The notes beneath the pieces were generated by a model that saw only the letters and a program-made list of their open reading frames with translations, had not been told where the DNA came from and ran no database searches. Of a DNA stretch of 64,000 bases, positions 1 to 64,000 are shown piece after piece. Both the position numbers and the translations under genes were made by a program. Each line of letters starts with the position of its first letter. Positions within the stretch are counted from its first letter, which is position 1. Location: NCBI GenBank assembly GCA_016187175.1, contig JACPKG010000002.1, positions 12,922-76,921 on the forward strand. Direction: 5' to 3'. This DNA comes from Candidatus Saccharimonadota bacterium. GTDB lineage: Bacteria > Patescibacteriota > Saccharimonadia > Saccharimonadales > UBA10212.

Positions 1-79
1 TTGCCACGAAGTTTTTGGCCAGTCCGCCGGCGTGCAGCGAAGTACGATCGGCCAACGAAACATTGTGCAAAACTTTCAT
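1..79 (-). CDS. murB: UDP-N-acetylenolpyruvoylglucosamine reductase (MurB-like), N-terminal fragment; the gene continues beyond the window start
   Basis: The reverse strand starts ATG at 79-77 and reads MKVLHNVSLADRTSLHAGGLAKNFVA, which is MurB N-terminus-like. Only 26 aa are visible. Confidence 0.35.
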   Translation of the reverse strand, partial: MKVLHNVSLADRTSLHAGGLAKNFVA

Positions 80-180
80 CCCGTTAGAGCTCCTACAGAT
101 GCAACCAAAACACCGACCCTTACTTGAGTGTTCATGTCTAACTTATACACAGGCAGTCAGTCCTTAGGAGCTCTAACGGG
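80..180. promoter_or_regulatory. 16-bp perfect inverted repeat (80-95 CCCGTTAGAGCTCCTA / 165-180 TAGGAGCTCTAACGGG) separated by 69 nt in the divergent murB / XRE-regulator intergenic region
   Basis: The repeat was read directly from the sequence. Its function is unknown (operator, small RNA or long hairpin). Confidence 0.3.
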
Positions 181-229
181 ATTCATCATAACCATTATAC
201 GGCCTTGCGCAGTGGTATAATGGAGGCAG

Positions 230-769
230 ATGGATAAACCGGCCTCTGGCACTCCGTATAAACCACTTGGGCAAAAGCTTAAAGAATTGCGCAGCCGCAC
301 CAACGAAAGTCTGGCCGAAGCGTCTGGCGCCGTAGAAATTGATGTGCGCCAGCTAGCTAGCTTTGAGTTGGGCCAATCACGGCCAACCGAAGACGTACTG
401 TTGCTTTTACTAAGCCACTTTAGCGTTAAAGACGACGAGGCTGTTAGAGTCTGGGAAATAGCGGGCTACAACTTGGCAAAAATTCCTGCAGCCTATGTCT
501 CCAACGATGCCGGAAAAGGCGACCAGTTGACCGCTTCGACCAATGACCACGTGCTGTTTACGGATATAGTTGATGTCATTGTTAACAATTACGGCGTAGT
601 CATGAATTTTATGCAAAACACCGGCTCAGCCCGCCAACCTACCATAGTAGCTAAAGTCGGCATGAGCCGCGAGCATGCCAAGAGCGTTCTGCAAATTCTG
701 CAGATGACCTTAAGCCATACCGAACATAACCGTCGCGCCATCAACGCTCCAGACAACCCGGGCGAATAA
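230..769 (+). CDS. XRE-family helix-turn-helix domain protein
   Basis: The N-terminal LGQKLKELRSRTNESLAEASGAVEIDVRQLASFELGQSRP fits an HTH_XRE pattern. The gene is 179 aa. Confidence 0.45.
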   Translation: MDKPASGTPYKPLGQKLKELRSRTNESLAEASGAVEIDVRQLASFELGQSRPTEDVLLLLLSHFSVKDDEAVRVWEIAGYNLAKIPAAYVSNDAGKGDQLTASTNDHVLFTDIVDVIVNNYGVVMNFMQNTGSARQPTIVAKVGMSREHAKSVLQILQMTLSHTEHNRRAINAPDNPGE

Positions 770-844
770 AATACTTGCGCCAGACAACTAGTCGGCGTAT
801 TATGCAGAAATAAATAACCATAAGCGATATAAAAAGGGACTTGT

Positions 845-3037
845 ATGGAGCGTTATAGTAAGACAAAACTAGCCATAAAAATGGGACTGGTTGCCTTACC
901 AATGGCCTTGGTGGGGATTTTAGTTTCTACGTTAGCAGTTTCTACTTATAAAGACTATAAGCCAGGCAGGATAGTATCGGCCGTAACTCAAAACGGCCTA
1001 ACGGCTATACTTGGCGAGTCAACCGACTATATGTCGCCTGGAATGTCTTATCCTTCGACTTGCCCGGCGCCATATACTGGCACACCGCCAAACTGCCAAG
1101 CTCCGGCTAGTTACACTTATCCGACAGATGGAACAGGTGGTAGTTCAACTACTACACAGCCACCGACCCAAACTTATACATCACCGACTTCAGGCACTTC
1201 CGGATCAACCACTCCAACTTCCGGATCAACCACCACCAACCCTCCCAGTTATTCTTATCCGTCATCGGGGTCGGGTAGCATATCCCAGCCAGCAGCCGGC
1301 AGCCCAACCACCAGTCCACCGACTACTAGTAGCGGTGAATCCGAAGCTTGTTGTCGGGCTCCAGGTGATCCAATCCAGGGATCAACAGGGTCAACGGGGT
1401 CGCAATCAAGTGGTTCAAATCAGGGTCAAAGCAGCGGCCAATACGTTCCACCACCTCCGACCTATAGTCGAAGTGACTCTGGAAGTTGCATGGAGAATAT
1501 GCTTGGCGCCGAAGCCTATGCCAAATTCCGCTCTGGTGGTTTCCAGCCCACCGCCGACCAAATCGCCAGAGCCTCTAGCTGCTTTAGCGCGCAGGTCAGT
1601 TATGGCTCTTCGTCTGGAAGTGGCCAAAGCGGTGGCGGGTCTGGCGGCCAGTCCAACAGCGGGCCTTCTGCACAATCAGGTTCCAGCCAGCAACCGGCCT
1701 ATGCTTCAATTGCCATAGCTCCCCCGCCGGCTTTCCAAGCCGATTCACCAATGGTCGCCTGCGCGAAGTCCATAGTGGGCGATCGTTACGGCAGCCAGCC
1801 ATCAGCCGAACAAATGGATCAGATTCGGTCTAAATGTTTTAACCAAGCCTCATCCGGACACCAAATTGGCTACATAGACCCTAGTGGTCAAGGTGGCAGA
1901 GACGGTTCTCTGCCGGGCGTTGCAATTAGCAGCGTAGGTCCTGGCGATAAAGCCGGCTCGCCTCCGTCCCTGCCGCCAGAAGTTAAAGCCTGTGTGATAA
2001 AAGCCGGCATGAGTGAGTCTACTATTGCCGCCATCCAGCGCGGCCAATCGCCGACCGCCGCGCAGCAGCAACAGGGCGAAAGCTGCTTTAACCAGTACGC
2101 TAAAGATAAGGGCTACACACCACCCATGCTGACGCCGCCCGATCCTACACAACCGTTTGACCCCAGCTCTAAACAGAACCAATGTGCCGATTTGGTAGCC
2201 CAAACCCACGGCATTAGGGTTAACCAGATAAACCCGGGCATTGTAGCAACTTGGAGCGCTGATGATATCAGTAAAATGCGATCGTGCTATGGCGTTTCAC
2301 CAACGACTTCGGCTGGTAATAATACAATGGCCTTTGCGCCGACTAGCCCCCAGGTTGCCGTAGCTAGCTCTAAGCTCAGCTGTATAGAACAAGCGGTCGG
2401 AGCCGATAAACTGGCTGCAGTGGTAGCCGGTACGGCGTCCATTAACGATAGCGATCGCCGAACAGTGTACGACAAGTGCATTAACCCGACCAAGATTGCC
2501 GCTAATGCCGATCCAGCCCTGCTGGGCATTCTGGCTGCCATGCCGCCATCGGATCTGGAAGGCCAGTTTATTCCTGTCGATGCACAAATCTTACCGGCGC
2601 CGACAGCCGCTGGTACTAGCCAAACTTCGGCTGACGCTGAAGTAGCTATCGGCGGTGAAGTTAATGTAGCCGCCGGTACGACTCTGCCGACAAAGATAGA
2701 CGTGTTTGTTAAATCTACCCCGCAAACCTTTACTGTTTCTCTGAAGAAAATTACTGCCACAAAAGCCACTTGGACAATCAACGTCGGCCAAAACAAACTG
2801 CCGCTTGGTAATCACAAGGCTTACGCTGTTGCGACTTTAGCCGATGCTACACAGACGCGCAGTCCAGATGCCAGCTTTGACATTACCGCCGCTAAAGCCA
2901 CAAAGAATAACGTTACGATAATTGTGGCTGCCGCCGCGGGCGCAGTAGCTCTTGTTTTGGGCGCCTGGATGGGCTGGCGTTGGCATCACAAACAACCTTT
3001 GCTGTCTTTTAGGCTTCCTTGGAGAAAACACGGCTAA
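845..3037 (+). CDS. large secreted/cell-surface protein, Ser/Thr/Pro/Gly-rich low-complexity, with N-terminal signal/TM and C-terminal TM anchor
   Basis: 730 aa. The N-terminus has a hydrophobic LVALPMALVGILVSTLAV segment, long PT/SG-rich tracts follow, and the C-terminus has IIVAAAAGAVALVLGAWMGW plus a basic tail. Confidence 0.6.
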   Translation: MERYSKTKLAIKMGLVALPMALVGILVSTLAVSTYKDYKPGRIVSAVTQNGLTAILGESTDYMSPGMSYPSTCPAPYTGTPPNCQAPASYTYPTDGTGGSSTTTQPPTQTYTSPTSGTSGSTTPTSGSTTTNPPSYSYPSSGSGSISQPAAGSPTTSPPTTSSGESEACCRAPGDPIQGSTGSTGSQSSGSNQGQSSGQYVPPPPTYSRSDSGSCMENMLGAEAYAKFRSGGFQPTADQIARASSCFSAQVSYGSSSGSGQSGGGSGGQSNSGPSAQSGSSQQPAYASIAIAPPPAFQADSPMVACAKSIVGDRYGSQPSAEQMDQIRSKCFNQASSGHQIGYIDPSGQGGRDGSLPGVAISSVGPGDKAGSPPSLPPEVKACVIKAGMSESTIAAIQRGQSPTAAQQQQGESCFNQYAKDKGYTPPMLTPPDPTQPFDPSSKQNQCADLVAQTHGIRVNQINPGIVATWSADDISKMRSCYGVSPTTSAGNNTMAFAPTSPQVAVASSKLSCIEQAVGADKLAAVVAGTASINDSDRRTVYDKCINPTKIAANADPALLGILAAMPPSDLEGQFIPVDAQILPAPTAAGTSQTSADAEVAIGGEVNVAAGTTLPTKIDVFVKSTPQTFTVSLKKITATKATWTINVGQNKLPLGNHKAYAVATLADATQTRSPDASFDITAAKATKNNVTIIVAAAAGAVALVLGAWMGWRWHHKQPLLSFRLPWRKHG

Positions 3038-3143
3038 TAGTAACGTCCAGCAACGATCATAGCACCGGACCAGGCAGTCAGCCATCCACGGTGGCCAAAG
3101 TTGGCATGAGCCGCGAACCCCCCCAAAAAACTGACCCAGTAGT

Positions 3144-3212
3144 GAGCCCGCTGGATAAAATGCCAGTCTCCGAAGCTGGAAGTTGCAGGTTCGAGTCCTG
3201 CCGGCCTCACCA
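3144..3212 (+). tRNA. atypical/pseudo tRNA-Arg(CCG)-like element
   Basis: It has a canonical anticodon arm (CCAGT-CTCCGAA-GCTGG, anticodon CCG), T-arm (GCAGG-TTCGAGT-CCTGC), 3' acceptor CGGCCTC, discriminator A and CCA. The 5' acceptor GAGCCCG has one mismatch and there is no proper D-stem. It is only 69 nt. Confidence 0.3.
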
Positions 3213-3277
3213 CTGTAATTGTATATTTTAGAACCCAGAGTATAATAGTAAGTACCAACTATTGAGGGTTTTGTTTT

Positions 3278-3946
3278 ATGAAGCTTGCTCTGAAAACTCA
3301 GGCTGTATCTTTACGAAAAAAGGGTAAGACTTATTCGGAAATTCGTACGGCGATTGATCATGTTTCAAAATCAACGCTCTCCAGGTGGTTAAAAGACGTA
3401 GCTCTTACCCCTGAGCAAGAGGCACAGATTAAAAATAAAATGATAACCCAAGGCCACGCCGGACGGCTAAAGGGCGTTTTGCGAAATAAGCAGAAAAGGA
3501 TAGAGCGTCTTGCTAAAATTAGTACACAGGCAAAAAAAGAATATCCAAAATTAATTAAAAATCCTCGATTTATGGCTGGTTTAATCCTGTACTTAGCAGA
3601 AGGTAATAAAAAACATGAAAGATTTGGGTTTATGAACTCCGATCGTTATTTGGTTGAAATAATGGTGCGTTGGGTCAAAGACTTTGGAAACATCGAAGTT
3701 GACGATATAAATTACAGATTGTACATCCATGATGTTTACGCTCATGAGAATTGCGAACAATTATGGTCAGATTTTCTGCAGCTGAACTCAGGCCAACTAT
3801 TCAAGACTGTTTACAAGCAAACACCGCATAAAATTAAAAAAAATCCACTATACAAAGGCTGTATGAGGATGGAAATCTCAGGTAGTGAGTTATATTGGAA
3901 GGTGATGACTTGGCAGCAATGTTTATACAAGTCACTAAAAATATAG
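3278..3946 (+). CDS. AT-rich gene for a protein with an N-terminal HTH (KSTLSRWLKD) and a LAGLIDADG-like homing-endonuclease-like core (GLILYLAEGNKKHERFGFMNSDRYLVEIMVRWVKDFGNIEV)
   Basis: 222 aa. The codon composition is visibly more AT-rich than its neighbours. The motif spacing resembles single-motif LAGLIDADG enzymes such as I-CreI (YLAGFVDGDGS...LVDEIGVGYV); the family assignment is tentative. Confidence 0.4.
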   Translation: MKLALKTQAVSLRKKGKTYSEIRTAIDHVSKSTLSRWLKDVALTPEQEAQIKNKMITQGHAGRLKGVLRNKQKRIERLAKISTQAKKEYPKLIKNPRFMAGLILYLAEGNKKHERFGFMNSDRYLVEIMVRWVKDFGNIEVDDINYRLYIHDVYAHENCEQLWSDFLQLNSGQLFKTVYKQTPHKIKKNPLYKGCMRMEISGSELYWKVMTWQQCLYKSLKI

Positions 3947-3950
3947 TTAA

Positions 3951-4025
3951 GCCTCCGTGGTGAAATGGATATCACGACAGTCTTCGGAACTGTTGTTGGG
4001 GGTTCGAATCCCTCCGGGGGCACCA
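3951..4025 (+). tRNA. tRNA-Arg (anticodon TCG), CCA encoded
   Basis: The cloverleaf was folded by hand: acceptor GCCTCCG/CGGGGGC (one G-U pair), D GTGA/TCAC, anticodon arm ACAGT-CTTCGGA-ACTGT, T GGGGG-TTCGAAT-CCCTC. It is 75 nt. Confidence 0.75.
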
Positions 4026-4063
4026 AGCTGCTGAGCCAGCATCGCGGACACCGGACCAAGATA

Positions 4064-4597
4064 TTAAAACCGGTAAGTTAAATTTTCGGTTATGATCATT
4101 TTAAGTGGTATGTCATGAGCTTCGCCGAATGAAGTTGTTTGCCGGCCGAATTCGTAACATAAACCGATAGTTAAGGCCCTTTTCTGGGTCTTTAGATACT
4201 CGTCATAAAAACCGCCGCCATAACCAATACGGTGTCCGTCTTTGTCAAAGCCTAAAAGCGGCACGATAATAAGATCAAACTGATAATTTTCCGGTACGGT
4301 TTTTTGGAAGCCGGCATCATCAAACCAGAAGCTTTTATAAATAGCGCTTTGTTGTTTCCAGGCGGCGGTTTTGACTTGGGGGTATCGGCGCCGGATAACA
4401 CCCAGCAGTAAGTTCGTGTCCGCCTCACGCTGCTGTTTTATCGGCAGATAGATATGCAAGCTACTTATCTTCGTCCAATCAACAATATCCAAAAGTTGAC
4501 TGGTCATATTTTGGCTAAGGCTTTTAACCTGGCTAGCACTTAACTCTAGCCGCTCTTTTTTTAACCTTTGCCGCAGATCCGCCTTGCTGTTTGCCAT
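4064..4597 (-). CDS. 5-formyltetrahydrofolate cyclo-ligase (MTHFS family)
   Basis: 177 aa. The GYGGGFYDEYL motif and the nucleotide-binding N-terminus are family-typical. Confidence 0.65.
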   Translation of the reverse strand: MANSKADLRQRLKKERLELSASQVKSLSQNMTSQLLDIVDWTKISSLHIYLPIKQQREADTNLLLGVIRRRYPQVKTAAWKQQSAIYKSFWFDDAGFQKTVPENYQFDLIIVPLLGFDKDGHRIGYGGGFYDEYLKTQKRALTIGLCYEFGRQTTSFGEAHDIPLKMIITENLTYRF

Positions 4598-4613
4598 GCT
4601 GGAATTGTAGCAT

Positions 4614-4690
4614 TGGAGGGCCCACTGGGACTCGAACCCAGGACACTCTGCTTAAGAGGCAGATGCTCTAACCAACTGAGCTATGGGCCC
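4614..4690 (-). tRNA. tRNA-Lys (anticodon CTT), CCA encoded
   Basis: The reverse complement GGGCCCATAGCTCAGTTGGTTAGAGCATCTGCCTCTTAAGCAGAGTGTCCTGGGTTCGAGTCCCAGTGGGCCCTCCA folds as a canonical cloverleaf. Confidence 0.85.
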
Positions 4691-4964
4691 GGAAAATAGC
4701 TTCCAAATATTAGCAAATTACCCCTGTTTTTGCAATTTAGTTCGTGATAAAATATAAGTAATGAATGACGGTCATCTGGAAGATTTGAAGCAGTTTATAG
4801 ACGGCCGCGTGGGCCAAGCAGAGCCCAGATTGAGGGAAGAATCGTTAGACGGTTTTCAAGGTGTCGGTGAAGCTATTGAGGCAACAAACCATCGCATTGA
4901 TCAGTTCGATACATCAAAACGCCCTGCGTAAACAAGCTGTTTTTAGTATAAAATAACCCAAGTA

Positions 4965-5765
4965 ATGAAACTACTTGACGGCAAGGAACTGGCTGGGTTT
5001 ATTAAGGAGCGGCAGGCTAAGGATGTCCGCCGGCTTAAGGCATCCAAAATTTTTCCGAAGCTGGCTATTGTCCAGGTCAAAGACGATCCGGTTATTAACA
5101 CCTACGTACGACTGAAAAAGAAATACGGGGCTGATATTGGTATTGGAGTAGAGCTGCATGCCCCAGAGCAAAAGGACGTGCCAAAATTACTTAACAGGTT
5201 AAGTAATGACAAGTCGGTGCATGGTATCATTGTCCAGCTGCCTCTGTCAGATCCTTCTCAGACTGACGAAATAGTCAACATGGTTGCGCCCGAAAAAGAC
5301 GTTGACGCCCTAGGCAAAAACGCCAGATTTGAGCCAGCAACACCAATGGCTATTCTATGGTTGTTGCACGGGTACAACATCGAACTAGCAGACAAGCACA
5401 TTTTACTCATCGGTCGCGGGAAATTAGTTGGCGCGCCACTGGAAAAAATTCTCAAAAGCTCCGGCTATAGTATTGAAGTTATTGACCGCGACGTTAAAAA
5501 TTTAGCCGAACATACCAAAAGAGCGGATATTATTATTACGGCCACCGGCAGCCCGGCCATTCTCTATCCGGCCATGATTAAGCGAGGGGCAGTGGTGGTT
5601 GACGCCGGCGTCGCTAGCGAAGAAGGTAAAACCGTTGGCGACCTGTCGCCGGAAGTGTATAAGCGTGACGATTTAACCGTGACGCCAGAAAAAGGTGGCG
5701 TCGGTCCGTTAACCGTCTGCGCCTTGTTTGAAAACGTCATCCGGGCCGCTAAAAGTGAGTGCTAA
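4965..5765 (+). CDS. folD: bifunctional methylenetetrahydrofolate dehydrogenase/cyclohydrolase
   Basis: 266 aa. The GKELAG...RLKKKYG...HGIIVQLPL...VGDLSPEV...GVGPLTV blocks are typical of FolD. Confidence 0.9.
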   Translation: MKLLDGKELAGFIKERQAKDVRRLKASKIFPKLAIVQVKDDPVINTYVRLKKKYGADIGIGVELHAPEQKDVPKLLNRLSNDKSVHGIIVQLPLSDPSQTDEIVNMVAPEKDVDALGKNARFEPATPMAILWLLHGYNIELADKHILLIGRGKLVGAPLEKILKSSGYSIEVIDRDVKNLAEHTKRADIIITATGSPAILYPAMIKRGAVVVDAGVASEEGKTVGDLSPEVYKRDDLTVTPEKGGVGPLTVCALFENVIRAAKSEC

Positions 5766-7127
5766 CACAGCTGTCTTGAACTGATCGCCGCGATCTTTGT
5801 AATCCTTGAACAACCCAAAACTGGAGCAGCCGGTAGAAAGAAGCACTACGTCGCCCGGTTTGGCCGAGGCGCGAGCGGCGCTAGCAATTTCTGGCATGGT
5901 TTTTAAGCCTAAAGTTACGTTTTTGTAGCCTTTGGCTGCTAGCATTTTAGCAATTTTTTCGCCGGTATAACCGATGGCTATTACTTGTCTGACTCGGCTT
6001 TTTACCACCTCGTCTACTAAGGGGTCAAAAGGCAGGCCCTTATCGTGGCCGCCCAGTATTATCACTTTTGGTTCAATGAAGGCCCGCATGGCCACGATGG
6101 CGGTTTGGGGGGTAGTCCCAAAGGAGTCGTCATAGTATTTGACACTGTCTAATTCCCGCACGAATTCCAGGCGGTGTTCCAGACCACTAAAGCTTGTTAA
6201 AACTTGACGGATCGCTTGGATTTTAGCCTGCAGTTGCACTTCAGGAACTGTAAACCAAACAGTGGTCACAGCGGCACAGACGTTTTCAAGGTTATGCTCG
6301 CCCAGAAGCTTTACGTCCCTGGTTTTTATAACTTCTATTTCCGGGTCGCCAACCACTATAATCCCCTCGTCTTTAGCGACGGCGCCCGGCTTGGCAAAGT
6401 AGGGGATCTTGACTCCGGGCGAGGCCCCAGCTATACGTTTGGATTGTTCGTTTTTAGCAAAATAAATGGCGATGTCATCAGTTTTTTGGTAGGCGAACAG
6501 ATTGGTTTTGGCCGCAATATACTCTTCTGTATTAGAGTGCCAATCTTGGTGTTCGTCGGTAATCATTAAGCTGACGGCAATATGGGGGCTATAGGGAAAT
6601 TTATAAAGCTGAAAGTTAGTTATCTCAAGCACCACCCAATCATCCTCCTGGACATCTCCCAGGACATCTAGAACGCTGGTGCCAATGTTGCCAGCTAGAT
6701 AGGCATTTTTACCAACGGCCTTTAACATCTCAAATATTAGGGTCGAGGTAGTACCCTTACCTTTAGTGCCGGTAATACCAACGAGGTTTTTAGTCTTTAC
6801 CCCTTGGAAGAAAATGTGCCAAACAGTTGTCGCCTTCTGCCAAAAGTCTTTATCCTGCCCAAATTTTTGCTCCAAGTTCTTTACAGAGGTGACAGAATAG
6901 ATAATCTTATCACAGTCTTCGATGCCGTTCAGATAGCTCAGGTCCGCGACGTTGCCAGTTACTCCTGGCGGCTTTTCCGCTTTCAGAAATTGGACCTTGA
7001 TTCTTTCCGATTCGGCAGGCAAGTCGTCCCTGGGGTGCTCGTTCACTATAAGATATTCGTGCTCCGGCCCAAAGTAGCGGTAGGCGCTTTGGCCCTCTAT
7101 ACCCCAACCAACAATCCCTATCCTCAT
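5709..7127 (-). CDS. murD: UDP-N-acetylmuramoylalanine--D-glutamate ligase
   Basis: 472 aa. It starts MRIGIVGWGIEGQSAY and has the Mur ligase P-loop GITGTKGKGTTS and a C-terminal Mur-ligase domain. Its 3' end overlaps the folD 3' end by about 57 nt, in convergent orientation. Confidence 0.85.
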   Translation of the reverse strand: MRIGIVGWGIEGQSAYRYFGPEHEYLIVNEHPRDDLPAESERIKVQFLKAEKPPGVTGNVADLSYLNGIEDCDKIIYSVTSVKNLEQKFGQDKDFWQKATTVWHIFFQGVKTKNLVGITGTKGKGTTSTLIFEMLKAVGKNAYLAGNIGTSVLDVLGDVQEDDWVVLEITNFQLYKFPYSPHIAVSLMITDEHQDWHSNTEEYIAAKTNLFAYQKTDDIAIYFAKNEQSKRIAGASPGVKIPYFAKPGAVAKDEGIIVVGDPEIEVIKTRDVKLLGEHNLENVCAAVTTVWFTVPEVQLQAKIQAIRQVLTSFSGLEHRLEFVRELDSVKYYDDSFGTTPQTAIVAMRAFIEPKVIILGGHDKGLPFDPLVDEVVKSRVRQVIAIGYTGEKIAKMLAAKGYKNVTLGLKTMPEIASAARASAKPGDVVLLSTGCSSFGLFKDYKDRGDQFKTAVLALTFSGPDDVFKQGADG

Positions 7128-7152
7128 CCCTTAATCATACCCCGATTTATTC

Positions 7153-7175
7153 TGTGATAGGTTAGACCTATCACA
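7153..7175. repeat. REP-like palindrome, family 1 (TGTGATAGGTTAGACCTATCACA), outer copy on the left side of the tnpA gene
   Basis: A perfect 10-bp arm hairpin was read directly from the sequence. Confidence 0.8.
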
Positions 7176-7232
7176 ACTACCACAAGCCTACCACGGGCTG
7201 TCGAGGGTTAAAGTTTTGGCCAGAAGCAACTC

Positions 7233-7255
7233 TGTGATAGGTTAGACCTATCACA
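7233..7255. repeat. REP-like palindrome, family 1, second left copy abutting/overlapping the tnpA start codon
   Basis: The sequence is identical to the 7153-7175 copy. Confidence 0.8.
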
Positions 7256-7878
7256 TGCCAAGCAGGAATATAGTTCGGGAGTTCGTTTCTGATAGCTATT
7301 ATCATATTTATAATCGTGGAGTAGAGAAACGAGTAATCTTTACTGATGAGCAAGATTACACGGTTTTCTTAGGTCTATTGAAGAAGTATCTGTCTGGTGA
7401 ACCGCCAGGCAAAGAAAACAGGCATCTTTTTAAGAGTTTTCAGGGCGAGCTCTCTCTTTTGGCTTATTGCTTAATGCCCAGCCATTTCCACCTACTTTTT
7501 TATCAATCATCAGAAAAAGCATTTGCGGAATTGATGTGTCGATTGTGCACTGGTTACGTTATGTACTTCAATAACCGGCACCATAGAATAGGCGGTCTCT
7601 TCCAGGGGCCATATCGGGCTTCTCGCATTGATGAAGATGGATATTTACATCACATATCAAGATATATACACCTGAACCCAGAAGATTATAAAAATTGGCC
7701 ATACTCAAGCCACTCAGTTTACACAGGAGTAAAAAAGACAGTGTGGGTAAACACAGAACTGATTTTGGGCTTATTTAACAATGACCCAAAAGAGTATCAG
7801 GAGTTTTTAGATGATTACGTAGACAGCAAAGCCGAGCTGGCGATTCTCAAACATCAGCTAGCTAATGACTTAGAGTGA
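7255..7878 (+). CDS. tnpA: IS200/IS605-family HUH (Y1) transposase, likely a REP-associated tyrosine transposase (RAYT-like)
   Basis: 207 aa. It has the HuH motif MPSHFHLLF and the catalytic-Tyr region YLHHISRYIHLNP. It is flanked by cognate palindromes on both sides. Confidence 0.8.
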   Translation: MPSRNIVREFVSDSYYHIYNRGVEKRVIFTDEQDYTVFLGLLKKYLSGEPPGKENRHLFKSFQGELSLLAYCLMPSHFHLLFYQSSEKAFAELMCRLCTGYVMYFNNRHHRIGGLFQGPYRASRIDEDGYLHHISRYIHLNPEDYKNWPYSSHSVYTGVKKTVWVNTELILGLFNNDPKEYQEFLDDYVDSKAELAILKHQLANDLE

Positions 7879-7885
7879 TCTTTTT

Positions 7886-7930
7886 GTGATAGTAGTTGTG
7901 ATAGGTCTAACCTATCACAACTACTATCAC
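7886..7930. repeat. compound nested palindrome (GTGATAGTAGTT-[TGTGATAGGTCTAACCTATCACA]-AACTACTATCAC) on the right side of tnpA
   Basis: The inner copy (7897-7919) is the family-1 REP in the opposite orientation to the two left copies (centre GGTCTAACC versus GGTTAGACC). Confidence 0.8.
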
Positions 7931-7977
7931 ACTCACACGGCTCTCCGTAAAAGGCTTGTGTTTATTTAAATTGAGGG

Positions 7978-8005
7978 TTGACGGGCTGGGCAAACGTAGT
8001 ATAAT
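7978..8005 (+). promoter_or_regulatory. sigma70-like promoter TTGACG-N16-TATAAT upstream of the 8029 ORF
   Basis: Both hexamers are visible in the sequence. Confidence 0.45.
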
Positions 8006-8028
8006 CTGCTTTTGGTTAAGGAAAAAAT

Positions 8029-8376
8029 ATGACTTTTGAAAAATCAGGATATCTTTCCCCGACCTCGCAGGGCCATGAAGCTCCACGGAGGGATCTACTG
8101 GATATTGAATTATTCCCAAGTGCCGTACCCATTGAAGACGTTAAGCCCGTCGGAGAGATGCATGTCAACGAAAGTTCCAGCGGGTTTAGATTTAACGAAT
8201 TAGAACAAGCTCAGGTTGATGGCAGCGAATTGCATGCAGACCACGACGCTCTAGTAAGATTGGGCGGTATGTGGGCTGTACGTGCAACTAGCGCCCAAGG
8301 TATGCCTCCTGAGGCTAGAGCCTTTTATCAAGGTATTTTCGATTTTGCTCAGCCTGGTGAAAAAAGAAAAAAGTAA
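8029..8376 (+). CDS. hypothetical protein (115 aa, acidic)
   Basis: An intact ORF follows a good promoter, with an AAGGAAAAAAT purine-rich stretch before the ATG. No family was recognised. Confidence 0.45.
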   Translation: MTFEKSGYLSPTSQGHEAPRRDLLDIELFPSAVPIEDVKPVGEMHVNESSSGFRFNELEQAQVDGSELHADHDALVRLGGMWAVRATSAQGMPPEARAFYQGIFDFAQPGEKRKK

Positions 8377-8598
8377 GCTTAAACCCGATCCTAAGCATTA
8401 GCTTGTTGATAGTATTGCCAATATTGCAACCTTGTGATAAAATATACCCACTCTCGCCATCTGGCGCGTTAGTGAGGTGGACAAGACGCAATCTTGACAA
8501 TTCAGAAGTTTGCGAACAATTTAGAAAATGGTCAAAATTAAACTAAATTGAGAGGCAAACTAGATAGTTATGGGGTTTTAATTGAAGCGATTAGCCAT

Positions 8599-8618
8599 TA
8601 GCTAATAGCTATTAGCTA
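8599..8618. promoter_or_regulatory. perfect 20-bp AT-rich palindrome TAGCTAATAGCTATTAGCTA just inside the left IR, upstream of the cargo gene
   Basis: The sequence is its own reverse complement. It could be an operator. Confidence 0.3.
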
Positions 8619-8806
8619 TCTGCTCTTAATTCCCATAACCGACTACTTAATTTGTTTTTGATCTGTCCTTTTGGGCAAGGCACCAAGGTGATACATGTCT
8701 TTGTATTGTACTGTCGCTTTGGTGTCTTGCCCAACCCTCAAGGGTAAGGGCAGACCCGGTGATTGCGCACGCTGGTCTCCTGAACCACGACCACCGGGAG
8801 GTGATC

Positions 8807-10531
8807 ATGAGTACCTTGCGCAAGACCACGACCGCCTTTCTGGTGGTCGTGGGGCTCGCCGCCGCCATCGCGCCCTCGGGCGCATCGGCGGCGAGCGACG
8901 CAGACCGCCGCCCGCGGCTCAACCGCGTTGTCGAGCACGGAGCGAACTCCGTGGCCGACATCCGCCGAGCCGCGGCGCAGTACCCGCAGTATCGAGAGAT
9001 GCTGCAGAACGAGCTGGACATGGATGGCTGGGACCCGTCCATGCTGCAGCTCGGCCCCGTCGTCAACATCGGCGACGGGGAGCAGATCGTGAACCAGGGG
9101 GTCGCCCCTGGGACACGGCAGCTTGTCGCCTACCCCGACCGCGGACGCGGTTACACGTACCGAAAGGTCGTGAACCGCGCCAACGGGAAGTTCGTGATCG
9201 TCAAGATCAGGTGTGGGAACCTGATCAAGACGTTCCGGGTTCCCGCGGAGCGGGTGAAGATCATCACCCGCTACCGTACGATCTACAAGATCAAGTACAT
9301 CAACCGGGCCGCGGAGATCGTTCCGCGCGGATCCGAGGCGCAAGCCAAGGCCACCGCCGGTGCGGTCGCCACGAATAACATCGACATCAACAACCGGCCG
9401 AAGGTCACCGTCACGGTGAAGCCGAAGATCACGGTCAAGCCGACCGTGAGCGTGACGGTGAAGGTGCCGGGGCAGAAGACCGCCCCGGCAAAGCCCAAGC
9501 CGGCGCCAACCCCGGCCGTGAAGTACGGCCGGTTGACGATCACCAAGGCCACTCCCGGTGTGGCCCGCGCCTGTTTCCGTTTCCACCTCTGGGTGGTCAA
9601 GAGCGGCAGGTGGGCGCGCTCGACCGACTTCTCGCTCTGCACCGGGCAGAGCAAGAGTTACAGCCTCCGGACGTCGACCAACGTCGGCGTGACGGAGAAC
9701 GCTGCCCGCGGGTGGAGTCCCGCAGCAGCGTGCGTTCGGAAGATCGTAGCGGCCGGGGTCCGCTGCGACTTCGTCAACCGGAAGGTCGCGGTGGCCCCGG
9801 GGGAGTTCACCGCGACCGTATCTAAGAAGGTCGTGAACTCGGCCATGACGGCCGATTTCACGACCTTCTACAATTTGTTCCGCCTGCCCGTGGCGGTGTG
9901 GATCAACGGGCAGGCGGCGTATACGGTGCTGGTTCCCATGGACGGGAACCGGTACGCGGTTTCGAAGGACGGCATCTCCCCGTTCGTGTTCAAGAAGGGG
10001 GACGCCGTGAAGTTATGCGAGGACCTCGGGTTCGCCCGAGGTCTCGTGCTCGAACCCGTCGCGCCGGTGGCGGCCGACGGGTGCCTGGTTGCGCAGAAGG
10101 GAGGGCCTGGCCTAGAGGTCTTTTCCTTCATCAACCGGGCAGTGGAGGGGGTGAGGCCCCAACCCCCGCCCCCGGCGGTTCAGCCACCGCCGGCGGCGCC
10201 TCCCACGGCGCCGCCGGTGACGCCTCCGACCCCGGCGCCGAAGACCGGGGCTCCGGGTCCCGGCACAACTACGCCGGGACAAGCAGGTGGCCCGGGAGCC
10301 GTCGGTTCGCCCGCCGCGGGCTCCGGCCCGACGTGCCGGGACGCCTCCGGGAACGTTGTTCCCGGGACCACCGGCGCCTCGGGGAACTGCCCGGGAGCGG
10401 TCCCCCCGACGACGGGGGCGCCCGGGCCGGCGGCGGGATCACCCCCCCCGCCCCCGACGGGGAACTGCCTAGACCCGGCAACGGGCCAGTCCCGGGCCGG
10501 GGCGAAAGATCAGTTCGGCTACTGCGTCTGA
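8807..10531 (+). CDS. secreted protein of unknown function with a signal peptide, Lys-rich KPKITVKPTVSVTVKVPGQK repeats, a Cys-containing central domain, and a C-terminal Pro-rich linker plus Cys-containing tail; high-GC codon usage
   Basis: The start was chosen at MSTLRK, 6 nt after GGGAGG. The signal peptide reads TTAFLVVVGLAAAIAPSGASAAS. The gene is 574 aa. Confidence 0.6.
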   Translation: MSTLRKTTTAFLVVVGLAAAIAPSGASAASDADRRPRLNRVVEHGANSVADIRRAAAQYPQYREMLQNELDMDGWDPSMLQLGPVVNIGDGEQIVNQGVAPGTRQLVAYPDRGRGYTYRKVVNRANGKFVIVKIRCGNLIKTFRVPAERVKIITRYRTIYKIKYINRAAEIVPRGSEAQAKATAGAVATNNIDINNRPKVTVTVKPKITVKPTVSVTVKVPGQKTAPAKPKPAPTPAVKYGRLTITKATPGVARACFRFHLWVVKSGRWARSTDFSLCTGQSKSYSLRTSTNVGVTENAARGWSPAAACVRKIVAAGVRCDFVNRKVAVAPGEFTATVSKKVVNSAMTADFTTFYNLFRLPVAVWINGQAAYTVLVPMDGNRYAVSKDGISPFVFKKGDAVKLCEDLGFARGLVLEPVAPVAADGCLVAQKGGPGLEVFSFINRAVEGVRPQPPPPAVQPPPAAPPTAPPVTPPTPAPKTGAPGPGTTTPGQAGGPGAVGSPAAGSGPTCRDASGNVVPGTTGASGNCPGAVPPTTGAPGPAAGSPPPPPTGNCLDPATGQSRAGAKDQFGYCV

Positions 10532-10547
10532 CGCAGTAGCCGAACTG
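10511..10547. terminator. 37-bp palindrome (16-bp arms CAGTTCGGCTACTGCG / CGCAGTAGCCGAACTG) centred on the TGA stop of the cargo gene
   Basis: The arms are a perfect inverted repeat. It may be a terminator or a recombination site; there is no U-tract. Confidence 0.4.
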
Positions 10548-10683
10548 GTAACCCGTCCGTGTGATACCGTGCGGGCGGGTGGGACTAACGGCTAACGGTA
10601 TAGGTAGTCGGGTGGGGCGAGGTTTCGTTCGATGAGATGGTCGCCTCGGCGACTGCAGAACTCTTGAGCAGAGACTCGCCCCA

Positions 10684-10719
10684 CCCCGACGCCGTAGAGC
10701 AAAAGCTCCGGCGTCGGGG
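10684..10719 (+). terminator. GC-rich stem-loop CCCCGACGCCG-N14-CGGCGTCGGGG in the 3' region of the high-GC insert
   Basis: The stem is a perfect 11 bp. Confidence 0.3.
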
Positions 10720-10931
10720 TCACATACCCTCATTTGTTACTCCTCGGGAAGAGCAGCCCGAGCGTCGGATTTACTCCGCGCCCGGCGCGATGGGAAACCC
10801 CGAAGGGGTGTCCTATAAGGCGAAGCCGTTTTAAAGCCCAATAACTATCTAGTTTGCGAAAGCCTTAACAGATTTGTTCTGGCTAATCGTTAAAATTTAA
10901 CTAAATTCGATTTTAAGAAAGGAATTAAATA

Positions 10932-11777
10932 ATGCGTATGAAACTAGCTTTAACAAGCTTGCTTAGCGCGGTCGCAATAGTGGTTATGCCCGGCATTGCG
11001 TTAGCCGGATTTGCGCCGGCTGACCGCGCGACCCTCCAGTGTATTAGCCCAACCAACTGCCCGGGTGCCAGCTACGTGACTTTTAACTCGTTTACCAACG
11101 CTCCTAACTACGGAGACGAAAGGGCCTTTTTTGACGCCAAAGACGCTTCGATTACAAGTCCAGGCGGCTTCCAAGATAAGCTGACCGTAACCCACGGTCA
11201 GAGGATCTTTATGCGCGTCTATGTGCATAACAATGCCAACGAGTCTGCCATTGGTCAGGCGGCCGCTACGGCTAAAAATACTCGCATCCAGGCACTCCTG
11301 GAAACCAATAAGAAAACCAGCCACGTGGCGTCTGCTGCCATCACCGCAGACAACGCTAATCCGGCCACAGTTAGCGACACGGTCGAGCTGACTGGCGCCA
11401 ACCCGTTCACCATGGTGTTTGATAGAAACGCGCCGGTTAATGTTACCTACCGGCCTAACGGCACCGGCGATTGGGTGACCCGACCACTGCCTGGTGCTAC
11501 CTTCGCTAATGACCAGACAATCAACGCCAATGTTGGCGATTGGAGAGGCTGCTTCGAGTTCGGAGCACTAATCACCTTCACAGCCATTGTTAGTATGGAT
11601 GTACCAAAAATAGAAGTACCGCCACAAATCCCGCCTACACCAACTCCTCCTTCCGCTGGAAAACCGGGCGCACTGCCGGTAACTGGTGGTGCTGGTAGCG
11701 TTTTGGGCGTGTTTACGGGCGTAAGTGCTGCTGCCGGCGCTGTCCACTATTTGTGGGGCCGCCGGTTCGGCCAATAA
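10932..11777 (+). CDS. LPXTG-motif cell-wall-anchored surface protein
   Basis: 281 aa with a signal peptide MRMKLALTSLLSAVAIVVMPGIALA. The C-terminus has LPVTGG, a hydrophobic segment and an RRFGQ tail, which is a sortase substrate pattern. Confidence 0.65.
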   Translation: MRMKLALTSLLSAVAIVVMPGIALAGFAPADRATLQCISPTNCPGASYVTFNSFTNAPNYGDERAFFDAKDASITSPGGFQDKLTVTHGQRIFMRVYVHNNANESAIGQAAATAKNTRIQALLETNKKTSHVASAAITADNANPATVSDTVELTGANPFTMVFDRNAPVNVTYRPNGTGDWVTRPLPGATFANDQTINANVGDWRGCFEFGALITFTAIVSMDVPKIEVPPQIPPTPTPPSAGKPGALPVTGGAGSVLGVFTGVSAAAGAVHYLWGRRFGQ

Positions 11778-11831
11778 CCCGCCGAAATTTCAAAGAAATT
11801 TTTGCGGGCGAAGACAAAAATAACTTTGCAG

Positions 11832-11847
11832 GGGAGCCTTCGGGCTC
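11832..11847 (+). terminator. GGAGCC-TTCG-GGCTCC hairpin downstream of the LPXTG gene, followed by CTTGCAAG-type palindromes
   Basis: The hairpin was read directly from the sequence. Confidence 0.3.
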
Positions 11848-12040
11848 CTCTTGCAAGTCTTGCAAGGACAGTCCTTGCAAAAATAAACACTGGTCAAAAC
11901 TGCCAAAATGTGCTAGCGTTTAAATAGAGCAATCCCACAGGGTTTCGCTCTTCCTCGCAATCTGGTTGCAGACTGCTTTGAAGGAGGAAACCCAAAGGGA
12001 CAAGTCGTGACTGACCGCTCATCGCAAATAGGTGGAGTTA

Positions 12041-12070
12041 AAAAACCTTCGGGCCGCCGAAGGTTTTTGA
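12041..12070. terminator. bidirectional rho-independent-type terminator AAAAACCTTCGG-GCCG-CCGAAGGTTTTT
   Basis: It has a 9-bp stem, a tetraloop and A/T tracts on both sides. Confidence 0.5.
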
Positions 12071-12087
12071 TTTGGCACACAACCCTT

Positions 12088-12112
12088 TGCTACAAGGATA
12101 ATCCTTGTAGCA
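12088..12112. repeat. REP-like palindrome, family 2 (TGCTACAAGGATAATCCTTGTAGCA)
   Basis: It is a perfect palindrome at the 3' side of the decayed tnpA. Confidence 0.75.
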
Positions 12113-12743
12113 TTAGCTTTCTGCCAGCCAATGTCTAAGCTGCTGAAATTCAGCTCGCATTGACTCATAGTCTTTCACAAAAGTGGCATAGTCACTCAGC
12201 TCATCGGCGTGCATCGCCAGTATTCTTTTTGGATTGATCCATTCAGCCTGCTTGCGACCTAGATAGTAGCGATAGCTGGAGTATGGGTAGGAGGTGTTTT
12301 TGATCTTATATCTTGTGGGTTAAGATGAATATAGCGGCTGATATGCCATAGATAGGCCTCGTCGTTAATCAGACTAGCTTCATAGGTTGATTCAAAAAGT
12401 CTCCCCCTGCCTTTATGAACCCTATTGAAATATAGACCATAAGCAGTCAGTATGCTACACATCAAATCCGTTATTCCAGTCTCTTTCTTGTTGTAGACCA
12501 ACAGATGAAAATGAGTAGGCATCAAGCAAAAGGCCAAAAGCTCCACCTCGTCGCGTAAATGACGTATTGGGCGTCGAGTAAGGTCTTGGCCGGGCTCTCC
12601 TAGAAAGGTAGCGTTTGAACAAGCTTAAGAAAGTCCTGTAATCTCTATCATCGATGAAGATATGGTGACGAAAAACACCTCGATTATATAGGTGGTAATA
12701 GCTTTCTGGCGCAAACTCCTTCACAACATTCCGTAGCGGCATT
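12113..12743 (-). pseudogene. decayed IS200/IS605-family tnpA (frameshifted; pieces in at least 3 frames)
   Basis: Three fragments are visible: MPLRNVVKEFAPESYYHLYNRGV..., then LLAFCLMPTHFHLLV...HISRYIHLNPQD, then ...EWINPKRILAMHADELSDYATFVKDYES. These parallel the intact TnpA at 7255 but are diverged. Confidence 0.6.
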
Positions 12744-12768
12744 TGCTACAAGGATTATCCTTGTAGCA
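12744..12768. repeat. REP-like palindrome, family 2 in the opposite orientation (centre GGATTATCC), abutting the pseudogene start
   Basis: The sequence is TGCTACAAGGATTATCCTTGTAGCA. Confidence 0.75.
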
Positions 12769-12811
12769 GACAGGTGTCAACCTGGCGTGATGTGATAGGA
12801 TAAACATCGAC

Positions 12812-12887
12812 GGCCCCATCGTCTAGTGGCCTAGGACACCAGGTTTTCATCCTGGCAACAGGGGTTCGATTCCCCTTGGGGTCACCA
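12812..12887 (+). tRNA. tRNA-Glu (anticodon TTC), CCA encoded
   Basis: The sequence GGCCCCATCGTCTAGTGGCCTAGGACACCAGGTTTTCATCCTGGCAACAGGGGTTCGATTCCCCTTGGGGTCACCA folds as a canonical cloverleaf. Confidence 0.85.
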
Positions 12888-12944
12888 CGTGTTATTGTAG
12901 CTTTATACTTGCAAAATTGTTGATAAAAGAGCTTACTAAGAAAT

Positions 12945-13196
12945 ATGGAACGCGGACAATTGCATGCACATATTGTCCTAAACCCAACAGAAAAGAACCT
13001 AGCGGTTGAAGCTCTACAAGCCAACGGCTATAGAGAATGTGCAGATGCGCTAGAAGACAATGGTTATAGAGAAATCCCACCCTTTCCAATGTCTTTGATA
13101 GTTGTCTCCTTAAAAAAAAGAGCTGGTCAAGGTGACAGCGCTGCCCAGACGTTTTTGGATTCTTACCAGCGACTACCATCATCGATAGACACCTGA
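12945..13196 (+). CDS. hypothetical small protein (83 aa) with an internal NGYRE duplication
   Basis: Only the ORF supports this call. Confidence 0.25.
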   Translation: MERGQLHAHIVLNPTEKNLAVEALQANGYRECADALEDNGYREIPPFPMSLIVVSLKKRAGQGDSAAQTFLDSYQRLPSSIDT

Positions 13197-13258
13197 ACTG
13201 GCAATTAAGAGCCGCTTTTGCCATACTCTAGATTAGGGACTAAGATTTAGAAATTAGG

Positions 13259-14566
13259 GTGGGCAATTTTAATAAAAAGACCATCAGGGATATCAACTTG
13301 GCGGGCAAAAGGGTACTGCTGCGGGCCGACTATAACGTGCCCCTAAAAGAGAACCAGATACTTAACGACTTCCGTATCCGCCAGTCTATACCGACTATTA
13401 AATATATCCTAGACCAAAAACCGGCGGCCCTTCTTATCATTTCGCATCTTGGTCGACCCGACGGTAAACCCAACCCTAATCTTAGTCTGTTGCCAGTAGC
13501 TAAACACCTAGGCCAGCTGCTCGGTAAAAAAGTAGAATTTGCTGGCGACTGCGTTAGTGATGAAGCCAAAAAAGCCGCTGGCCAACTAGGCCCAAACGGT
13601 ATTTTGTTGCTGGAAAACTTGCGCTTTCACGAGGGGGAAGAGAGAAATGACCCCGATTTTGCCAAAGCCACCGTTGAAGCCACAAGTGCCGACCTGTTTG
13701 TCCAGGACGGCTTTGGCGTAGTCCATCGGGCGCATGCTAGCACGGCTGCAATTACTAATCTCTTACCTTCTGTTGCTGGCTTGCTTTTAGAAAAAGAGGT
13801 GGATGTTATAACCAAAGCCATGCAAGCGCCCCAGCGGCCGTTTGTAGCAATTATAGGCGGTGCCAAAATAGGCGATAAAATAGAAGTCTTAAATAGGTTC
13901 ATTGAAATAACTGACGGCCTGGCCGTAGCCGGCGCACTGGCCAATAACTTTTTAGTGGCTGAAGGCATCGAAGTCGGCAGTAGTTTGGTTGAACCGGAAG
14001 CTATGCCCGAGGCCAGGCAGATTTTGCGCCGGGCCCGGTCCGAGGAAAAGCGGCGGGACTTTAACTTTTTTGTACCAGTTGACGCCGTAGTCTCTAAATC
14101 CATGAATGGCCAGCTACCAACCAGATTAGTGGACATTACTAGCTATAGCCTGGCCGACATCGAGGCTTACCCTAAAAAACCCAAACTCAGCTCCTACAGC
14201 GTCGGCCGCGAGGAAAAAATCCTGGATATTGGGCCGATAAGCGCGGCCCAGATTGCCGGAATGGTCAAGATGGCCAAAACCGTTGTTTGGGGTGGTACCT
14301 GCGGTGCAACTGAAGTAAAGGGTCTGGCCGGCGCCCAGGCGCCCTTTGCGCATGGCACGCGCCTGGTGGTGGAAGCCATGATTGGCCCTAGCAATAACCA
14401 CAAAAATAAACCCTTTAGCATTGTTAGCGGCGGCGACACCGTAGCCTATATCGAAGCCGAAGGTTTAGCCGATGACTTTAGCCATATTTCTACCGGCGGC
14501 AGCGCTAGCTTAGATCTAATGGCCGGTAAAAAACTGCCGGGTATCGAAGCCCTTGCCGATAAATGA
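13259..14566 (+). CDS. pgk: phosphoglycerate kinase
   Basis: 435 aa from a GTG start. KKTIRDINLAGKRVLLRADYNVP and the later blocks are typical of PGK. Confidence 0.9.
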   Translation: MGNFNKKTIRDINLAGKRVLLRADYNVPLKENQILNDFRIRQSIPTIKYILDQKPAALLIISHLGRPDGKPNPNLSLLPVAKHLGQLLGKKVEFAGDCVSDEAKKAAGQLGPNGILLLENLRFHEGEERNDPDFAKATVEATSADLFVQDGFGVVHRAHASTAAITNLLPSVAGLLLEKEVDVITKAMQAPQRPFVAIIGGAKIGDKIEVLNRFIEITDGLAVAGALANNFLVAEGIEVGSSLVEPEAMPEARQILRRARSEEKRRDFNFFVPVDAVVSKSMNGQLPTRLVDITSYSLADIEAYPKKPKLSSYSVGREEKILDIGPISAAQIAGMVKMAKTVVWGGTCGATEVKGLAGAQAPFAHGTRLVVEAMIGPSNNHKNKPFSIVSGGDTVAYIEAEGLADDFSHISTGGSASLDLMAGKKLPGIEALADK

Positions 14567-14679
14567 TGAGGTCTGACCCTGAAAGTAAAACTGCTGGGAG
14601 AGGACGATCCTTGGGAAAATCTCTTTGCTTTTCCCAAGGATCGTCCTCTGTAGTCGGCTTTTTCCAAGGTCAGACCTCA
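14567..14679. repeat. 113-bp nested hairpin between pgk and tpiA: outer arms TGAGGTCTGACC / GGTCAGACCTCA and inner 22-bp arms GGGAGAGGACGATCCTTGGGAAAA / TTTTCCCAAGGATCGTCCTCTG
   Basis: Both arm pairs are perfect inverted repeats read from the sequence. Confidence 0.7.
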
Positions 14680-14703
14680 TGTACAATATGTGCAAAGGGT
14701 GGT

Positions 14704-15501
14704 ATGCGAAAAATCCTGATTGTCGGAAATTGGAAGATGCATCTGAACGCCAGTCAGGCTAGTTTGCTAGTGCATCGGCTTCAGGAGCGGATAAAAATTT
14801 ATCGCGATATCGAAGTGGTGCTGGCGCCAAGTATGCTGACCCTTCAACCGTTAAGTCTCCAAATAGATAGGCGCAAATTCCGCTTGGCCGCCCAAAACGC
14901 CTACTTTCGCGATGAAGGTCCGTTTACCGGCGAAGTCAGCTTTAACATGCTGCGAGATATAGTACATTACGTAATTATCGGCCATAGCGAAAGGCGACAG
15001 CTATTTCACGACAACCTGGCTACAGTCCGGGATAAAATGGCGGCGGCCGTTAGGAACGAAATCGTCCCGATTTTATGCGTCGGCGAAACCCAACAGGAAC
15101 GTGAGGACAAAGAGACCAAGCAAGTTCTGCACGATCAGCTTATGACGGCGCTAAGCAACTTAACAGCCGCCGAGGTAGCTGATGTTGTAATTGCCTATGA
15201 GCCGATCTGGGCTATTGGCCAGGTGACAGCTAAACCGGGCCAAGTGGCTGAAGCAGTGACTTACGTTCGCGGCTATGTTAGGGATGTTTTTGGCGAAAAA
15301 GTCGCCAAAAACATTCGTATACTATATGGCGGTGACGTAGCGCCGGAAGTTGTCCATGGACTGTTAGACGTGCCGGGTGTGGATGGTTTTTTGGTGGGCC
15401 ACGGCAGTTTGAACTACGAAACATTCGCCGCTATAGTAGAGGCAACACACCGCTGGCAAAGAAACAATAATGGCGAAATGGCGCCAGTTAAGGGGGAATA
15501 G
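14704..15501 (+). CDS. tpiA: triosephosphate isomerase
   Basis: MRKILIVGNWKMHL...IIGHSERR...YEPIWAIG are TIM signatures. The start was placed at the ATG after the hairpin; the ORF track's longer 5' extension reads through the hairpin. Confidence 0.85.
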   Translation: MRKILIVGNWKMHLNASQASLLVHRLQERIKIYRDIEVVLAPSMLTLQPLSLQIDRRKFRLAAQNAYFRDEGPFTGEVSFNMLRDIVHYVIIGHSERRQLFHDNLATVRDKMAAAVRNEIVPILCVGETQQEREDKETKQVLHDQLMTALSNLTAAEVADVVIAYEPIWAIGQVTAKPGQVAEAVTYVRGYVRDVFGEKVAKNIRILYGGDVAPEVVHGLLDVPGVDGFLVGHGSLNYETFAAIVEATHRWQRNNNGEMAPVKGE

Positions 15502-15504
15502 TAT

Positions 15505-16425
15505 ATGGATCGTAAACCAGTGCCGGAAAACCAATCACCAGCAACTAAGATAAACGTTAGCTCGGATGATTTTAGCCCCCGTCCTCTTGAAGATTTATTT
15601 CCCCAAGCCGATAAGTCTCCAGCTGCTGGCAAAACAACCAGCCAAACTGCTGATGAATCATTGATACCTGCACCCACTCAGAAACCCACGCCCCCGTCAC
15701 GCCGGCATATTTGGCTTTGGCCTTTATTCGTATTGGTTATTGGGGCTGGCGTTTACGCCGCGCTTGATAGTGGGTTGATAAATAACAATCTAAACTTACC
15801 GGTACATATTTTTGGTAAGTCCAGCTCAGCGGACACTTCATCCGCAACCCAACCGTCAGTTAGCCAGACAGTAGCACCGGCCGGCTTTAGCGCCACCAAG
15901 ATAGCCGAAACCAAGACTAAGCTGGCTTACCCTACGCAGTGGGGGACACCTACCGCTACAACCGATTTGGGGTTTACTAAACGCAGCCAGACCGCTAAGC
16001 CGGACGTGAATTACGCAATACTTATAAATTTCCCTAGTAACAAAGACGTACAGCTGGCTATAACTTCGGCCAAGTATTTACCGCCGGCCCGCAACGTCCA
16101 GTATTATGACTATCTGCAGTGGTGCGTGGGCAGCGTGGACGCTAAATACTATGCCGGTGTTTTACGCTACAGTACGACGGACGGTGTTGACATGCCCGGC
16201 ACAGTTTCTTGTGACCAAGGTCCGCTAAATAACGCCACCAGACTAAGCAACGATACAATTGTCCAAACTAATATTAAAAGCAGCGACGACAGCTTGCTGG
16301 GTGATATTTACACTAAAAACCTCCAAGATCAAACTTACCCAGTTGCTCGCGTCAAAGACGGCACTATGAAAAACCGTGACTTAATTACCACCATGCTGAC
16401 TACCATAGAGTCCTATACTGAATAA
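15505..16425 (+). CDS. membrane-anchored hypothetical protein (disordered N-terminus, one TM, extracytoplasmic domain)
   Basis: 306 aa. The TM segment is HIWLWPLFVLVIGAGVYAAL. Confidence 0.45.
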   Translation: MDRKPVPENQSPATKINVSSDDFSPRPLEDLFPQADKSPAAGKTTSQTADESLIPAPTQKPTPPSRRHIWLWPLFVLVIGAGVYAALDSGLINNNLNLPVHIFGKSSSADTSSATQPSVSQTVAPAGFSATKIAETKTKLAYPTQWGTPTATTDLGFTKRSQTAKPDVNYAILINFPSNKDVQLAITSAKYLPPARNVQYYDYLQWCVGSVDAKYYAGVLRYSTTDGVDMPGTVSCDQGPLNNATRLSNDTIVQTNIKSSDDSLLGDIYTKNLQDQTYPVARVKDGTMKNRDLITTMLTTIESYTE

Positions 16426-16544
16426 ACAAAGAACAATCAGCAGTGTCCTTAGGAACGAGTTAGGAACAAGTATAAATCGAAAATACTTACAAGGGTCTTT
16501 TTTGGCCTAGATTTAAAATCCTACCCGTTTGTTACAATTAAGAG

Positions 16545-18680
16545 GTGAATAAAGGTGTTGACTTCCTACTGAAAGACTTGAATCCAGAGCAGGCCAGGGC
16601 GGTACGGACCACTGAAGGCCCGGTTTTAATTCTAGCCGGTGCCGGCAGCGGCAAAACCAAGACCCTAACCCACCGGATTGCCTACTTGTTGGCAACTGGC
16701 AAAGCCACCCCCTTTGACATATTGGCCGTCACTTTTACTAACAAAGCTGCTGGCGAAATACGCGAACGGGTAGCCAAATTGCTGGGCAGCGATTCCCAGA
16801 ACCGCAGCTTTATGCCCTTTATGGGGACGTTTCACTCGATCTGTGTTCGGTTACTACGACGTGACGGCCAGGCTGTTGGTATACCCAGCAACTTCGTAAT
16901 CTGGGATGAGGGCGATCGGCTGGCGGCTATAAAACAAGTTGCCAAAAGTTTGGCTGTTGACGAAAAAAAATATCCAGCCCGCCTACTAGTGTCACTGATT
17001 AGCGGCGCTAAAAACGAGATGGTGGGGCCTGGTGAATTTGCCGAGACTGCTTCGTCGCCGACCGGCCGGGTGGCGGCCAAAGTTTTTAGAGCCTATGAAG
17101 ACCTGCTGGCCCAAAACGGAGCCCTGGATTTTGATGATTTGATTAGCCGGACGGTTAAATTGCTATCCAGCCAAAAACTGATTCGCGGCAAATGGCAAAC
17201 TCAGTTCCGCTACATCATGATTGATGAATACCAGGACACCAACACGGCCCAGTACCAATTAGTTAAGTTACTAACCGGACCGCAGCATAACATTGCGGTT
17301 TGCGGTGACGACTGGCAATCAATCTATATGTGGCGCGGTGCTGACTTTCGTAACATCCTTAACTTTGAGAACGATTTTAACAACTGCACACTCATCAAAC
17401 TGGAACAAAATTATCGCAGCACCAAAAATATCCTAGACGCGGCCCATAATGTCATCAGCCAAAACCGCCAAAGGAGTAACAAGAAACTATGGACCGCCGC
17501 GGCTGGCGGTTCACCAGTGCAGATTCTGCAAGTTGGCAGCGAACGATTCGAAGCCGAAGCTTTGGCCAGAAGGATTAGTGCGGCCGTTGATATAAAGCTC
17601 CGCCAATTTAAAGATTTCGCAGTTTTATACAGGACCAATGCCCAAAGCCGCCCTATAGAGGAAGTTTTTGTCCGTTTTGGCATCCCTTACCGCATTGTTG
17701 GCGGTGTGCGTTTTTACGACCGTAAAGAAATTAAAGACATCCTGGCCTATTTACGCCTGATTTATCAGCCGGATGACTCCATCAGCTTTGAGCGGATCGT
17801 GAACGTGCCGACTCGCGGACTAGGCGCAAAGTCATTGCTTAGTTTTCAGCAGTGGCGGGTCAAAAATAGATATTCCCAGCTCGAGGCACTAAACAAGATT
17901 CGGCAGAACGAGGCATTGACTCCCAAAGCCCGGGCTGGCTTCGCCAACCTGGCGGGTGTCATCACTGACTTCAATGCCCAGATGGACGAACTAGCACCCG
18001 CACATCTAATAGACAGCCTAATCCGCCGGTTGGACTACCTGCATTATCTACAGGACGGGACGCCACAGGGTGAAGCCAGAATAGAAAACGTTAAGGAGCT
18101 CTTAAGCGTTGCGGCCCAGTATCAAGACGGGGGGCTGGATGGTTTTTTGGAGGAAGTCTCCTTGCTTTCGGATATTGATCAAGCTGACTTAAACTCCGAT
18201 GCCGTGATACTAATGACGCTGCATTCAGCCAAAGGCCTAGAATTTCCAGTAGTCTTCATAACGGGTCTAGAAGAAAATGTCTTACCACATAGCCGGGCGC
18301 TTTATGAGGCGGCAGAGATGGAGGAAGAACGCAGACTAATGTATGTTGGCATGACCCGGGCCAAGGAAGAGCTGTTTTTAACCTACGCTACCTCGCGCAC
18401 ACTTTACGGCGGCCGCGGCTCAAACCTGCCCAGCCGCTTTTTGGCTGATATCGAAGCTGTCACGTCCACAGCTCCAGCTCTGGAGATGGCCCAACCCGGA
18501 GCGTTCGATAAATCCGAGCCCAGGTACGTGTTAGACCTATCCGAAGGTGATGGAGTTAAGCATAGGGTCTTTGGCACTGGCACAGTGCTGGAGCTGGAAG
18601 GGGAAACCGCAACTGTCTATTTCAAGGGACAAGGTACCAAACGGCTGAATATAGCCTTCGCTCCTTTAGAAAAGTTATAA
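16545..18680 (+). CDS. pcrA: ATP-dependent DNA helicase, UvrD/PcrA family
   Basis: 711 aa from a GTG start. It has Walker A AGAGSGKTKT, the DEYQDTN motif, VTLMTLHSAKGLEFPVVF and a C-terminal Tudor-like tail. Confidence 0.85.
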   Translation: MNKGVDFLLKDLNPEQARAVRTTEGPVLILAGAGSGKTKTLTHRIAYLLATGKATPFDILAVTFTNKAAGEIRERVAKLLGSDSQNRSFMPFMGTFHSICVRLLRRDGQAVGIPSNFVIWDEGDRLAAIKQVAKSLAVDEKKYPARLLVSLISGAKNEMVGPGEFAETASSPTGRVAAKVFRAYEDLLAQNGALDFDDLISRTVKLLSSQKLIRGKWQTQFRYIMIDEYQDTNTAQYQLVKLLTGPQHNIAVCGDDWQSIYMWRGADFRNILNFENDFNNCTLIKLEQNYRSTKNILDAAHNVISQNRQRSNKKLWTAAAGGSPVQILQVGSERFEAEALARRISAAVDIKLRQFKDFAVLYRTNAQSRPIEEVFVRFGIPYRIVGGVRFYDRKEIKDILAYLRLIYQPDDSISFERIVNVPTRGLGAKSLLSFQQWRVKNRYSQLEALNKIRQNEALTPKARAGFANLAGVITDFNAQMDELAPAHLIDSLIRRLDYLHYLQDGTPQGEARIENVKELLSVAAQYQDGGLDGFLEEVSLLSDIDQADLNSDAVILMTLHSAKGLEFPVVFITGLEENVLPHSRALYEAAEMEEERRLMYVGMTRAKEELFLTYATSRTLYGGRGSNLPSRFLADIEAVTSTAPALEMAQPGAFDKSEPRYVLDLSEGDGVKHRVFGTGTVLELEGETATVYFKGQGTKRLNIAFAPLEKL

Positions 18681-18744
18681 CCATTAAAAGGGGTCCGACT
18701 TTGTTTTATCCGAGCTCGGACCCTTTATAATTAGATGAAGTTTC

Positions 18745-19971
18745 ATGAAGTTACTGCGTCACAAAATCTCCAAACGCTATAAAGCCGCTCAAGCTAGTGG
18801 CAAGCGGCAGGTCAAGCAACGTCCATACATTATCCCGATTTTGGGTCTGGTGCTTGGTTTTATCATAGTCGCCGCGGCTCTGCTGGGCGGTAACGGCAAG
18901 ACACTGCGGCCTAGTGAAGCGCACGTGGTTTTTTTGTTTGATAAGGGTGATCGCCAAGTGATTGATACTAAGGCCAAAACCGTCGGCGACATGTTAGGCA
19001 AATTGCCCCTGCACTTGATTCCCGAAGACGTGGTTGAACCAAGCCTGGACACGCCAATCCCGGAAGATAATTTTAGGGTTAACATCTACCGCGCCCGGCC
19101 GGTGACGGTTGTTGATAGCGGCCGTAAAATTGTAACCCTGACAGCCCAAAAAAGCCCGCGGGTAGTGGCTCAAAACGCCGGTCTAGATCTTAATCCGGAA
19201 GACTTGGCAACTTTTGATCAAGGTCACCTGGAAGAGAACGTTATCGGCGAAAAGGTTGTGGTTGCCCGAGCCACACCGGTTAGTCTTAATCTCTACGGTG
19301 CCCAGTTGACCACTTACACCCAGGCAACCAATGTAGAGCAATTTTTGGCCGAAAAAAGGATCGAGTTAGAGCATGGAGAAACCGTCCAGCCGGCGAAGGA
19401 TACGCCGATTACTCCCAACCTGCCGGTTTTTGTGCTGCGCAAAGACGCCAAAATCGTCACTGCCGAAGAGCCAGTAGCCCCGCCCGAGCAGATTGTCAAC
19501 GATCCGTCTTTAAGCTTCGGCACAACAGTTGTTCGTCAACAAGGCGCCCCCGGTAAAAAGGTTTTAACCTACATTTTGCAAACCGATGCGGCCGGTAAAG
19601 AAATTTCCCGGCAGGTTTTGCAAGAAGTTATTTTGCAGGACCCGGTGCCGCAAATTACTGCCAGGGGGAGTACAGTGGCTATCGCCAGCGATAAAACCGG
19701 ACTCATGGCGGCAGCCGGCATCTCGCCCGGGGACTACGCCTATGCTAACTACATCGTCAGCCGCGAATCCAACTGGCGGGTTACCGCCCAAAACGCCTCC
19801 GGGGCGTACGGCCTATGCCAGGCCTTGCCGGGCAGCAAGATGGCCAGTGCCGGTGGAGACTGGCAGGCTAACCCGGTCACGCAGCTGCGCTGGTGTAATG
19901 GATATGCTCGCGAAAGATATGGTGGCTGGGGCGGCGCCTACAATTTTTGGTTGAATAATCGCTATTGGTAG
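18745..19971 (+). CDS. secreted G5/DUF348-type protein with a C-terminal lysozyme-like (Rpf/Apf-type transglycosylase-like) domain
   Basis: 408 aa with an N-terminal TM. The C-terminus reads ANYIVSRESNWRVTAQNASGAYGLCQALPGSKMA...RYGGWGGAYNFW. Confidence 0.5.
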   Translation: MKLLRHKISKRYKAAQASGKRQVKQRPYIIPILGLVLGFIIVAAALLGGNGKTLRPSEAHVVFLFDKGDRQVIDTKAKTVGDMLGKLPLHLIPEDVVEPSLDTPIPEDNFRVNIYRARPVTVVDSGRKIVTLTAQKSPRVVAQNAGLDLNPEDLATFDQGHLEENVIGEKVVVARATPVSLNLYGAQLTTYTQATNVEQFLAEKRIELEHGETVQPAKDTPITPNLPVFVLRKDAKIVTAEEPVAPPEQIVNDPSLSFGTTVVRQQGAPGKKVLTYILQTDAAGKEISRQVLQEVILQDPVPQITARGSTVAIASDKTGLMAAAGISPGDYAYANYIVSRESNWRVTAQNASGAYGLCQALPGSKMASAGGDWQANPVTQLRWCNGYARERYGGWGGAYNFWLNNRYW

Positions 19972-20786
19972 GTATGGAATTTACCAAGAAATCCTTAGGT
20001 CAGCACTGGTTGCATGACGAAACGGCCCTCAACCACATATGTGATAGGTCTAACCTATCACAAGATGATACGGTGCTGGAAATTGGGCCAGGCACAGGCA
20101 CACTAACGGCCAAACTACTGAAAAGGGGCGCCAAAGTTGTGGCTGTAGAGAAAGATGAAACTCTCGCCGCAAAGCTTCACAACCTACGGGTACGACCCGT
20201 AGATTCTACGGGTCGTACCCGTAGAAGACAACTATCAGTGGTGGAGGGGGATATTTTGCAATTTGATCTGACTCGGTTACCGGCAGACTATAAGGTCGTT
20301 GCTAATATTCCCTATTATCTGACCAGCAATTTGCTAAGGTACCTCTCCGAGTCTATAAACCCGCCTTCGCTAATGGTGTTGCTCCTCCAGAAGGAAGTTG
20401 CGCAAAGGATTGCCGTCCAGCCGGGTCAAATGAGCTTGCTATCTGTTAGCGTCCAACTTTATTACGAACCGGAGCTAGGCAGGATTATTCCGGCCAGACT
20501 TTTTACGCCGCCGCCAAAAGTCGACTCCCAAGTTGTGATTCTTCGTCGCCTCCCCGTTACAAGGATTATCCTTGTAGCAAACGAGGTGGATGGGTTTATG
20601 AAGGTGGTCAAGGCTGGCTTTTCACAGCGCCGAAAAAAACTGCGCAGCAGCTTGTCCGGCGGGCTTGGGATTACGAAGGAACAAGCCGACGACTTACTAA
20701 AAAAGGCCGGCATCAACCCCAACACCCGCGCCCAAGAACTCTCCCTTCAGGAATGGTACAAATTATGCAAAAAGCTCATCGGGTGA
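19965..20786 (+). CDS. rsmA: 16S rRNA (adenine1518/1519-N6)-dimethyltransferase, carrying three in-frame palindromic insertions
   Basis: 273 aa. LGQHWL, the SAM motif LEIGPGTGTLT and NIPYYLTS are KsgA signatures. Confidence 0.8.
   Translation: MVGMEFTKKSLGQHWLHDETALNHICDRSNLSQDDTVLEIGPGTGTLTAKLLKRGAKVVAVEKDETLAAKLHNLRVRPVDSTGRTRRRQLSVVEGDILQFDLTRLPADYKVVANIPYYLTSNLLRYLSESINPPSLMVLLLQKEVAQRIAVQPGQMSLLSVSVQLYYEPELGRIIPARLFTPPPKVDSQVVILRRLPVTRIILVANEVDGFMKVVKAGFSQRRKKLRSSLSGGLGITKEQADDLLKKAGINPNTRAQELSLQEWYKLCKKLIG
20040..20062. repeat. REP family-1 palindrome inserted in frame in rsmA (encodes ...CDRSNLSQ...)
   Basis: TGTGATAGGTCTAACCTATCACA is identical to the tnpA right-side copy. Confidence 0.8.
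20184..20224. repeat. tandem pair of 19-bp hairpins (CTACGGGTACGACCCGTAG and CTACGGGTCGTACCCGTAG) in frame in rsmA (encodes LRVRPVDSTGRTRRR)
   Basis: This is a third palindrome type, seen only here in the window. Confidence 0.6.
20556..20579. repeat. REP family-2 palindrome inserted in frame in rsmA (encodes VTRIILVAN)
   Basis: GTTACAAGGATTATCCTTGTAGCA has one arm mismatch. Confidence 0.7.
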
Positions 20787-20804
20787 CGCGGTAGGAGGGC
20801 ACAC

Positions 20805-20871
20805 CAACAGCCCGCAGGTGAGAGCTGACACCGAGGACTGTTTTGGAGGTTGCCTGGAGCGGCAGGACCCG
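20805..20871. repeat. dispersed ~67-bp element, family C, copy 1, directly downstream of rsmA
   Basis: It is about 85% identical to 59391-59462. Confidence 0.6.
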
Positions 20872-20911
20872 ATGGGCTTGAAAAATTCTGACTTCCCTAG
20901 TCTTCTTAAAA

Positions 20912-20931
20912 ATACTTGACTAGTCAAGTAT
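20912..20931. promoter_or_regulatory. perfect 20-bp palindrome ATACTTGACTAGTCAAGTAT overlapping a TTGACT -35-like hexamer upstream of marR; candidate MarR operator
   Basis: It is its own reverse complement. A second copy lies at 55794-55817. Confidence 0.45.
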
Positions 20932-20951
20932 CTGTGCCGTATGCTTACGGC

Positions 20952-21386
20952 ATGAAAACAATAAAAAAACGGGGGACTTACACCCCTCTCACTTCCCTGC
21001 ACCGCTTGGAGTTTATTTTACAACATAAATCAGATTCGCTACTGCGCGATTCTTTAGGGGTAGGTTTTGGCCAAGTGCAAATAATGCAAGCCCTGCACCG
21101 CTCGGTCCCACTCACCCAACGCGCTGTGGCCGTTAAGCTGCATCAAACAGAGGCCAATGTCAGCCGTCAGCTCCAGCTTCTTAAGAAAAAGGGACTAGTT
21201 AATATCACCCGTAATAAAAAAGATAAGCGTCTGCGCGAAACTTCTCTAACCGCTAAAGGTCAGCAAACATTTGCAAAAGCCGAGAAAATTCTATCTGCCC
21301 AGCACAAAGAACTGCTGAAAATGGTAGATGACCGCGACGTTAAAGCCCTAGACCGCGCCGTCTCCCACCTATTAAAAGCCCTTTAG
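20952..21386 (+). CDS. MarR-family transcriptional regulator
   Basis: 144 aa from MKTIKK. The winged-HTH region reads LTQRAVAVKLHQTEANVSRQLQLLKKKGLVNITRNKKDKRLRETSLTAKG. The ORF track's upstream TTG start lies inside the palindrome and is unlikely. Confidence 0.65.
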   Translation: MKTIKKRGTYTPLTSLHRLEFILQHKSDSLLRDSLGVGFGQVQIMQALHRSVPLTQRAVAVKLHQTEANVSRQLQLLKKKGLVNITRNKKDKRLRETSLTAKGQQTFAKAEKILSAQHKELLKMVDDRDVKALDRAVSHLLKAL

Positions 21387-21415
21387 TAAGTGAGCGAAAT
21401 AAACATAATCGGGTC

Positions 21416-21444
21416 TTGTCAAGTCCAGCCAAAACTGCTATAAT
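21416..21444 (+). promoter_or_regulatory. consensus sigma70 promoter TTGTCA-N17-TATAAT about 200 nt upstream of the tmRNA
   Basis: Both hexamers were read from the sequence. Confidence 0.5.
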
Positions 21445-21646
21445 GTAACTGTACCTTAAGGTTTGAGAAATCTCTCGCCGAAAATGCACAAGGCGAACAT
21501 AGTACAAGGAAGAAACGAGTAGCGGAGCAAGCTGTATTTGACATACAGTAAGCGAGCAGCTCGAGTTTCTGACGCAGCAATGTGCCGTAAGCGTTTTGGA
21601 ATGATGGATTCATTCTGTCATCCATAAAGGCGGTTGCGCGGTTTCG

Positions 21647-22062
21647 GGGGCTGATTTTAGCTCGACGGTGTTCTTTTACAAGCTAATTCGCAGGTCGGAG
21701 TGCACTGAACGTTATCCGGTGCAAACAAATTAAATGCAATAGCATTTTTATCTGGCGGTGCATTACTTGCATTCGCCAAAAAGCGATTCGTCAACCCTTT
21801 CCGGGGTTTGGCCTTCGCACCAGCTTACGTCTAAACTCGTAAGCCGCGCTTGGTTCGACATCAGATAGAACTATCGGCGTGTCATATCATCTGGTTGCTC
21901 GAGGCTTACTTTCCATAAGACTCGTTAAGATTTCGGAATAGGGAATGCGGCTTTTTGGCCGTTTATCGGTCGCGTTTCCAAAAAATTTCAAATGGCCTAA
22001 ACCTGTAGAAGACTAGCTAAGTACAACATCGGACCCGGTTGCAATCACCGGCAGCTCCACCA
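21647..22062 (+). ncRNA. ssrA: tmRNA (ssrA)
   Basis: The 5' end GGGGCTGATTTTAGCTCGACGG matches E. coli GGGGCUGAUUCUGGAUUCGACGG. The 3' end GGACCCGGTTGCAATCACCGGCAGCTCCACCA matches GGACGCGGGUUCAACUCCCGCCAGCUCCACCA. A GCA-initiated tag ORF region lies in the interior. Confidence 0.8.
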
Positions 22063-22239
22063 CAAAAACATCAACCCAAGTGTTGGTGTTTTTTTGATGT
22101 GGGATGATAATAAAGAAATAAAATATATAATAGAGCTATCGGCAAACTTGGCGAGGGCTATTATTAAAATCCTGGCAAAAAAGTTAAGAATCCATGAGAA
22201 AATCGGTCCATAACATAGTAAAAAATTTAGGCGGGTAAA

Positions 22240-22653
22240 ATGGGTAGGACTGGCATAATCGTAACTGGTATTATTGGGGCAGCCTTAGTAGTGGCGGCCA
22301 TCATAGCCTTTGGCCAGAAAGACGAAGAGGCTACTCCACCTCCGGCGGCCAACACCAGCAGCACAGCACTACAGTCGGAAACAGCAACAACTACTATCAC
22401 CTATAACGGCAGTTCATTTAGTCCCAATCAGGCGACTGTTAAAAAAGGCGACACTGTAGTTTTTAAAAATGACTCCTCGCAAGCTATTCAGATCCAATCT
22501 AACCCTCATCCGATTCACTCCGATATGCCAGAACTAAATATAGGCTTGATTGAGGCTGGCCAGAGCCAAAGTATTACTTTAAGTAGTATTGGTTCCTGGG
22601 GCTATCATAACCACTTAAACCCTACTCAAACCGCCACCATAATCATACGTTAG
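22240..22653 (+). CDS. small secreted cupredoxin-fold-like protein (no Cys ligand)
   Basis: 137 aa with an N-terminal TM/signal. KKGDTVVFKNDSSQAIQIQSNPHPIHSD...WGYHNHLNP resembles a cupredoxin-like domain. Confidence 0.4.
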   Translation: MGRTGIIVTGIIGAALVVAAIIAFGQKDEEATPPPAANTSSTALQSETATTTITYNGSSFSPNQATVKKGDTVVFKNDSSQAIQIQSNPHPIHSDMPELNIGLIEAGQSQSITLSSIGSWGYHNHLNPTQTATIIIR

Positions 22654-22805
22654 CTTAAAAAACTCTTGCATTATTCTTCCTCAGTAGGTATAAACTTACA
22701 CATGGTTTCTGCACGCGTCTTTACAGGTCTCATTATTCTCGTCTCACGAGATAATGCTGTAATCCGAGTAAGTTAGCCACAAGTAACAATCAAGCAAACA
22801 AGAAG

Positions 22806-22832
22806 AACCGGATTAAGCAGTCCGGTTTTTTT
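22806..22832 (+). terminator. rho-independent terminator AACCGGATTAAGCAGTCCGGTTTTTTT
   Basis: It has a 7-bp stem and a U-tract. Confidence 0.55.
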
Positions 22833-22980
22833 GTTGCCCCATCCCTCACCTTTTTCACTACGGGAGGTGAGGGACGGGGCAATGAACCTGCGGTGATGAA
22901 TCGCAGGCCAAGCTCCGGAAGAAACGGGGCCCGCCAACATGAGGCGGGTTGTACCACACAACTTGAGAAGGGAGGAGCAA

Positions 22981-23184
22981 ATGGGAAAAAGGATTCACCC
23001 GCTGGCTCTCGCGGCCGCAGAGTGCTTCCTTTGTGGCGACCAGCCACAGGGGCGGCGCTTCTACCGCAGGCTTGGCTCCTGCGTCTCGGCCCGAGAGCTC
23101 AAACGTCAGATGTCTGCGGCCAAGGCCGAGGTCCGCCTGCGGATCAAGCAGCAGGCGGCAATGGAGGCCGCAACCACGTCCTAA
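22981..23184 (+). CDS. small basic hypothetical protein (67 aa, contains CxxC-like CFLCGD)
   Basis: An ATG follows GGGAGGAGCAA. Its high GC is foreign-looking. Confidence 0.4.
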   Translation: MGKRIHPLALAAAECFLCGDQPQGRRFYRRLGSCVSARELKRQMSAAKAEVRLRIKQQAAMEAATTS

Positions 23185-23218
23185 GGAGTACAACTCTTTC
23201 TAGGAGTAGGAGGCAAGC

Positions 23219-23569
23219 ATGACAAATGAAGTTGCTGTTGACTTCGACAAGGAGCTCAGCGTTATCAGCGAAACAGACGGCCCCCGGGCTGTCGCCGCCC
23301 TGATGGTAGACTACTACCGTCAACATGGTAAGGTCTACAGCGAGGCGCTTCGGCGTCTCGCAGCGGCCGTCGACGAGCACGAGATCAAGGCACTGCTTCG
23401 TGACGTCGGCCTTCCCGATGCCATGATGGCGCACGCGCTGCTCCGGGCTCAGGAGGGCTCGGATGAGTATGCGCGCCGGATCATCGCGCGCGTCAGCCGC
23501 GCCTTCGGCGAGCAGTGTCTACGCCACCTAGATGATAAGTACGGCGTGACGGCGCAGCTCAACGGCTAG
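23219..23569 (+). CDS. hypothetical acidic helical protein (116 aa)
   Basis: An ATG follows GGAGTAGGAGGCAAGC. Its high GC is foreign-looking. Confidence 0.45.
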   Translation: MTNEVAVDFDKELSVISETDGPRAVAALMVDYYRQHGKVYSEALRRLAAAVDEHEIKALLRDVGLPDAMMAHALLRAQEGSDEYARRIIARVSRAFGEQCLRHLDDKYGVTAQLNG

Positions 23570-23708
23570 CTAGGCGCGGAGTCTTCTGGGGTGGCCCGCC
23601 GCAGGCGGGCCACCCTCGCCCCACGTGGGCTCCTCCCTTCTTTTCAACCTTTTAGCCCGTAAATTATTTCACTGACAGCTAAAATAGAGTAGTCTAGAGT
23701 TTAGCGTC

Positions 23709-25001
23709 ATGGTCTTACCTAAACCAAAACTAAACCTAAGCTTTAAAAATAAAATTCCGCTGCTGCCCAAGCCGGGTTATGAGAGACTAAGCGCCGCAGA
23801 TGTTGAACCGGCGAGGCGCTACATTGCCAAATACTGGCCCCGGCTAACCCGCTTTCACCCTAAGGACAAAGACAGCCTAATAGGTTTGCCAAAACCTTAT
23901 CTTGTCCCGGCCCACGAGCTAGACCATGAATTCGATTTTAACGAGCTCTATTACTGGGATAGCTACTTTATGGCGCAGGGGCTGCTCGATGATTCCCACA
24001 AAGAACTAGTGACGGGTATTTTAGACGATTTGCTTAATTTGTTTGAGCGATTTGGGATTGTACCCAATGCTTCGCGCACCTACATGACCAGCCGTTCCAA
24101 CCCGCCGCTACTTAGCAGTTTTATTTTGGATGTTTATAAGGCCTACAAACCAGAGAAAGATTGGCTTAAGCAAGCCATTAAAGTTGCCCAGCAAGAATAT
24201 AAAACCGTTTGGATGGGCACCCAAAAACCTAACGCCCGCCAAGTTTACGAGGGCCTGAGCCGATATTATGATTTAAACTACCTTCAGGACATAGCCGAAG
24301 CCGAAAGCGGTTGGGACTATACGCCACGCTTTAGCCACAAAGCATTGGATTTTTTGCCGGTGGACCTAAACTCACTGCTTTATAAATACGAAAAAGACTT
24401 TGCCTACGTAGACAAACTGCTTGATCGGCAAAAAACTGCCCATGAATGGGATCGGGCGGCGCACCAGCGGCAAATAACCATGAACCGGCTGATGTGGAGC
24501 GATCTGCGTGGTTTATATTACGACTACAATTACGTAAAAGAAAAACGGGGCAGCGTTAGCTCGCTGGCAGCCTACTACCCGATGTGGGCTGGTCTGGCTA
24601 GTCAAAAACAAGCCGAGCGGCTGGTTAACTCGCTTAAAAAGTTTGAGAATAAAGGCGGCCTGGCTACTACTGATGCGCCGCAGGTAGAACGGCTGATACC
24701 TGGGGCCTTTCCGACGCAGTGGGCTTACCCTAATGGTTGGGCGCCGCTGCACTTTATTGTGATTAAGGGCCTGCAAAACTATGGTTATAATGACGATGCT
24801 CGACGCATTGCACTCAAATGGCTAAAGACTAACTTGGACTGGTTTAATAAACACGGCGTTTTTTTGGAAAAGTATAACGTCGTGCAGCCTGGCAAACCTC
24901 CGGCTAAAGGTGTTTATCCCAGCCAGACCGGTTTTGGCTGGACTAATTCAGTTTTCGAAGTCTTCTGCCGCGAGTTTATAGACATCCCCACACCGCACTA
25001 G
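23709..25001 (+). CDS. trehalase-like glycoside hydrolase (GH37-like)
   Basis: 430 aa. ELYYWDSYF and QWAYPNGWAPLHF resemble the two trehalase signature blocks. Confidence 0.55.
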   Translation: MVLPKPKLNLSFKNKIPLLPKPGYERLSAADVEPARRYIAKYWPRLTRFHPKDKDSLIGLPKPYLVPAHELDHEFDFNELYYWDSYFMAQGLLDDSHKELVTGILDDLLNLFERFGIVPNASRTYMTSRSNPPLLSSFILDVYKAYKPEKDWLKQAIKVAQQEYKTVWMGTQKPNARQVYEGLSRYYDLNYLQDIAEAESGWDYTPRFSHKALDFLPVDLNSLLYKYEKDFAYVDKLLDRQKTAHEWDRAAHQRQITMNRLMWSDLRGLYYDYNYVKEKRGSVSSLAAYYPMWAGLASQKQAERLVNSLKKFENKGGLATTDAPQVERLIPGAFPTQWAYPNGWAPLHFIVIKGLQNYGYNDDARRIALKWLKTNLDWFNKHGVFLEKYNVVQPGKPPAKGVYPSQTGFGWTNSVFEVFCREFIDIPTPH

Positions 25002-25055
25002 CCTGCCGTTCCGCCTGCGGCGGACCGCACCGACTAGCGCTTCTGGCGCACTGCT

Positions 25056-25325
25056 ATGTCAGAAACTGCGCTGCTCGCTCGCTGTATTGCATATACAGCT
25101 TGCTCCGTTGCTCGTTTCTTCCTTGCATTGCATCCAGGTATGGGGCTGTCTATATTTAGAGGGATGGAAGACCGAACTTTGCCCTGTGCGGATAAGTTGG
25201 CGTTTGATTCCGAGAAGGAAGCGTTGGGCCAGGCCAGAGTTATTAAATGGCGCAACGATACCAAGCTGAAAGCTTACAAATGCCGCTACTGTGGGCTGTG
25301 GCACCTTTCGACAAGCTCGAGGTAA
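25056..25325 (+). CDS. hypothetical small protein; its C-terminus runs into the family-B repeat
   Basis: Only the ORF supports this call. Confidence 0.2.
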   Translation: MSETALLARCIAYTACSVARFFLALHPGMGLSIFRGMEDRTLPCADKLAFDSEKEALGQARVIKWRNDTKLKAYKCRYCGLWHLSTSSR

Positions 25326-25415
25326 ACCTTTCGACCCATTCGACCAGCTCAGGGTCATCCTGAGCGAAGTCGAACGGACGACAAGCTCGAGGTAAACCTC
25401 TCGAGTAAATCTCGA
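25307..25415. repeat. dispersed stem-loop element, family B (core TTCGACCAGCTCAGGGTCATCCTGAGCGAAGTCGAA at 25339-25374), flanked by ACAAGCTCGAGGTAAACCT direct repeats
   Basis: It has a nested stem-loop. Similar copies occur at 59061-59096 and 62238-62350. Confidence 0.6.
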
Positions 25416-25480
25416 GATTAACCTATAATGGACTTGGTTTAATTTTTCGGGATAGTAGCTCAGTTGTGCCCGCCAAATCT

Positions 25481-25558
25481 GGGTACTTAGCTAAAACTGG
25501 CTAGAGCACCTGATTCACATTCAGGAGGTTGAGGGTTCAAGTCCCCCAGTACCCACCA
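25481..25558 (+). tRNA. tRNA-Val (anticodon CAC), CCA encoded; non-standard D-arm
   Basis: Acceptor GGGTACT/AGTACCC, anticodon arm CCTGA-TTCACAT-TCAGG and a T-arm GGTTCAAGTCC. It is preceded at 25449-25466 by an 18-nt tRNA 5'-fragment, GGGATAGTAGCTCAGTTG. Confidence 0.65.
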
Positions 25559-25647
25559 TGTTGTAAATAAAGCAGATTTTTTAGCTGCGCAATAGGTTTA
25601 CAATAAAAACAAATTAATGCGGTGAGAGAAGTAAGGGTAAATGTCCG

Positions 25648-26361
25648 ATGGCTGCCGAAAAATTTAGTTTCGACGAAGAAAAAGTGGTGGTGGGAATGTA
25701 TGACAGAGAGATTTTTGTTTTTCCGCCGGGAGGCATAAAACTAAAATCCGGTCGAATTTCACCTTATTACCACAACCAGAGAGGAATGCTGTCTCTAAGC
25801 AAAAAACTAGATGCCAACGGCGCCATGCCTTTTGCTAGACAGCTAGACTTCAGGAGAGAATCAGCACTTGGGTACGCTACAAGATTTGATGAGATACAAG
25901 CACGATATGATCATGTTTTTGGAAAAGCCCAGTCTGCTACGCCACATTTAGCAATAGCAGCTTTTGTGGCCGGTAAATCCTACCTTTGGGAGCGAGTACC
26001 CGAAGGCAAGGATTACGGAATAAAAAAACGCGTAGAGGGCGACTATGAATATGGCGATTTTGTTCACCTAGGCGACGACAATGTTACTGATGGCCAGTCA
26101 AAAATCGAAGGCGCGGCGGTGCTATATGAAGCTGGTCTACAACCTGTAAGCATTACTGTCATGTTCGATCGCCAAGAAGGCGCGCAAGCACGCTTAAGCT
26201 CTCTTGGCTTTGAGATGAATGCCGTGACAACACTCTCAAGAGCAGTACCAATTCTCCGTGCCAACAGAAAAATCACCAATGAGCATATTGAAAGCCTGCT
26301 AGCCTATCATGAAGATTTGATATCCAAAGGCGCAGCCAGCACATTTAGCTTAGCTGCATAA
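25648..26361 (+). CDS. type I phosphoribosyltransferase, orotate PRTase-like
   Basis: 237 aa. IKLKSGRISPYYHN matches the PyrE N-terminal pattern (F.LKSG..SPYY.N) and a PRPP-loop-like VHLGDDNVTDGQS is present. Confidence 0.4.
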   Translation: MAAEKFSFDEEKVVVGMYDREIFVFPPGGIKLKSGRISPYYHNQRGMLSLSKKLDANGAMPFARQLDFRRESALGYATRFDEIQARYDHVFGKAQSATPHLAIAAFVAGKSYLWERVPEGKDYGIKKRVEGDYEYGDFVHLGDDNVTDGQSKIEGAAVLYEAGLQPVSITVMFDRQEGAQARLSSLGFEMNAVTTLSRAVPILRANRKITNEHIESLLAYHEDLISKGAASTFSLAA

Positions 26362-26364
26362 ATT

Positions 26365-26877
26365 ATGAGTGTAAAACAGAGCGCGGGACTATTGGTTTAT
26401 AGATTAAAGAATAGGCGGCTGGAAGTGCTGATCGTCCATCCTGGAGGGCCTTTCTTCGCGAAGAAGGATAATGGTTTTTGGTCGATTCCTAAGGGACTAT
26501 ACGAAGGTGATGAGAACCCTCTTGATGCTGCCAAACGTGAATATGAAGAGGAAATCGGCAGACCAGCACCAGACGGCACCTATATCGAGCTAGGCGAGAT
26601 AAAAAGAAAAGATGGCAAAATCATTAAAGCTTGGGCAGTTGAGGGTACCGTTGATGAAACCAAGATCACCAGCAATACATTCAAAATAGAGTGGCCGCCT
26701 AAATCCGCTAAAATGCAGGCATTCCCGGAAGTTGACCGTGCGGGTTGGTTCACGCTGGGAGAAGCCGTCAAAAAACTAACTCCAGCCCAAGTAGAATTTT
26801 TGCAACGCCTTGCCGATAAACTCGACAGAGAATTGACAGTAGAAAAACCCCAACCCAACCAGCAAACATTCCTTTAA
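26365..26877 (+). CDS. NUDIX hydrolase
   Basis: The Nudix box reads GLYEGDENPLDAAKREYEEEIG. Confidence 0.7.
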   Translation: MSVKQSAGLLVYRLKNRRLEVLIVHPGGPFFAKKDNGFWSIPKGLYEGDENPLDAAKREYEEEIGRPAPDGTYIELGEIKRKDGKIIKAWAVEGTVDETKITSNTFKIEWPPKSAKMQAFPEVDRAGWFTLGEAVKKLTPAQVEFLQRLADKLDRELTVEKPQPNQQTFL

Positions 26878-27023
26878 CTGGCCTAGATATTACTACTTTT
26901 TTAAACGATCGTTAAATTTAGTATTACTTAACCTGTTAAGTAATTTAGCATGGTAAGTAAATCAAGTAATTTCCTCTTTACTTACTGTTTATTGTTCATT
27001 GCTTATTGTTTACAATTAAGAAG

Positions 27024-28502
27024 ATGAGTAAGTTTTATGTAGCTACGGCAATTCCCTATGTTAACGACAAGCCGCATCTAGGCCACGCCCTGCTGCATTT
27101 ATATGCCGATGTCTTGGCCCGCTACCATCGTCAGCTTGGCGATGATGTGCTGTTTAGCGCCGGTACTGACGAGCATGGCGGTAAGGTTGCTGAAGCAGCT
27201 GCTAAAGCCGGTGCAGAGCCAAAACATTTTGTTGATCAGATAAGCGTCAGTTTTCGTGAAGGCCTAAAAAAGCTGGGTGTTAGCAACGACCGTTTTATAA
27301 GAACGACCGATGCAGGCCATGAACAAAGGGCTCAGCTTATCTGGCAGGCCTTGACCAGGGATATTTATAAAAAGGCTTACGAAGGCATGTACTGCGTTGG
27401 TTGCGAGGAATTTAAGACAGAGGCTTATGTTAAAGCAACGGACGGTATCTGTCCGCTGCATAACCGCCCGTACGAAAAAGTTGCCGAAGAAAATTATTTT
27501 TTTGCACTCAGCAAATATACCGCCAAAATTAAAGCGGCGATTGAGACTGACCAGTACAGGATTATTCCAACTAGCCGCAAAAATGAAATTCTATCGGTAA
27601 TCAATGAAGGCCTGCAGGATATTTCAATCAGCCGGCCTAAAAATAAAATCCCCTGGGGGATACCAGTGCCTGGTGACGAAACTCAAACAATGTACGTCTG
27701 GTTTGAGGCGTTGATGAATTACATAACCGTGTTAGGTTATCCCGAGCACGCCGACTTCAAAAAGTACTGGCCCGCCGACGTGCAGGTTATTGGCAAAGAC
27801 ATACTGCGGTTTCATGCGGCTGTTTGGCCGGGCATGCTGCTGGCCCTTGGCCTGCCCCTACCAAAGAGTCTTTATGTGCACGGTTTTGTAACCAGCGGCG
27901 GCCAGAAAATGAGTAAGAGCCTCGGCAACGTTGTCGACCCGTTAGAAATTGTTGATAAATATGGCGTTGACGCCTTCCGCTATTTTTTTCTCAGACACAT
28001 CCCGAGCTATAGTGACGGTGACTTTACCTGGGAGTTGATTGAGGCGGCTTACAATAACGAGCTGGCCGACCAGCTAGGCAATGCCGTATCCCGCACGGCG
28101 GCCATGATAAGCAAGTACCAAAATGGAGTGATAGGCAATGTGCCTCCGCCAGAACACGATGTTGCGGCTTACGCCCAGGCGATCGGACGGTGCCGGTTTG
28201 ACAAAGCACTGTCAGTAGTCTGGGAGCAGGTGAAAGGACTCAACCAATACATTGATGAGTCTAAACCGTGGGAGATGGCCAGTCCGCCAGGTGGCGGAGT
28301 GGACGAAGACCACCTGCGTGAGGTATTGGCTAACATGGCGGCCAACCTGCTGGAAATAGCTGCCCTTTTAGTACCCTTTATGCCCGAAACCGCTCAAAAG
28401 ATAGAGGGAGTCTTTGGCACAGGGGTTTTAAAACCCTTATCCGCTCCACTATTCCCCAAAACAGTCAAAAGCCCAAAGTCAACAACTGCGCCAGGTTCTT
28501 AA
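27024..28502 (+). CDS. metG: methionyl-tRNA synthetase
   Basis: HIGH-region PHLGHA and KMSKS are present. The start was placed at MSKFYV after AAGAAG. Confidence 0.85.
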   Translation: MSKFYVATAIPYVNDKPHLGHALLHLYADVLARYHRQLGDDVLFSAGTDEHGGKVAEAAAKAGAEPKHFVDQISVSFREGLKKLGVSNDRFIRTTDAGHEQRAQLIWQALTRDIYKKAYEGMYCVGCEEFKTEAYVKATDGICPLHNRPYEKVAEENYFFALSKYTAKIKAAIETDQYRIIPTSRKNEILSVINEGLQDISISRPKNKIPWGIPVPGDETQTMYVWFEALMNYITVLGYPEHADFKKYWPADVQVIGKDILRFHAAVWPGMLLALGLPLPKSLYVHGFVTSGGQKMSKSLGNVVDPLEIVDKYGVDAFRYFFLRHIPSYSDGDFTWELIEAAYNNELADQLGNAVSRTAAMISKYQNGVIGNVPPPEHDVAAYAQAIGRCRFDKALSVVWEQVKGLNQYIDESKPWEMASPPGGGVDEDHLREVLANMAANLLEIAALLVPFMPETAQKIEGVFGTGVLKPLSAPLFPKTVKSPKSTTAPGS

Positions 28503-28507
28503 TTGTT

Positions 28508-29305
28508 ATGGCCCAAAAACACGATTACATAACTTTGGTTGATACTCACTGCCATTTGCATTTTAGTAACTATTCAAATGTTAGCCAGGTGATTGCCGAA
28601 GCCAGCAAATGCGGTGTGACCAAACTAATATGTGTTGGCACCACCTTAGCTGATAGCCGCCAGGCTGCCAAGCTGGCGGCTAAATATAAAACAGTCTGGG
28701 CTAGCGCGGGCGTCCATCCGCACGAGGCCGATCGGTTCGTGGCTGATAAACATGGCCCAAGCCAGCTTAAAAGACTACTAGGTTACACCAGGGTTGTAGC
28801 GGTGGGCGAAATAGGCCTAGATCTTTACAAAAATTATTCTGCCAAAGACGCCCAAGAGCGATCCTTGCGATTGCAAATAGAAAGCTCGGCACAGGCTGAT
28901 TTGCCCTACATTTTTCATGTCCGGGAGGCTTGGGATGATTTTTGGCGTATCTTTGACTCCTATGAATCCGCCGGCTGGCGCCCGCGCGGTGTGGTACATA
29001 GCTTTAGCGCCCACCCAAAACAGTTGGAAGAAAGCCTCAGCAGGGGCTTGTATATCGGTCTAAACGGCATCATGACTTTTACTCAAGATAGTTGGCAACT
29101 GGCAGCCGCCAAGCTAGTGCCAATTGACCGTTTGCTTTTAGAAACCGACGCCCCATTTTTAACTCCTAGTCCTTTCAGAGGTGAGCTGTGCGAACCTAAA
29201 CATATTGTTAATATCGCCGAATTTCTGGCCCAACTGCGCGGTGAGTCAGTGGAGAGGCTGGCAAGTTATACGACCAAAAATGCGGCTCAACTTTTTGGTC
29301 TTTGA
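28508..29305 (+). CDS. tatD: TatD-family metal-dependent hydrolase/DNase
   Basis: DTHCHLHF is present, along with His/Asp/Glu residues (H...H...E...H...D) at TatD-like spacing. Confidence 0.8.
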   Translation: MAQKHDYITLVDTHCHLHFSNYSNVSQVIAEASKCGVTKLICVGTTLADSRQAAKLAAKYKTVWASAGVHPHEADRFVADKHGPSQLKRLLGYTRVVAVGEIGLDLYKNYSAKDAQERSLRLQIESSAQADLPYIFHVREAWDDFWRIFDSYESAGWRPRGVVHSFSAHPKQLEESLSRGLYIGLNGIMTFTQDSWQLAAAKLVPIDRLLLETDAPFLTPSPFRGELCEPKHIVNIAEFLAQLRGESVERLASYTTKNAAQLFGL

Positions 29306-29311
29306 GTAACC

Positions 29312-30484
29312 ATGAAAAAACAAGTTTATTTAGATTACGCAGCGGCTACTCCTTTAGATCCTAGTGTCATCAAGGCTATGGCGCCGTACTTTGCCGACAA
29401 TTTTTATAACCCGTCGGCCATATATTTAGGCGGACGGACGGCCCGTCAAGCACTAGAGAAGGCGCGCGCTACCATAGCCCGGAATCTGGGTGCCAAACCG
29501 GCCGAAATAGTTTTTACGGCAGGTGCGACGGAAGCTAACAATCTAGCTATCCAAGGCGTTATGCGTAGCTATCCTGATGGCGAAATTTTAGTGAGTGCTA
29601 TCGAACATGAATCAGTATTAGGACCGGCTGGTTTGTTCAAATGCCGAGAGATCCCCGTCGACCAAAACGGCCGAGTGGTACTTAAGGAGTTGGAAAAAAT
29701 GATAAATACCAGGACTGTCCTGATATCTGTGGGATTGGTCAACAATGAAATCGGCACCACTCAATCGCTAAAGGACATATCTAATTTGCTTAAGGCCGTC
29801 AAGATCCACCGTGAGCGGATTCACGGTGCAAGCAAGCTACCCCTGTATTTGCATACAGACGCCGCCCAAGCACCAAGTTATTTTGACCTACACGTTAGCC
29901 GGCTGGGTGTCGATTTATTGACTATTAACGGTGCTAAGATATATGGTCCGAAACAAAGTGGCGCTTTGTATATAAAAGCTGGCACTAAGCTGCAGCCATT
30001 AATCTTGGGCGGCGGACAGGAAAGTAACTTACGTTCTGGCACAGAAAATGTGGCCGCCGCCATAGGTTTGGCAACTGTGCTGGATAAAGTCCAGCAAGCA
30101 AGAATTAAAGAGTTCAGACGCGTTGCCAGCTTACGCGAATTATTTTTGGACGGCTTGGCCAAAATCCCAGGCGCTAGCGTTAACGGATCACAAAAATATG
30201 TCTCTCCCCATATCGTTAGTGTTAAGCTGGCTGGCCACGACAACGAACGGCTGATGATGGAACTTGATGAGCGTGGCGTGCAAGTAGCCGTTGGTAGTGC
30301 TTGTAGTGCCCTGCGCCAGACGGCGCAGGGGAGTGCTAGTGGCGATAAGCCATCGCACGTACTTTCCGCTATTGGTCTGAGTGATGAAGAGGCTCGATCG
30401 ACCTTGCGCTTTAGTTTTGGCCGGCAGACTACTAAACCTGACATTGAGACGGCCCTAAGACTTTTAAGAGATCTGACCTCTTAA
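29312..30484 (+). CDS. cysteine desulfurase (class V aminotransferase, IscS/NifS/SufS-like)
   Basis: 390 aa. It has YLDYAAATP, a PLP-Lys region and an SACS-type active-site Cys loop VAVGSACS. Confidence 0.8.
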   Translation: MKKQVYLDYAAATPLDPSVIKAMAPYFADNFYNPSAIYLGGRTARQALEKARATIARNLGAKPAEIVFTAGATEANNLAIQGVMRSYPDGEILVSAIEHESVLGPAGLFKCREIPVDQNGRVVLKELEKMINTRTVLISVGLVNNEIGTTQSLKDISNLLKAVKIHRERIHGASKLPLYLHTDAAQAPSYFDLHVSRLGVDLLTINGAKIYGPKQSGALYIKAGTKLQPLILGGGQESNLRSGTENVAAAIGLATVLDKVQQARIKEFRRVASLRELFLDGLAKIPGASVNGSQKYVSPHIVSVKLAGHDNERLMMELDERGVQVAVGSACSALRQTAQGSASGDKPSHVLSAIGLSDEEARSTLRFSFGRQTTKPDIETALRLLRDLTS

Positions 30485-30519
30485 AAAAAGTTAACAAAAG
30501 CGCTATACTTTGAGCAAGC

Positions 30520-31293
30520 ATGAAGTGGATTATCACCGGCCTTTTGCTGTTAGCTGTTTTTAGCGCCCACGCTTCAGCCGATACCATTACCCGTAGTTTT
30601 AAAGCTAGAGGCACGGTTTCGCCGGGCTTTGTGGTAGCTATAACTAAGGATGATTTAGGGACGGTGGAAGCAGCACCGGCCTCCGATCCAAATCGTATTT
30701 ATGGTGTAGTGGTTGACAAGACGGCCGCGCCTGTGACTCTGCAAAAAAACAATGAGCAAACCTTTGTTGCTACCAGCGGCAGCTATCCAGTCCTGACAAG
30801 CACCCAAAACGGCTCGGTTAAAAGCGGCGATTACCTCACATTGTCGTCAGCCGGCGGTATTGCCGCTAAGGCCAGCAGTAAAAGCCCGTATGTTGTTGGG
30901 CAGGCCTTAGAAAGTTTTGATGGCAGCCAAGGCACAACCGACCAAGTAGCCGGCCACACAGTTGGAAAAGTCCAGGCCCGGATTAGACCGGGTAAAAATC
31001 CTCTTACTCAGATGGAGACGGGCATACCTGGTTTTCTGCGGCGCTTGGCAGAAGTAATAGCTGGCAAGCCGCTTAGCCCGGTTAGGATTTATATTGCGCT
31101 GTTGATATTTTTGCTAAGCTCTCTACTGGCTGCTAGTCTGATCTACGTGGGTGTTAGGTCCAGCTTAATTGCCATCGGCCGTAATCCGCTCAGCAAGCAC
31201 GCCATCTTACAAGGTTTAGCTCAGGTGATAATCGCTGCCATCTTAGTTTTTGCCAGCAGCTTATTTGGGATATTCTTATTATTAAAGATATAA
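30520..31293 (+). CDS. secreted ~200-aa domain fused to a C-terminal two-helix membrane hairpin; first gene of the ATP-synthase block
   Basis: It has a signal peptide MKWIITGLLLLAVFSAHASA. The C-terminal hairpin IYIALLIFLLSSLLAASLIYVGVRSSLIAIGRNPLSKHAILQGLAQVIIAAILVFASSLF is loosely reminiscent of an F-type c-subunit but lacks the ion-binding carboxylate. Confidence 0.4.
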   Translation: MKWIITGLLLLAVFSAHASADTITRSFKARGTVSPGFVVAITKDDLGTVEAAPASDPNRIYGVVVDKTAAPVTLQKNNEQTFVATSGSYPVLTSTQNGSVKSGDYLTLSSAGGIAAKASSKSPYVVGQALESFDGSQGTTDQVAGHTVGKVQARIRPGKNPLTQMETGIPGFLRRLAEVIAGKPLSPVRIYIALLIFLLSSLLAASLIYVGVRSSLIAIGRNPLSKHAILQGLAQVIIAAILVFASSLFGIFLLLKI

Positions 31294-31300
31294 AGCTATT

Positions 31301-31942
31301 ATGAATACAGGTGGGATTATTCTGGTGGTTGGGTCGCTGCTGGGTGCAACCAGTGCTTTTATCTGGCTGGCTCTTAAATTGAGTCGTGCTAGTACGGTCC
31401 CACCAAGGACCTTGTCTTCTCAACCCAAACCTACGGATACCATTGCCAGTCTAGCCAAGGAAGACGTCGAACATATTTTTAATAACGAGTTCCGCGAAGA
31501 ACTGCGCAATCGTGGTCGCCTGCACTTTGAAAAAATCATCGGCGAAAACGCCATGTTCTTGCAGCAAGATTTACGAGAAACGACCACCCAATTAAATGAA
31601 TATATGCGGGCTGAAATTACTCGCACGCTACAGGAAGAGTTTAAAAAGTACCAACAATCAATTACCGACGCTAAACAACTGGCAATTGACTCCATCGAAA
31701 AAACCATCACAACTATTGAACAACAGCGCCAACTTCTGGAGACCCAAATGCAAACCCAGGCCGAGGCTCAAAAAGCCGAACTCTTAGCCCGTTTCGAAAA
31801 AGCCATGGCCAGTATCATCAACCATTACGTTGTACAGGCTATCGGCAGCCAGATTGACATTTCTGACCAGCTGGAATTTATTTTGGCCGAGCTGGAAAAT
31901 AACAAGCAAGCCATCATAGAGGACATCCGCCGTGGCACTTAG
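31301..31942 (+). CDS. atpF: F-type ATP synthase subunit b-like
   Basis: It has an N-terminal TM followed by a long charged coiled coil, and sits in the expected operon position. Confidence 0.5.
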   Translation: MNTGGIILVVGSLLGATSAFIWLALKLSRASTVPPRTLSSQPKPTDTIASLAKEDVEHIFNNEFREELRNRGRLHFEKIIGENAMFLQQDLRETTTQLNEYMRAEITRTLQEEFKKYQQSITDAKQLAIDSIEKTITTIEQQRQLLETQMQTQAEAQKAELLARFEKAMASIINHYVVQAIGSQIDISDQLEFILAELENNKQAIIEDIRRGT

Positions 31943-32405
31943 CAAGCTGCCCCTCACACTTATAAGTCAAACTGAGGTTACTCACTTAATACGTGAGCTG
32001 GCTGGTCTAGAGGATAATGCCATTGCTGCTACCGTCTCAGCCAAAAACGTACCATCGATCACCAAGCTGTTGGCCGAAGTCGCCGTCGCCAACGGTCTTG
32101 ATATAAACGATAAAACAAACCGCCAAACCCTAAAAGCTCAGTTGACCGAGCTACAAAAAAGCGCTCCCCTAATTCATATAAGCTTTGCTTCTGAACCTTC
32201 CCAACTAGTGCTAGAGAAAATCATTGCTTGGCTGAGAACCAATATCCATGCCCAACTACTGTTGCAGGTTGGTCTAGAGCCAGGCATAGCTGCCGGCTGT
32301 GTTCTGCGAACGCCTAATCATGTTTTTGACATGAGCCTACGACCTTATTTGGAAAAACAAAAAAGCTATTTGCAGCGACTCATCCAGGGAGCCATCGGTG
32401 GATAA
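31932..32405 (+). CDS. atpH: F-type ATP synthase subunit delta (OSCP)-like
   Basis: 157 aa, located between the b and alpha genes. Confidence 0.5.
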   Translation: MALSKLPLTLISQTEVTHLIRELAGLEDNAIAATVSAKNVPSITKLLAEVAVANGLDINDKTNRQTLKAQLTELQKSAPLIHISFASEPSQLVLEKIIAWLRTNIHAQLLLQVGLEPGIAAGCVLRTPNHVFDMSLRPYLEKQKSYLQRLIQGAIGG

Positions 32406-33824
32406 AGATAAACACTTCCAGCGGTTAGTTGACGCCGGTAAACCGGTCGGCGAGATAATCGGTATAAATAGCTTTTTAGTCCAAGTTCGCGGCCTGCAGC
32501 CGGTATCAATCCACTCGCTGATTATTTTCGAAGATGGCAGTCAGGGCTTTACAACGCGTATCTTGGAAGACCGGGTCCTGGTGCTACGGCTAAGAACCAC
32601 CCCACTGCGGATTGGTATGTTGGCTGTTGTCCAGCAAGAAAATTTGACCGTCAAAGTTGGCAAGGATTTCATTGGCCGGGTAGTAACGGTGACCGGCGAG
32701 CCGCTAGACGGCAAAGGCACGATTGCGGCTGACGCTGACTGGCCGATCTTTAACGACGCCCCCCCGATCTATCAGCGCGAACTGCTCAGTACTCAACTGG
32801 AAACTGGCGTGACTTTAGTTGATACGCTTTTTCCAATCGTCCGCGGTCAGCGTCTGGCCCTGTTAGGAGATAGCAAATCCGGTAAGTCAACCCTGGCTAC
32901 TCAAATTGCCATTAACCAGCGCAACACAGACCAAATTGTAGTTTATGTATTAATTGCCAAACGCCGCAGCGACGTAGACATGTTGCTTAACCGCTTAAGC
33001 GAGGCTGGGGTATTGGATAAAACCATCATTATGGTTTCGACAATCTTTGAATCGCTAGTTACCAGCTATTTGGCACCGTATGCTGGTTGTGCGCTGGCTG
33101 AGTATCTATGGCAGACGCTTGGCCAGGATGTTCTGATAATTTACGACGACTTGACTACGCACGCTCATGCTTACCGCGAAATTAGCTTGCTCTCGGGTGT
33201 CAGCCCAGGTCGCGACAGCTACCCCGGTGATATTTTTCATGCCCACTCTAGTTTGCTGGAGAGGGCCGGTAAACTAGCTGCTAACCATAAATGTTTGACC
33301 GCTATTCCAGTCGTATTGACCGAGGGCGGTGATATATCAACCTATCTCCCGACTAATATTATGTCAATTGCTGACGGTCAATGGATTCTGGATATGGAAA
33401 TTTTCCGCTCCGGCCGGCGACCAGCTATTGACGTTGGGCTGTCAGTTACCCGTGTTGGGGGCGTCGGTCAGAATACCCGCCAGAAAGCCCAAAACGCCGC
33501 TGTCTTTAAGACGTTGACAGAATTTAGTAGAGCTCAAGAGTTTGCTCATTTTGGCGGCGAGATGTCCAGCGCTACGGCTAAGGCTACAGCATTAGGCCAG
33601 AAACTAAATCAGCTTTTTACTCAAGCACCCGGCGAGACCTATAGTTTAATGGCTCAGCAGTTGATGCTTGATGTAGTGCTTGATCCGGTACCGCTCAATT
33701 TAAACCTGACTAATTTAAGACGCTCAGTGGTCGAAGCCGCTGCTCAAATCAAAAGCGAAGATGATTACGAAGAGGCTTTGGCGTCTCTAAAAATCAAAGC
33801 TGCAGCGCCAGCGGGAGAGCCAAA

Positions 33825-33828
<4 letters not shown>
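32398..33828 (+). CDS. atpA: F-type ATP synthase subunit alpha
   Basis: 476 aa. The P-loop GDSKSGKSTLA is divergent from GDRQTGKT. Alpha-type blocks are present, including YDDLTTHAHAYREISLL. Confidence 0.75.
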
Positions 33829-35983
<2,155 letters not shown>

Positions 35984-35986
35984 ACT

Positions 35987-36241
35987 ATGGCAGAACAAAC
36001 CGTACAAGTAAAAATATACGCCCCGTTTAAAACCTATTTTGAGGGTCCGGCAGGCAGCATTTCGGCGGTTAACGATACCGGGCCATTTGATATTCTGGCG
36101 CGTCATAAAAATTTTATATGCCTTTTAAAGCCGGGTGAAATCAAGGTCCGTCAAAAAGACCGTCCGGATTTTGTCATGCCAGTTAGTCGCGGTGTTATGC
36201 ATGTCCGTAGTGACAAAGTGACCGTCTTTCTCGACGTCTAA
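35987..36241 (+). CDS. atpC: F-type ATP synthase subunit epsilon (short)
   Basis: 84 aa directly after atpD, with beta-sandwich-like N-terminal repeats. Confidence 0.55.
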   Translation: MAEQTVQVKIYAPFKTYFEGPAGSISAVNDTGPFDILARHKNFICLLKPGEIKVRQKDRPDFVMPVSRGVMHVRSDKVTVFLDV

Positions 36242-36320
36242 CCACTCACCTCACCACGAGGTCCGACCTTATTTCGCTTATCTTTTTCGAAGGTCGGACC
36301 TCTGATAGAATGGTACAGCT

Positions 36321-37439
36321 ATGAGAAGGGTGTTTGTTGGGATGAGCGGCGGAGTTGATTCTTCGGTTGCCGCTTTGCTCTTAAAGGAGCAGGGCTATGA
36401 AGTTGCGGGTATCTATATGAAGAATTGGACACAGGATCTGCCGAACCTCAAATGTCCCTGGCGGGATGATTTTAACGATGCTAAACGAGTAGCGGTCCAG
36501 TTGGGCATCGACTTTAAAGTTTATGACTTCCAAGAAGAATATAAACACAAAGTCGTTGACTACATGATTCGTGAATACCAAGCCGGACGCACGCCAAATC
36601 CAGACATCATGTGCAACCAGGAAGTCAAGTTCAAACTGTTTTTAGAGACAGCCTTGGAAGATGGTGCTGACATGATTGCTACCGGCCACTACGCCCGTGT
36701 GATAGGTCTAACCTATCACAAGCAAAAAACAGAGGTGAGTAACAAAAATACTGATGTGACAGGTCTAACCTATCACATGGCAACCGCTAAGGACGGGAAT
36801 AAGGACCAGACCTATTTCCTATACCGTATAACCCAAGCAGCCCTAAGCAAAACACTGTTCCCTTTGGGAGAACTGACCAAGCCGGAGGTTAAGGCACTGG
36901 CTCAAAAACATAAACTGATGACTGCAGATAAAAAAGAAAGCATGGGTATTTGTTTTGTTGGCAAAGTCCCAATCAAGGATTTCCTAGAGCAGTTTATAAA
37001 GACAAAACATGGCAAAATTATTAACCAATCCGCCAGCCGGCGTCGGCATGTGATTGGTGAGCATGACGGAGCTATTTTTTACACCATCGGCCAACGGCAC
37101 GGCTTAAATATCGGTGGAGGACTGCCATACTACGTTACCGGCAAAAATATGAAGAAAAACGAAGTTTATGTAACAACCGACCTTCAAGACGAAAAGTTGT
37201 GGAGCGATAAAATCAAACTGACTGATATGCATTGGATAAATGGTGAACCATCAGCTAAATACAATCTGCAAGTTCGGACAAGACATAGAGCAAAGCTAAT
37301 CACAGTGAAAAAGCTTGACCTGTTAAGTAATTCTAAAGCCACAGTCGAACTTGATGAAGAGGTGCGCGCTTTAACTCCCGGCCAATCTGCCGTCTTCTAT
37401 TCCGGCCAAGAATGCCTGGGCGGAGGAATAGTCATCTAA
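36321..37439 (+). CDS. mnmA: tRNA-specific 2-thiouridylase MnmA, with a ~25-aa in-frame insertion from two REP family-1 palindromes
   Basis: VGMSGGVDSSVAALLL PP-loop, IATGHYAR and C-terminal blocks are present. The insert VIGLTYHKQKTEVSNKNTDVTGLTYHM is encoded by the palindromes. Confidence 0.85.
   Translation: MRRVFVGMSGGVDSSVAALLLKEQGYEVAGIYMKNWTQDLPNLKCPWRDDFNDAKRVAVQLGIDFKVYDFQEEYKHKVVDYMIREYQAGRTPNPDIMCNQEVKFKLFLETALEDGADMIATGHYARVIGLTYHKQKTEVSNKNTDVTGLTYHMATAKDGNKDQTYFLYRITQAALSKTLFPLGELTKPEVKALAQKHKLMTADKKESMGICFVGKVPIKDFLEQFIKTKHGKIINQSASRRRHVIGEHDGAIFYTIGQRHGLNIGGGLPYYVTGKNMKKNEVYVTTDLQDEKLWSDKIKLTDMHWINGEPSAKYNLQVRTRHRAKLITVKKLDLLSNSKATVELDEEVRALTPGQSAVFYSGQECLGGGIVI
36698..36777. 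repeat. two REP family-1 palindromes (36698-36720 perfect; 36755-36777 with one mismatch) plus 34-bp spacer, in frame inside mnmA
   Basis: The first is TGTGATAGGTCTAACCTATCACA and the second TGTGACAGGTCTAACCTATCACA. Confidence 0.8.
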
Positions 37440-38177
37440 ACCATCAGAAGCAAACCAGCTACAGCAATAAAACTACCGATGATTTTGCGTTTTAAGTCTT
37501 CGCGTTCGTGCAGAAATATCGCGGCCGTAACGAATATCACTACAATCTTAAGAGTCGTGAAACAGCACGGTTGCTCCCCAGCTTAATCAAGTGCCTGTAG
37601 TAATACCATTTTCTTGAATTAAGGATCGCTCAGCGGTTAAAGCAAATGCCAGCGATACGCCGTTAAGCAGCATCAGCATAAAGTATTTATCAAAACGCTA
37701 CCTACCCAAACGGTGTTTTCTACTAACCAGTACTACCGAGATTAAGAGTAATATAGTACCTACGATCTGGCGTGATTTAAGACTCTCATGCAACAAAATC
37801 GCGGAGAGGAGTAGGGTAATTGGTGTGTAAACATTGCCGATTAAAGTTGTCAGACCGGTCTTAACATGTCTTTGGGCGATATACTGCGCGGCTATTGGTA
37901 TGCTTCCGGTTACACCACAGACAATCATCAATAGCACTATTGTGGTAAAACTCTGATTAAATTCAGGTTTTTTGAAAAAAATTAGAACGAAGCTTAATAC
38001 AAAAGTAATTAATGTTACCCGAAATGCAAAATCAATCTGGCCTTTGTAGGTGTCACGCCGCAGTGCCAGATGTCGCCTCTGCAAAGATGAAGCAGTAGAA
38101 GGCACAAAATAAAAAAGGTAAGCCAGTAAAATAGCCACTTCACTCCATTGTATCCCTGTCTGCTTGCCCCGCACCAA
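37436..38177 (-). pseudogene. DMT/EamA-family transporter remnant (first EamA repeat intact as a 159-aa ORF; second repeat degraded/frameshifted, C-terminal 35 aa recognisable)
   Basis: 37698-38177 encodes a TM-rich ...LLLISVVLVSRKH. The reverse strand of 37436-37545 encodes VVIFVTAAIFLHEREDLKRKIIGSFIAVAGLLLMV* in another frame. Confidence 0.35.
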
Positions 38178-38380
38178 AACCTGAGTAAAGAAGAGGGAGT
38201 CCGCCTATGGCGGATCGGAATGTCAAGTTTTTGGTGCGTGGGTTAAAATACTAAGCATGACGGCATAAAAATACCAAAAACGTATGCGCACGTTAGGCAT
38301 CTAAACACGTTAGTTCAATACTCAAATCCAAAAAAATCGGGGTCTTTCTCTGACGAAGGATTTATGCCATAATCAGTCAA

Positions 38381-39466
38381 ATGCCAAGAATAGCAGACGG
38401 AAAAATTACCAGCCCGTCTTTTTTTATTGGCCTTGATGGAAATGGAATCATTTCGTTTGGATCCGGGCAGCCAGATCTACCGCCCCCAAAAGAGATTTTT
38501 AAGCATTTGGAAAATCAACGTCTTTTTAAATACGGTCTAATCCAAGGGGACGAAAAACTTCGCCAAGCACTTGCCAACGAGTATCCAAATGCCCGGATCG
38601 AAAACTTTGTGATAACAAACGGTGCTTCAGAGGCGCTTGATTTGGTTTTTCGGGCCATCTATCAGATACACGGAAGGGTCAAAGTCCTTTTATGCCGGCC
38701 GTACTACTATTCGTACCCGTCAATCGTCCGGCTGGCGGGGTTAGAGCCAGTCTACGTAAATCTCGTAGAAGGAAGAATCGACCCTCGTGATTTCGAGAAG
38801 AAAGTTCATGACGTGAAAGCGGTGCTTATCAATTCGCCTTCCAATCCTACGGGGCGTGTCGAAATCCTCTCAACCTTACGCCTGATTGAAAAGATCACGG
38901 AAAAGCTCGGTATATATGTTATTTCGGACGAGGTCTATAAAGATCTTATTTATGAGCGTGAGAACTACCTTATCAAAGGCAAGCACGTACTGACTGTTAA
39001 TTCGTTCTCAAAGACCTATTCCATGTGTGGACTTCGGGTGGGGTACTTGTACGCCCGCAACCCGAAGATTATTAGTGCAGCCACCGATATTAAGATGGAT
39101 ACATCAATGAACACTAATATTTTGGGCCAAGAAATGGCTCTTCGCGCCATGCAGGTACCAAAAAGTTTCACCACGCGCCAGACTGCTATTTGGAAAAAGC
39201 GCCGTGATTTTATTTACAACGAACTCAAGACAATGGGGTTTGATCTTTGGAAGCCGGAAGGGGCGTTTTATGTACTGCCTAAAATAAAACACTCACAACG
39301 AGTGGTTAACGAACTATTTTTTAAACATAAAGTTATTGCCTACGACGGTGCTTGGTTCGGCGCGCCCGGTCGGATTCGTCTGTCGTACGCTCTGGAGCTT
39401 GCACAAATGAAAGAAGGGCTGGCCAGAATCAGACAATATCTTCAAGGGAAAGATAGCTGGCTCTGA
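38381..39466 (+). CDS. class I/II (aspartate/aromatic-type) PLP-dependent aminotransferase
   Basis: SFSKTYSMCGLRVGY is the PLP-Lys motif. The gene is 361 aa. Confidence 0.75.
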   Translation: MPRIADGKITSPSFFIGLDGNGIISFGSGQPDLPPPKEIFKHLENQRLFKYGLIQGDEKLRQALANEYPNARIENFVITNGASEALDLVFRAIYQIHGRVKVLLCRPYYYSYPSIVRLAGLEPVYVNLVEGRIDPRDFEKKVHDVKAVLINSPSNPTGRVEILSTLRLIEKITEKLGIYVISDEVYKDLIYERENYLIKGKHVLTVNSFSKTYSMCGLRVGYLYARNPKIISAATDIKMDTSMNTNILGQEMALRAMQVPKSFTTRQTAIWKKRRDFIYNELKTMGFDLWKPEGAFYVLPKIKHSQRVVNELFFKHKVIAYDGAWFGAPGRIRLSYALELAQMKEGLARIRQYLQGKDSWL

Positions 39467-39695
39467 AATCTATGTTACAAATTTTGGATACTATGCCTAT
39501 CCCAATCCAGGTCAAGAAGTAAGCCAAGCAAATTGAAAGTTGGCCACTAAACAGTTCGTATGACAGTTCGGTCAAATCATTACACGAAATCTACATATTG
39601 TCGGTTCTCTGTAAAAAGTCACACCTGTTTATTGAACTTGAGCGGCGCCTGGGCGGCGGCATTGTAGTTTAAGTTCTACCTCTGTTACAATAGCG

Positions 39696-41579
39696 TTGAT
39701 GAACGCGCAGGAAATACGTAAAAAGTATCTTGATTTTTTTGTCGCAAGAAAACACCAGGTTATTCCACGGGCTTCCTTAGTACCGCAGGATGATCCGACC
39801 ACATTGTTCACTGGTAGCGGTATGCAACCGTTGGTGCCGTATCTGCTTGGCGAAAAGCACCCAGCTGGTAAACGGCTGGTTGATAGCCAAACTTGTTTTA
39901 GGGCTGAAGATATGGACGAGGTGGGCGACAACCGTCATACGACGTTCTTTGAGATGCTGGGCAACTGGAGCCTGGGCGATTATTACAAGGAAGAACAACT
40001 AACTTGGTTCTGGGATTTTTTAACAAAAGCTGTCAAGTTGAACCCTGCTAAGCTCTATGTGACCTGTTTTAGTGGCGACCAACTAACTGGTGTGCCCAAA
40101 GATACTGAATCGGCTGCAATTTGGAAGAAGTTGTTTGCCAAAAAAGATATTCAAGCCAAAGAAGTTGAAATTGGCTCGAACACAACCGGCTATCAAAAAG
40201 GCCTGCAAAACGGCCGGATTTTTTACTATGACGCTTCTAAAAACTGGTGGAGCCGCGAGGGTCCGCCAAGCAACATGCGGCTGGGCGAACCCGGTGGGCC
40301 AGACAGTGAGGTCTTTTACGATTTCGGCACGCCGCATGACGAAAAGTTTGGCACCCACTGCCACCCCAATTGCGACTGCGGCCGTTTTTCGGAAATCGGT
40401 AATAGTGTATTCATGGCCTACAAAAAAACACCCAAGGGTTTTGAAAAATTACCCAAACCCAACGTCGACTTTGGCGGCGGTTTGGAGCGTATCGCCGCCG
40501 CATGTCAGGACAGTCCTGATGTCTTCCAGATCAGTTTAATAAAGCCAGTTATTGAGGGTTTGGAAACATTAAGCGGTAAAGACTATGAGCAGCATCAGGC
40601 CGCCATGAGAGTCGTTGCCGATCACCTGCGTGCCGCTACCTGGTTGGGCGTAGACGGGGTTGCGCCCAGCAATAAAGCCCAGGGTTACGTGCTGCGCCGT
40701 CTGTTACGCCGCGCTATCCGCTACGCTTTTGAATTGGGCATCGAACAGCATCTGTGCGAAAAAGTAACACCTATTATTGCCAGCCTGTATGAACCAGATT
40801 TTCCGCAGGTCAAGGAACGCAAAAATGATGTCGTCCACGCCTTTATTAAGGAAGAAACCATTTTCCGCCAGACACTCCGCTCCGGTGTCCGGGAACTCAC
40901 AAAAATTGCTAAGCGAAATAAACACTTAACTGGCGTTGATGTTTTTAGACTTTACGATACCTACGGTTTCCCAGTTGAGCTGTCTTTGGAGGAGGCTTAT
41001 TTACAAAAAGTCGGCGTTTCTGAGGATTGGCATCATGACTTTGACAGGCTGATGGAGGAACAAAAAAAGCGCAGTCAGACCGCCAGCGTCGGTATGTTTA
41101 AGGGCGGCTTGGCCGACCATTCCGAAGCGGTTGTCAGACTGCACACCACAACCCATTTGATGTACCAGGCGCTCAAAAACGTGTTGGGCGAACACGTGGT
41201 TCAGCGCGGCAGCAACATTACGGCCCAGCGGACTCGCTTTGATTTTTCTCATCCAGGAAAAGTCAGGCCAGAACAAATTAAACAAGTCCAGGATATTGTC
41301 AACGAAAAGATTAAAGAAGATTTGTCGGTGACATGGAAAGAAGAGGACACGAAAGAGGCGCTGACATCCGGCTCCTCCGGCGCCTTTGGCGATAAATATG
41401 GCGAAAAAGTAAAAGTTTATACGATTGGCGATCCTAAAAAACCCTTTAGCCGCGAAATCTGCGGCGGCCCGCACGTAGAACATACCAGTGTCATCGGTGA
41501 AGGCGGTAAAAAATTCCGCATCATTAAAGAAGAGGCCTCCAGCGCTGGAGTGAGAAGAATCAAAGCCGTTCTCGACTAA
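39696..41579 (+). CDS. alaS: alanyl-tRNA synthetase, short form (catalytic + tRNA-recognition + editing domains; no C-Ala/DHHA1 extension)
   Basis: RHTTFFEMLGNWSLGDYYK is a class-II AlaRS signature. The editing domain has the HTTTHLMYQAL zinc motif. The gene ends ...GVRRIKAVLD at 627 aa. Confidence 0.85.
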   Translation: MMNAQEIRKKYLDFFVARKHQVIPRASLVPQDDPTTLFTGSGMQPLVPYLLGEKHPAGKRLVDSQTCFRAEDMDEVGDNRHTTFFEMLGNWSLGDYYKEEQLTWFWDFLTKAVKLNPAKLYVTCFSGDQLTGVPKDTESAAIWKKLFAKKDIQAKEVEIGSNTTGYQKGLQNGRIFYYDASKNWWSREGPPSNMRLGEPGGPDSEVFYDFGTPHDEKFGTHCHPNCDCGRFSEIGNSVFMAYKKTPKGFEKLPKPNVDFGGGLERIAAACQDSPDVFQISLIKPVIEGLETLSGKDYEQHQAAMRVVADHLRAATWLGVDGVAPSNKAQGYVLRRLLRRAIRYAFELGIEQHLCEKVTPIIASLYEPDFPQVKERKNDVVHAFIKEETIFRQTLRSGVRELTKIAKRNKHLTGVDVFRLYDTYGFPVELSLEEAYLQKVGVSEDWHHDFDRLMEEQKKRSQTASVGMFKGGLADHSEAVVRLHTTTHLMYQALKNVLGEHVVQRGSNITAQRTRFDFSHPGKVRPEQIKQVQDIVNEKIKEDLSVTWKEEDTKEALTSGSSGAFGDKYGEKVKVYTIGDPKKPFSREICGGPHVEHTSVIGEGGKKFRIIKEEASSAGVRRIKAVLD

Positions 41580-41580
41580 A

Positions 41581-41850
41581 CTACTCTAAGTTTTTTAAAA
41601 ATCTTAGGACAACTTGACCACGTTTTGTTAGCCGGTGTGGTACAGAACCGGAGTGGCGACCCTCGCTGATTAATCCTGCACTTACTAGGCGGCGAATATG
41701 CTCGGCCGTCGTTTTAAAATTCCATCGCAGTCGCCCGGCAGTTTCCAGAAGGGAAAGGCCTGGATTTTGTTGTAAAAGTAGCAGAATACTGATTCGACGA
41801 TGGTTGGCCACGCCCTTCATATATCTTTCTAATTGCTTTGCGCTTAGCAC
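41581..41850 (-). CDS. ArsR/SmtB-family winged-HTH regulator
   Basis: 89 aa. HRRISILLLLQQNPGLSLLETAGRLRWNFKTTAEHIRRLVSAGLI is ArsR-like. Confidence 0.5.
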   Translation of the reverse strand: MLSAKQLERYMKGVANHRRISILLLLQQNPGLSLLETAGRLRWNFKTTAEHIRRLVSAGLISEGRHSGSVPHRLTKRGQVVLRFLKNLE

Positions 41851-41961
41851 ACTACCATACTAGCATAATAATTCTTAGTTTCTTAAGAAATACAGAATTG
41901 TTGGTGGGGGGAGAACTAAGGGTTTAGATAGGTGTTGGTATGCTATAATTCAAGCTGAATT

Positions 41962-43296
41962 ATGCCTATGCTTAACAAACTTCCTGGACTTTCTGGTACG
42001 CGGATAAAAGACCTCAAAAGTAAACTACCCAAAGCTATCGAATTGGCCAAAAAACACCGGCGGCCAGTGGAAAGCTATCTAGTTGGACTAGATATCGGTA
42101 CGGAATTTATTAAGGCGTTGATTGGACGCGTTGTTGGCAATGAAGTGGAAATCATAGGTGTTGGCCGGGCTCACCAGGAGTTAGCCGATATGCAGGCCGG
42201 TGCCATTGCTGATATTGCCGCAGTGGTGGCTAACTGTGACCAAGCCCTATCCGCCGCCGAGCAACAAGCCGGGGTCAGCGCCCGGACAGCCATAATTGGT
42301 ATTGCCGGTGAGCTTGTTAAGGGCACTACCAGCACGGTTCGCTTTACCCGAAAGAGCCCCAGCCAAGAGTTGAGCATTGAAGAAATGCAGCACATCATCG
42401 AGTTAGTGCAGCAGCGGGCCGAACAAAAAGCCCGCCAACAACTGGTTTGGGAACTAGGTGGCCAAGACGTCCAGGTACGTCTAGTTAACAGCGCGCTGGT
42501 ACGTATAGACATTGATGGCTATAAAGTTACCAACCCAGTAGGCTTCCAGGGGCGTGATGTGGTGGTAGAAATATACACGGCATTTGCGCCGATGATCCAT
42601 ATTGGGGCCTTAGAGCGCACAGCTACTGAACTGGATTTAGAGCTACTGGCTGTGGCGGCCGAACCTTTCGCCGTCGCCCGCTCGGTTGTAGGTGATGATC
42701 CCAACGCCCAAATCAGTGCGATATTAATGGATGTGGGTGGCGGGACGACAGATATTGCTGTGGTTAACGAAGGTGGGGTCGAGGGCACAAAAATGTTTGG
42801 TATCGGCGGCCGGGCCTTTACACGGGCTATTGAACGCGAGCTGGATATTGACTTCGTCAAAGCCGAAGCTCTAAAAGTCGGCCTTTCCAGCGAACAGGTG
42901 GCCGCCACGCAGAAACCGGCAATAGAAAAAGCTCTACAAAAGACACTTAACGTCTGGACCAAAGGCGTAGAGCTAGCCCTGGCCGAATTTGAAAAACCGG
43001 ATCACTTGCCTAATCGTTTGCTACTGTGTGGTGGTGGCTCGAGCCTGCAGATGTTAATGGAGCAACTCGAGGTAGGCGAGTGGTACAAAAACTTACCGTT
43101 TAGTAAAAAGCCGCAAGTCCAGCATATCCAACCAGACGAAGTTGTCGGCATTACAGACGCCACCGGCGACGTCTCTGACCATACCTTCATCACAGCCATG
43201 GGGCTTCTAAGGGTAGGTATGGATACGGTGAATTCAGGTGCTGCATCCACCAAAGTGACTATGAAAAACAAGCTCAACAAGGTGCTGCGAGTATGA
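41962..43296 (+). CDS. actin-like ATPase of the FtsA/PilM family (FtsA-like)
   Basis: 444 aa. LVGLDIGTEFIKALIG and ILMDVGGGTTDIAVV are phosphate-binding motifs. Confidence 0.55.
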   Translation: MPMLNKLPGLSGTRIKDLKSKLPKAIELAKKHRRPVESYLVGLDIGTEFIKALIGRVVGNEVEIIGVGRAHQELADMQAGAIADIAAVVANCDQALSAAEQQAGVSARTAIIGIAGELVKGTTSTVRFTRKSPSQELSIEEMQHIIELVQQRAEQKARQQLVWELGGQDVQVRLVNSALVRIDIDGYKVTNPVGFQGRDVVVEIYTAFAPMIHIGALERTATELDLELLAVAAEPFAVARSVVGDDPNAQISAILMDVGGGTTDIAVVNEGGVEGTKMFGIGGRAFTRAIERELDIDFVKAEALKVGLSSEQVAATQKPAIEKALQKTLNVWTKGVELALAEFEKPDHLPNRLLLCGGGSSLQMLMEQLEVGEWYKNLPFSKKPQVQHIQPDEVVGITDATGDVSDHTFITAMGLLRVGMDTVNSGAASTKVTMKNKLNKVLRV

Positions 43297-44954
43297 CTCG
43301 AGATGTTATTTACTTGGATCTTGATGACGAGATAACTTCAGTTATCGATAAGTTAGAAAATGCCAACAAAAAAGAGGTGGCTTTAGTATTGCCCAAACGA
43401 GCGGCGTTTTTGCAAAGCATTGTCAATATGCGACTGCTTCAGCGGGCAGCCGAGGACGCCGGCAAAAACGTTGTGCTGATCACCAATGAGTCAGCTATAT
43501 TGCCGCTTGCCGGTGCTGCTGGCCTGCAGGTTGCCAAAAACCTACAAAGCCCGCCCTATACTCCTCCATCTCCAGTGCCTGTCAAAGAGCCAGACCGCGC
43601 CCTGTCCTCAGCCGATCAGGCGGCCGAAGAAGCCGATGAGACAGCCAATGATGATGCTTCCGCCAAGATCGATTACAGCCGCTCTATCGGCGAGCTGGCT
43701 GCTGGCCATGAAGTTGAGGAGCCAGAAGAACCCATAGCTGCTAAACCTACAGCGCCAAAGGATAAGAGGTTAAGAGTGCCAAATTTTGATAAATTCCGTC
43801 TCATGCTGGGGCTGAGCGTTTTGGCAGTCATGGCTCTAACAATCTTTATGCTTTTGGCAATTACTATACTTCCCAAGGCCAAGGTGACTATTAAAACCAG
43901 CAGCTTACCGCTGTCGGCTAATTTCGCTTTGACAACCGATGGGGCCGCTAAATCGTTAAACGAAGAAAAGGCTATAATCCCAGCAGTACTGCAAACCAAG
44001 GATCAGACAGCCACCCAAACCGTCAATGCCACTGGCCAACAAAATAACGGCGAAAAAGCTTCGGGTTCAGTGACTATGTCGGCAGGCGCTTGCGGTCCTT
44101 CCGTGCCAGCCGATATCCCAGCCGGAGCTGGCCTGTCTAGCAGTAGTCTAACTTATATAACCCAGACTAAAACGTCTTTTGCGCCGGTTGTGTCGGGAGG
44201 CAAGTGCACCTTCCAGTCTACCAGCTCAACACCCATAAAAGCCCAGATTGGCGGCAGCAAATATAACGTCAACTCGGCAACATTTAGCGTCGCTGGCTAT
44301 CCTAGCGTCACTGCCAGCGGCAGCGCTAGCGGCGGCACGGATAATATTGCTACCATACTTAGTCAAGCTGATATTGACGGTGCCAAGCAAAAAATTACTA
44401 GCTCTGACACCGACAAATTTGCTGAGGAGTTTAAGAAATCCCTGACCGAAAAAGAAGATATATACCTAATCACCCCGACGCTTAAACTTAGCGAGCCAGA
44501 AGCGACTGCCACTCCGGCGGTTGGCCAACCAGCTACAACTGCTGCGGTGACAGTTAAAATTACTCATTCTGTTTTAACGGTTAAAAAGAACGATCTTAAG
44601 AAGGTGATAACCACGCAGCTAAATAAGCAAATCGACAGCCAAAAGCAAAAGCTTGTTGACGAAGACGTCGCTAGCGGTTTGAGCGTTAGTGTCCAGAGCC
44701 AAACCTCGTCTAACAATATGACCTTGCAAATATCTAAGGACACCAGCGCGGTACCGGTTATAGATGTTGAATCTCTTAAAAAGCAGATTACCGGTTTAAA
44801 AAGCGCCAAGATCCGCGAGACAATTAGCTCTATTCCTGGTGTGAAGGAAGTCGACGTCAAGATGAGTCCTTTTTGGGTGGCTAAGGCTCCCAAACCGTCT
44901 AAAATTACTGTAGTTCAGGAGCACGTTAAAGACAGTGGAAGTATTAGCCCTTGA
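43293..44954 (+). CDS. membrane protein with cytoplasmic N-domain, one TM and a Ser/Thr-rich extracytoplasmic region
   Basis: 553 aa, translationally coupled to the FtsA/PilM-like gene. The TM segment is LMLGLSVLAVMALTIFMLLAITIL. Confidence 0.4.
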   Translation: MTRDVIYLDLDDEITSVIDKLENANKKEVALVLPKRAAFLQSIVNMRLLQRAAEDAGKNVVLITNESAILPLAGAAGLQVAKNLQSPPYTPPSPVPVKEPDRALSSADQAAEEADETANDDASAKIDYSRSIGELAAGHEVEEPEEPIAAKPTAPKDKRLRVPNFDKFRLMLGLSVLAVMALTIFMLLAITILPKAKVTIKTSSLPLSANFALTTDGAAKSLNEEKAIIPAVLQTKDQTATQTVNATGQQNNGEKASGSVTMSAGACGPSVPADIPAGAGLSSSSLTYITQTKTSFAPVVSGGKCTFQSTSSTPIKAQIGGSKYNVNSATFSVAGYPSVTASGSASGGTDNIATILSQADIDGAKQKITSSDTDKFAEEFKKSLTEKEDIYLITPTLKLSEPEATATPAVGQPATTAAVTVKITHSVLTVKKNDLKKVITTQLNKQIDSQKQKLVDEDVASGLSVSVQSQTSSNNMTLQISKDTSAVPVIDVESLKKQITGLKSAKIRETISSIPGVKEVDVKMSPFWVAKAPKPSKITVVQEHVKDSGSISP

Positions 44955-45348
44955 TATCGGTGCGGTTTGGGTGGGTATGGCGCGGGCGAACAGCCAAGCT
45001 CGGTTGGCCGAGCCGCTACAGACCGTCAAGACCAACGAAGCAATTGCGGCGGTCCAGAAACTCGTCGAAAAGCAGCCGGTGGAGGCCATTGTGGTGGGTC
45101 TGCCCCGTAACCTATCGGGTGAAGACACTGACCAGACACGCTGGGTCCGAGACTGGGTGGCTAAGGCTAAGACCCAAATTAACCGACCGTTTTATTGGCA
45201 AGATGAATCATTAACAAGCCTAGAAGCAAAGCTCAAAGTTCAAAGCTCAAAGTTCAAAGATCAAGGGATAGGTGAGCATGGCTTGGCAGCAGCGATTATT
45301 TTGCAGGACTTCCTAGACGCGCCAGTGGCGAAAAGAGTTGTGTGCTAA
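44935..45348 (+). CDS. ruvX: YqgF/RuvX-family putative pre-16S rRNA nuclease / Holliday-junction resolvase-like
   Basis: LALDIG...VVGLPRNLSGEDTDQTRWVRDW is YqgF-like. A GTG start was assumed. Confidence 0.6.
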   Translation: MEVLALDIGAVWVGMARANSQARLAEPLQTVKTNEAIAAVQKLVEKQPVEAIVVGLPRNLSGEDTDQTRWVRDWVAKAKTQINRPFYWQDESLTSLEAKLKVQSSKFKDQGIGEHGLAAAIILQDFLDAPVAKRVVC

Positions 45349-46390
45349 TCTAATGAAGGTGATGAGAGGTATCAATAGGCCAAAGCTACCATTAATTATA
45401 TTAGCGGTGGCTATTTTGCTAGTCGGCGGCGGAGTTGCCGGGCTCCGTAGTTGGTATGAGCGTAATTTAAAACCAGTTTCAGCTGTGTCCCAAAGCCAAT
45501 ATTTTACTGTGACTTCCGGTTCCAGTCTTCACCAAATAGGCGTTAAGCTCAAAAATGCTGGCTTAATACGTAACACTCGGGCTTTGGAGACCTATGTACG
45601 CAGCAACGAGCTGCATGACAAACTACAAGCCGGTACGTACGAATTAAGTCCGGCGATGGGTGTAGAGCAGATTATTATGAAAATGATAAATGGTGATGTA
45701 GCCAAAAACTTGCTGACGATATTGCCGCAAAAAAGACTAGATGAAATCAAGCAAGCCTTTGTGGCCGCTGGCTATAGCAAAACTGAGGTCGAAGTGGCTT
45801 TTGAGCCCGGCAATTACCGCGGGCACCCAGCGCTGGCCAGTTTACCGCCGGGGGCCTCGCTAGAAGGTTATTTGTATCCGGACTCCTTTCAAAAACAAGC
45901 CGATACCCCTGCAGCCACAATTGTTCGTGAATCTTTGGACGAAATGCAAAAGTACTTAAATTCCGATATTGTCAATGGTTTTGCCGCCCGTTCGCTAAAT
46001 GTCTATCAAGGTATTACCCTAGCTTCGATTGTGGCCGAAGAAACTGACAACCCGGAGTATCAGCCACAAATAGCGCAGGTTTTTTATACACGCTTGGCCA
46101 AAAACATGCGTCTGGAGTCAGACCCCACGGCTTTTTATGCTTCAGCACTGGCGGGGACAGCGCCCAGTCTGCAGATTAACTCGGCCTATAACACCTATTT
46201 GAACAACGGCCTACCGCCTGGGCCGATTAGCAACATGACATATGACGCGCTTAAGGCTGTGGCCTACCCGGCCTCGACAGATTACCTGTTTTTTGTGGCT
46301 GGCGATGACGGCAAAGTGCACTTTAGCCGCACGCCGGCCGAACATGAAGAAGCGGCCAAGAGGTATTGCATTAAAAAGTGTCAGCTTTAG
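45338..46390 (+). CDS. mltG: endolytic murein transglycosylase MltG (YceG family)
   Basis: An N-terminal TM, the YceG signature ...LEGYLYPDSF... and the C-terminal blocks are present. Confidence 0.75.
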   Translation: MCANLMKVMRGINRPKLPLIILAVAILLVGGGVAGLRSWYERNLKPVSAVSQSQYFTVTSGSSLHQIGVKLKNAGLIRNTRALETYVRSNELHDKLQAGTYELSPAMGVEQIIMKMINGDVAKNLLTILPQKRLDEIKQAFVAAGYSKTEVEVAFEPGNYRGHPALASLPPGASLEGYLYPDSFQKQADTPAATIVRESLDEMQKYLNSDIVNGFAARSLNVYQGITLASIVAEETDNPEYQPQIAQVFYTRLAKNMRLESDPTAFYASALAGTAPSLQINSAYNTYLNNGLPPGPISNMTYDALKAVAYPASTDYLFFVAGDDGKVHFSRTPAEHEEAAKRYCIKKCQL

Positions 46391-46474
46391 CAACAGGTGT
46401 CAATCAGACCTGGTATTTGGTATAATAGGACTAGAAACGAAGGGTTGTTTTTAACCTTTCGTTAATTTTGCCGC

Positions 46475-47596
46475 ATGAGAATCAGCAAACCGCAACTGCC
46501 CAAACCGCAAGTCGTTCTAAATGACATTGTCAAAAGAGTCCCTAGTGCGGACTCTTGGGCAGCAATTCCCAAGCAAAAGTACGATAAGCTGAATAAAAAA
46601 TCTAAGCGCCGACTTCTGCGTTGGGGATTGGTGTCTGGCAACATTGCCCTTTTGCTGGGCGTAGGGATTTTTGTGATTGGCCACCGCTCTGTCAGCCAGA
46701 CCATCCGGACTAGCACAGTTAATAGCGCCACTACTACAACTAGTTCGCTGCAGCGCCCTTTGGACCAATTGTCTTCGGCCCAAATTGCCCTGACTGCTGC
46801 CCAGATGACGCGACTGCCGGAGATAAAAGCGGTCCGCGCTCAAGCCGACTCAGACAGTATTTTGTTGGCCATGACACCTAACGACACCACGGTCTTAGCC
46901 AAGCCGCAGATTGTACCAACCGTGCAGCGCTCCAAACAAGCTATTATCCGCTATGAAGCCAAAGCCGGTGACACCATTACTAGTATTGCTAATAAATATG
47001 GCGTGACGGCTGATAGTGTAAGCTGGTCTAACAGCTTGTCTGGTAGTAGTCTTACCGCCGGCACCAAGTTGGTTGTTCCACCTGTTAACGGGCTTGTTTA
47101 TACCGTTAAAGACGGCGATACGCCGGCTAGCCTAGCCCGGCAGTTCCGGGCCGATGAAAGTCAAATTATAACTTATAATGATGCAGAGCTTAGTGGTCTG
47201 ATACCAGGCGAGCAAATCATTATCCCTAACGGCAGCAAAAGCGCGCCCCTGACTTACGGAGTATTTGTTCCCAATTATGGCGGCAACGGCTATGATTTTG
47301 GCTACTGTACTTATTATGCAGCTGCCAGGGTCGCCGTGCCTAATAATTGGGGCAATGCTAATACTTGGGATAATTACGCCGCGGTTTCGGGCTGGACCGT
47401 CAGTAAAGTACCGCGAGCCGGAGCAATTGGTCAAACTAATGCCGGCTGGCTGGGACACGTCGGAGTTGTTGAAGAAGTTTCGGACGATGGCACAATGATT
47501 AAGTACTCAGACATGAATGGTCTGGCCGGTTGGGGACGGGTAGGTTATAGCGACTGGGCACCTGTGACCCGCTTCCAAAACTATCTCTACCAGTAA
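46475..47596 (+). CDS. membrane-anchored peptidoglycan hydrolase: 2x LysM + C-terminal CHAP domain
   Basis: The LysM motifs are DTITSIANKYGVTADSVSWSN and YTVKDGDTPASLARQF. The CHAP region reads YCTYYAA...GHVGVVEEVSDDGTMIKYSDMN. Confidence 0.7.
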   Translation: MRISKPQLPKPQVVLNDIVKRVPSADSWAAIPKQKYDKLNKKSKRRLLRWGLVSGNIALLLGVGIFVIGHRSVSQTIRTSTVNSATTTTSSLQRPLDQLSSAQIALTAAQMTRLPEIKAVRAQADSDSILLAMTPNDTTVLAKPQIVPTVQRSKQAIIRYEAKAGDTITSIANKYGVTADSVSWSNSLSGSSLTAGTKLVVPPVNGLVYTVKDGDTPASLARQFRADESQIITYNDAELSGLIPGEQIIIPNGSKSAPLTYGVFVPNYGGNGYDFGYCTYYAAARVAVPNNWGNANTWDNYAAVSGWTVSKVPRAGAIGQTNAGWLGHVGVVEEVSDDGTMIKYSDMNGLAGWGRVGYSDWAPVTRFQNYLYQ

Positions 47597-47653
47597 CCTA
47601 AAGACTCTGGTCTATCTCTGGACTCTGGACTCTTGACTCGTTACTCTTTAGGT

Positions 47654-48931
47654 ATGACTTTTGTGGATAGGGTGAACGTAACGCTAAAGGCCGGTAACGG
47701 TGGCAATGGCATAGTCAGTTTTCGGCGACGGTTTAGAACCCTAGGTGGTCCTAACGGTGGTGACGGTGGTGACGGTGGTGGCGTTATCCTACGCGCCAGT
47801 CACGACCAGAATACCCTAGCTTCTTTCCGCTACAAAAAACTTTTGGGCGCCGAAAACGGACAACCTGGTCTTAAAGAAAAACGCCACGGTAAAAGCGGCG
47901 CCGACTTAGAAATAGCAGTTCCGGTTGGTACAGTCGTTATGAACAGAGCTGGCGAAATCTTGGCGGATTTGACTGTTGATGGTCACAGACAACTAATTGC
48001 TCGTGGCGGCAAGGGTGGCTATGGCAACGCTCATTTTGTCAGCTCCACCCGTCAGGCGCCACAGGTGGCCGAAAAAGGCGATCCGGGCGAAACACTGCAG
48101 CTGACGCTTGAGCTAAAAATGATTGCCGATGTGGGTATTGTAGGCTTGCCGAATGCCGGCAAATCAACACTACTATCTGTTATTAGTAATGCCAAACCCG
48201 AGATCGCCGATTACCCGTTTACGACTTTGACTCCCAACCTCGGCGTTGTCGATATAGACGGCCAGACTAGTCTATTGTTTGCCGATATTCCTGGTTTGAT
48301 TGAAGGCGCCAGCCGGGGCAAAGGGCTGGGTGATGAATTTCTGCGCCATATCGAGCGCACTAGCGTTTTGGTTCATTTAATCGATCTGTACAGCGAAGAC
48401 ATAGCGCAGGCTTATAAAACAATCATGAGGGAATTGGCCGATTATAAGATAGATCTAAGCATGCGGCCCCAAGTAGTGGCCCTAACCAAAGCCGATGGCC
48501 TTGATAAAAAAAACCTCCAAGTAGCGCTGGCCAAAATTAAAAAAATCGTACCGCGCGGGACACTTGTAATAGCAGTTTCCAGCGTTAGCGGTCAAGGCAT
48601 TAAGGAACTGTTGCGGACTGTAGCAAAACTAGTTGCAAAAAAGAAAGTCCAGGCTGGAAAAAAGGCGGCTAAAGCGGAGCTGCCGGTAATCGGCTTAAAG
48701 GAAGGTGAAGCTATCTGGCATATTCAAAAAACAGCCGATGGTTTTTTAGTAAGCGGTAAAAAAATCGAGCGTTTTGCTACTCGGACGGACTTTAATAATT
48801 ATTACGGACTGCAGCGGCTGCGCGACATAATGCGTAAAATGGGCATAACGGCTGAGCTAGAGCGCCAAGGAATTGAACCCGGTCAAAAAATTACCATTGG
48901 TCAACCGTCTATTGGTACGGTTGAATACTAA
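47654..48931 (+). CDS. obg: GTPase Obg/CgtA
   Basis: An Obg fold GGNGGNGIVSFRRRF...GGPNGGDGGDGG is followed by G1 GLPNAGKST and G3 DIPG, with a C-terminal OCT-like domain. The ATG at 47654 was preferred over the upstream TTG. Confidence 0.85.
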   Translation: MTFVDRVNVTLKAGNGGNGIVSFRRRFRTLGGPNGGDGGDGGGVILRASHDQNTLASFRYKKLLGAENGQPGLKEKRHGKSGADLEIAVPVGTVVMNRAGEILADLTVDGHRQLIARGGKGGYGNAHFVSSTRQAPQVAEKGDPGETLQLTLELKMIADVGIVGLPNAGKSTLLSVISNAKPEIADYPFTTLTPNLGVVDIDGQTSLLFADIPGLIEGASRGKGLGDEFLRHIERTSVLVHLIDLYSEDIAQAYKTIMRELADYKIDLSMRPQVVALTKADGLDKKNLQVALAKIKKIVPRGTLVIAVSSVSGQGIKELLRTVAKLVAKKKVQAGKKAAKAELPVIGLKEGEAIWHIQKTADGFLVSGKKIERFATRTDFNNYYGLQRLRDIMRKMGITAELERQGIEPGQKITIGQPSIGTVEY

Positions 48932-48933
48932 TC

Positions 48934-50391
48934 ATGACGTTTTACTTTTACGATTTGGAGACCAGCGGGACAGACGCCCGGCGAGACCGCATCATGCAAT
49001 TTGCCGGCCAGCGGACTGACATGAATCTTAAGCCGATTGACCAGCCGGACAACGTCTTAGTCAAGCTGACAGACGATGTTTTGCCACAGCCAGACGCCAT
49101 ACTAACCCACGGTATTACGCCGCAAAAAAGCCGAGCCGAGGGAATTTCTGAGGCCGAGTTTTTAAAATTCTTTATGGCTAAAGTTTTCCAGGCTGACACT
49201 ATCATGGTCGGTTTTAACAATATCCGCTTTGACGATGAGTTTATGCGCTTTAGTATGTGGCGTAATTTTTATGATGCCTATGAGTGGCAGTGGAAAGAGG
49301 GTTGCAGCCGCTGGGACCTGCTAGACCTAGTCAGGATAACGCGGGCGCTGCGGCCCGAGGGTATCAAATGGCCGTTTGCGCCGGACGGCCAAGCCAGCGT
49401 GCGCCTGGAGCTGCTGGCGGTAGTTAATAAGCTTGTACATGACAGCGCCCATGATGCGCTTAGCGACGTCCAGGCGTCAATTGCCGTGGCGCGAATGATC
49501 CAAAACAAACAGCCTAAGCTGTTTGATTACCTTCTTCGCCTGCGCGACAAAACAAGAGTAAAAGTACTGGTCGGCAAGGGAGAACCGTTGGTTTATACCA
49601 GCGGCCGCTACCCCGGCGACTATGACAAAACAACAATGGCTGTTGCCGTGGCGCCGCACCCGGACGGGCGGGGTATGTTGATGTATGATCTGCGCATCGA
49701 TCCCAGCGACTATGTAAAATTAGATAGCTCTGAGCTGGCCGCCAGATGGATGGCTAGGGGCGAAGACGCCCCTTACTTTCCCGTAAAGTTGCTTAGCTAT
49801 AATCACTGTCCGGCAGTGGCACCGACGTCGGTTTTAGACGACCAAAGCGCCAAAAGACTGAAGCTAGATAAAGATTTAGCGAACAAAAACCTTAAAAAAC
49901 TTAAGGCGTCCAAGAATTTCAGCCAAAAACTGATCGCGGCTGCCGAAATTGTTTACCCCAAGCGCCAACCGCAACTGGTTATAGACGACCAAAAAGTTGA
50001 CGAACAATTATATGACGGTTTTGTTAATAAGGTAGACCGAGCCAAAATGAGCGTTGTGCGGGCCGCCAAACCCGAAGAATTGTCATCGCTCAAACTCGAT
50101 TTTACTGACGAGCGACTTAAACTGCTACTGCCGCTTTATAAGGCCAGAAACTATCCCCACAGCTTATCGTCTACCGAACAAGGCTGGTGGGAAGCTTTCA
50201 AAACCAAACGCCTGCTGGCCGGCGGCGAGGCCAGCCAGGCCGCCAAATACTTTAAACGTATTGCAGAGTTAAGCCAGCAGACAAGGCGCGCTCAAGAGCA
50301 AAAATACTTACTGGAGGAGCTGAACCTTTATGGCCGGTCAATTTTGCCGCTGGCGCAAAGCCCGAAAATGGTAAATATAAAAGGCAAATAG
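48934..50391 (+). CDS. sbcB: exodeoxyribonuclease I (SbcB-like DEDDh 3'-5' exonuclease)
   Basis: 485 aa. FYDLETSG and HDALSDV are exonuclease motifs. Confidence 0.7.
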   Translation: MTFYFYDLETSGTDARRDRIMQFAGQRTDMNLKPIDQPDNVLVKLTDDVLPQPDAILTHGITPQKSRAEGISEAEFLKFFMAKVFQADTIMVGFNNIRFDDEFMRFSMWRNFYDAYEWQWKEGCSRWDLLDLVRITRALRPEGIKWPFAPDGQASVRLELLAVVNKLVHDSAHDALSDVQASIAVARMIQNKQPKLFDYLLRLRDKTRVKVLVGKGEPLVYTSGRYPGDYDKTTMAVAVAPHPDGRGMLMYDLRIDPSDYVKLDSSELAARWMARGEDAPYFPVKLLSYNHCPAVAPTSVLDDQSAKRLKLDKDLANKNLKKLKASKNFSQKLIAAAEIVYPKRQPQLVIDDQKVDEQLYDGFVNKVDRAKMSVVRAAKPEELSSLKLDFTDERLKLLLPLYKARNYPHSLSSTEQGWWEAFKTKRLLAGGEASQAAKYFKRIAELSQQTRRAQEQKYLLEELNLYGRSILPLAQSPKMVNIKGK

Positions 50392-50738
50392 CTTGAACCA
50401 ATAAGCGTACTTACGGCGCAGCGCAGGCCGCCGGTATAGACGTAGGCTGAGCCAGATGCCCAACATGCCAAAGACTATCTGCCAAAACGACAGTCGGATG
50501 TTTGTGCCGGGCACTTGGCCTAAAATCAGAAGAAAATCAAGCATTTTTACACCTCGCCCGCCTGAACTCGCCGCGGCGAGTTTGCGCGGGCCCAAGAACT
50601 ACTAAAGTAAATTAGATTGTAAAACTTGGTTGTATTTATTGCAAGTATCTTATATCGCTTAAGTTTAGTTGTTTAACTTCTCTTAACTCCAGGAACACTA
50701 GAAAAAAATTGTAATTTTGTGTATAATCGTTCGCCTGC

Positions 50739-53588
50739 ATGGCTGGATTTATATCTATTCGAGGCGCTAGGGAACATAACTTAAAAAATGTTAATCTGGA
50801 GATTCCACGCGAGAAGCTGGTGGTTATAACCGGACTTTCCGGTTCGGGAAAATCTTCCTTAGCCTTTGACACAATTTACGCCGAAGGCCAACGCCGCTAC
50901 GTTGAGTCATTGAGCGCCTATGCCCGCCAGTTTCTAGGTATTATGGAAAAGCCGGATGTCGACCAGATAGATGGCCTTAGTCCGGCCATTAGCATTGATC
51001 AAAAATCCGCCAGCCGTAATCCGCGCAGCACGGTGGCGACCGTTACTGAAATTTATGATTATCTGCGCTTACTGTTTGCCCGGGTCGGCATCCCGCACTG
51101 CCCAGCCCGCCTGCCGGACGGGCGGGTCTGCAGCCAACCGGTAACCCGCCAGACTTCCAACGCTATTTTAGACCAGGTTGTTGAGGCCACCGAAAATTCT
51201 AAGATCATGGTTTTAGCGCCTGTGGTTATAGATAAAAAAGGCGCCTTTGAACATATTTCCGAGCAGTTCCAGCGAGCCGGTTTTGCCCGCACGAGGGTTG
51301 ATGGTGTAATTTACGCCCTGGATGAATTTCCAGCCCTTGATAAAAACTTCAAACACAACATAGATATCGTGGTTGATCGGTTGGTTAATAATGAAGAAAG
51401 CCGCGCCCGGCTGGCCCAAAGCGTTGAACAGGCTCTGGATTTAGCCGATGGCTTGCTAACTATCGTATCCGTCGGCGATGTACAAGGTCAGACCTATCAC
51501 AAGGAATACCATTATTCCTTGAAGTATGCCTGTGTTGACCACCCCGACATAGCCATTCCGGAACTAGAGCCGCGGACATTCAGCTTCAACTCACCGCACG
51601 GCGCCTGTCCGGTTTGCACTGGTCTAGGCAATCGGCTGGAAGTTGACCCTGAGCTAGTTATCCCGAATGGCCGGCTGACGATTGCCGAAGGCGCCATTCG
51701 GCCATTTAACCGTATTACCACTGATGCCTGGTGGATGAAAAAACTGCAGGCCGTGGCTGACAGGTATCGTTTTAGCTTGCACGTACCGACCGGAGAGTTA
51801 ACTAAGAATCAGCTGGATAAAGTTCTTTATGGCACCGGTAACGAAACTTATCGGATTAGCCTTGGAATTGGCCGTTCATTTAACACTACTTATGAAGGTG
51901 TTATCCCAAACTTAGAGCGACGGCACAAAGAAACTGAAAGTGACTTTATCCGCCGCGACATCGAAAAATATATGCAGGAGCGGCCCTGCCACGCCTGTGA
52001 CGGCCAGCGCCTAAAACCGGAAGTCTTAGCCGTTACAGTTGCCGGCCGCTCCATTATGGCTATATGTGAGCTAAGCATCGATAATGCTGTAGAACTTTTC
52101 GAAAATATTAAGCTGGATGTAACCAGCGCCCAAATCGCCAGACAGATTTTAAAGGAAATTAATGCCCGTCTAAAATTTCTTCAGGACGTCGGGCTTAACT
52201 ATTTGACTTTAGCCAGAAGCGCTGTCAGTTTAGCTGGCGGCGAAGCCCAGCGCATCCGCCTGGCGACCCAAATAGGCTCTGGCCTACAAGGTGTGCTCTA
52301 CGTTCTTGACGAACCTAGCATCGGTTTGCACCAACGCGACAATCAGCGTCTATTGGGCACACTGGAACGGCTGCGTGATCTAGGCAACACAGTTATTGTA
52401 GTTGAACATGATGAAGAAACTATACGCAGTGCTGATTTTGTGGTGGATATTGGGCCAGGTGCCGGCATCCATGGCGGCCAGATTGTGGTAACCGGTTCGC
52501 CAGCAGAAGTAGCCAAGGCCAAAAATAGTGTTACGGCCCAGTTTTTGCGTGGCGATAAAATTATCAAGACACCCAAGAAGCGTCGGGTTGGTAGTGGTAA
52601 AACACTAGTTATCAAGGGTGCACGCCACAACAATCTAAAGAACCTTAACGTAACCATTCCGTTGGGCTTGTTAGTTGTAGTCAGTGGTGTTAGCGGTTCA
52701 GGCAAGTCTAGTCTGATAAATGACATTTTGGCGCGTGAGCTTTCGGTCCGTTTGATGCATGCTCAAACTGTTGCTGGCCGGCACGATGACATCGAAGGCA
52801 TTAAGCAACTTGATAAAGCCATTGTTATCGACCAATCGCCGATTGGCCGTACGCCACGCTCTAATCCCGCGACCTACACCGGCGTTTTTACTCCAATCCG
52901 TGAACTTTTTGCGCAGACACCGGAAGCTAAAATCCGCGGTTACTCTCCAGGACGATTTAGCTTTAATGTTAAAGGCGGGCGCTGCGAAAACTGTGCCGGT
53001 GATGGCGTGATCAAAATCGAAATGCACTTTTTACCGGACGTTTATGTGACTTGTGAAGTTTGCCATGGCCAGCGCTACAACCGCGAAGCGTTGGAAATCC
53101 ACTATAAAGGAAAGACTATCAGCAACGTGCTGGAAATGACCTGTGAACAAGCCTTAGATTTTTTTGCCAACATTCCGGCCATTGCCCGCAGGCTGCAAAC
53201 CTTGGTTAGCGTTGGTCTGGGCTATATCACCCTTGGCCAGCCGGCCACAACTCTGTCTGGTGGCGAAGCCCAGCGTGTTAAGTTGGCCACCGAACTCTCC
53301 CGCCGGCCTACCGGACGCACGTTATATATTTTGGACGAACCGACTACCGGCCTGCATATGGCCGACGTTGATAAACTGTTGCATGTCCTGCACGCCCTGG
53401 TTGACGCTGGCAATAGCATGATAGTTATCGAACACAACCTTGACGTTATCAAGTCAGCCGATCATATTATTGATATGGGTCCGGAAGGCGGAGATGCCGG
53501 CGGCCAGGTTATTGCCGAAGGTACACCGGAAAAAGTCATCAAAATCAAAACTAGCTACACCGGCCAATTTTTAAAACAAATTTTATAA
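50739..53588 (+). CDS. uvrA: excinuclease ABC subunit A
   Basis: 949 aa. It has two ABC modules ([24 protein letters not shown]), Zn-finger Cys pairs and an LSGGEAQR signature. Confidence 0.95.
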
Positions 53589-53592
53589 AGAT

Positions 53593-53910
53593 ATGAAGGA
53601 ACAAGTACCCCCAATCCAAACAAGTCGGGCTACGAAGGCTGACAGGGTAGCAGAAAATTTAGCAAGACTGCGCGAAGCCCAGTCTAACTTAGCCGACCAA
53701 GGCTTAATAGCTGAACGCATAGCAGAGCGCCAAGAGACACTACAAGCACAAATAGATCGGGCACAGCATGTAGTTGAACGGCTTAAAGCAGATTGGCATG
53801 ATGAAACTGCCCACAGAAAACTTGTCGAAGGTGTTTTACGAGAAAAGTTGAGGCTGGCTCGATTACCTTTTGAAATACCAGTTTCTCAAGATAAGCAAAT
53901 AGGGTCGTAG
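53593..53910 (+). CDS. hypothetical coiled-coil protein (105 aa)
   Basis: Only the ORF supports this call. Confidence 0.3.
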   Translation: MKEQVPPIQTSRATKADRVAENLARLREAQSNLADQGLIAERIAERQETLQAQIDRAQHVVERLKADWHDETAHRKLVEGVLREKLRLARLPFEIPVSQDKQIGS

Positions 53911-53932
53911 CCCAAAGATTAGTATCCAGTCT

Positions 53933-54583
53933 TTATTTTTTACGGGCGAAGAAGTGCTGCCAGTCTTCTTTGAGGGCTTTTTTGAGGCGTCGCCTCACAT
54001 CCGGGCTTTTAAGAACCTGGTAGATCATAAGCAACAAGAAAACGTGCGCCGCAATAATTATGCCCCAGAAAAAATATTGATCTACGTCAGGGGCAGCATT
54101 GCCTATTAAATAACCAAGCATGGTTACCGTCACGCCCCAAAGCAGTCCGCCGATAACATTATAGGCTGCGAAGTACGGCCAGCTCATTTTGCCTACGCCG
54201 GCAACGATCGGTGCAAAAGTACGTACAGCCGGGAAGAAGCGGGCTAGAATTATGGTTTTCCCGCCATGTTTTTTGTAGAATTTATCGGCTTTCTCGATGT
54301 ACTCATGCCTAAATAGCAGGCCGTCGTGGCGCTTAAATACAGATGGGCCAAAACGCCTGCCAGTTTGATAACCAACATTATCACCGATAATCGCTGCCAG
54401 CACTATGATAATAATTAAGGGTATGATCGGCAGGCTGCCCTGGGCAGCAAAAAATCCGGCTGTCAGCAGCAGTGTATCGCCGGGGAAGATAAAGCCGAAT
54501 AACAACCCGCTTTCGGCAAAAACGATAAAGGCTATCGCCAGCAAACCGCCGGCTTGGATTATAGACTCGGCGTTTAAAAACAT
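53933..54583 (-). CDS. DedA/TVP38-family membrane protein
   Basis: 216 aa. GFIFPGDTLLLTAGFFAAQG is the DedA signature. Confidence 0.7.
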   Translation of the reverse strand: MFLNAESIIQAGGLLAIAFIVFAESGLLFGFIFPGDTLLLTAGFFAAQGSLPIIPLIIIIVLAAIIGDNVGYQTGRRFGPSVFKRHDGLLFRHEYIEKADKFYKKHGGKTIILARFFPAVRTFAPIVAGVGKMSWPYFAAYNVIGGLLWGVTVTMLGYLIGNAAPDVDQYFFWGIIIAAHVFLLLMIYQVLKSPDVRRRLKKALKEDWQHFFARKK

Positions 54584-54680
54584 ATGTCTATTGTACAGGC
54601 AGGCGACTGTATGACTCTAGGTTGGACGCGCCCTATCTGTTATACTGGTGCGGAACAATGATTTTGGAGATCATATTGAA

Positions 54681-55382
54681 ATGACAGACTTAGATAAACC
54701 TATTGCTTTGCAAAAGCGTACGGTTGTGCGTAAAAGACTGGCTGGCCTGCGCCGCCAAGGTTTAGTGCCGGCTGTGATTCATAACCACGGCCAAGAGTCG
54801 ATTTATGTTACGGCGCCGGAGCTAGAGCTCGGCAGAATCTACCATGAGGCTGGCAAGCACCACCCCCTGCAGCTCAGTGTCGGCGATCAAAACTTTCTGG
54901 TTTTGATTAAAGACGTACATTTTCATCCGGCCAAGCGAAGAATGGACCATGTTGTCTTTCAGGCCATCCGCCGCGACGAAAAAGTCGAAGCCGAAGTACC
55001 AATTCACTTGGAAGGCGAAATTCCGGCCGAGAAAATTGGCTTGATGATTCTGCACCAACTAGACCATGTTGAGGTCGAAGCCCTGCCGCGTAATTTACCG
55101 GACGAACTGAAAGTTGACGCCACTAAATTGGCCGAATTGGGAGATCAAATTATAGTCGCTGACCTTCAGGTACCGGCGGGTGTTGAGGTTATAACCGATG
55201 CCGAGCACCCGATTGCCAGAGTCGTGGAAACTAAAGCCATGGTCGCCGAAGAGGAAGAAGCCGCCGCTGAAGAAGCTGAAGTTGTGGAAGGTGAAGTCCC
55301 TGCCGAAGAAGGAGCGGCTGAAGGCCCAGCCCCCGAAACCAGAGGAGACGAAAGCTCTAGCCAAGAAACACCCCGAGGTTAG
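54681..55382 (+). CDS. rplY: 50S ribosomal protein L25 / general stress protein Ctc form with acidic C-terminal tail
   Basis: RLAGLRRQGLVPAVIHNHGQESIYV is L25-like. The ATG at 54681 follows GGAGA; the ORF track's upstream GTG start is less likely. Confidence 0.65.
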   Translation: MTDLDKPIALQKRTVVRKRLAGLRRQGLVPAVIHNHGQESIYVTAPELELGRIYHEAGKHHPLQLSVGDQNFLVLIKDVHFHPAKRRMDHVVFQAIRRDEKVEAEVPIHLEGEIPAEKIGLMILHQLDHVEVEALPRNLPDELKVDATKLAELGDQIIVADLQVPAGVEVITDAEHPIARVVETKAMVAEEEEAAAEEAEVVEGEVPAEEGAAEGPAPETRGDESSSQETPRG

Positions 55383-55516
55383 TTATACATTAAGAACAAT
55401 CCTATCTTTATGGAAAGACTACCAGTAGCTCAAAATATTCCTCGAAAACTAGCCAGAGGCCAGGAGATCATCGTCCGCTTTCTTAGGGAGGATAGGATGT
55501 ATCCTTTGACATAAAA

Positions 55517-55783
55517 ATGCTAGTCGCAGAAGACAGAGGATACACACTAGAGGCAAATACAATAGTCGACGATGAACATGGTGAAGTTCTGTCTGGCGGT
55601 GGGACAATCTCGAGAGATCAAACCGTTAGCGTAAACGACCGCTGGAGTTTAGACCGAGCTGTTGATGCTTATTCAAAGAGTTTTATAAGTGGTGTTACAG
55701 ACGAAAGTCTGCGGGAGGCTCTGCAGGAGCTTCGGCAGCGGTGGGAGAGCGCCATAGAAACCGAACAGACGTCTACTGAGTAA
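55517..55783 (+). CDS. hypothetical acidic protein (88 aa)
   Basis: Only the ORF supports this call. Confidence 0.25.
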   Translation: MLVAEDRGYTLEANTIVDDEHGEVLSGGGTISRDQTVSVNDRWSLDRAVDAYSKSFISGVTDESLREALQELRQRWESAIETEQTSTE

Positions 55784-55793
55784 CCTCAAACTT

Positions 55794-55817
55794 AAATACT
55801 TGACTAGTCAAGTATTT
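55794..55817. promoter_or_regulatory. perfect 24-bp palindrome AAATACTTGACTAGTCAAGTATTT, a second copy of the marR-upstream palindrome, lying between convergent gene ends
   Basis: The core 20 bp is identical to 20912-20931. Confidence 0.4.
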
Positions 55818-57588
55818 ACTCTTCCAAAAAGCCGCCGGATTGGTGGGCCCACAGCTTGGCGTAAGTGCCTTCGGTCTCCAGTAGTTCTTTATGTGTACCT
55901 TGCTCGGCAATTTTTCCCTCATCTAAAACAATAATCCTGTCCATCCTTTGGATAGTGCTAAGCCGGTGGGCGATAACAATGGCTGTCCGTCCTTCCATCA
56001 GCTTCCAAAGCGCATCTTGAATCAGTTTTTCACTTTCTGAATCAAGGGCACTGGTTGCTTCATCTAAAACTAGTATTGGTGCATTCTTGAGCATGGCCCG
56101 GGCAATGGCTACTCGCTGACGTTGGCCGCCGGAGAGCTTAACACCGCGCTCACCAACGAGTGTGTCGTAGCCGCTGGGCAAGTCTTTTATGAATTCGTGG
56201 GCATGGGCTAATTTGGCCGCCCGCTCAACTTCAGGTTTTTTCGAACAGGGCTTGCCATAAGCGATGTTTTCGGCAATGCTGCGGTGAAACAACAATGGTT
56301 CCTGCGGGACATAAGCCACGTGTGAGCGCAGGTCTGTCTGGGCTACATCCCGGATATCGACACCGTCAATACTCAGTGAGCCGTCTTGAATATCTAGTAA
56401 ACGTAGAATAAGTTTAGTGATAGTTGTTTTACCACCACCACTATGGCCAACCAGACCAACTCGCTGGCCACCTGGGATATCTAGTGAAAAATTAGATAAG
56501 ATTGCACCATTTTTAGCGTTGTCATAGCCGAATCTAACCTGGTCGAATTTAATCGACCCATCCGTTATTTTAAGTTCTTTGGGCTGCTTGGGATCTTTAA
56601 TCTCAGCTTCCAGCTGCAGAATTTCGGTCATGTCGGCAGCATCACCCAAAGCCTTGTTGATATTTCTAATGACCCTACCGAACTGCCATAGCCGGCCGGT
56701 AATGGCCTGCGTATAAGCAACAGCTAGCACCAAAACACCAACCGGTGCATTGAAGGTTGTAATAGCCAAAACACCAGAGACCACAGCCACAATATTAATT
56801 GTAGCCGTCATGCTGTGGCTCATGATTTCAGTCTTCATGCCGTAGCGCATCAGGTTGCGGCTAGCTTCGTACTTACGCTGCGAAGCTTGGGCGAAGCGCC
56901 TGAACTCGTATTTTTCGGCAGCAAAAGTTGAGATGGCATTGATGTTGGTTATGGCGTCAGCCAGGGCGGCTGTCTGCTCGCTTTGACGGGAAGCCTCTTT
57001 ACGGTTATAGGGTATTTGGCCACGGGCCCGCCGATAGATAATTAGCAGGTACGTAGCCGTAATGAATAGGAGAATAAAAGCGTAGGCTTTGGATACGAAT
57101 AACAGAAAAATAACCGAAGAAACTACGGCTGTAATACCAGTCACAATACTCCAGATAAAATCGTCCATTAAGTCCTCATAAGAATTGATGAAACGGTTGG
57201 TCTGAGTCACTAGCGCTCCACCAAAACGGTTGCTGTGGAACCGATAACCTTGGTGCTGCAGAAAATTAAAGACGCGGTTAGCAATATCACGCAAAACCTT
57301 GATCTCAAAAAGCCAAACACAGATAACTTGAACCCGCCACAAAACTACCCCAGCCAACATAAAGGCCACAAAGGCGACTATATAGCCCGAAAGATCTGAA
57401 AATGCCAAATGGTCACCACTGCTATAGGTATTTTGCAGAACATTAAAAACCTTAGCTACTATAAAAGGTGGAACAATGTCTTGGATAATTACAGCCAGGA
57501 CCGCACCAATAGTGCCGGCCAAGAACAGCAGCTTATGAGCTTTGGTATGCTGCCAATAAAGTCGAATTGTCTGGCGGGTCGTGGACAT
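55816..57588 (-). CDS. ABC transporter, fused permease/ATP-binding (MsbA/exporter type)
   Basis: 590 aa with 6 TM helices. Walker A GHSGGGKTT, the LSGGQRQR signature and Walker B ILVLDEATSALD are present. Confidence 0.8.
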   Translation of the reverse strand: MSTTRQTIRLYWQHTKAHKLLFLAGTIGAVLAVIIQDIVPPFIVAKVFNVLQNTYSSGDHLAFSDLSGYIVAFVAFMLAGVVLWRVQVICVWLFEIKVLRDIANRVFNFLQHQGYRFHSNRFGGALVTQTNRFINSYEDLMDDFIWSIVTGITAVVSSVIFLLFVSKAYAFILLFITATYLLIIYRRARGQIPYNRKEASRQSEQTAALADAITNINAISTFAAEKYEFRRFAQASQRKYEASRNLMRYGMKTEIMSHSMTATINIVAVVSGVLAITTFNAPVGVLVLAVAYTQAITGRLWQFGRVIRNINKALGDAADMTEILQLEAEIKDPKQPKELKITDGSIKFDQVRFGYDNAKNGAILSNFSLDIPGGQRVGLVGHSGGGKTTITKLILRLLDIQDGSLSIDGVDIRDVAQTDLRSHVAYVPQEPLLFHRSIAENIAYGKPCSKKPEVERAAKLAHAHEFIKDLPSGYDTLVGERGVKLSGGQRQRVAIARAMLKNAPILVLDEATSALDSESEKLIQDALWKLMEGRTAIVIAHRLSTIQRMDRIIVLDEGKIAEQGTHKELLETEGTYAKLWAHQSGGFLEE

Positions 57589-57796
57589 AGCAGCAGCCTC
57601 CTGACTGCGCCGCTTATTTACTAATTATTTCTTCAGTTTTTATTAAAAGATTTTAGGGTCCGAAAGTAGCGACTCCATGATCTGACCCTTTGTAACTATT
57701 TTCATTTTTGGCCGCTCCTTTCTCCCTGTTAATCCGTAATGTTAAGCAGTTTAACACTTTAAGTTCACCTTAGCAAACTTTTTATGGCGGGGCTGC

Positions 57797-57832
57797 TCCT
57801 ACAAAAATCAGCGATCGCTGATTTTTGTAGGA
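57797..57832. promoter_or_regulatory. perfect 34-36-bp palindrome (T)CCTACAAAAATCAGCGA|TCGCTGATTTTTGTAGG(A) in the divergent region upstream of uvrC
   Basis: Read directly from the sequence. It is a candidate operator. Confidence 0.4.
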
Positions 57833-57869
57833 CTTCTGGCCTGGAGCGTTGAAGGGTTAGAATAGGAAT

Positions 57870-59390
57870 ATGAGCGATAAGTTAAAAAAGAAGTTAGCTA
57901 AGCTACCGGTCGTGCCAGGAGTTTACTTTTTTAAGAATGCGGGCGGCGAAATCATTTATATTGGCAAAGCGGCGAATTTGCGTAACCGCGTGCGGCAATA
58001 CTTCCACGCCAGGCCCTCCGCTTCGCGCAGGGTTGCTGACGCCAAAACAGCCGCCTTGGTCAAAGAAATTGCCGATATTGACTGGATTGAAGTTGAGACC
58101 GAGGTTGACGCCTTGTTTATCGAAGCCGAGATGGTCCGGCGCTATATGCCTTCTTACAACATTCTATTGCGCGATGATAAAAGCCTGCTTTATATACGCA
58201 TTGACTACAAAAGCGATTACCCGACTGTAAGCTTTACTCGCCGGCCGCTGGATGACGGCGCCCAATATTTTGGCCCCTATGTTAGCAGCTGGGAAGTCAA
58301 AAAGGCTCTGCGCTATCTGCGCCGGGCCTTTCCGTACGCTACTGCCAGACCCCTCAGCCAAGCCGCCAACCGGCGGAGGGTTAGCTTGCATTATCACTTA
58401 GGCCTTGATCCTGGCTTGGAAGAAGGCCGCACCTCGCTTGCCGCTTATCGGGCCAACCTTAGGAGGCTGATGAAGTACCTGCGCGGTCAGCGTACGGCAC
58501 TGACGTGCGAGATCGAACGTGATATGAAACACGCAGCCAAAACTAGAGACTTTGAACAAGCCGCCAAATTGCGCAATCAGTTGTTTACGTTGCAATCCCT
58601 GAACCGCCAGGTGATATTTTCGGATCGTGAAATGCTGGACGCCAGCAAGGATCAGGCGCTGATTGAAATCACCAAATTACTTGGGCTCGATAAGCCGCCT
58701 AAAAGGGTGGAAGGTTTCGATATTAGTCATATCCAAGGTACCCACAATGTCGCCAGCATGGTTGTTTTTATAAATGGCGTACCTTGTAAGACGGACTACC
58801 GCAAATTCAAGATGCGTCTAGCCGGCAATGACGATTTTGCCCATATGCAAGAGGTCGTTACTCGCCGCTTGCGTGATCCGAATCGTAAAAAGTGGGGGCT
58901 GCCGGATTTAATCTTAATCGATGGCGGCAAAGGCCAGTTAAGCGCCGCTATGACCGCTCGCGATCAGGCTGGCTTTCCACAAATACCGATGATCGGCTTG
59001 GCCAAAAGGGAAGAAGAAATCATCATCCGCCAGCCGGCGGACGAAATCGAAAGTCGAAAGTCGCCCATTCGACAAGCTCAGGGTAAAAAAGTCGAAAGGT
59101 TTGAGGTCATTAGTCTGCCAGAAAATTCGCATTTGGTTAAATTGTTGCAACGAATTCGCGATGAAGCCCATCGTTTTGCCGTTAGCTACCATACGACTTT
59201 GCGCCAAAAACGCCAAACCGCCAGCTTGTTGGAAAATATTCCAGGTGTTGGGCCAGCGACCCGCCAGAAACTTATCCGTCAATTTGGCTCCGCGCGGGCC
59301 GTAGTCAATGCTAGTGCAGATCAGCTGCAAAGAGTGTTAGGCGTCAAGACCGCTACAACAATCGCCAAGTTTTTGTCCCAACTAAAATGA
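57870..59390 (+). CDS. uvrC: excinuclease ABC subunit C (short form) with an in-frame family-B repeat insertion
   Basis: GIY-YIG GVYFFKNAGGEIIYIGKAANLRNR, a UvrBC-interaction region, an RNaseH-like domain and a C-terminal HhH IPGVGPATRQKLIRQFGS are present. Confidence 0.85.
   Translation: MSDKLKKKLAKLPVVPGVYFFKNAGGEIIYIGKAANLRNRVRQYFHARPSASRRVADAKTAALVKEIADIDWIEVETEVDALFIEAEMVRRYMPSYNILLRDDKSLLYIRIDYKSDYPTVSFTRRPLDDGAQYFGPYVSSWEVKKALRYLRRAFPYATARPLSQAANRRRVSLHYHLGLDPGLEEGRTSLAAYRANLRRLMKYLRGQRTALTCEIERDMKHAAKTRDFEQAAKLRNQLFTLQSLNRQVIFSDREMLDASKDQALIEITKLLGLDKPPKRVEGFDISHIQGTHNVASMVVFINGVPCKTDYRKFKMRLAGNDDFAHMQEVVTRRLRDPNRKKWGLPDLILIDGGKGQLSAAMTARDQAGFPQIPMIGLAKREEEIIIRQPADEIESRKSPIRQAQGKKVERFEVISLPENSHLVKLLQRIRDEAHRFAVSYHTTLRQKRQTASLLENIPGVGPATRQKLIRQFGSARAVVNASADQLQRVLGVKTATTIAKFLSQLK
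59061..59096. repeat. family-B repeat core copy inside uvrC (TCGCCCATTCGACAAGCTCAGGGTAAAAAAGTCGAA; encodes SPIRQAQGKKVE), preceded by GAAAGTC direct repeats
   Basis: It resembles the 25339-25374 and 62238-62283 cores. Confidence 0.5.
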
Positions 59391-59462
59391 CAACCTGCCA
59401 ACGGCCCGCAGGTTTGAGCTGATACCGAGGACTGTTGGAGGTGCCTGGAACGGCAGGACCCG
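59391..59462. repeat. family-C element copy 2, immediately after the uvrC stop codon
   Basis: It is about 85% identical to 20805-20871. Confidence 0.6.
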
Positions 59463-59487
59463 CCAGATTTGGTACAATTACTATTAA

Positions 59488-59829
59488 ATGCAGTATTTTC
59501 TAACTCATTTTGCTGTCCGCTGGTTGGTTTCGGCTTTAGGTCTTTGGGTCGCTGCTTCATTACTGGGACCTGATCGGTTGAGCGTTGGCGAGGGCTTGGG
59601 CACGGTAGTTGGCGCCGGCTTCTTTTTAGCGTTGGTTAATATGGCTCTTAAACCAATCTTGGTTATATTATCTTTTCCGGCCATTATCTTCAGCCTAGGC
59701 TTGTTTATGCTAGCTCTTAACGGCTTTTTGATACTAATTGCTAGCTGGCTATATAGCCCGCTTTATGTCAAGAATTTCGGTATGGCAGTAGTGCTGGTAT
59801 CATCGTGGGGCTGGTTAACTTTTTGGTAA
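59488..59829 (+). CDS. small integral membrane protein (4 TM; holin/GtrA-like superfamily guess)
   Basis: 113 aa and hydrophobic. Confidence 0.35.
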   Translation: MQYFLTHFAVRWLVSALGLWVAASLLGPDRLSVGEGLGTVVGAGFFLALVNMALKPILVILSFPAIIFSLGLFMLALNGFLILIASWLYSPLYVKNFGMAVVLVSSWGWLTFW

Positions 59830-59946
59830 CTAAAGTTTTGGAGGAAACCTAAAAATGCAAAGCATTTTTAAGCAACAAACAACAAGCAACAAACAACAAG
59901 CTTTGTCCCTTGTTACTAGTTACTTGTTACTGCGAGCGGAGTTTGC

Positions 59947-60162
59947 ATGAACATTTGGAATTACATAACGATTGTTTCAGTTGTGCTACTGATTTTTCTG
60001 ATTTTAATTCAGACGCGTGGAGCTAGCCTGGGCGCTGGGCTAGGCGGCAGCGGCGAAGTCAACACCATCCGCCGCGGTTCAGATAAAACAATTCATCAGT
60101 TGACGATTATTTTGGTTATTATTTTTGCGGCCAGTATTTTGATGACTGTCGTGGCCAGCTAG
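59947..60162 (+). CDS. secG: preprotein translocase subunit SecG
   Basis: 71 aa with two TM helices and a Gly-rich loop LIQTRGASLGAGLGGSG. Confidence 0.6.
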   Translation: MNIWNYITIVSVVLLIFLILIQTRGASLGAGLGGSGEVNTIRRGSDKTIHQLTIILVIIFAASILMTVVAS

Positions 60163-60175
60163 CTCCCCTGCAAGT

Positions 60176-61972
60176 ATGAAACGACTGCCAATGGTGGATA
60201 ACGCGACCAAAAGGCGCTGGCGTCGCGGTTTCCGGCGCGGCCGCCAGGGAGCCGCCGAACTTAGCCAGCAAGCCGACCAACAGATCGAAAAATTGCTCCT
60301 GCGCCGTTTTGACCGACTGTTGTCAGTCCGGCGCTTTGTATTCTTGTGGATGCTGCTTTTTGTGGCCTTAATGCTTATCACAATTTTTCAGTACCGGGCT
60401 CTGTCACCTTATTATCAAAGCTTGCAGCCGCTGCCCGGCGGAATTTATAGCGAAGGCACCGTCGGGACATTTACCAACGCCAATCCGCTTTATGCTTCCA
60501 GTGCGCCGGATAGAGCTCTTAGCCGTTTGGTCTTTTCAAGCCTGCTGAAGTACGATACAGGCAATAATTTGGTTGGCGATCTGGCGCAAAGTTATGCTTT
60601 GGGACCCGCGCCAACGCACTACACCGTAAATTTAAAAAAGAATCTTACCTGGCATGACGGCCAAACGTTTACCTCAGCCGACGTTATCTTCACTTATAAA
60701 ACTATCCAGAATATCGAAGCCCAATCCTCACTCTATAACGCCTGGAAGGATATCACAGTGTCTGCGCCCGATGATTACACGGTCACATTTGACCTGCCCA
60801 ATCCTTTGGCGTCATTTCCGCATTCTTTGACCGACGGTATCATACCGGCGCATCTGTTAAAGGCCATTGCGGCTCCAGCTTTACGAAGTGCTCAGTTTAA
60901 TACAGCGCCTGTTGGCACTGGCCCGTTTGTTTGGAAATTTGTGGAAGTTTTAGGGTCGCCCACTACTGAGTGGCAACAGCGGATTAGCCTAGGGGCTTTT
61001 GACAAATATTCTGCTGGTAAACCAAAGCTGGACGGCTTTAATATTATTGCTTTTAACAGCGAAAAGCAGCTAATTAAGGCCTTCAAAAAAAAGCAGATTA
61101 ATGCCATGAGCGGGCTTGAATCATTACCCGAAGAGCTGGCCGGTGATGGCGGTTTACAAATTTACGTTACGCCGCAGACCAGCCTAGTCGCAGCCTTTTT
61201 TAACAACTCCCGTCCGGCTCTTTCTGATGTCAATGTCAGGCGCGGCTTGACTGCCGGTGTTGACAGGAGTCAGTTAATTAACCTAACCGGCAACCCTGTA
61301 GAACTGGCAGACGGACCACTGCTGCGCGGACAGCTTGGCTATAATGCCGGTCTTGTCCAACCTGGCTACAACCTGGAAGAAGCTAATAAATCCTTGGACA
61401 AGGCTGGCTGGACAGTGGGCGAAAAGGGTCTGCGATATAAAAACGGCCAAGTTTTGGAGATTTCACTGCGCTCTCAAGATACCCAGCAATACTCGCTACT
61501 GTCTCAGTTTTTACAGCAACAGTGGACTAAACTGGGGGTTCAGGTTAATGTCACTTACTATACTAGTGACGATTTGCAAAGCCAGATTGTGTCAACTCAC
61601 GATTACGATGTCTTAGTTTACGGCATTAGTATAGGCGCAGACCCCGACGTCTTTGCTTACTGGAACAGTTCACAGGCCAGCCTTACCTCTCAAGGCCGCT
61701 TAAACTTGAGCGAGTACAAATCCGGCACGGCCGATGAGGCTCTGGAAGCCGGACGTACTAGGACAGACACCAATCTACGGGTAGTTAAATATAAATCTTT
61801 CTTACAAGCGTGGATCAACGATGTTCCGGCGCTGGCGCTTTACCAGCCCAACTATATTTACATAATGCGCGGCCAGCTTTATGGCTATACTCGTAAAGCC
61901 AGCAACTCCGCCGCCGACCGTTTTTACAATGTCGATAATTGGATGATCCGCCAAAAACGCCAAACTAACTAA
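60176..61972 (+). CDS. membrane-anchored solute-binding protein, family 5 (oligopeptide/nickel ABC SBP-like)
   Basis: 598 aa with an N-terminal TM and SBP_bac_5-like blocks. Confidence 0.65.
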   Translation: MKRLPMVDNATKRRWRRGFRRGRQGAAELSQQADQQIEKLLLRRFDRLLSVRRFVFLWMLLFVALMLITIFQYRALSPYYQSLQPLPGGIYSEGTVGTFTNANPLYASSAPDRALSRLVFSSLLKYDTGNNLVGDLAQSYALGPAPTHYTVNLKKNLTWHDGQTFTSADVIFTYKTIQNIEAQSSLYNAWKDITVSAPDDYTVTFDLPNPLASFPHSLTDGIIPAHLLKAIAAPALRSAQFNTAPVGTGPFVWKFVEVLGSPTTEWQQRISLGAFDKYSAGKPKLDGFNIIAFNSEKQLIKAFKKKQINAMSGLESLPEELAGDGGLQIYVTPQTSLVAAFFNNSRPALSDVNVRRGLTAGVDRSQLINLTGNPVELADGPLLRGQLGYNAGLVQPGYNLEEANKSLDKAGWTVGEKGLRYKNGQVLEISLRSQDTQQYSLLSQFLQQQWTKLGVQVNVTYYTSDDLQSQIVSTHDYDVLVYGISIGADPDVFAYWNSSQASLTSQGRLNLSEYKSGTADEALEAGRTRTDTNLRVVKYKSFLQAWINDVPALALYQPNYIYIMRGQLYGYTRKASNSAADRFYNVDNWMIRQKRQTN

Positions 61973-62012
61973 GAAACATACCCCTGTATTGATATAATTA
62001 ATCTGTCCGCGT

Positions 62013-62086
62013 GGCGCGTTGGCCGAGAAGTTAGGCATGGGTCTGCAAAACCCAGAAGACGGGAGCATTACCCGTACGCGCCTCCA
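62013..62086 (+). tRNA. tRNA-Cys (anticodon GCA) with unusual T-loop AGCATTA; CCA encoded
   Basis: Acceptor GGCGCGT/ACGCGCC, D GCC/GGC, anticodon arm TGGGT-CTGCAAA-ACCCA, T ACGGG/CCCGT and discriminator U (Cys-typical). The TATAAT at 61993 is a likely -10. Confidence 0.5.
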
Positions 62087-62089
62087 CCC

Positions 62090-62175
62090 GGGCGGGTGGC
62101 GGAATTGGTATACGCGCAGCACTTAAAATGCTGTGCCCAAAAGGCTTGAGGGTTCAAGTCCCTCCCCGCCCACCA
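62090..62175 (+). tRNA. tRNA-Leu (anticodon TAA), class II with long variable arm, CCA encoded
   Basis: Acceptor GGGCGGG/CCCGCCC, D GCGGAATTGGTATACGC, anticodon arm CAGCA-CTTAAAA-TGCTG and T GAGGG-TTCAAGT-CCCTC. It starts 3 nt after tRNA-Cys. Confidence 0.8.
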
Positions 62176-62237
62176 AACTATTGCGCGATTTTCAAATAAG
62201 CGTTATTGTAAAACTACAAAATAAACTGATGTGGTCC

Positions 62238-62350
62238 TTCGACCCATTCGACCAAGCTCAGGATCGTCCTGAGTACATCGAATGGACGACTTCGCTCAGG
62301 ATCCTTCGACGGTTCACCCTGAGCAAGGTCGCCAAGGCGATCGCGTCGAA
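62238..62350. repeat. family-B stem-loop element, tandem/compound copy downstream of the tRNA pair
   Basis: TTCGACCCATTCGACCAAGCTCAGGATCGTCCTGAGTACATCGAA is about 85% identical to 25329-25374. A second related unit follows. Confidence 0.6.
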
Positions 62351-62372
62351 GGGTGGGTAGAGGGGAAACAAG

Positions 62373-62522
62373 ATGGAGTGGACCTGGGATTCACCCATAG
62401 CGCTTGGTCTGTTCTTGTTGATGGTTGGCACAACACTAGTTTTAGTGGGTGTAGCCATCGCCGTCGTATCCGGTAAGGCGAAGGTTTCTGACCTACCAGC
62501 ACTATTTTTGTGGCGCCGCTAA
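62373..62522 (+). CDS. small membrane protein (49 aa), not in ORF track (<60 aa)
   Basis: GAGGGGAAACAAG precedes the ATG. One TM segment reads IALGLFLLMVGTTLVLVGVAIAVV. A hairpin plus U-tract follows at 62538-62575. Confidence 0.3.
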   Translation: MEWTWDSPIALGLFLLMVGTTLVLVGVAIAVVSGKAKVSDLPALFLWRR

Positions 62523-62588
62523 TCTCTTCTCGAGAATAAAAAATCCTCCCTGGCTGACGGCGGGGATTTTTTATTGGTTTGGAAGTAA

Positions 62589-63851
62589 CTATAGGCTTGA
62601 TCTGTTAAGCGATCTGCCTGCAAGCATTAACGGTAGTATTATAAGACCTAACAGACCTCCCATTAGCGCTAAAGTCGCATAACTACTGCCAACAACGACA
62701 AAACCGCTTCCCATCCCCCCGGCCGCACCAGCTAAGGAAACAGTCATATCAACCGAGCCTTGAATACGGGCACGTTTATTAATAGGGGCGGCTTGGGTGA
62801 CAGCCGCTGTTCCGGCAATTAGTCCAAAATTCCAGCCCAATCCGAGTAGTCCTAGCGCGACACCTAGTAGAGTGATAGAATTGACCGGCGCGGAGGCGGC
62901 CAATACTCCAGCAGCCAGCAAGGTTAGTCCGCCCGCAACCAGTACCCGGCGATAGCCTAAACGGTCAACTGCTAACCCAGTTAGCGGTGACGGCAGATAC
63001 ATGGCTGCAATATGGATTGAAATTACCAATCCGGCCGCCGCCAGGCTCTGCCCGTGAAGCACCATATGTATTGGCGTCATTGTCATTATCGCTATCATAA
63101 TCATTTGTGTGACCAGCATGGCTGTAGCCGCTAACCAGATTGTGCGTCTTGGATCGTTGCCGGCCGCCTGTTTCTGATCGTCCGGCTGTTGGGAAGAACG
63201 CAAAGCCAGGGCGCGAGCTGTCAATAGCGGATCAGGCCGCATCGAGGTAAAAACCACAATAGCAGCCAACCCATATGCAAGCGTGGCTAACATAAAAGGT
63301 CCAGCCAAGCCTCTTACGCCTATTGACTGAGCAACCCTACCTGTTAACTCGACAAGGTTTGGGCCAAGCACTGCGCCTGCGGTAGTGGCAACTAGCACCG
63401 TACTGATTGCCCGTCCTCTTTTAGACGGCTCAGCCAGATCTGCTCCAGCATATCTGGCTTGAAGACTAGTCGCTGTGCCTGAGCCATATAGAAAAAGCGC
63501 AATAAAAAGAAGGGGTAGAGAATTAATAATTGCAGCTAAGACTATGCCTGCGGCACCGATGGCTCCAACCGAATATCCCATACTAAGTCCGGTTCGACGG
63601 CCGTATTTTTGGGATAGGTTGCCTACAAGCTTGGCTGCCACTGCCGAACCTAAAGTAAAAAGTGCCGCCGGTAGACCGGATATTCCGGTTGAGCCAGTCA
63701 TGTCTTCGACAAGCAGGGCACCGACGGCTATTCCCGCCGCTAATCCGGCACCGGCCATCAGCTGAGAACCTAGTAGGACGCCGATCGTCCTTCGGTATAC
63801 TGTTTCTCTATTCGTTCCTGTTGCTGACACGCGAAGATCAATATCCATCAT
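62589..63851 (-). CDS. MFS-family transporter
   Basis: 420 aa with about 12 TM helices and a GxxxDRxGRR-like motif, LAVDRLGYRRVL. Confidence 0.75.
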   Translation of the reverse strand: MMDIDLRVSATGTNRETVYRRTIGVLLGSQLMAGAGLAAGIAVGALLVEDMTGSTGISGLPAALFTLGSAVAAKLVGNLSQKYGRRTGLSMGYSVGAIGAAGIVLAAIINSLPLLFIALFLYGSGTATSLQARYAGADLAEPSKRGRAISTVLVATTAGAVLGPNLVELTGRVAQSIGVRGLAGPFMLATLAYGLAAIVVFTSMRPDPLLTARALALRSSQQPDDQKQAAGNDPRRTIWLAATAMLVTQMIMIAIMTMTPIHMVLHGQSLAAAGLVISIHIAAMYLPSPLTGLAVDRLGYRRVLVAGGLTLLAAGVLAASAPVNSITLLGVALGLLGLGWNFGLIAGTAAVTQAAPINKRARIQGSVDMTVSLAGAAGGMGSGFVVVGSSYATLALMGGLLGLIILPLMLAGRSLNRSSL

Positions 63852-64000
63852 TAAAGATAAAAGTAATACAGCCCTGCCTAAACTTCAACAAAAGTGTCGT
63901 AAACGGTCCCAATTTTTTGAAAGCATTACGAAAAACTTATATCTGCTAAGAGATAAAATCTCTCGCTGGAGAATTATACTAGAAGTCCCGTATCAGGAGT

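What the first reader, a model, noticed from the sequence alone, without database searches (positions are those of the whole stretch)
3097..4025. AT-rich HTH + LAGLIDADG-like gene wedged between a degenerate tRNA-Arg(CCG)-like element and an intact tRNA-Arg(TCG)
3278-3946 is markedly more AT-rich than its surroundings. It encodes an N-terminal HTH plus a core whose motif order resembles single-motif LAGLIDADG homing endonucleases (YLAEGN..., then NSDRYLVEIMVRWVKDFGNIEV). Upstream at 3144-3212 is a tRNA-like element with a perfect anticodon arm (CCG), T-arm, acceptor 3' strand and CCA but a defective 5' acceptor and D-region. Downstream, only 5 nt after the stop, an intact tRNA-Arg(TCG) follows. 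A free-standing homing-endonuclease-like gene inside a tRNA cluster, next to a crippled tRNA, suggests a mobile-gene insertion. That event may have damaged or duplicated a tRNA, or left an attachment-site remnant.
Basis: partly seen in the sequence, partly recalled or inferred. Interest (0 to 1): 0.55.

Follow-up and report, generated by a model that had tools for sequence, protein, structure and literature searches.

The report
tRNA-abutting homing-endonuclease-like gene family
A small AT-rich gene for a DNA-binding, probably DNA-cutting, protein sits 4 bases in front of an arginine tRNA gene, and its relatives in dozens of other ultra-small (CPR) bacteria sit right against tRNA genes too, each branch beside its own tRNA, which fits a selfish mobile gene family that I did not find described.

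Summary
ORF 3278-3946 (222 aa) has the lowest GC in the window (37.5% vs 49.1%). It lies 65 nt after a defective tRNA-Arg(CCG) (3144-3212) and 4 nt before an intact tRNA-Arg(TCG) (3951-4025).

The protein is real (AF2 pLDDT 96; 2,557 homologous clusters). It has an N-terminal HTH, a 48-residue helix and an alpha/beta domain. LAGLIDADG homology is suggestive, not proven. Profiles hit I-DmoI domain 2 (E 1.6e-4) and PADLOC "HEase" (E 6.7e-5), and the Glu-Gly motif is conserved. No Pfam LAGLIDADG model or fold search is significant.

In 85 loci, 75 of 89 family ORFs end or start within 30 nt of a tRNA gene. The protein tree splits by partner tRNA.

A relative (L087) has the orthologous site empty, without about 880 nt holding the ORF and the defective tRNA. 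That block is colinear with locus L086, where tRNA-Arg(CCG) is intact, and it carries a 57-nt remnant of L086's neighbouring gene.

Best reading: a free-standing homing endonuclease gene targeting the tRNA-Arg(TCG) border. The crippled tRNA is a decayed passenger, not an att remnant. Nuclease activity and target are untested.

The parts
3062..3118 (+). 57-nt remnant of the 3' part of an HTH_31/XRE-type gene. It marks the left part of the block that is colinear with locus L086.
   Evidence: blastn gives 80.7% identity to L086 838-894 (E 1.3e-8) and 75.9% to the window's own intact copy at 619-672 (E 3e-5). Alignment. The intact genes are 68% identical as proteins and match HTH_31.
3144..3212 (+). 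tRNA-Arg(CCG)-like pseudogene. The anticodon arm, T-arm, 3' acceptor strand and CCA are intact. The D-stem is missing, there is one acceptor mismatch, and the -10 box is lost.
   Evidence: ARAGORN: 69 nt, anticodon at position 27. Rfam: 33.2 bits against 60-74 for the neighbouring tRNAs. Homology to the intact L086 tRNA starts only at tRNA nt 17 (window 3152-3200, 83.7%). The MFE fold is not better than shuffles (z -0.45).
3241..3246 (+). TATAAT -10-like box for the ORF, with GAGGG at 3264-3268 as a ribosome-binding site 9 nt before the ATG. It is the only promoter-like element that could also drive tRNA-Arg(TCG).
   Evidence: Read from the sequence. The same TATAAT lies upstream of the ATG in L085 and L086 (about 29-33 nt between box and ATG in all three). 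Exact TATAAT occurs within 100 nt upstream in 35 of 85 family ORFs, against 12.6% of shuffles. The consensus scan missed it because the -35 hexamer is weak.
3278..3946 (+). 222-aa protein gene (NCBI HYW36_00335, annotated 'hypothetical protein'). It is a putative free-standing homing endonuclease.
3281..3391 (+). N-terminal helix-turn-helix (aa 2-38), of the paired/PAI-like type.
   Evidence: Pfam HTH_23 at E 4.1e-4, below the gathering score. 82 of 107 members match HTH_23, best 1.8e-8. The family profile hits the Sleeping Beauty PAI subdomain at E 3e-3. The AF2 model has three helices here.
3410..3553 (+). Single 48-residue helix (aa 45-92) linking the HTH to the alpha/beta domain.
   Evidence: AF2 model, pLDDT above 95.
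3563..3934 (+). LAGLIDADG-like alpha/beta domain (aa 96-219). The motif GLILYLAEGNKK lies at 3578-3613, with the putative catalytic Glu108.
   Evidence: phmmer to I-DmoI domain 2, E 1.1e-3. Family profile to I-DmoI, E 1.6e-4. hhalign P 1.1e-4, probability 56%. PADLOC HEase, E 6.7e-5. Column conservation. The fold search is not significant.
3951..4025 (+). Intact tRNA-Arg(TCG), the partner tRNA of this clade of the family.
   Evidence: ARAGORN. Rfam 64.2 bits. The same ORF-then-tRNA-Arg(TCG) arrangement, with a gap of -13 to +18 nt, occurs in 19 other loci. In three more (L021, L085, L086) the ORF reads through into the tRNA.

Best explanation
ORF 3278-3946 is a free-standing, site-specific homing endonuclease gene. 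The protein has an N-terminal HTH and a single LAGLIDADG-type domain, and presumably acts as a homodimer. It belongs to a large, unannotated family, found here mainly in CPR/Patescibacteria assemblies, whose members live right against tRNA genes. Each clade has its own partner tRNA, here tRNA-Arg(TCG).

Proposed mechanism (inferred, not shown): the enzyme cuts the ORF-less allele at or near the 5' border of the tRNA gene. Repair from an ORF-bearing copy then installs the ORF with its own -10 box directly in front of the tRNA. With only 4 nt between the stop codon and the tRNA, the tRNA must then be co-transcribed with the ORF and released by RNase P. The insertion therefore does no harm to the tRNA, and it is hard to delete without silencing the tRNA.

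In this genome the ORF arrived, or survives, as part of a block of about 0.9 kb (about 3062-3950) colinear with an L086-like locus: remnant of an HTH_31 gene, tRNA-Arg(CCG), ORF. The tRNA-Arg(CCG) in the block has since lost its -10 box and its D-stem and is a pseudogene.
For: SHOWN.

(1) Homology to homing endonucleases. The only solved relatives are I-DmoI chains. E improves from 1.1e-3 for the single sequence to 1.6e-4 for a 107-sequence profile. PADLOC 'HEase' matches at E 6.7e-5. The motif [AG]-L-Y-[WL]-[AGS]-E-G-x-K ends a helix and is followed by strands. Glu is kept in 95/107 members and Gly in 105/107, and the Glu aligns with I-DmoI Glu117.

(2) Family-wide tRNA linkage. 75 of 89 family ORFs lie within 30 nt of a tRNA gene edge. 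63 sit upstream on the same strand, 9 are convergent, and 3 have the tRNA just upstream. Three more read through into the tRNA.

(3) NJ tree clades match the tRNA partner: Arg-tcg, Arg-tct/cct, Gln, Lys, Val-gac, Gly-tcc and Ile-tat. The + and - orientation groups are sister clades.

(4) Filled and empty sites. His-Arg(tcg) is 35 nt apart in L010 but holds the ORF in L001, L011, L013 and L016. Pro-Gly(tcc) is 9 nt apart in L001 but filled in L036, L040, L042, L048 and L050. Phe-Gly(gcc) is 4-21 nt apart in L053, L064, L075 and L079 but filled in L083. Arg(tcg)-Lys(ctt) is 1 nt apart in L086 but filled in L031.

(5) Orthologous empty site. In L087 the flanks are 72.5% and 75% identical to the window. 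The window has 970 nt (2986-3955) where L087 has 89 nt.

(6) The identical 37-nt tRNA-Arg(TCG) core occurs without the ORF in 7 of 8 metagenome contigs.

(7) Features typical of a selfish gene. The ORF has the lowest GC in the window. It is a solitary ORF with no integrase, no transposase and no terminal inverted repeats. Frameshifted or truncated copies occur in L058, L071 and L038. Yet dN/dS is 0.06-0.26.

(8) The block is colinear with L086, including a remnant of the neighbouring gene.

PRECEDENT. T4 SegB is a free-standing homing endonuclease in a tRNA cluster. Its recognition site contains the conserved T-psi-C motif, and it spreads the flanking tRNA genes (PMC2330249). Single-domain LAGLIDADG enzymes are common in CPR rRNA insertions, and I-ShaI is active and dimeric (PMC11270868).
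Against: No Pfam LAGLIDADG model matches any of 107 members, and NCBIfam has nothing. Foldseek against PDB and BFVD gives no hit at E<=1e-3. I-DmoI reaches only TM 0.22-0.34, and unrelated alpha/beta sandwiches (YfiB, RidA, IspF) score as well. hhalign to I-CreI finds nothing.

Nuclease activity, dimerisation and the target site are all untested. The tRNA core is identical in ORF-bearing and ORF-free alleles, so no immunity polymorphism is visible.

Most copies are intact and under purifying selection over deep divergences. That fits a domesticated function as well as it fits active homing. The polarity of the L087 difference (insertion here or deletion there) is not resolved.
Confidence: 0.55

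Rival explanations
1. The protein is a domesticated, non-cutting DNA-binding factor, like WhiA, which combines degenerate LAGLIDADG domains with an HTH. It would bind at its neighbouring tRNA gene and regulate or insulate tRNA transcription.
For: The HTH is the only domain with clear profile support. Most copies are intact and dN/dS is 0.06-0.26. Clade-by-tRNA structure could reflect long vertical co-inheritance. The ORF supplies the only promoter-like box in front of the tRNA.
Against: Presence is patchy. An orthologous empty site exists. 7 of 8 contigs with the same tRNA core lack the ORF. Tight tRNA-tRNA junctions without it are common. The acidic residue of the motif is kept in 97 of 107 members, whereas WhiA has lost it (my own knowledge). 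The ORF has the lowest GC in the window. Pseudogenised copies exist.
Confidence: 0.17
2. The gene is a mobile gene of another kind: a small tRNA-targeting transposase or recombinase whose C-terminal domain is a novel nuclease only superficially like LAGLIDADG. It would insert by a mechanism other than homing.
For: The N-terminal HTH resembles the PAI subdomain of Tc1/mariner and Sleeping Beauty transposases. JGI calls one member 'transposase-like'. The fold search finds no significant LAGLIDADG match. The insertion point is strikingly precise in unrelated clades.
Against: There is no DDE, serine or tyrosine recombinase domain. There are no terminal inverted repeats and no convincing target duplication. 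The only significant C-terminal hits are homing endonucleases.
Confidence: 0.1
3. The element at 3144-3212 is a functional tRNA-Arg(CCG) with a reduced D-arm, not a pseudogene.
For: It passes the Rfam gathering score (33.2 vs 29), and ARAGORN calls it. The anticodon loop has U33 and A37. The T-arm differs from L086 by compensatory changes (GCAGG/CCTGC vs ACAGG/CCTGT). 6 of 7 acceptor pairs and the CCA are present.
Against: The D-stem cannot form. Homology to the intact L086 tRNA begins at nt 17, and the -10 box present in L086 is deleted. The fold is no better than shuffles (z -0.45). The L087 relative lacks this tRNA at the locus. tRNA-Arg(UCG) next door can read CGG (standard wobble rules, my own knowledge).
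Confidence: 0.15
4. The crippled tRNA is an attachment-site remnant or partial duplicate left by an integrative element that used a tRNA gene as its att site.
For: tRNA genes are classical integration sites. A 31-nt direct repeat links the two tRNA 3' ends (3182-3212 and 3995-4025).
Against: That repeat is only 74% identical and lies between two different tRNAs, so it reflects general T-arm and acceptor conservation. There is no integrase, and the inserted DNA is a single 669-nt ORF. The defective part is the 5' side, whereas att duplicates are 3' fragments. L086 has an intact tRNA-Arg(CCG) in the same relative position.
Confidence: 0.03

Closest known systems
I-DmoI (archaeal rRNA-intron LAGLIDADG homing endonuclease), second domain
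   Same: It is the only solved protein family hit by sequence. Query aa 89-155 aligns to I-DmoI 101-168. LYLAEGNKK aligns to LYVAEGDKT, which places Glu108 on catalytic Glu117. The order helix, strands, helix, strand is the same.
   Different: I-DmoI is a two-domain monomer encoded inside an intron. This protein has one such domain, an N-terminal HTH, a 48-residue helix and a 43-residue insertion (aa 152-194) in the core. It is free-standing. Structural similarity is weak (TM 0.22-0.34).
Single-domain LAGLIDADG endonucleases in rRNA-gene insertion sequences of CPR bacteria, such as I-ShaI (PMC11270868)
   Same: They occur in the same group of organisms. They are single-domain enzymes expected or shown to act as homodimers. 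They exploit a highly conserved stable-RNA gene as a landing site.
   Different: Those sit inside 16S or 23S rRNA genes and must be removed from the RNA. This family sits outside the tRNA, at its border, and carries an HTH. That paper does not mention tRNA at all (0 occurrences).
Phage T4 SegB (PMC2330249)
   Same: It is a free-standing homing endonuclease gene inside a tRNA gene cluster. Its recognition site includes a conserved tRNA motif. Homing co-converts the flanking tRNA genes. This matches the block structure seen here.
   Different: SegB is a GIY-YIG enzyme of a phage. It has one locus and no clade-by-tRNA radiation. It is not positioned base-to-base against a tRNA.
WhiA (bacterial regulator with degenerate LAGLIDADG domains plus an HTH)
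   Same: It combines a LAGLIDADG-type fold with an HTH in a bacterial chromosomal protein.
   Different: WhiA has two LAGLIDADG domains without catalytic acids and a C-terminal HTH, and it is a conserved single-copy gene (my own knowledge). Here there is one domain, the Glu is retained, the HTH is N-terminal and the distribution is patchy.

Membership tests
LAGLIDADG homing endonucleases | LAGLIDADG helix ending in an acidic residue followed by Gly, with small residues at the helix-packing positions | tested here: met
   The family motif is [AG]103-L-Y-[WL]-[AGS]-E108-G109. Counts are E 95/107 (plus D 2), G 105/107 and L104 98/107. It lies at the C-terminal end of helix 96-108 in the AF2 model. 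It aligns to I-DmoI ...LYVAEG.
LAGLIDADG homing endonucleases | Significant match to a curated LAGLIDADG profile | tested here: inconclusive
   Pfam LAGLIDADG_1/2/3 gave no hit in 52 or 107 members, and NCBIfam gave none. But PADLOC 'HEase' matches at E 6.7e-5, the PDB profile search hits I-DmoI at E 1.6e-4, and hhalign gives probability 56%.
LAGLIDADG homing endonucleases | alpha-beta-beta-alpha-beta-beta-alpha core fold matching solved structures | tested here: inconclusive
LAGLIDADG homing endonucleases | Mg2+-dependent site-specific double-strand cleavage leaving 4-nt 3' overhangs, and homodimerisation of single-domain enzymes | not testable with these tools
   This needs biochemistry. No multimer prediction was available.
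Free-standing homing endonuclease genes (T4 Seg/Mob type) | Presence/absence polymorphism of the solitary ORF at the same genomic site | tested here: met
   L087 is the orthologous empty site. Four kinds of tRNA-tRNA junction are found both filled and empty. The same tRNA core lacks the ORF in 7 of 8 contigs.
Free-standing homing endonuclease genes (T4 Seg/Mob type) | No intron, intein, integrase, transposase or terminal repeats, and an own promoter | tested here: met
   ORF list. Rfam finds only tRNAs. There are no flanking inverted repeats beyond chance. The TATAAT box is at 3241-3246.
Free-standing homing endonuclease genes (T4 Seg/Mob type) | Co-conversion of flanking donor markers | tested here: inconclusive
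   The block 3062-3950 is colinear with L086 and includes a 57-nt remnant of the neighbouring gene. This is compatible with co-conversion, but a deletion in the L087 lineage is not excluded.
Free-standing homing endonuclease genes (T4 Seg/Mob type) | The enzyme cleaves the ORF-less allele and spares its own | not testable with these tools
   The only indirect point is that the tRNA core nt 7-43 is identical in both kinds of allele. A target confined to that stretch would therefore not be protected.
Canonical bacterial tRNA (for 3144-3212) | Cloverleaf with a 7-bp acceptor stem and a 3-4-bp D-stem | tested here: not met
   There is one C:C acceptor mismatch. 7 nt stand where the model has 13 in the D-arm. 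The anticodon is at position 27. Homology to the intact L086 tRNA runs only from nt 17.
Canonical bacterial tRNA (for 3144-3212) | Score at or above the Rfam gathering threshold | tested here: met
   33.2 bits against a threshold of 29. All other tRNAs in the window and in related loci score 60-74 bits.
tRNA-targeted integrative element (att remnant) | An integrase, and a direct repeat of the 3' end of the same tRNA bounding the element | tested here: not met
   There is no integrase or other cargo. The 31-nt repeat is 74% identical and lies between two different tRNAs.
WhiA-like domesticated LAGLIDADG regulators | Loss of the catalytic acids, and uniform single-copy presence across the lineage | tested here: not met
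   Glu or Asp is kept in 97 of 107 members. Presence is patchy, and up to two copies occur per 8-kb locus.

The most novel reading that the evidence does not exclude
This would be a large, undescribed radiation (over 2,500 50%-identity clusters) of tRNA-gene-specific homing endonuclease genes, found here mainly in CPR/Patescibacteria. The members use the border of a tRNA gene, mostly its 5' leader, as a safe harbour. Each clade has evolved specificity for one tRNA gene. The ORF brings its own promoter, captures transcription of the essential tRNA, and relies on RNase P to separate mRNA from tRNA. That would be a processing-based equivalent of intron or intein splicing. In 12 loci the stop codon is the tRNA's own U8-A9-G10, so processing would even remove the stop codon. 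The acceptor stem reads the same on both strands. This would explain why sister clades abut the 5' end or, inverted, the 3' end of the same tRNA.
Probability: 0.35. Interest if true: 0.8.

Novelty: new variant of a known kind. Interest (0 to 1): 0.62.

Why it matters
Homing endonuclease genes are known inside introns, inteins and rRNA insertions, and free-standing in phages. A chromosomal bacterial family that systematically parks against tRNA genes, with one clade per tRNA, would add a new niche for selfish genes. That niche is the leader or trailer of a stable RNA, which is removed by host processing.

It would help explain genome plasticity around tRNA clusters in CPR bacteria. It would give a natural panel of compact HTH-plus-single-domain nucleases with many different, highly conserved 20-30-bp targets, which is of interest for enzyme engineering. 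It would also flag a source of annotation artefacts: ORFs that read into tRNAs, and passenger pseudo-tRNAs.

For this window, it explains both the AT-rich gene and the crippled tRNA without invoking an integrative element.

Tried and rejected
- NCBIfam and PHROGs found nothing for the C-terminal domain. PHROGs gave nothing for the window protein and only HTH-region hits for two relatives.
- No Pfam LAGLIDADG model matched any member. One long relative, P0186, has a faint LAGLIDADG_3 hit at E 0.027, in another part of the protein.
- hhalign against I-CreI gave no match.
A 10-sequence alignment worked.
- No close relatives were found in IMG/VR viral contigs.
- An exact 31-mer from the window's right flank was absent from JGI metagenomes, so no same-species empty allele could be fetched.
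- 'Immunity allele' idea rejected: the 37-nt tRNA core is identical in ORF-free and ORF-bearing loci.
- The 10-nt direct repeat CACCGGACCA (3063 and 4049) was considered as a target duplication. About 0.75 such pairs are expected by chance, and L087 shows no single copy of it, so I left it as unexplained.
- Contig breaks at 2974/2975 and 4006-4022 in Logan assemblies were considered as evidence of population polymorphism. They may simply reflect repeated tRNA k-mers or strain SNPs.
- Terminal inverted repeats or a transposon structure: none found.
Full report
**1. What is in the window**

ARAGORN finds tRNA-Arg(ccg) at 3144-3212 and tRNA-Arg(tcg) at 3951-4025. The first is 69 nt with the anticodon at position 27. 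A tRNA-Lys(ctt) lies on the minus strand at 4614-4690. Infernal/Rfam scores the two intact tRNAs at 64 and 73 bits. The first element scores 33.2 bits, just above the gathering score of 29. It has 7 nt where the D-arm model has 13 and one non-standard acceptor pair.

Between the two Arg tRNAs lies a 222-aa ORF at 3278-3946. It starts 65 nt after the first tRNA and ends 4 nt before the second. Its GC content is 0.375. That is lower than every 669-nt window sampled along the 64 kb (mean 0.491, sd 0.046).

**2. The protein**

It is identical to NCBI HYW36_00335, a 'hypothetical protein' of a Candidatus Saccharibacteria MAG. It has 75 word-indexed homologues. An exhaustive HMMER search finds 2,557 50%-identity clusters at E<=1e-3, and 780 at E<=1e-10. 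Nearly all are 215-235 aa long.

AlphaFold2 with a 52-sequence alignment gives pLDDT 96.2. The model has:
- a three-helix HTH (aa 2-38);
- one 48-residue helix (aa 45-92);
- an alpha/beta domain with H96-108, E117-120, H123-137, E144-151, two short helices, E178-180, E195-200 and H204-219.

Pfam sees only the HTH. HTH_23 matches the window protein at E 4e-4, below threshold, and 82 of 107 family members match it (best 1.8e-8). HTH_SB, the PAI subdomain of Sleeping Beauty, matches 38 members.

For the C-terminal domain, no Pfam LAGLIDADG model and no NCBIfam model matches. Three independent sequence searches do point to homing endonucleases.
- phmmer against PDB hits only I-DmoI, at E 1.1e-3. 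It aligns LYLAEGNKKHERFGFMNSDRYLVEIMVRWVKDFG with LYVAEGDKTLKRLRIWNKNKALLEIVSRWLNNLG.
- A 107-sequence profile improves the I-DmoI hit to E 1.6e-4. hhalign gives P 1.1e-4 and probability 56%.
- The PADLOC 'HEase' profile matches aa 98-153 at E 6.7e-5.

The motif columns are the best conserved of the family: L104 98/107, Y105 100/107, E108 95/107, G109 105/107, K111 95/107 and N-S-D 96-97/107.

I therefore treat 'LAGLIDADG-type' as likely but unproven. If it is one, it is a divergent core with a 43-residue insertion (aa 152-194, holding the invariant W163 and G194).

**3. The family lives against tRNA genes**

I fetched 80 loci from GTDB species genomes and several more by exact protein look-up. 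I then located every family ORF with a family HMM and every tRNA with ARAGORN.

Of 89 ORFs in 85 loci, 75 have a tRNA gene edge within 30 nt.
- 63 ORFs end -24 to +29 nt from the 5' end of a tRNA on the same strand.
- 9 ORFs end 1-29 nt from the 3' end of a convergent tRNA.
- 3 ORFs start 15-22 nt after a tRNA.

Three further ORFs (L021, L085, L086) simply read through into the tRNA. Two contigs stop at the ORF. A random gene end would be that close to a tRNA in well under 1% of cases. This is my estimate, assuming about 45 tRNAs per Mb. In 12 loci the ORF's stop codon is T8-A9-G10 of the tRNA.

A neighbour-joining tree of the proteins, without bootstrap, falls into clades that correspond to the partner tRNA. 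The clades are Arg(tcg) (which includes the window), Arg(tct)/Arg(cct), Gln(ttg), Lys(ctt), Val(gac), Gly(tcc), Ile(tat), and a mixed Gly(gcc)/Pro(tgg)/Phe(gaa) group. For Gly(tcc) and Ile(tat), the same-strand and convergent arrangements are sister clades. On the ORF strand, both arrangements place the same acceptor-stem sequence (for example GCGGGTG) just after the stop codon. This follows from the self-complementarity of the acceptor stem. It could explain how one specificity lands at either end of a tRNA gene (inference).

**4. Evidence that the ORF comes and goes**

Several tRNA-tRNA junctions are found both filled and empty.
- His-Arg(tcg) is 35 nt apart in L010 but holds the ORF in L001, L011, L013 and L016.
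- Pro-Gly(tcc) is 9 nt apart in L001 but filled in five loci.
- Phe-Gly(gcc) is 4-21 nt apart in four loci but filled in L083.
- Arg(tcg)-Lys(ctt) is 1 nt apart in L086 but filled in L031.

L016 and L083 each carry two family ORFs next to different tRNAs. L058 and L071 are frameshifted, and L038 is truncated.

For the window's own locus I searched with the neighbouring 5-formyl-THF cyclo-ligase. This found L087, whose protein is 75% identical. L087 has the orthologous surface-protein gene, a 29-nt spacer with a TATAAT box, tRNA-Arg(tcg), and then the ligase. By blastn, L087 1-923 matches window 2063-2985 at 72.5% without gaps, and L087 1013-1651 matches window 3956-4622 at 75%. The window has 970 nt where L087 has 89 nt.

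The 37-nt core of tRNA-Arg(TCG) is identical in the window, L085 and L086. In a metagenome scan it occurs on eight contigs, and only one of them (the same arrangement as L086) has the ORF.

Closer family pairs have dN/dS of 0.06-0.26. So the proteins are functional, not relics.

**5. The crippled tRNA**

L086 carries a homologue 60% identical to the window ORF. Its order is: HTH_31 gene, 23 nt, intact tRNA-Arg(CCG), 52 nt, ORF, tRNA-Arg(TCG), 1 nt, tRNA-Lys(CTT).

Window 3062-3118 is 81% identical to L086 838-894, which lies inside that HTH_31 gene (E 1.3e-8). It is 76% identical to the window's own intact copy of the gene (230-769, HTH_31). A further island, CCCAAAAAACT, matches the end of the L086 gene. 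Homology then resumes at tRNA nt 17 (window 3152).

Relative to L086, the window lacks about 69 nt and about 18 nt of the gene remnant. It also lacks about 30 nt that include the tRNA's TATAAT box, and either the 5' acceptor strand or the spacer plus the 5' strand of the D-stem.

So the element is the counterpart of a normal neighbouring tRNA that has decayed on the side away from the ORF. It is not a duplicate of tRNA-Arg(TCG). The 31-nt repeat between them is only 74% identical. It is not an att remnant either, because there is no integrase and the 5' part is the defective one. Its fold is no better than shuffles (z -0.45).

I consider it a pseudogene (about 0.8). The 6/7 acceptor pairing and the compensatory T-arm changes leave some room for a functional tRNA with a reduced D-arm.

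The simplest history (inference) is that a block entered an L087-like site next to tRNA-Arg(TCG) by double-strand-break repair, with co-conversion of donor flanks as described for T4 SegB (PMC2330249). The block held the HTH_31 fragment, tRNA-Arg(CCG) and the ORF. The useless passengers then decayed. A deletion in the L087 lineage is the alternative and is not excluded.

**6. Mechanism proposed**

Shown:
- a solitary, AT-rich, conserved ORF with an HTH and a homing-endonuclease-like motif;
- base-to-base linkage to a clade-specific tRNA;
- presence/absence polymorphism;
- the ORF's own TATAAT box (3241-3246, also in L085 and L086, and in 35 of 85 ORFs against 12.6% of shuffles), with no room for a promoter between the ORF and the tRNA.

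Inferred:
- the protein dimerises through the motif helix and binds the tRNA gene border with the HTH;
- it cuts ORF-less alleles and is copied in by repair;
- after insertion the tRNA depends on the ORF's promoter and is released by RNase P, so the insertion is harmless and hard to lose.

Because tRNA nt 7-43 is identical in both allele types, a site confined to that stretch would not protect the carrier. That favours a site spanning the 5' junction, which the insertion disrupts.

**7. Comparison with what is known**

The closest sequence relative with a structure is I-DmoI. The closest biological analogues are the single-domain LAGLIDADG enzymes in CPR rRNA insertions and T4 SegB.
- The CPR enzymes include I-ShaI, which is active and dimeric (PMC11270868). 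That paper never mentions tRNA.
- T4 SegB is a GIY-YIG enzyme in a phage tRNA cluster.

Five full-text searches found no description of this family or of tRNA-abutting LAGLIDADG genes in bacteria. This is absence of evidence within the open-access library only.

Pfam, NCBIfam and PHROGs have no model for the C-terminal domain.

**8. Verdict**

Noticed in passing
window 8700-12000: A GC-rich island (GC 0.57-0.66 against 0.45-0.52 elsewhere). It contains a 590-aa Pro/Ala/Gly-rich ORF (8759-10531) with no Pfam hit. It may be foreign DNA or an assembly chimera.
   Followed up: partly
window 7255-7878 (+): An IS200-like Y1 transposase gene (Pfam Y1_Tnp, E 2e-6) with GC 0.40, the second AT-richest spot in the window. 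A Y1_Tnp gene also sits next to murD in the syntenic locus L088.
   Followed up: partly
window 3063-3072 and 4049-4058: An exact 10-nt direct repeat, CACCGGACCA. It brackets the gene remnant, the pseudo-tRNA, the ORF, tRNA-Arg(TCG) and the 23 nt that follow. The left copy coincides with the start of homology to L086. The right copy straddles the end of a 28-nt stretch absent from L087. About 0.75 such pairs are expected by chance.
   Followed up: partly
window 2974-4022 (L090, L091, L092): Three Logan assemblies from other samples carry the identical sequence. All three end inside the 3' half of tRNA-Arg(TCG) (4006, 4019, 4022), and two start at 2974/2975. These could be graph branch points from strain variants with or without the block, or just repeated tRNA k-mers.
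   Followed up: partly
L022, L042, L045, L047, L053, L058, L063, L065, L076, L079, L081, L083 (ORF-tRNA junctions): In 12 loci the family ORF overlaps the tRNA by 10 nt, and its stop codon is the tRNA's conserved T8-A9-G10. RNase P cleavage would then remove the stop codon from the mRNA.
   Followed up: partly
L085 279-1049, L086 1151-1909, L021 2042-2824: Gene callers extended the family ORF through the downstream tRNA-Arg(TCG). The deposited proteins therefore carry a C-terminal tail that is translated tRNA, for example ...PRGEMDITTVFGTVVGGSNPSAGT in P0003. This is an annotation artefact.
   Followed up: yes
L010 2216-2890; L024, L025, L026: These are exceptions to the rule. In L010 the ORF lies 92 nt downstream of tRNA-Arg(tcg), behind a terminator-like hairpin, with no tRNA after it. 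In the Arg(cct) clade the tRNA lies 15-22 nt upstream of the ORF start.
   Followed up: partly
L016 2998-3726 and 3995-4672; L083 864-1559 and 3989-4657: Each locus has two family members within about 4 kb, each in front of a different tRNA (Lys and Arg-tcg in L016, Val-gac and Gly-gcc in L083). One genome can therefore host several clades.
   Followed up: partly
window 845-3037 (+): A 730-aa Ser/Thr/Gly/Pro-rich protein with a C-terminal hydrophobic segment and no Pfam hit. It is conserved at 72.5% nucleotide identity, without gaps, in L087. It is probably a surface protein.
   Followed up: no
record titles of L008, L024-L028, L031, L045, L049, L068, L076: Some loci with family members come from MAGs labelled Planctomycetales, Gammaproteobacteria, Omnitrophota, Actinomycetota, Dormiibacterota or Anaerolinea. 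Either the family reaches beyond CPR bacteria or these contigs are mis-binned.
   Followed up: no

Follow-up and report, generated by a model that had tools for sequence, protein, structure and literature searches.

A probable domesticated REPtron-type system in Saccharibacteria: a RAYT-like Y1 HUH gene with its own family of short, largely intragenic hairpins

Beside murD in a member of the Saccharibacteria (TM7, Patescibacteria) lies a gene for a Y1 HUH protein bracketed by short hairpins, which recur within other genes of the window (the whole stretch of DNA analysed here, 64,000 nucleotides). Gene and repeats probably constitute a domesticated REPtron-type system, in which a class-2 Y1 HUH endonuclease/transferase of single-stranded DNA (ssDNA) has a hairpin family of its own. 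Underlying this interpretation are the identity and fold of the gene product, the architecture of its flanks, the co-variation of hairpin with protein, and the in-frame position and conservation of the intragenic copies, all of which the analysis shows. The gene itself is no longer mobile; it is fixed, vertically inherited and strongly conserved beside murD. An earlier note on this DNA had likewise taken the unit to be REPtron- or RAYT-like and not a classical IS200, a reading borne out by class-2 motifs, a fold match to PDB entry 4ER8, the absence of TnpB, murD synteny, hairpin flanks in 54 of 78 family genes, and free hairpin copies. Neither clustering with IS200 proteins nor complete IS copies were found, and palindromes do occur free of the gene.

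The Y1 gene and its protein

7255..7878, plus strand: class-2 Y1 HUH gene (RAYT-like, subclass-2.1-like), 207 aa; HUH = H77/H79; Y137 (YIHLNP)

The open reading frame contains the HuH and tyrosine motifs attributed to it previously, as H77-F-H79 and YLHHISRYIHLNP, and a TnpB-like gene, already described as missing, was not found nearby. Two profile comparisons suggested in the earlier note gave diverging answers: Pfam Y1_Tnp (PF01797) matches the protein at 28.3 bits (cut-off, 23), whereas the NCBIfam RAYT equivalog NF047646 (REP_Tyr_transpos) scores 34.4 bits, below its cut-off of 80. None of the 20 homologues compared departs from H77-F-H79 or Y137-I-H-L-N-P, an invariance that speaks for retained catalysis; the homologue consensus reads PNHFHLL, GGLFQG, and RYIHLNP. 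The tyrosine motif is of the class-2 “Y---NP” type, not the “Y---Q” of IS200, and is followed by a W-x-SS-Y...W-L/V-N segment. Alignment with E. coli RayT places its Y115 opposite Y137, the putative catalytic tyrosine, while the guide-contacting E100, H101, and R104 of the E. coli protein are not conserved, standing opposite A, S, and D.

An AF2 model of the protein (pLDDT 83.6) finds its top PDB match by Foldseek in 4ER8 (E = 7e-6, TM 0.61), the E. coli REP-associated transposase (TnpA-REP, YafM) in complex with a REP hairpin; IS608 TnpA and ISDra2 TnpA rank after it. A sequence search of the PDB with the family profile returned only marginal ISDra2 matches (E ~0.1). The model ends, at its C-terminus, in a short helical tail, and a Pfam scan of the protein gave no HTH match. 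A promoter scan of 6900–8200 found none 5′ of the gene. Public annotations label the homologues “transposase”.

Hairpins bracketing the gene

7153..7175, plus strand: family-1 hairpin, distal upstream copy; exact match, ssDNA fold on both strands
7233..7255, plus strand: family-1 hairpin, proximal upstream copy; exact, its final A being the A of the ATG
7885..7931, unstranded: 47-bp perfect palindrome, 7 nt past the stop; 22-nt arms 100% complementary

The repeat that brackets the gene, termed family 1, is a 23-mer of structure TGTGATAGG-TTAGA-CCTATCACA, with a 10-bp stem and a 3-nt loop; 100 shuffles produced 0 matches to it by chance. Both copies 5′ of the gene are exact instances of TGTGATAGGTTAGACCTATCACA, and the second overlaps the start codon, just as first reported. 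This ATG-overlapping hairpin probably restrains expression of the Y1 gene as well, at the level of translation or of transcription. The translation start of IS200 is likewise hidden in a stem-loop.

On the right-hand side, the compound palindrome does have a hairpin core in the opposite orientation, but is 47 bp long, not 45 as initially given. Its core (7897–7919) is the family-1 hairpin with an inverted (reverse-complement) loop, TCTAA, its outer arms are TGTGATAGTAGT/ACTACTATCACA, and its ssDNA fold reaches −22.8 kcal/mol (z = −9.8). An intrinsic terminator was considered for this element and dropped, because a terminator scan of 6900–8200 found no T-run after the palindrome. Rfam at gathering thresholds identified only tRNAs and tmRNA, with no match at the hairpins. 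The GT[AG]G guide is absent from the family-1 23-mer and its flanks, and the flanks of the six family-1 copies share no evident conserved tetranucleotide that would mark a cleavage site.

Architecture and synteny across the protein family

Taking a perfect stem of at least 8 bp as the criterion, hairpins flank the 54 of 78 family genes (those with adequate flanks) on both sides in 40 cases and on one side in 14, against a background of 4.6% of random 153-nt windows with a qualifying hairpin. Since the perfect-stem detector overlooks hairpins with a conserved mismatch (e.g., at L123), the 24 genes without hairpins represent an upper bound. The flanking hairpins are 19–29-bp and self-complementary, and their sequence varies by locus and tracks protein distance (Mantel r = 0.19, 0/2000 permutations). 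The gap from hairpin end to ATG is zero or negative in 7 of 44 family genes. Inverted flanking palindromes, the arrangement first proposed, are indeed present in the window, where the downstream loop is inverted, but were rejected as a family rule, given that upstream and downstream hairpins are direct in 16 cases and inverted in 13. Locus L123 has inverted hairpin pairs on both sides of its Y1 gene, compound palindromes occur at loci L014, L022, L027, L028, and L035, and mnmA of L127 holds a hairpin doublet.

In all 26 orthologues with enough flank (55–77% identity), the Y1 gene adjoins murD/folD. Its protein is also more conserved than its neighbours, at 92% identity against 57–83% in L123 and 77% against 46–75% in the relative JACPKF01. 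Paralogues within one genome are 45–50% identical, each with its own hairpin.

A frameshifted paralogue and further hairpin families

12122..12742, minus strand: Y1 paralogue, pseudogene with two frameshifts (tblastn and six-frame translation)
12088..12112, unstranded: family-3 hairpin downstream of the pseudogene, TGCTACAAGGATAATCCTTGTAGCA
12744..12768, unstranded: family-3 hairpin with inverted loop, abutting the pseudogene ATG, TGCTACAAGGATTATCCTTGTAGCA
20555..20579, plus strand: family-3 hairpin in ksgA, cGTTACAAGGATTATCCTTGTAGCA, reading VTRIILVA; stem cut to 8 bp
20184..20224, plus strand: family-2 inverted doublet (REPIN-like) in ksgA, CTACGGGTACGACCCGTAG-att-CTACGGGTCGTACCCGTAG, reading LRVRPVDSTGRTRR
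11860..11880, unstranded: orphan intergenic hairpin, TTGCAAGGACAGTCCTTGCAA
14599..14649, unstranded: REPIN-like inverted doublet at the pgk–tpiA junction; 21-nt perfect arms, 9-nt spacer

The earlier note overlooked a second unit, a paralogue that together with its own hairpins spans 12088–12768, along with at least three hairpin families in the window besides family 1 and the fact that ksgA holds hairpins of three families. The three frame pieces of the paralogue are 34–60% identical to the product of the 7255–7878 gene, and an intact orthologue of this pseudogene adjoins pgk in JACPKF01. The family-2 hairpin also flanks a paralogue in the related locus L032, and its doublet in ksgA is an insertion relative to short orthologues. 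The arm type of the orphan hairpin flanks paralogues in other genomes (cf. L039, L044, L057). Each arm of the doublet at 14599–14649 is an imperfect CCAAGG-type hairpin, and the whole falls within an annotated N-terminal extension of the TIM ORF. Families 2 and 3 hold CTAC...GTAG inside the stem. The proposal that copies might occur as inverted doublets holds for the elements at 20184–20224 and 14599–14649 but not for family 1, which appears in the window as singles or direct pairs.

Dispersed and intragenic copies

20040..20062, plus strand: family-1 hairpin in ksgA/rsmA; exact, reading in frame as CDRSNLSQ
36698..36720, plus strand: family-1 hairpin in mnmA, first copy; exact, in frame as (R)VIGLTYH(K)
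36755..36777, plus strand: family-1 hairpin in mnmA, second copy; one stem mismatch, TGTGACAGG, reading VTGLTYH
51479..51501, plus strand: degenerate family-1 copy in uvrA; TGTACAAGGTCAGACCTATCACA, 4 mismatches
12791: family-1 half-site, 9 nt

Away from the Y1 gene, family 1 is represented in the window by three full copies, one degenerate copy, and one half-site. The count of at least five further 23-mers in the earlier note was too generous, as only two are exact (20040–20062 and 36698–36720), the others being one with a single mismatch, one with four, and the half-site. Its observation of copies inside genes applies to all four extra full or degenerate copies, which lie in ksgA/rsmA, mnmA (two), and uvrA. 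The two mnmA hairpins are direct copies 57 bp apart. An exact 21-mer scan of GTDB species genomes, a set that does not include the source species, gave 0 matches, placing the exact hairpin in no other species there.

Related genomes present a similar picture. JACPKF01 has five family-1 and four family-3 copies in 54 kb, two of each being dispersed, and a relative in sample Ga0207421 has eight hairpin copies on six contigs. Across ~700 kb of related loci, 12 distant cognate copies were counted, a low number that makes hairpin spread rare at best. Hairpin density is about 1 per 10–20 kb, mostly in coding sequence and in frame, and about three quarters of the dispersed copies are intragenic. Loops are TAG/CTA in 6/6 family-1 copies of the window, TTA/TAA in 4/5 in JACPKF01, and TCA/TGA in 8/8 in Ga0207421. 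The ksgA and mnmA sites carry different hairpin families at the same protein site in different lineages.

The ksgA gene bearing the family-1 hairpin at 20040 (site 1) is equal in length to hairpin-free orthologues, and the hairpin stands in place of an equal number of codons. A simple 23-nt cut-and-paste insertion does not account for this equal-length replacement and was rejected for the site. For ksgA site 2 and the mnmA site, both longer than in short orthologues, the insertion reading is accepted on the strength of this length comparison. Once in place, the copies change little: intragenic hairpins are 95–100% identical between orthologues, against 44–51% at third codon positions. The ksgA family-1 hairpin shares 22/23 nt with L089, compared with 68% gene-wide, and the ksgA family-2 doublet shares 41/43 nt with L121, compared with 64% gene-wide (P = 2e-6). 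Decaying relics were considered and rejected, as the copies are conserved far above the host gene. Instead of enzymatic homogenisation, selection acting on the structure of the DNA or RNA could account for this conservation.

Proposed mechanism

We infer that the substrate of the 207-aa protein is its own family of short, near-perfect 23-mer hairpins. If the protein works as IS608 TnpA and E. coli TnpA-REP do, hairpin binding, cleavage, and any hairpin transfer by this protein would proceed in four steps. The hairpin would extrude on ssDNA, either on the lagging-strand template or in transcription bubbles; a TnpA dimer would then bind its stem and loop; the HUH-bound metal and Tyr137 would cut at the hairpin foot, generating a 5′-phosphotyrosine link; and the strand would be rejoined, such that the site is restored or the hairpin unit is moved, copied, or replaced. 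Repeated rounds of cleavage and rejoining would explain three observations, namely the common loop/stem variant among copies of one genome, the different families at orthologous sites across lineages, and the near-unchanged intragenic copies in diverging host genes.

A bolder version, which we hold to be somewhat unlikely, is that the domesticated RAYT-like enzyme writes, overwrites, and homogenises hairpin “cassettes” in coding genes through hairpin-for-hairpin ssDNA exchange. If so, KsgA, MnmA, UvrA, TatD, and other essential enzymes would carry enzyme-maintained, in-frame hairpins at fixed permissive loops, amounting to a host-integrated editing of coding sequence with a cellular function, such as the marking or processing of ssDNA while DNA is replicated or taken up, and not to passive selfish repeats.

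Relation to known systems

In REPtrons, REP/BIME/REPIN elements accompany a RAYT/TnpA-REP protein such as E. coli YafM (Nunvar 2010; Bertels & Rainey 2011, PMC3116915; Ton-Hoang 2012; Messing 2012). As in these systems, the Saccharibacterial Y1 HUH gene is single-copy, vertically inherited, and situated between cognate hairpins; a genome holds several divergent paralogues, each matched by a separate hairpin family; the hairpins also form REPIN-like inverted doublets; and the protein combines the class-2 Y---NP motif with 4ER8 as its best fold match. Departures from REPtrons are a protein score under the NCBIfam RAYT cut-off (34 vs. 80 bits), a 23-mer that lacks the GT[AG]G guide, non-conserved guide-contacting residues, short and perfect AT-rich hairpins free of bulges, a copy number in the tens and not the hundreds, an intragenic instead of extragenic location for about three quarters of the dispersed copies, and a CPR host whose genome measures ~1 Mb. 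The 207-aa protein is not a canonical RAYT.

The motifs point to TnpA-Y1 subclass 2.1 (TIRYT), and not to the E. coli-type RAYTs, as the apparent nearest kin of the protein. Subclass 2.1 (Quentin et al., 2018, PMC6006769) corresponds to the Group 1 RAYTs of Bertels and to the TIRYTs (Di Nocera et al., 2013, PMC3733652), with a signature of NH[YF]H or NHVH, FQ or W[EQ], and Y[IV]HLNP or YIELNP (Table 1, PMC6006769). The Saccharibacterial proteins share NH[YF]H, “FQ” in place of “WQ/WE”, and Y[IV]HLNP, a match at the level of motifs. Their nearest non-CPR homologues, at 25–37% identity, are Legionella and P. aeruginosa plasmid proteins with subclass-2.1 motifs, flanked by 26–38-nt TIRs containing GGGGACAG (PMC6006769, PMC3733652). 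Subclass 2.1 has been reported to lack nearby REP-like sequences, to have long TIRs (GGGG[AT][CG]A[CG]) on its flanks, and often to carry a C-terminal HTH (DnaA_C-like) (PMC6006769, PMC3733652), whereas the Saccharibacterial proteins are shorter (~207 aa) and lack a distal HTH, and their genes are flanked by dispersed self-complementary hairpins instead of long TIRs.

With the TnpAs of IS200/IS605 elements (IS608, ISDra2), the protein shares the Y1 HUH fold and, putatively, subterminal hairpins recognised on ssDNA. Unlike those of IS200/IS605, the Y1 gene has neither the class-1 motifs (DH[VI]H, Y---Q) nor TnpB, is not multi-copy, keeps a fixed chromosomal position, and has the same palindrome at both ends. 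Precedents for palindromes inside genes include the in-frame Rickettsia palindromic elements (Ogata et al., 2000), intragenic GTAG/CGTC REPs in Opitutus terrae, R. conorii, and others (PMC3733652), and REPs in frame inside subclass-2.4 tnpA-REP genes (PMC6006769). Common to these and the present hairpins are short repeats translated in frame in housekeeping genes, including uvrA and RNA-modification enzymes, as singles and dimers, presumably in permissive loops. In Saccharibacteria, by contrast, intragenic copies are the majority and not the exception, sites change family across lineages (with one equal-length replacement), and copies share genome-specific variants with the hairpins that flank the cognate Y1 gene. 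A search of a limited literature collection for RAYT/REP systems in Saccharibacteria or CPR found nothing relevant, which is no proof of their being undescribed.

Alternative explanations

The most serious competing account treats the hairpins as structural or regulatory elements of the host (operators, mRNA stabilisers, pause sites, or replication signals), with the Y1 protein as a non-mobilising binder or processor and with structural selection, not transposition, keeping the copies alike. The start-codon-overlapping hairpin, found in the window and at several homologues, is consistent with autoregulation, and the fixed, highly conserved, housekeeping-like state of the gene, the low hairpin copy number, and the conservation of intragenic copies far above the gene background also sit well with it. 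We nonetheless consider it unlikely. Genome-specific loop variants are common to copies in unrelated contexts, the family found at a given protein site varies with the lineage, and REPIN-like inverted doublets lie within genes; together these need events of insertion or replacement, not conservation alone. No T-runs or promoter motifs were found beside the hairpins, and the HUH and tyrosine catalytic residues are invariant.

A TIRYT-type element, with terminal inverted repeats (TIRs) around a subclass-2.1 Y1 gene, is a still less probable account, in which the 23-mers are short TIRs that are palindromic by chance and the dispersed copies are what is left of decayed TIRs. Its appeal lies in the subclass-2.1-like motifs and the TIR-flanked Legionella and P. 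aeruginosa homologues. The Saccharibacterial flanking repeats, however, are self-complementary hairpins, with upstream and downstream copies direct as often as inverted (16 vs. 13), dispersed copies take the form of whole, perfect hairpins or REPIN-like doublets instead of half-TIRs, and the units are immobile. An ordinary autonomous, TnpA-only IS200-type element, with the flanking hairpins as its ends and the others as solo ends or MITE-like derivatives, is scarcely credible, even though Pfam places the protein in Y1_Tnp (“Transposase IS200 like”), hairpins occur at both gene ends, and public annotation speaks of transposases. The classical IS200 was excluded by the class-2 motifs (NHFH, FQ, and Y---NP, not DH[VI]H and Y---Q), by the single intact copy in the window, the paralogue being just 34–60% identical over its three frame pieces, by the same genomic position in 26 species, and by the same palindrome at both ends, in place of different hairpins for the left and right ends on a single strand; conservation of the protein, moreover, exceeds that of the neighbouring housekeeping genes.

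Significance

Work on RAYT/REP systems has been confined almost entirely to Proteobacteria whose REP populations are large. If the domesticated REPtron-type reading is correct, the RAYT/REP logic extends to CPR bacteria, ultra-small and host-dependent organisms from which selfish DNA is normally lost, and to a Y1 gene whose subclass, as assigned by motifs, is reported to have no REPs. The conserved Y1 gene, the in-frame hairpins, the changes of family, and the shared loop variants argue in combination for a maintained function. With a 207-aa protein and a 23-nt putative substrate, the system is small and tractable for studies of RAYT hairpin processing and copy homogenisation. The hairpins also explain where some of the short peptide insertions that distinguish Saccharibacterial proteins of different lineages come from.

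The Y1 Gene and Its Bracketing Hairpins

Homologues and neighbouring genes assign the host to the Saccharibacteria (TM7, Patescibacteria). The Y1 gene, a RAYT-like gene adjoining murD, reads as the 207-aa TnpA with an HuH motif described in the earlier note, which was also right that a pair of exact 23-mers lies on its left, the second overlapping the ATG, and that there is no partner TnpB, since no TnpB-like gene was found nearby. The compound palindrome on the right, put there at 45 bp, measures 47 bp. Chance would be expected to produce none of the 23-mer matches. At least five further copies had been claimed, which overstates a tally of two exact copies, one with a single mismatch, one degenerate copy and a half-site; that copies lie inside genes is borne out.

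Y1 genes and their hairpins in the window (family 1, the 23-mer around the Y1 gene; family 3, the hairpin of the frameshifted paralogue)
7153-7175, family-1 hairpin TGTGATAGGTTAGACCTATCACA, exact match, distal upstream
7233-7255, family-1 hairpin TGTGATAGGTTAGACCTATCACA, exact, proximal upstream; its final A is the A of the Y1-gene ATG
7255..7878 (+), Y1 gene, 207 aa, HFH (H77/H79), YLHHISRYIHLNP
7885-7931, compound palindrome downstream of the Y1 gene, 47 bp, 22-nt arms 100% complementary
7897-7919, family-1 hairpin, loop inverted (TCTAA), downstream of the Y1 gene
12088-12112 and 12744-12768, hairpin TGCTACAAGGAT[A/T]ATCCTTGTAGCA bracketing the frameshifted paralogue; the second abuts its ATG
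12122-12742 (-), second Y1 paralogue, two frameshifts
12791, family-1 half-site, 9 nt
20040, family-1 hairpin, exact, inside ksgA/rsmA
36698, family-1 hairpin, exact, inside mnmA
36755, family-1 hairpin, 1 mismatch, inside mnmA
51479, family-1 hairpin, degenerate, 4 mismatches, inside uvrA

Protein Family and Fold

Of the two profile comparisons that had been suggested, Pfam Y1_Tnp gives the Y1 protein 28.3 bits, above its cut-off of 23, and the RAYT equivalog of NCBIfam gives 34.4 bits, well below its cut-off of 80. The HUH and Y---NP motifs are invariant in an alignment of the family, which comprises 1,004 clusters (50% identity, E <= 1e-30). The AlphaFold model (pLDDT 83.6) finds as its top structural match 4ER8, the E. 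coli REP-associated transposase with a bound REP hairpin (E = 7e-6), followed by the TnpA proteins of IS608 and ISDra2. In an alignment to E. coli RayT, Y137 lies opposite the catalytic Y115. The E. coli sequence used gives the same W94, Q95, E100, H101 and R104 numbering as PMC6006769. The subclass 2.1 motif triplet (Quentin et al., 2018, Table 1; PMC6006769) agrees with NHFH / LFQG / YIHLNP of the Y1 protein, and the closest non-CPR homologues, plasmid-borne "transposases" of Legionella and P. aeruginosa (25-37% identity), carry subclass-2.1 motifs. Judged by motifs and nearest matches, the protein appears subclass-2.1-like.

Flanking Hairpins Across the Family

Among the 78 family genes whose flanks were long enough, a hairpin, defined as a perfect stem of at least 8 bp within 150 nt, occurs on both sides in 40 and on one side in 14, compared with 4.6% of random windows from the same loci; detection needed perfect stems. 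The upstream hairpin ends 0-82 nt ahead of the ATG, overlapping it in several cases, and the downstream one begins within ~70 nt of the stop codon. Hairpin sequence varies by locus and tracks the protein tree (Mantel r = 0.19, reached by 0/2000 permutations): arms are of the GTGA[TAG]AGG type in the murD-linked clade and of types CTACAAGG, TTCCAAGG, TTGCAAGG, CTCAGGG and CTACGGG in paralogue clades. The inverted orientation claimed for the flanking copies holds in the window but not as a family rule: relative to the downstream loop, the upstream one is direct 16 times and inverted 13 times. Some loci of relatives (L014, L022, L027, L028, L035 and also L123) show compound palindromes or inverted pairs resembling REPINs, and at L123 all four hairpin copies have a derived A.G stem mismatch in common. 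In 16.7% of copies, where chance would give 6.25%, private bases extend the palindrome by at least 2 bp, the shared core being defined solely from copies within the same locus; this hints at local palindrome growth, for example by fold-back or templated repair. Examples are the window's 7885-7931, L052 at 2754 and L041 at 10635, among others.

Domestication and Paralogues

The position is shared by every one of the 26 orthologues of 55-77% identity (L004-L029): each is divergent from murD, and folD lies on the far side. The Y1 gene is also better conserved than the genes around it. At L123 it is 92% identical to that of the window, against 83 for folD, 78 for tim, 76 for uvrD, 72 for pgk, 70 for murD and 66 for ksgA; in the related genome JACPKF01 it is 77% identical, against 46-75% for its neighbours. 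The gene is domesticated rather than an active IS. Paralogues number two or more in many genomes and are mutually only 45-50% identical. In JACPKF01 the intact orthologue of the window's frameshifted copy adjoins pgk and has the same hairpins. A tRNA-Glu gene (12812-12887) lies directly beside this pseudogene REPtron.

Dispersed and Intragenic Copies

The window holds 13 hairpin loci of at least five families, five of these copies flanking the two Y1 genes. Six of the remaining eight are intragenic, one is intergenic (11860), and one, at the pgk-tpiA junction (14599-14649), is ambiguous. This last, a doublet with 21-nt arms, sits in an N-terminal extension of ~50 aa in the TIM ORF (14563-15501); the Pfam TIM domain begins at residue 52, so the true start may lie further on, in which case the doublet is intergenic. 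Six of eight dispersed copies are intragenic in the syntenic 54-kb stretch of JACPKF01 (ksgA, mnmA, tatD), and ~700 kb of related loci yielded just 12 distant cognate copies, a low density, with 7 of them in ORFs of at least 120 aa. In a relative from metagenome sample Ga0207421, 8/8 family-1 copies, on six contigs, lie outside ORFs of at least 80 aa. These counts cover the stretches and contigs named.

Orthologues of ksgA (19965-20786) bear hairpins at the same three sites, often of different families, in a pattern that does not track protein identity. Compared with short orthologues, site 2 is inserted sequence; at site 1 the codon count exactly equals that of hairpin-free orthologues, which rules out a plain 23-nt insertion.

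Hairpin sites in ksgA and mnmA (family 2, the ksgA inverted doublet)
Window ksgA, site 1, 20040-20062, family 1, read as CDRSNLSQ
Window ksgA, site 2, 20184-20224, family-2 inverted doublet, read as LRVRPVDSTGRTRR
Window ksgA, site 3, 20555-20579, family 3, read as VTRIILVA
L089 ksgA: site 1, family 1 with loop CCA; site 2, TTTCCAAGGTCGAACCTTGGAAA; site 3, family 3
L120 ksgA: site 1, none; site 2, two TTGCA[AG]GG-type hairpins; site 3, family 3
L121 ksgA: site 1, none; site 2, family-2 doublet identical to the window's; site 3, none
L122 ksgA: site 1, GTGAAAGGTCCGTCCTTTCAC; site 2, TTTCCAAGG-type; site 3, TATTTACAGGGTTGAACCCTGTAAATA
Window mnmA: family 1, two copies in direct orientation at 57-bp spacing
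JACPKF01 mnmA: one family-1 copy
L127 mnmA: a GTGA[AG]AGG-type hairpin as a perfect inverted doublet
Other mnmA orthologues: unrelated inserts or none

The mnmA copies occupy a variable site after HYAR, the protein having a base length of 346-347 aa and reaching 418 aa in orthologues. The 819 bp of ksgA hold three of the window's five dispersed intragenic sites, and hairpins cluster there likewise in four other genomes; a hotspot, tolerance, or hairpins attracting hairpins may be responsible. Distant ksgA orthologues (L035, L051, L060, L075) have a conserved hairpin with an 8-9-bp stem, ATCGCCTC-loop-GAGGCGAT, at codons DRL(I/V/T)LEAI, and those of L035 and L051 carry insertions of 8-30 aa at the equivalent of site 1.

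Maintenance and Interpretation

Between orthologues that match at just 44-51% of third codon positions, the intragenic hairpins keep 95-100% identity; one example matches at 41/43 nt against 64% gene-wide (P = 2e-6). Across four genomes or samples, the basis of the argument for concerted evolution, loop variants are genome-specific and common to intragenic and Y1-flanking copies: TAG/CTA in the window (6/6), TTA/TAA in JACPKF01 (4/5, the mnmA copy included), TCA/TGA in Ga0207421 (8/8), and CCA in L089 ksgA, whose sample has TGG on a further contig. In the window, where the family-3 paralogue is a pseudogene, the family-3 copy in ksgA lacks stem pairs that stay intact in L089 and L120 (n = 1). 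Three observations agree: loop variants go with the genome, the hairpin family at a fixed site turns over, and copies are better conserved than the rest of their gene. They favour continuing replacement or strong selection and oppose reading the hairpins as neutral relics.

The data fit a REPtron-type system comprising a domesticated class-2 Y1 enzyme and a co-evolving hairpin substrate. The enzyme would bind its own hairpin and then cleave, move or homogenise hairpin copies; we infer the steps beyond binding, those of cleavage, movement and homogenisation, by analogy with biochemistry reported for IS608 TnpA and E. coli TnpA-REP (Ton-Hoang 2012; Messing 2012). That the hairpins are purely structural or regulatory, attended by a binding protein that does not transpose, seems to us unlikely, set beside the genome-specific loop variants and the turnover of hairpin families at fixed sites. 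A TIR element in the style of the TIRYTs is improbable to a greater degree. The Legionella and P. aeruginosa plasmid homologues, flanked by TIRs of 26-38 nt containing GGGGACAG, are of the TIRYT type, which speaks for it; the repeats flanking the Saccharibacterial genes are self-complementary hairpins, which speaks against it. An active IS200 is scarcely credible for a gene so constant in position and better conserved than its neighbours.

In-frame intragenic palindromic repeats are known from a further case, the RPEs of Rickettsia. REPtrons, REPINs and RAYT domestication are already described (PMC3116915, PMC5581495), as are intragenic in-frame REPs (PMC3733652) and subclass-2.4 tnpA genes with REPs inserted in frame (PMC6006769). 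The REPtron-type system proposed here differs from these in its host phylum, CPR/Saccharibacteria, for which no paper on a system of this kind turned up in the literature searched, and in pairing hairpins with a 2.1-like protein, subclass 2.1 being a group reported without REPs. Its hairpins are short and perfect and have no guide tetranucleotide, in-frame intragenic copies predominate, and sites are reused with concerted variants.

Other Features of the Window

Beside the Y1 gene, a GC-rich island (8650-11800; GC 0.57-0.59 against ~0.48 elsewhere) carries two ORFs that drew no match in a Pfam search, one Pro-rich and 590 aa long (8759-10531), the other of 281 aa (10932-11777). The segment varies among otherwise identical strains (590 aa in L001, 574 aa in L002, a different gene in L003), and at L123 its position is taken by a collagen/PKD-domain protein; a variable surface-protein region, or one gained horizontally, is the probable reading. 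Two copies of a 22-bp palindrome, ATTACTTAAC-NN-GTTAAGTAAT, at 5186-5207 and 26923-26944, have mutually reverse-complementary centres and an arm type unlike that of the Y1-associated hairpins; one lies within the folD ORF, the other between genes. The palindrome ACTTGACTAGTCAAGT is probably a MarR operator: it occurs at 20912-20931, where a MarR-family gene (20916-21386) begins, at a second, intergenic site (55793-55818) and upstream of the MarR orthologue of L125 (11045-11070). The window also contains seven tRNA genes, a tmRNA gene at 21647-22062 (Rfam RF00023, 91.9 bits) and an intergenic 36-bp perfect palindrome, TCCTACAAAAATCAGCGATCGCTGATTTTTGTAGGA, at 57797-57832, between ORFs 55816-57588 (-) and 57870-59390 (+).

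Follow-up and report, generated by a model that had tools for sequence, protein, structure and literature searches.

The helices that join leader and trailer in bacterial rRNA transcripts are 25-40 bp long, have a boxC in the leader strand that hardly varies, covary by Watson-Crick/wobble interchange only, and are thought to be closed by an antitermination complex anchored at boxA (PMC10250234). boxA also acts beyond rRNA, in protein genes (suhB and others) and in CRISPR arrays, the setting there being long RNA that is untranslated or poorly translated and otherwise exposed to Rho (PMC5725501, PMC7665894). In Bacillus subtilis, the 5' and 3' UTRs of the hbs mRNA pair with each other and thereby govern its stability and its exposure to nucleases (PMC5737220), and in Lactobacillus a strong promoter and a structured 5' UTR give the slpA gene a long-lived message and an abundant surface protein (PMC10221546). 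Here we describe a repeat-bracketed gene, found in a 64,000-nt stretch of DNA (the window) from a Candidatus Saccharimonadota bacterium, that resembles each of these systems in part. It is most likely a fixed chromosomal expression unit of Saccharimonadales (TM7/CPR) rather than a mobile element.

Like the rRNA operons (rrnTAC), the unit has a strong promoter, a boxA-like motif tens of nucleotides upstream of the leader strand, a helix made from sequences that flank the product (25-40 bp around a product of 1.5-3 kb), a leader strand that is almost invariant and varies by Watson-Crick/wobble interchange, and G+C-rich, highly structured RNA between the helix strands. Unlike them, it encloses a translated mRNA with a Shine-Dalgarno (SD) sequence and a signal-peptide ORF, and has a second covarying helix that ends beside the stop codon; dependence on Nus factors and cleavage by RNase III are putative in the unit. 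As in suhB and the CRISPR arrays, a transcript other than rRNA carries a boxA-like element in its untranslated leader; in those cases we know of neither a leader-trailer helix nor a downstream gene recoded in composition, and the suhB boxA represses expression rather than boosting it. As in hbs and in icaR of Staphylococcus aureus, another mRNA with 5'/3'-UTR pairing, base pairing joins the two UTRs of one message, but those pairings are short and species-specific, whereas here two helices (27 bp and 9-12 bp) are kept across many species of an order, alongside a leader with a boxA-like motif and a coding sequence rich in structure. The strong promoter and structured 5' UTR recall S-layer genes, although the abundance of the unit's product is presumed, and the hypervariable coding sequence and recombination between conserved flanks recall S-layer cassettes, such as that of Clostridioides difficile with its cassette-like allelic replacement. 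The predicted fold of the enclosed (cargo) protein is pilin/CnaB-like, unlike S-layer proteins, and we know of no report of a comparable G+C shift or 3' pairing in an S-layer gene. The dif modules of Acinetobacter plasmids and MITE-derived cassettes likewise hold cargo bounded by inverted repeats and lack a transposase. The unit resembles them in its single cargo gene, its inverted repeats of about 27 bp and the lack of a recombinase inside, but differs in its fixed chromosomal site and orientation, its single copy per genome, its RNA-level conservation signals and a site architecture that misfits Xer.

The G+C content of 300-nt windows rises from 0.38-0.47 (7100-8750) to 0.62-0.77 (8750-10700) and falls back to 0.46-0.47 (10700 onward), and outside the block no 1-kb bin of the 64-kb window exceeds 0.58, which bears out the compositional jump reported in an earlier, sequence-only reading. 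Its further structural claims were recovered too: terminal inverted repeats (here called arms, 27 nt and 93% complementary), a single 574-aa secreted-protein ORF with a signal peptide and a strong SD, a perfect 20-nt AT palindrome, a palindrome at the stop codon (two perfect 18-nt arms) and, in the G+C-rich tail, hairpins with perfect stems of 12 nt and 15 nt (Table 1). The arm 20-mer has two sites in the whole window, both of them the arms, against a chance expectation of 0.01. The claim that no transposase is present holds within the block, but an IS200-like Y1_Tnp gene (7255-7878) lies 680 nt upstream. No rRNA occurs in the 64-kb window, and the unit is separate from the rRNA operon.

Table 1. 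Features of the unit and its surroundings in the window.
Feature	Position	Strand	Remarks
Promoter	8415-8443	+	TTGCCA, 17-nt spacer, TG-extended TAAAAT; scan score 10/12 with TG extension
5'-proximal leader hairpin(s)	8450-8489	+	contains SD-like GAGGTGG
boxA-like motif TCTTGACAATT	8492-8502 (feature 8492-8515)	+	followed by GTTTGCG at a boxC-like position
Arm 5' GCAAACTAGATAGTTATGGGGTTTTAA	8555-8581	+	leader strand of long-range helix
Variable hairpin after arm 5'	8582-8639	+	holds perfect 20-nt AT palindrome TAGCTAATAGCTATTAGCTA (8599-8618)
Element a (AACCGACTACTT)	8637-8648	+	5' strand of second long-range helix
G+C-rich leader hairpin and SD	8663-8806	+	hairpin arms 8671-8691 / 8714-8734
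Shine-Dalgarno GGGAGGTG	8796-8803	+	upstream of cargo ORF
Cargo gene	8807-10531	+	574-aa secreted protein with signal peptide; GC3 0.86; RNA heavily base-paired
Stop-codon hairpin	10511-10547	+	perfect 18 bp (10511-10528 / 10530-10547); 5' strand encodes C-terminal DQFGYCV
Element a' (AGGTAGTCGGG)	10601-10611	+	3' strand of second long-range helix
3' UTR hairpin array	10610-10830	+	stems 10610-10621/10675-10686, 10683-10697/10706-10720, plus others
Arm 3' TTAAAGCCCAATAACTATCTAGTTTGC	10831-10857	+	trailer strand of long-range helix
Spacer to next gene	10858-10931	+	partial repeat of leader upstream of arm 5' (GCCTTAACAGATTTGTT; AATCGTTAAAATTTAACTAAATT)
Downstream gene	10932-11777	+	281-aa secreted protein: LPVTGG, hydrophobic segment, basic tail (sortase-type anchor)

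A 19-base arm pattern retrieved relatives from 14 genome records and 40 metagenome contigs. Of these other assemblies, 38 have one signal-peptide ORF enclosed by two convergent arms at a distance of 1.4-2.3 kb; nearly all the related loci are from records labelled Saccharimonadales or Saccharibacteria, in agreement with the earlier guess of a CPR epibiont. Each genome record, including two complete chromosomes, has one locus, and in all 22 loci with flank markers it lies between FolD/MurD and Pgk/Tpi with the ORF directed towards Pgk. The order of parts is likewise conserved: promoter, boxA-like motif, arm 5', strand of the second helix, SD and ORF, 3' hairpins, arm 3'. The sequence-only reading had taken the arms for MITE-like ends, and a non-autonomous transposon with a passenger gene, or else an assembly chimera, would account for 27-nt terminal inverted repeats, a sharp compositional boundary and the nearby Y1 gene. 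Such an origin is barely credible, as there is a single copy per genome at a constant syntenic site and orientation, no target-site duplication was found around the arms in the window sequence, and Y1_Tnp neighbours the unit in just two lineages, that of the window and L003. Chimerism is contradicted by two Logan assemblies from separate read sets that span both junctions (SRR12113420, covering 5626-11433 of the window, and SRR12113385, covering 6229-11806), each with a single internal difference from the window, at 7531.

The variation of the arms points to RNA. Over 27 positions in 34 loci, opposed bases form 807 Watson-Crick pairs, 50 G·U, 11 A·C and 50 other combinations, 26 of the last at position 18, where G opposite A is commonest. 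Since differences are G·U-compatible 50 times against 11 for A·C, it is the sense RNA that pairs; positions 1, 22 and 25, which the search pattern does not cover, hold many of the G·U pairs. The core of arm 5' is almost invariant across the 34 loci, conservation at positions 2-17 and 19-21 being partly ascertainment because the pattern fixed one arm per locus. Within the arms lies a second helix, between the conserved CCGACTAC of element a, at a median of 42 nt downstream of arm 5', and the conserved GTAGTCGG of element a', at a median of 15 nt past the stop codon in 33 loci (73 nt in the window). Both sides of this helix change in 8 of 14 pairs, and its covariation score of 0.145 was reached by none of 500 shuffles (slid controls, 0.04-0.07). 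In minimum-energy folds of 5' UTR, linker and 3' UTR, the arms pair in 33 of 33 loci and a:a' in 32 of 33. The transcript is most likely closed by a long RNA helix whose two strands are the 'terminal inverted repeats', and these RNA-level features tell further against MITE-like ends.

The arm core is also near-palindromic (AACTA-GA-TAGTT) and conserved in sequence beyond pairing, so that it could be a protein-binding DNA site; in one clade an arm-like ACTAAATAGTTATGC lies just upstream of the -35 box, where a role in RNA is impossible. It is unlikely that the arms are crossover sites for a recombinase encoded elsewhere (a serine invertase or resolvase, or Xer), which would permit inversion or exchange of the gene cassette and make the RNA complementarity a by-product. 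The dyad symmetry about a 2-bp centre is like that of hix/gix-type sites, the 16-nt core hardly varies, near-identical strains swap whole coding sequences, and the block has cargo but no recombinase, as dif modules do. Against this, the half-sites are 2 bp apart rather than the 6-8 bp of tyrosine-recombinase/Xer sites, all 22 loci with flank markers share one orientation, the recognised neighbours of the unit are housekeeping genes, with no recombinase gene noticed among them, and exchange breakpoints fall in the UTR scaffold, at places that depend on the strain pair, not at the arms. Neither the 50:11 asymmetry of G·U to A·C nor the covarying second helix would be expected of DNA sites. We think it quite improbable that the arms are operators through which a dimeric transcription factor loops or insulates the locus for on/off control of a surface protein. 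The palindromic core in each arm, the third site by the -35 box and the conservation beyond complementarity would suit operators, but neither arm is at the promoter, the first being about 110 nt downstream and the second about 2 kb beyond that, the third site is limited to one clade, and no conserved regulator gene adjoining the unit was seen in the flank-marker comparison. RNA is again indicated by the G·U bias, by covariation in the a:a' helix and by the asymmetry of the 27-nt extension.

The leader resembles that of an rRNA operon. The window promoter aligns with a near-invariant TTGACA-N17-TGnTAGAGT of 21 related loci, and would place the transcription start near 8450. The 5'-proximal hairpin matches a conserved CCTCGC..GCGAnGAGGTGG stem-loop at the transcript start of related loci and may serve as a stabiliser; the whole 5' UTR of the window folds with z = -6.3. 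In 31 of 34 non-redundant loci, against 8.6% of shuffles, the 150 nt upstream of arm 5' contain a boxA-like [CT]TT[AGT]A[ACG]AA, at 14-89 nt from the arm (consensus over loci, CTTAACAATT) and followed by a conserved GTTTG. The motif resembles the boxA consensus GYTCTTTAANA (PMC5725501). The match is to the core alone (CTTAACAA vs CTTTAACA; window, CTTGACAA), and the consensus is gammaproteobacterial; we regard the window motif as a candidate NusB/E-binding boxA. After arm 5', other loci have hairpins that differ in sequence and length, or none, and in the window the end of the variable hairpin, CCCATAAC (8632-8639), can pair locally with GTTATGGG of the arm. L003 has a hairpin of different sequence in place of the G+C-rich leader hairpin, GGAGGTG precedes the start codon in most loci, and the 3' UTRs of related loci hold at least one G+C-rich hairpin, unrelated in sequence and without U-tracts.

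The coding sequence is set apart in composition and in folding. Its GC3 of 0.86 compares with 0.38-0.58 in the other window ORFs of at least 120 aa, and in 23 of 24 loci the cargo has a higher GC3 than any flanking gene (mean difference from the highest, +0.25); throughout the lineage, high G+C marks this single locus. Every G- or C-ending codon is raised, with G3 = C3 = 0.43, and GC1 and GC2 are raised too. The equality of G3 and C3 and the raised GC1 and GC2 fit biased gene conversion or foreign origin equally with selection. The folding energy of the window coding sequence is -1025 kcal/mol, whereas synonymous-codon shuffles of it reach -864 +/- 15 (z = -11); z is -4.2 to -13 in eight of eight cargo genes and -1.1 to +0.3 in five other window genes used as controls. 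We find it improbable that the high G+C and the structure arose incidentally, through GC-biased gene conversion at a recombination hotspot, with the architecture unchanged and no selection on RNA. Alleles are indeed mosaic and replaced by recombination, and the symmetric rise of G- and C-ending codons, with GC1 and GC2, would be as predicted, but gene conversion raises G+C without arranging bases into helices, and shuffles that keep G+C and codon usage forfeit 45-160 kcal/mol. Moreover, in three of four loci the sense strand gains roughly twice as much stability over its shuffles as the antisense strand does; in the window locus the two gains are equal, so that coding-sequence structure there does not tell one strand from the other. 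We infer that the G+C content is due to selection for RNA structure and not to biased gene conversion.

The cargo protein has no Pfam family and no LPXTG signal, and ends in a Pro-rich tail with a C-terminal Cys loop (..DQFGYCV). Residues 216-455 are predicted to form two pilin/CnaB-like beta-sandwich domains (AlphaFold2, pLDDT 75.5), with Foldseek matches to Gram-positive pilins and Cna B repeats (E from 2.5e-6), and there is a weak match to DUF5979. The cargo is plausibly a host-attachment adhesin of an epibiont, a designation that, with neither LPXTG nor Pfam family, rests on the predicted fold of 240 of 574 residues. An exhaustive, profile-free HMMER search of 1.84 billion representative proteins gave seven relatives at E <= 0.001, namely the cargo itself and P0002-P0007. 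P0002 is the L003 cargo, P0003, P0004 and P0007 match the cargos of other loci better than that of the window, P0006 matches both the window and L003 cargos, and P0005 had no match at E <= 1e-5 in BLASTP against all cargos. A word-indexed search of 5.8 billion proteins gave two matches, and no donor lineage was found in these protein searches. Cargo proteins form a mosaic family, with domains common to cargos of different lineages, and near-identical strains whose flanks are 96-100% identical have coding sequences only 66-68% identical, with breakpoints inside the UTR scaffold that vary between strain pairs. The cargo, as judged from these comparisons, evolves by domain shuffling and by recombinational replacement of whole alleles between strains.

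The sequence-only reading had proposed recent acquisition from a high-G+C, perhaps actinobacterial, donor. Repeated capture of cargos from such donors into a dedicated slot, the G+C being the donor's, would fit a codon usage like that of a genome of about 68% G+C (G3 = C3, raised GC1 and GC2) and pilin/CnaB-like folds and a DUF5979 match typical of Gram-positive surface proteins. Actinobacteria are the presumed hosts of Saccharibacteria, and would supply a source. We nevertheless hold this to be rather far-fetched, given the handful of relatives among billions of proteins, the domains shared between lineages, and a G+C excess that follows the composition of the host genome (flanks with a GC3 of about 0.4 go with a cargo GC3 of about 0.5). 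The non-coding UTR hairpins are likewise G+C-rich, and donor composition does not explain an excess of RNA structure that depends on arrangement. Close homologues of similar G+C lie within the same lineage, which by the terms of the sequence-only reading itself refutes horizontal transfer and a MITE. What endures of the earlier interpretation is the compositional anomaly, the CPR assignment and an exchangeable cassette (flanks 96-99% identical between strains with divergent coding sequences), while the MITE-like ends and the recent high-G+C donor do not.

We consider it rather probable that the unit makes an rRNA-like, self-protecting mRNA for a hypervariable adhesin, with a leader-trailer helix and a boxA-type leader. 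The transcript would begin at the near-consensus promoter, and the leader would supply the 5' stem-loop and the boxA-like element, with the 27-nt arm 5' emerging about 50 nt beyond the latter. Once the gene had been transcribed through both arms, arm 3' would join arm 5' in a leader-trailer helix, as around 16S and 23S rRNA, and the covarying CCGACTAC:GTAGTCGG helix, its second strand just past the stop codon, would tighten the loop. The unit would then be an mRNA in 'rRNA mode', with boxA-type antitermination by Nus factors, ends locked in a duplex that RNase III probably trims, and a body that its own folding protects, its coding sequence having been recoded to high G+C and base-paired far beyond the needs of protein sequence and codon usage. 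If so, the message should be very stable and abundant.

The spacer's partial repeat of the leader was absent, by eye, from L007, L041 and L049, and is peculiar to this genome. No terminator-like site follows arm 3' in the scanned region (8300-11000), and the downstream gene is probably co-transcribed with the cargo, to judge from this arrangement. Homologues of the downstream gene occupy the same place in L007, L011, L026, L035 and L041.

The block of raised G+C at 8555-10857 is a real feature of this genome. In 300-nt windows, G+C is 0.38-0.47 upstream, 0.62-0.77 from 8750 to 10700, and 0.46-0.47 from 10700 onwards, and no 1-kb bin elsewhere in the 64-kb window exceeds 0.58. The block is bounded by inverted repeats of 27 nt with 93% complementarity (arm 5′ and arm 3′), whose 20-mer is limited to the two arms within the 64 kb (chance expectation, 0.01 matches), and it encloses a single gene, here called the cargo, which encodes a protein with a signal peptide and is preceded by GGGAGGTG. 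The GC3 of the cargo is 0.86, as atypical as for a foreign island, compared with 0.38-0.58 in all other called window ORFs of at least 120 aa, and all of its G- and C-ending codons are elevated (G3 = C3 = 0.43). Two Logan assemblies, built from other read sets (SRR12113420 and SRR12113385), span window positions 5626-11433 and 6229-11806, and each differs from the window at a single internal base, position 7531; both junctions are therefore real, and an assembly chimera is rejected. What a sequence-only reading of the window had observed was thus confirmed, including the AT palindrome, the hairpin of 18 bp centred on the stop codon and the hairpins of the tail. The difference at position 7531 falls inside a Y1_Tnp gene, where gene calling on L001 gives only a 45-aa product.

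The same reading had taken the repeats for MITE-like ends around a cargo gene. A word-indexed protein search returned the identical protein and one relative, P0002, and nothing further. The contig that encodes P0002 (L003) is laid out like the window, with a Y1_Tnp neighbour, an inverted repeat (CAAACTAGATAGTTAT...), a G+C-rich secreted-protein gene and, downstream of it, another secreted-protein gene. Related loci were then sought with the arm pattern CAAACTAGATAGTTATNGGG, and the scan identified 14 genome records, nearly all labelled Saccharimonadales or Saccharibacteria, as well as 40 metagenome contigs, with one locus per genome record, two complete chromosomes (OZ246413.1 and OY970151.1) among them. 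Convergent arm pairs lie 1.4-2.3 kb apart in 38 loci, most of the remainder being cut by contig ends; every pair encloses one signal-peptide ORF, usually preceded by GGAGGTG, and has a higher G+C inside than in the flanks (38/38). Wherever the flanks are recognisable, the unit lies between FolD/MurD and Pgk/Tpi with its ORF pointing towards Pgk (22/22 loci), and this constancy of site and orientation rules out a transposing element and leaves an inversion switch unsupported.

The terminal repeats would suit a MITE or other transposon, but such an element should be found in several copies at unrelated sites, and only the two arms in the 64 kb and one locus per genome record were found; there is also no target-site duplication, as the bases outside the arms, ..TTGAGAG before arm 5′ and GAAAGCC.. 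after arm 3′, show no direct duplication. The direct repeat pair D4 (23 nt of similarity), 5 and 28 nt from the arms, is specific to the window. An invertible segment of the Hin/Gin type should occur in both orientations, but the inverted orientation was not seen in any of the 22 assemblies with flank markers, and no recombinase is encoded in the segment, which holds one ORF, or among its recognised neighbours (MurD, FolD, Pgk, Tpi and LPXTG proteins, with the Y1_Tnp gene in two lineages). Xer/dif sites are 28 bp long, with two 11-bp arms flanking a 6-bp centre; the half-sites here, AACTA/TAGTT, are 2 bp apart, and direct reading rejects both a Xer/dif module and an integron attC, the architecture of which is unlike that of the arms. 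We conclude that the unit is almost certainly a fixed, conserved locus rather than an insertion. The Y1_Tnp gene of the window is IS200-like (PF01797, E = 2e-6) and has a long hairpin directly after it, which Rfam picked up through spurious miRNA-like matches; in L003, too, this gene (76% aa identity) adjoins the unit on the left, but the other loci lack it there. The unit and its syntenic neighbours were also found in MAGs labelled Binatia (L011, DATKKU010000032.1) and Babeliales (L013, DATIIZ010000024.1), contigs that are probably mis-binned.

With the loci oriented alike, the non-coding parts of the unit align, and their order is listed in the table. The stop codon falls inside element a′ in two loci. 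No Rfam match was found in the region of the unit, in the whole window or in 15 related loci. The spacer past arm 3′ directly repeats parts of the leader that precedes arm 5′, namely a second boxA-like motif (GCCTTAACAGATTTGTT) and a 23-nt stretch (AATCGTTAAAATTTAACTAAATT, 20/23 matches), in this genome only; it could be left over from a duplication, or act as a second antitermination site serving the LPXTG gene.

Features of the unit in their order, and of its surroundings (positions in the window unless a locus is named)
Feature	Position	Remarks
Promoter	8415-8443	TTGCCA-17-TG-TAAAAT in the window; near-invariant TTGACA-N17-TGnTAGAGT across loci
Stem-loop		At the transcript start, after the promoter
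BoxA-like motif		CTTAACAAT, then GTTTG; 31/34 loci vs 8.6% of shuffles
Arm 5′	8555-8581	After the boxA-like motif and GTTTG
Optional hairpin		After arm 5′; variable sequence; contains the AT palindrome in the window
Element a		CCCATAA-CCGACTAC; after the optional hairpin, before the leader hairpin
Leader hairpin		G+C-rich; between element a and the Shine-Dalgarno sequence and ORF
Cargo ORF	8807-10531 (+)	574 aa
Stop-codon-centred hairpin	10511-10547 (with the Cys-loop codons, 10472-10547)	Perfect, 18 bp; last Cys-loop codons form its 5′ strand
Element a′		GTAGTCGG; median 15 nt past the stop codon
3′ hairpins		One or more, G+C-rich, without U-tracts; between a′ and arm 3′
Arm 3′	10831-10857	Followed 40-70 nt on by the Shine-Dalgarno sequence of a conserved LPXTG-type protein gene
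Spacer past arm 3′	10858-10931	Repeats parts of 8488-8554
Ser/Thr/Gly/Pro-rich protein gene	845-3037	730 aa; N-terminal signal/anchor, C-terminal membrane segment
Y1_Tnp gene and hairpin	7255-7939	Hairpin at 7872-7939
Putative smpB ORF	20916-21386	
tmRNA gene	21647-22062	91.9 bits
Upstream G+C-rich block	L003:760-1365(+); L008:1796-2346(-)	About -800 to -250 relative to arm 5′
Arm-like ACTAAATAGTTATGC	L017:5652-5667(-)	Immediately upstream of the cargo -35 box

Comparison of the loci indicates that the arms, and likewise elements a and a′, very probably form long-range helices in the sense RNA. Over 27 positions in 34 non-redundant loci, the arm pairs comprise 807 Watson-Crick, 50 G·U, 11 A·C and 50 other combinations; 96.3% of cells pair, and 26 of the other combinations fall at position 18 alone, mostly G opposite A. 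In a double-stranded DNA site the two kinds of difference, G·U-type and A·C-type, should be equally frequent, so that 50 against 11 speaks for RNA pairing, being about five standard deviations off parity, a figure that carries no formal probability since the loci are related. Positions 1, 22 and 25, left unconstrained by the search pattern, account for many of the G·U pairs. Element a is exactly complementary to a′, and the ends of their helix covary (AU/UA/CG at one pair, CG/UA at another), with both sides changing in 8 of the 14 pairs of the joint alignment. The covariation score of this helix, 0.145, was reached by none of 500 shuffles, and slid registers gave 0.04-0.07. In minimum-energy folds of the 5′ UTR, a linker and the 3′ UTR, the arm helix was formed in 33/33 loci and the a:a′ helix in 32/33; the 5′ UTR of the window folded alone gave z = -6.3.

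The GC3 of the cargo exceeds that of the highest flanking gene in 23 of 24 loci, by 0.25 on average, and partly tracks the genome, being about 0.5 in a clade of 42% G+C and 0.75-0.90 elsewhere. Because foreign origin, biased gene conversion and selection cannot be told apart from composition alone, the synonymous codons of each gene were permuted within the gene, so that protein sequence, codon usage and G+C stayed unchanged. The window cargo folds at -1025 kcal/mol, compared with -864 ± 15 for its shuffles (z = -11), and seven other cargos gave z = -4.2 to -13, whereas five ordinary window genes used as controls (MurD, Pgk, an ATP-synthase-like gene, a 408-aa ORF and the LPXTG neighbour) gave z = -1.1 to +0.3. 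The coding sequence is thus arranged to base-pair, a property that donor composition and biased conversion both leave unexplained. In three of four loci the sense strand has about double the excess stability of the antisense strand; in the window they are equal. Selection for a self-structured message, resistant to nucleases and to Rho, is therefore the main cause of the high G+C that we favour, at about even confidence; recombination-linked bias may contribute. Codon bias linked to high expression is disfavoured, as G- and C-ending codons rise equally, GGG, CCC and CTC included; the glycolytic and ATP-synthase-like genes of the window are at the genome-mean codon composition. In contrast with the cargo, the gene for a Ser/Thr/Gly/Pro-rich protein near the start of the window owes its mildly raised G+C (0.53-0.56) to GC2 (0.59), its GC3 being 0.48.

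The sequence-only reading had also proposed a recent acquisition from a high-G+C donor. An exhaustive HMMER pass over 1.84 billion representatives (E ≤ 0.001) yielded seven proteins, the cargo itself and six relatives, P0002-P0007; no donor lineage is visible. P0002 is the cargo of L003, and P0006 matches both that cargo and the window's. P0003, P0004 and P0007 match the cargos of other loci better than the window protein; P0005 matched none of the cargos in BLASTP at E ≤ 1e-5. Since most of these relatives match cargos, most belong to one mosaic family. A cargo-bearing unit at the same site in 38 assemblies does not show the patchy presence of an acquired gene, and the proposal of a recent acquisition is not upheld.

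The window protein has no Pfam family; among ten other cargos, the only hits were a weak one to DUF5979, below threshold, and a spurious one to YodE. A word-indexed search with the family alignment found no matches, and a search of PDB sequences found only short repeat-like matches to designed beta-propellers, which were disregarded. AlphaFold2 run on the single sequence was unusable (pLDDT 37); with a six-sequence alignment, residues 216-455 were modelled at pLDDT 75.5 as two beta-sandwich domains. The best Foldseek matches of this model in the PDB were the Gram-positive pilins Spy0128, SpaA, PitA and RrgB and the Cna B repeats (probability ~1, E from 2.5e-6), with low global TM-scores (0.25-0.3), as expected when two domains differ in relative orientation. 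The predicted fold is thus that of tandem CnaB/CnaA-type Ig-like domains, and on the strength of the model we tentatively consider the cargo a possible adhesin. The cargo lacks an LPXTG sorting signal and ends in ..AKDQFGYCV; the gene after it encodes LPVTGG, followed by a hydrophobic segment and a basic tail. The window, L026, L041 and L007 cargos, otherwise dissimilar, share a short C-terminal Cys-loop motif, C..D/N..G..VPG..DQFGYC[VT].

Among strains with flanks 96-99% identical, the cargo coding sequences are only 66-68% identical, which we take as about the level of unrelated G+C-rich sequences in a global alignment, and the 5′ and 3′ UTR modules reassort independently among near-identical strains. 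These patterns imply that the gene is swapped between strains as an allele cassette, for which homologous recombination within the conserved scaffold is the simplest route. Silent donor cassettes nearby were rejected as a source of the high G+C, the 64 kb having no second G+C island.

The closest analogue of the unit is the leader-trailer helix of pre-rRNA, which has the same parts in the same order if the boxA-like motif is counted as a boxA. The flanks of 16S rRNA form a helix of 25-40 bp containing an RNase III site; its leader strand holds the almost invariant boxC, where covariation is limited to Watson-Crick/wobble interchange, and boxA lies a short distance upstream of that strand (Warner et al., PMC10250234). 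In the model of these authors, the leader strand stays with the polymerase, held there by the antitermination complex bound to boxA, until the trailer has been made (PMC10250234). Protein genes and CRISPR arrays are also subject to boxA action, and the boxA consensus is said to drift between phyla (PMC5725501, PMC7665894). The motif CTTAACAAT/CTTGACAAT resembles the gammaproteobacterial consensus GYTCTTTAANA (PMC5725501), and we lean slightly towards its functioning as a boxA. By analogy with pre-rRNA, the arm helix might be processed by RNase III, a prediction in which we have less confidence. The unit has the long, product-flanking helix kept by Watson-Crick/wobble interchange, but in contrast with an rRNA operon it encloses an mRNA, with a Shine-Dalgarno sequence, a 574-aa ORF and a signal peptide, and gives no Rfam match; as the product is not rRNA, it works like the rRNA-operon family without being a member. 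Pairing between UTRs has a precedent in Bacillus subtilis hbs, where pairing of the 5′ and 3′ UTRs governs nuclease access (PMC5737220). S-layer genes typically combine strong promoters with stabilising 5′ UTRs (PMC10221546), and of such an expression unit only promoter strength and UTR structure are visible from sequence.

In place of a MITE or a recent horizontal transfer, we read the locus as a conserved unit, organised like an rRNA operon, for the expression of a pilin-like surface protein that is hypervariable. The unit is assembled from known parts; literature searches found no account of a comparable one, and to our knowledge none has been described. We suggest that Saccharimonadales might produce one protein-coding transcript on the rRNA production line: a boxA-modified polymerase would retain the leader strand; once the trailer appears, the 27-bp helix would close and be cut by RNase III, and the message, recoded to high G+C, would fold like rRNA and survive with few ribosomes. 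Taken together, as an rRNA-mimic mRNA for a hypervariable host-attachment adhesin, these steps form a speculative and rather unlikely whole. An rRNA-type unit may have been the ancestor of the 1.4-2.3-kb slot.

Sharp G+C islands with inverted-repeat bounds are routinely scored as mobile or foreign, and here such an island is, on our reading, a conserved, lineage-wide expression device. If the proposed mechanism holds, this would be the first protein gene whose local base composition is explained by selection for the RNA structure of the whole message, tied to a dedicated mode of transcription and processing, and a natural mRNA whose synonymous sites are dominated by folding selection (z = -4 to -13, 8/8 genes). 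Leader-trailer helices and boxA leaders would then not be confined to stable RNAs. The locus would also point to the surface protein that soil Saccharibacteria exchange most rapidly. In these organisms, which are very difficult to grow in culture, that protein would be a candidate determinant of host attachment and host range, and the conserved arms could serve as a PCR or bait handle for surveying cargo diversity in metagenomes.

Further observations concern other structured or arm-like sequences. The tmRNA gene of the window lies just downstream of a putative smpB, an ordinary pairing. About 11 related loci (L003, L007, L008, L009, L010, L016, L019, L023, L039, L042 and L053), though not the window, carry a second G+C-rich block (60-77%; 400-600 nt) that immediately precedes the cargo promoter. 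Its sequence is poorly conserved between loci, contains no coherent ORF and matches neither Rfam families nor, by blastx, any cargo; it folds into successive near-perfect hairpins (z = -7.6 and -6.5), with a terminator-like hairpin at the end in the loci read, and may be a novel structured RNA. Finally, in one low-G+C clade (L017, and likewise L024, L025 and L051), the arm-like ACTAAATAGTTATGC lies in non-transcribed DNA beside the -35 box, the sole hint that the arm sequence may also be read as DNA.
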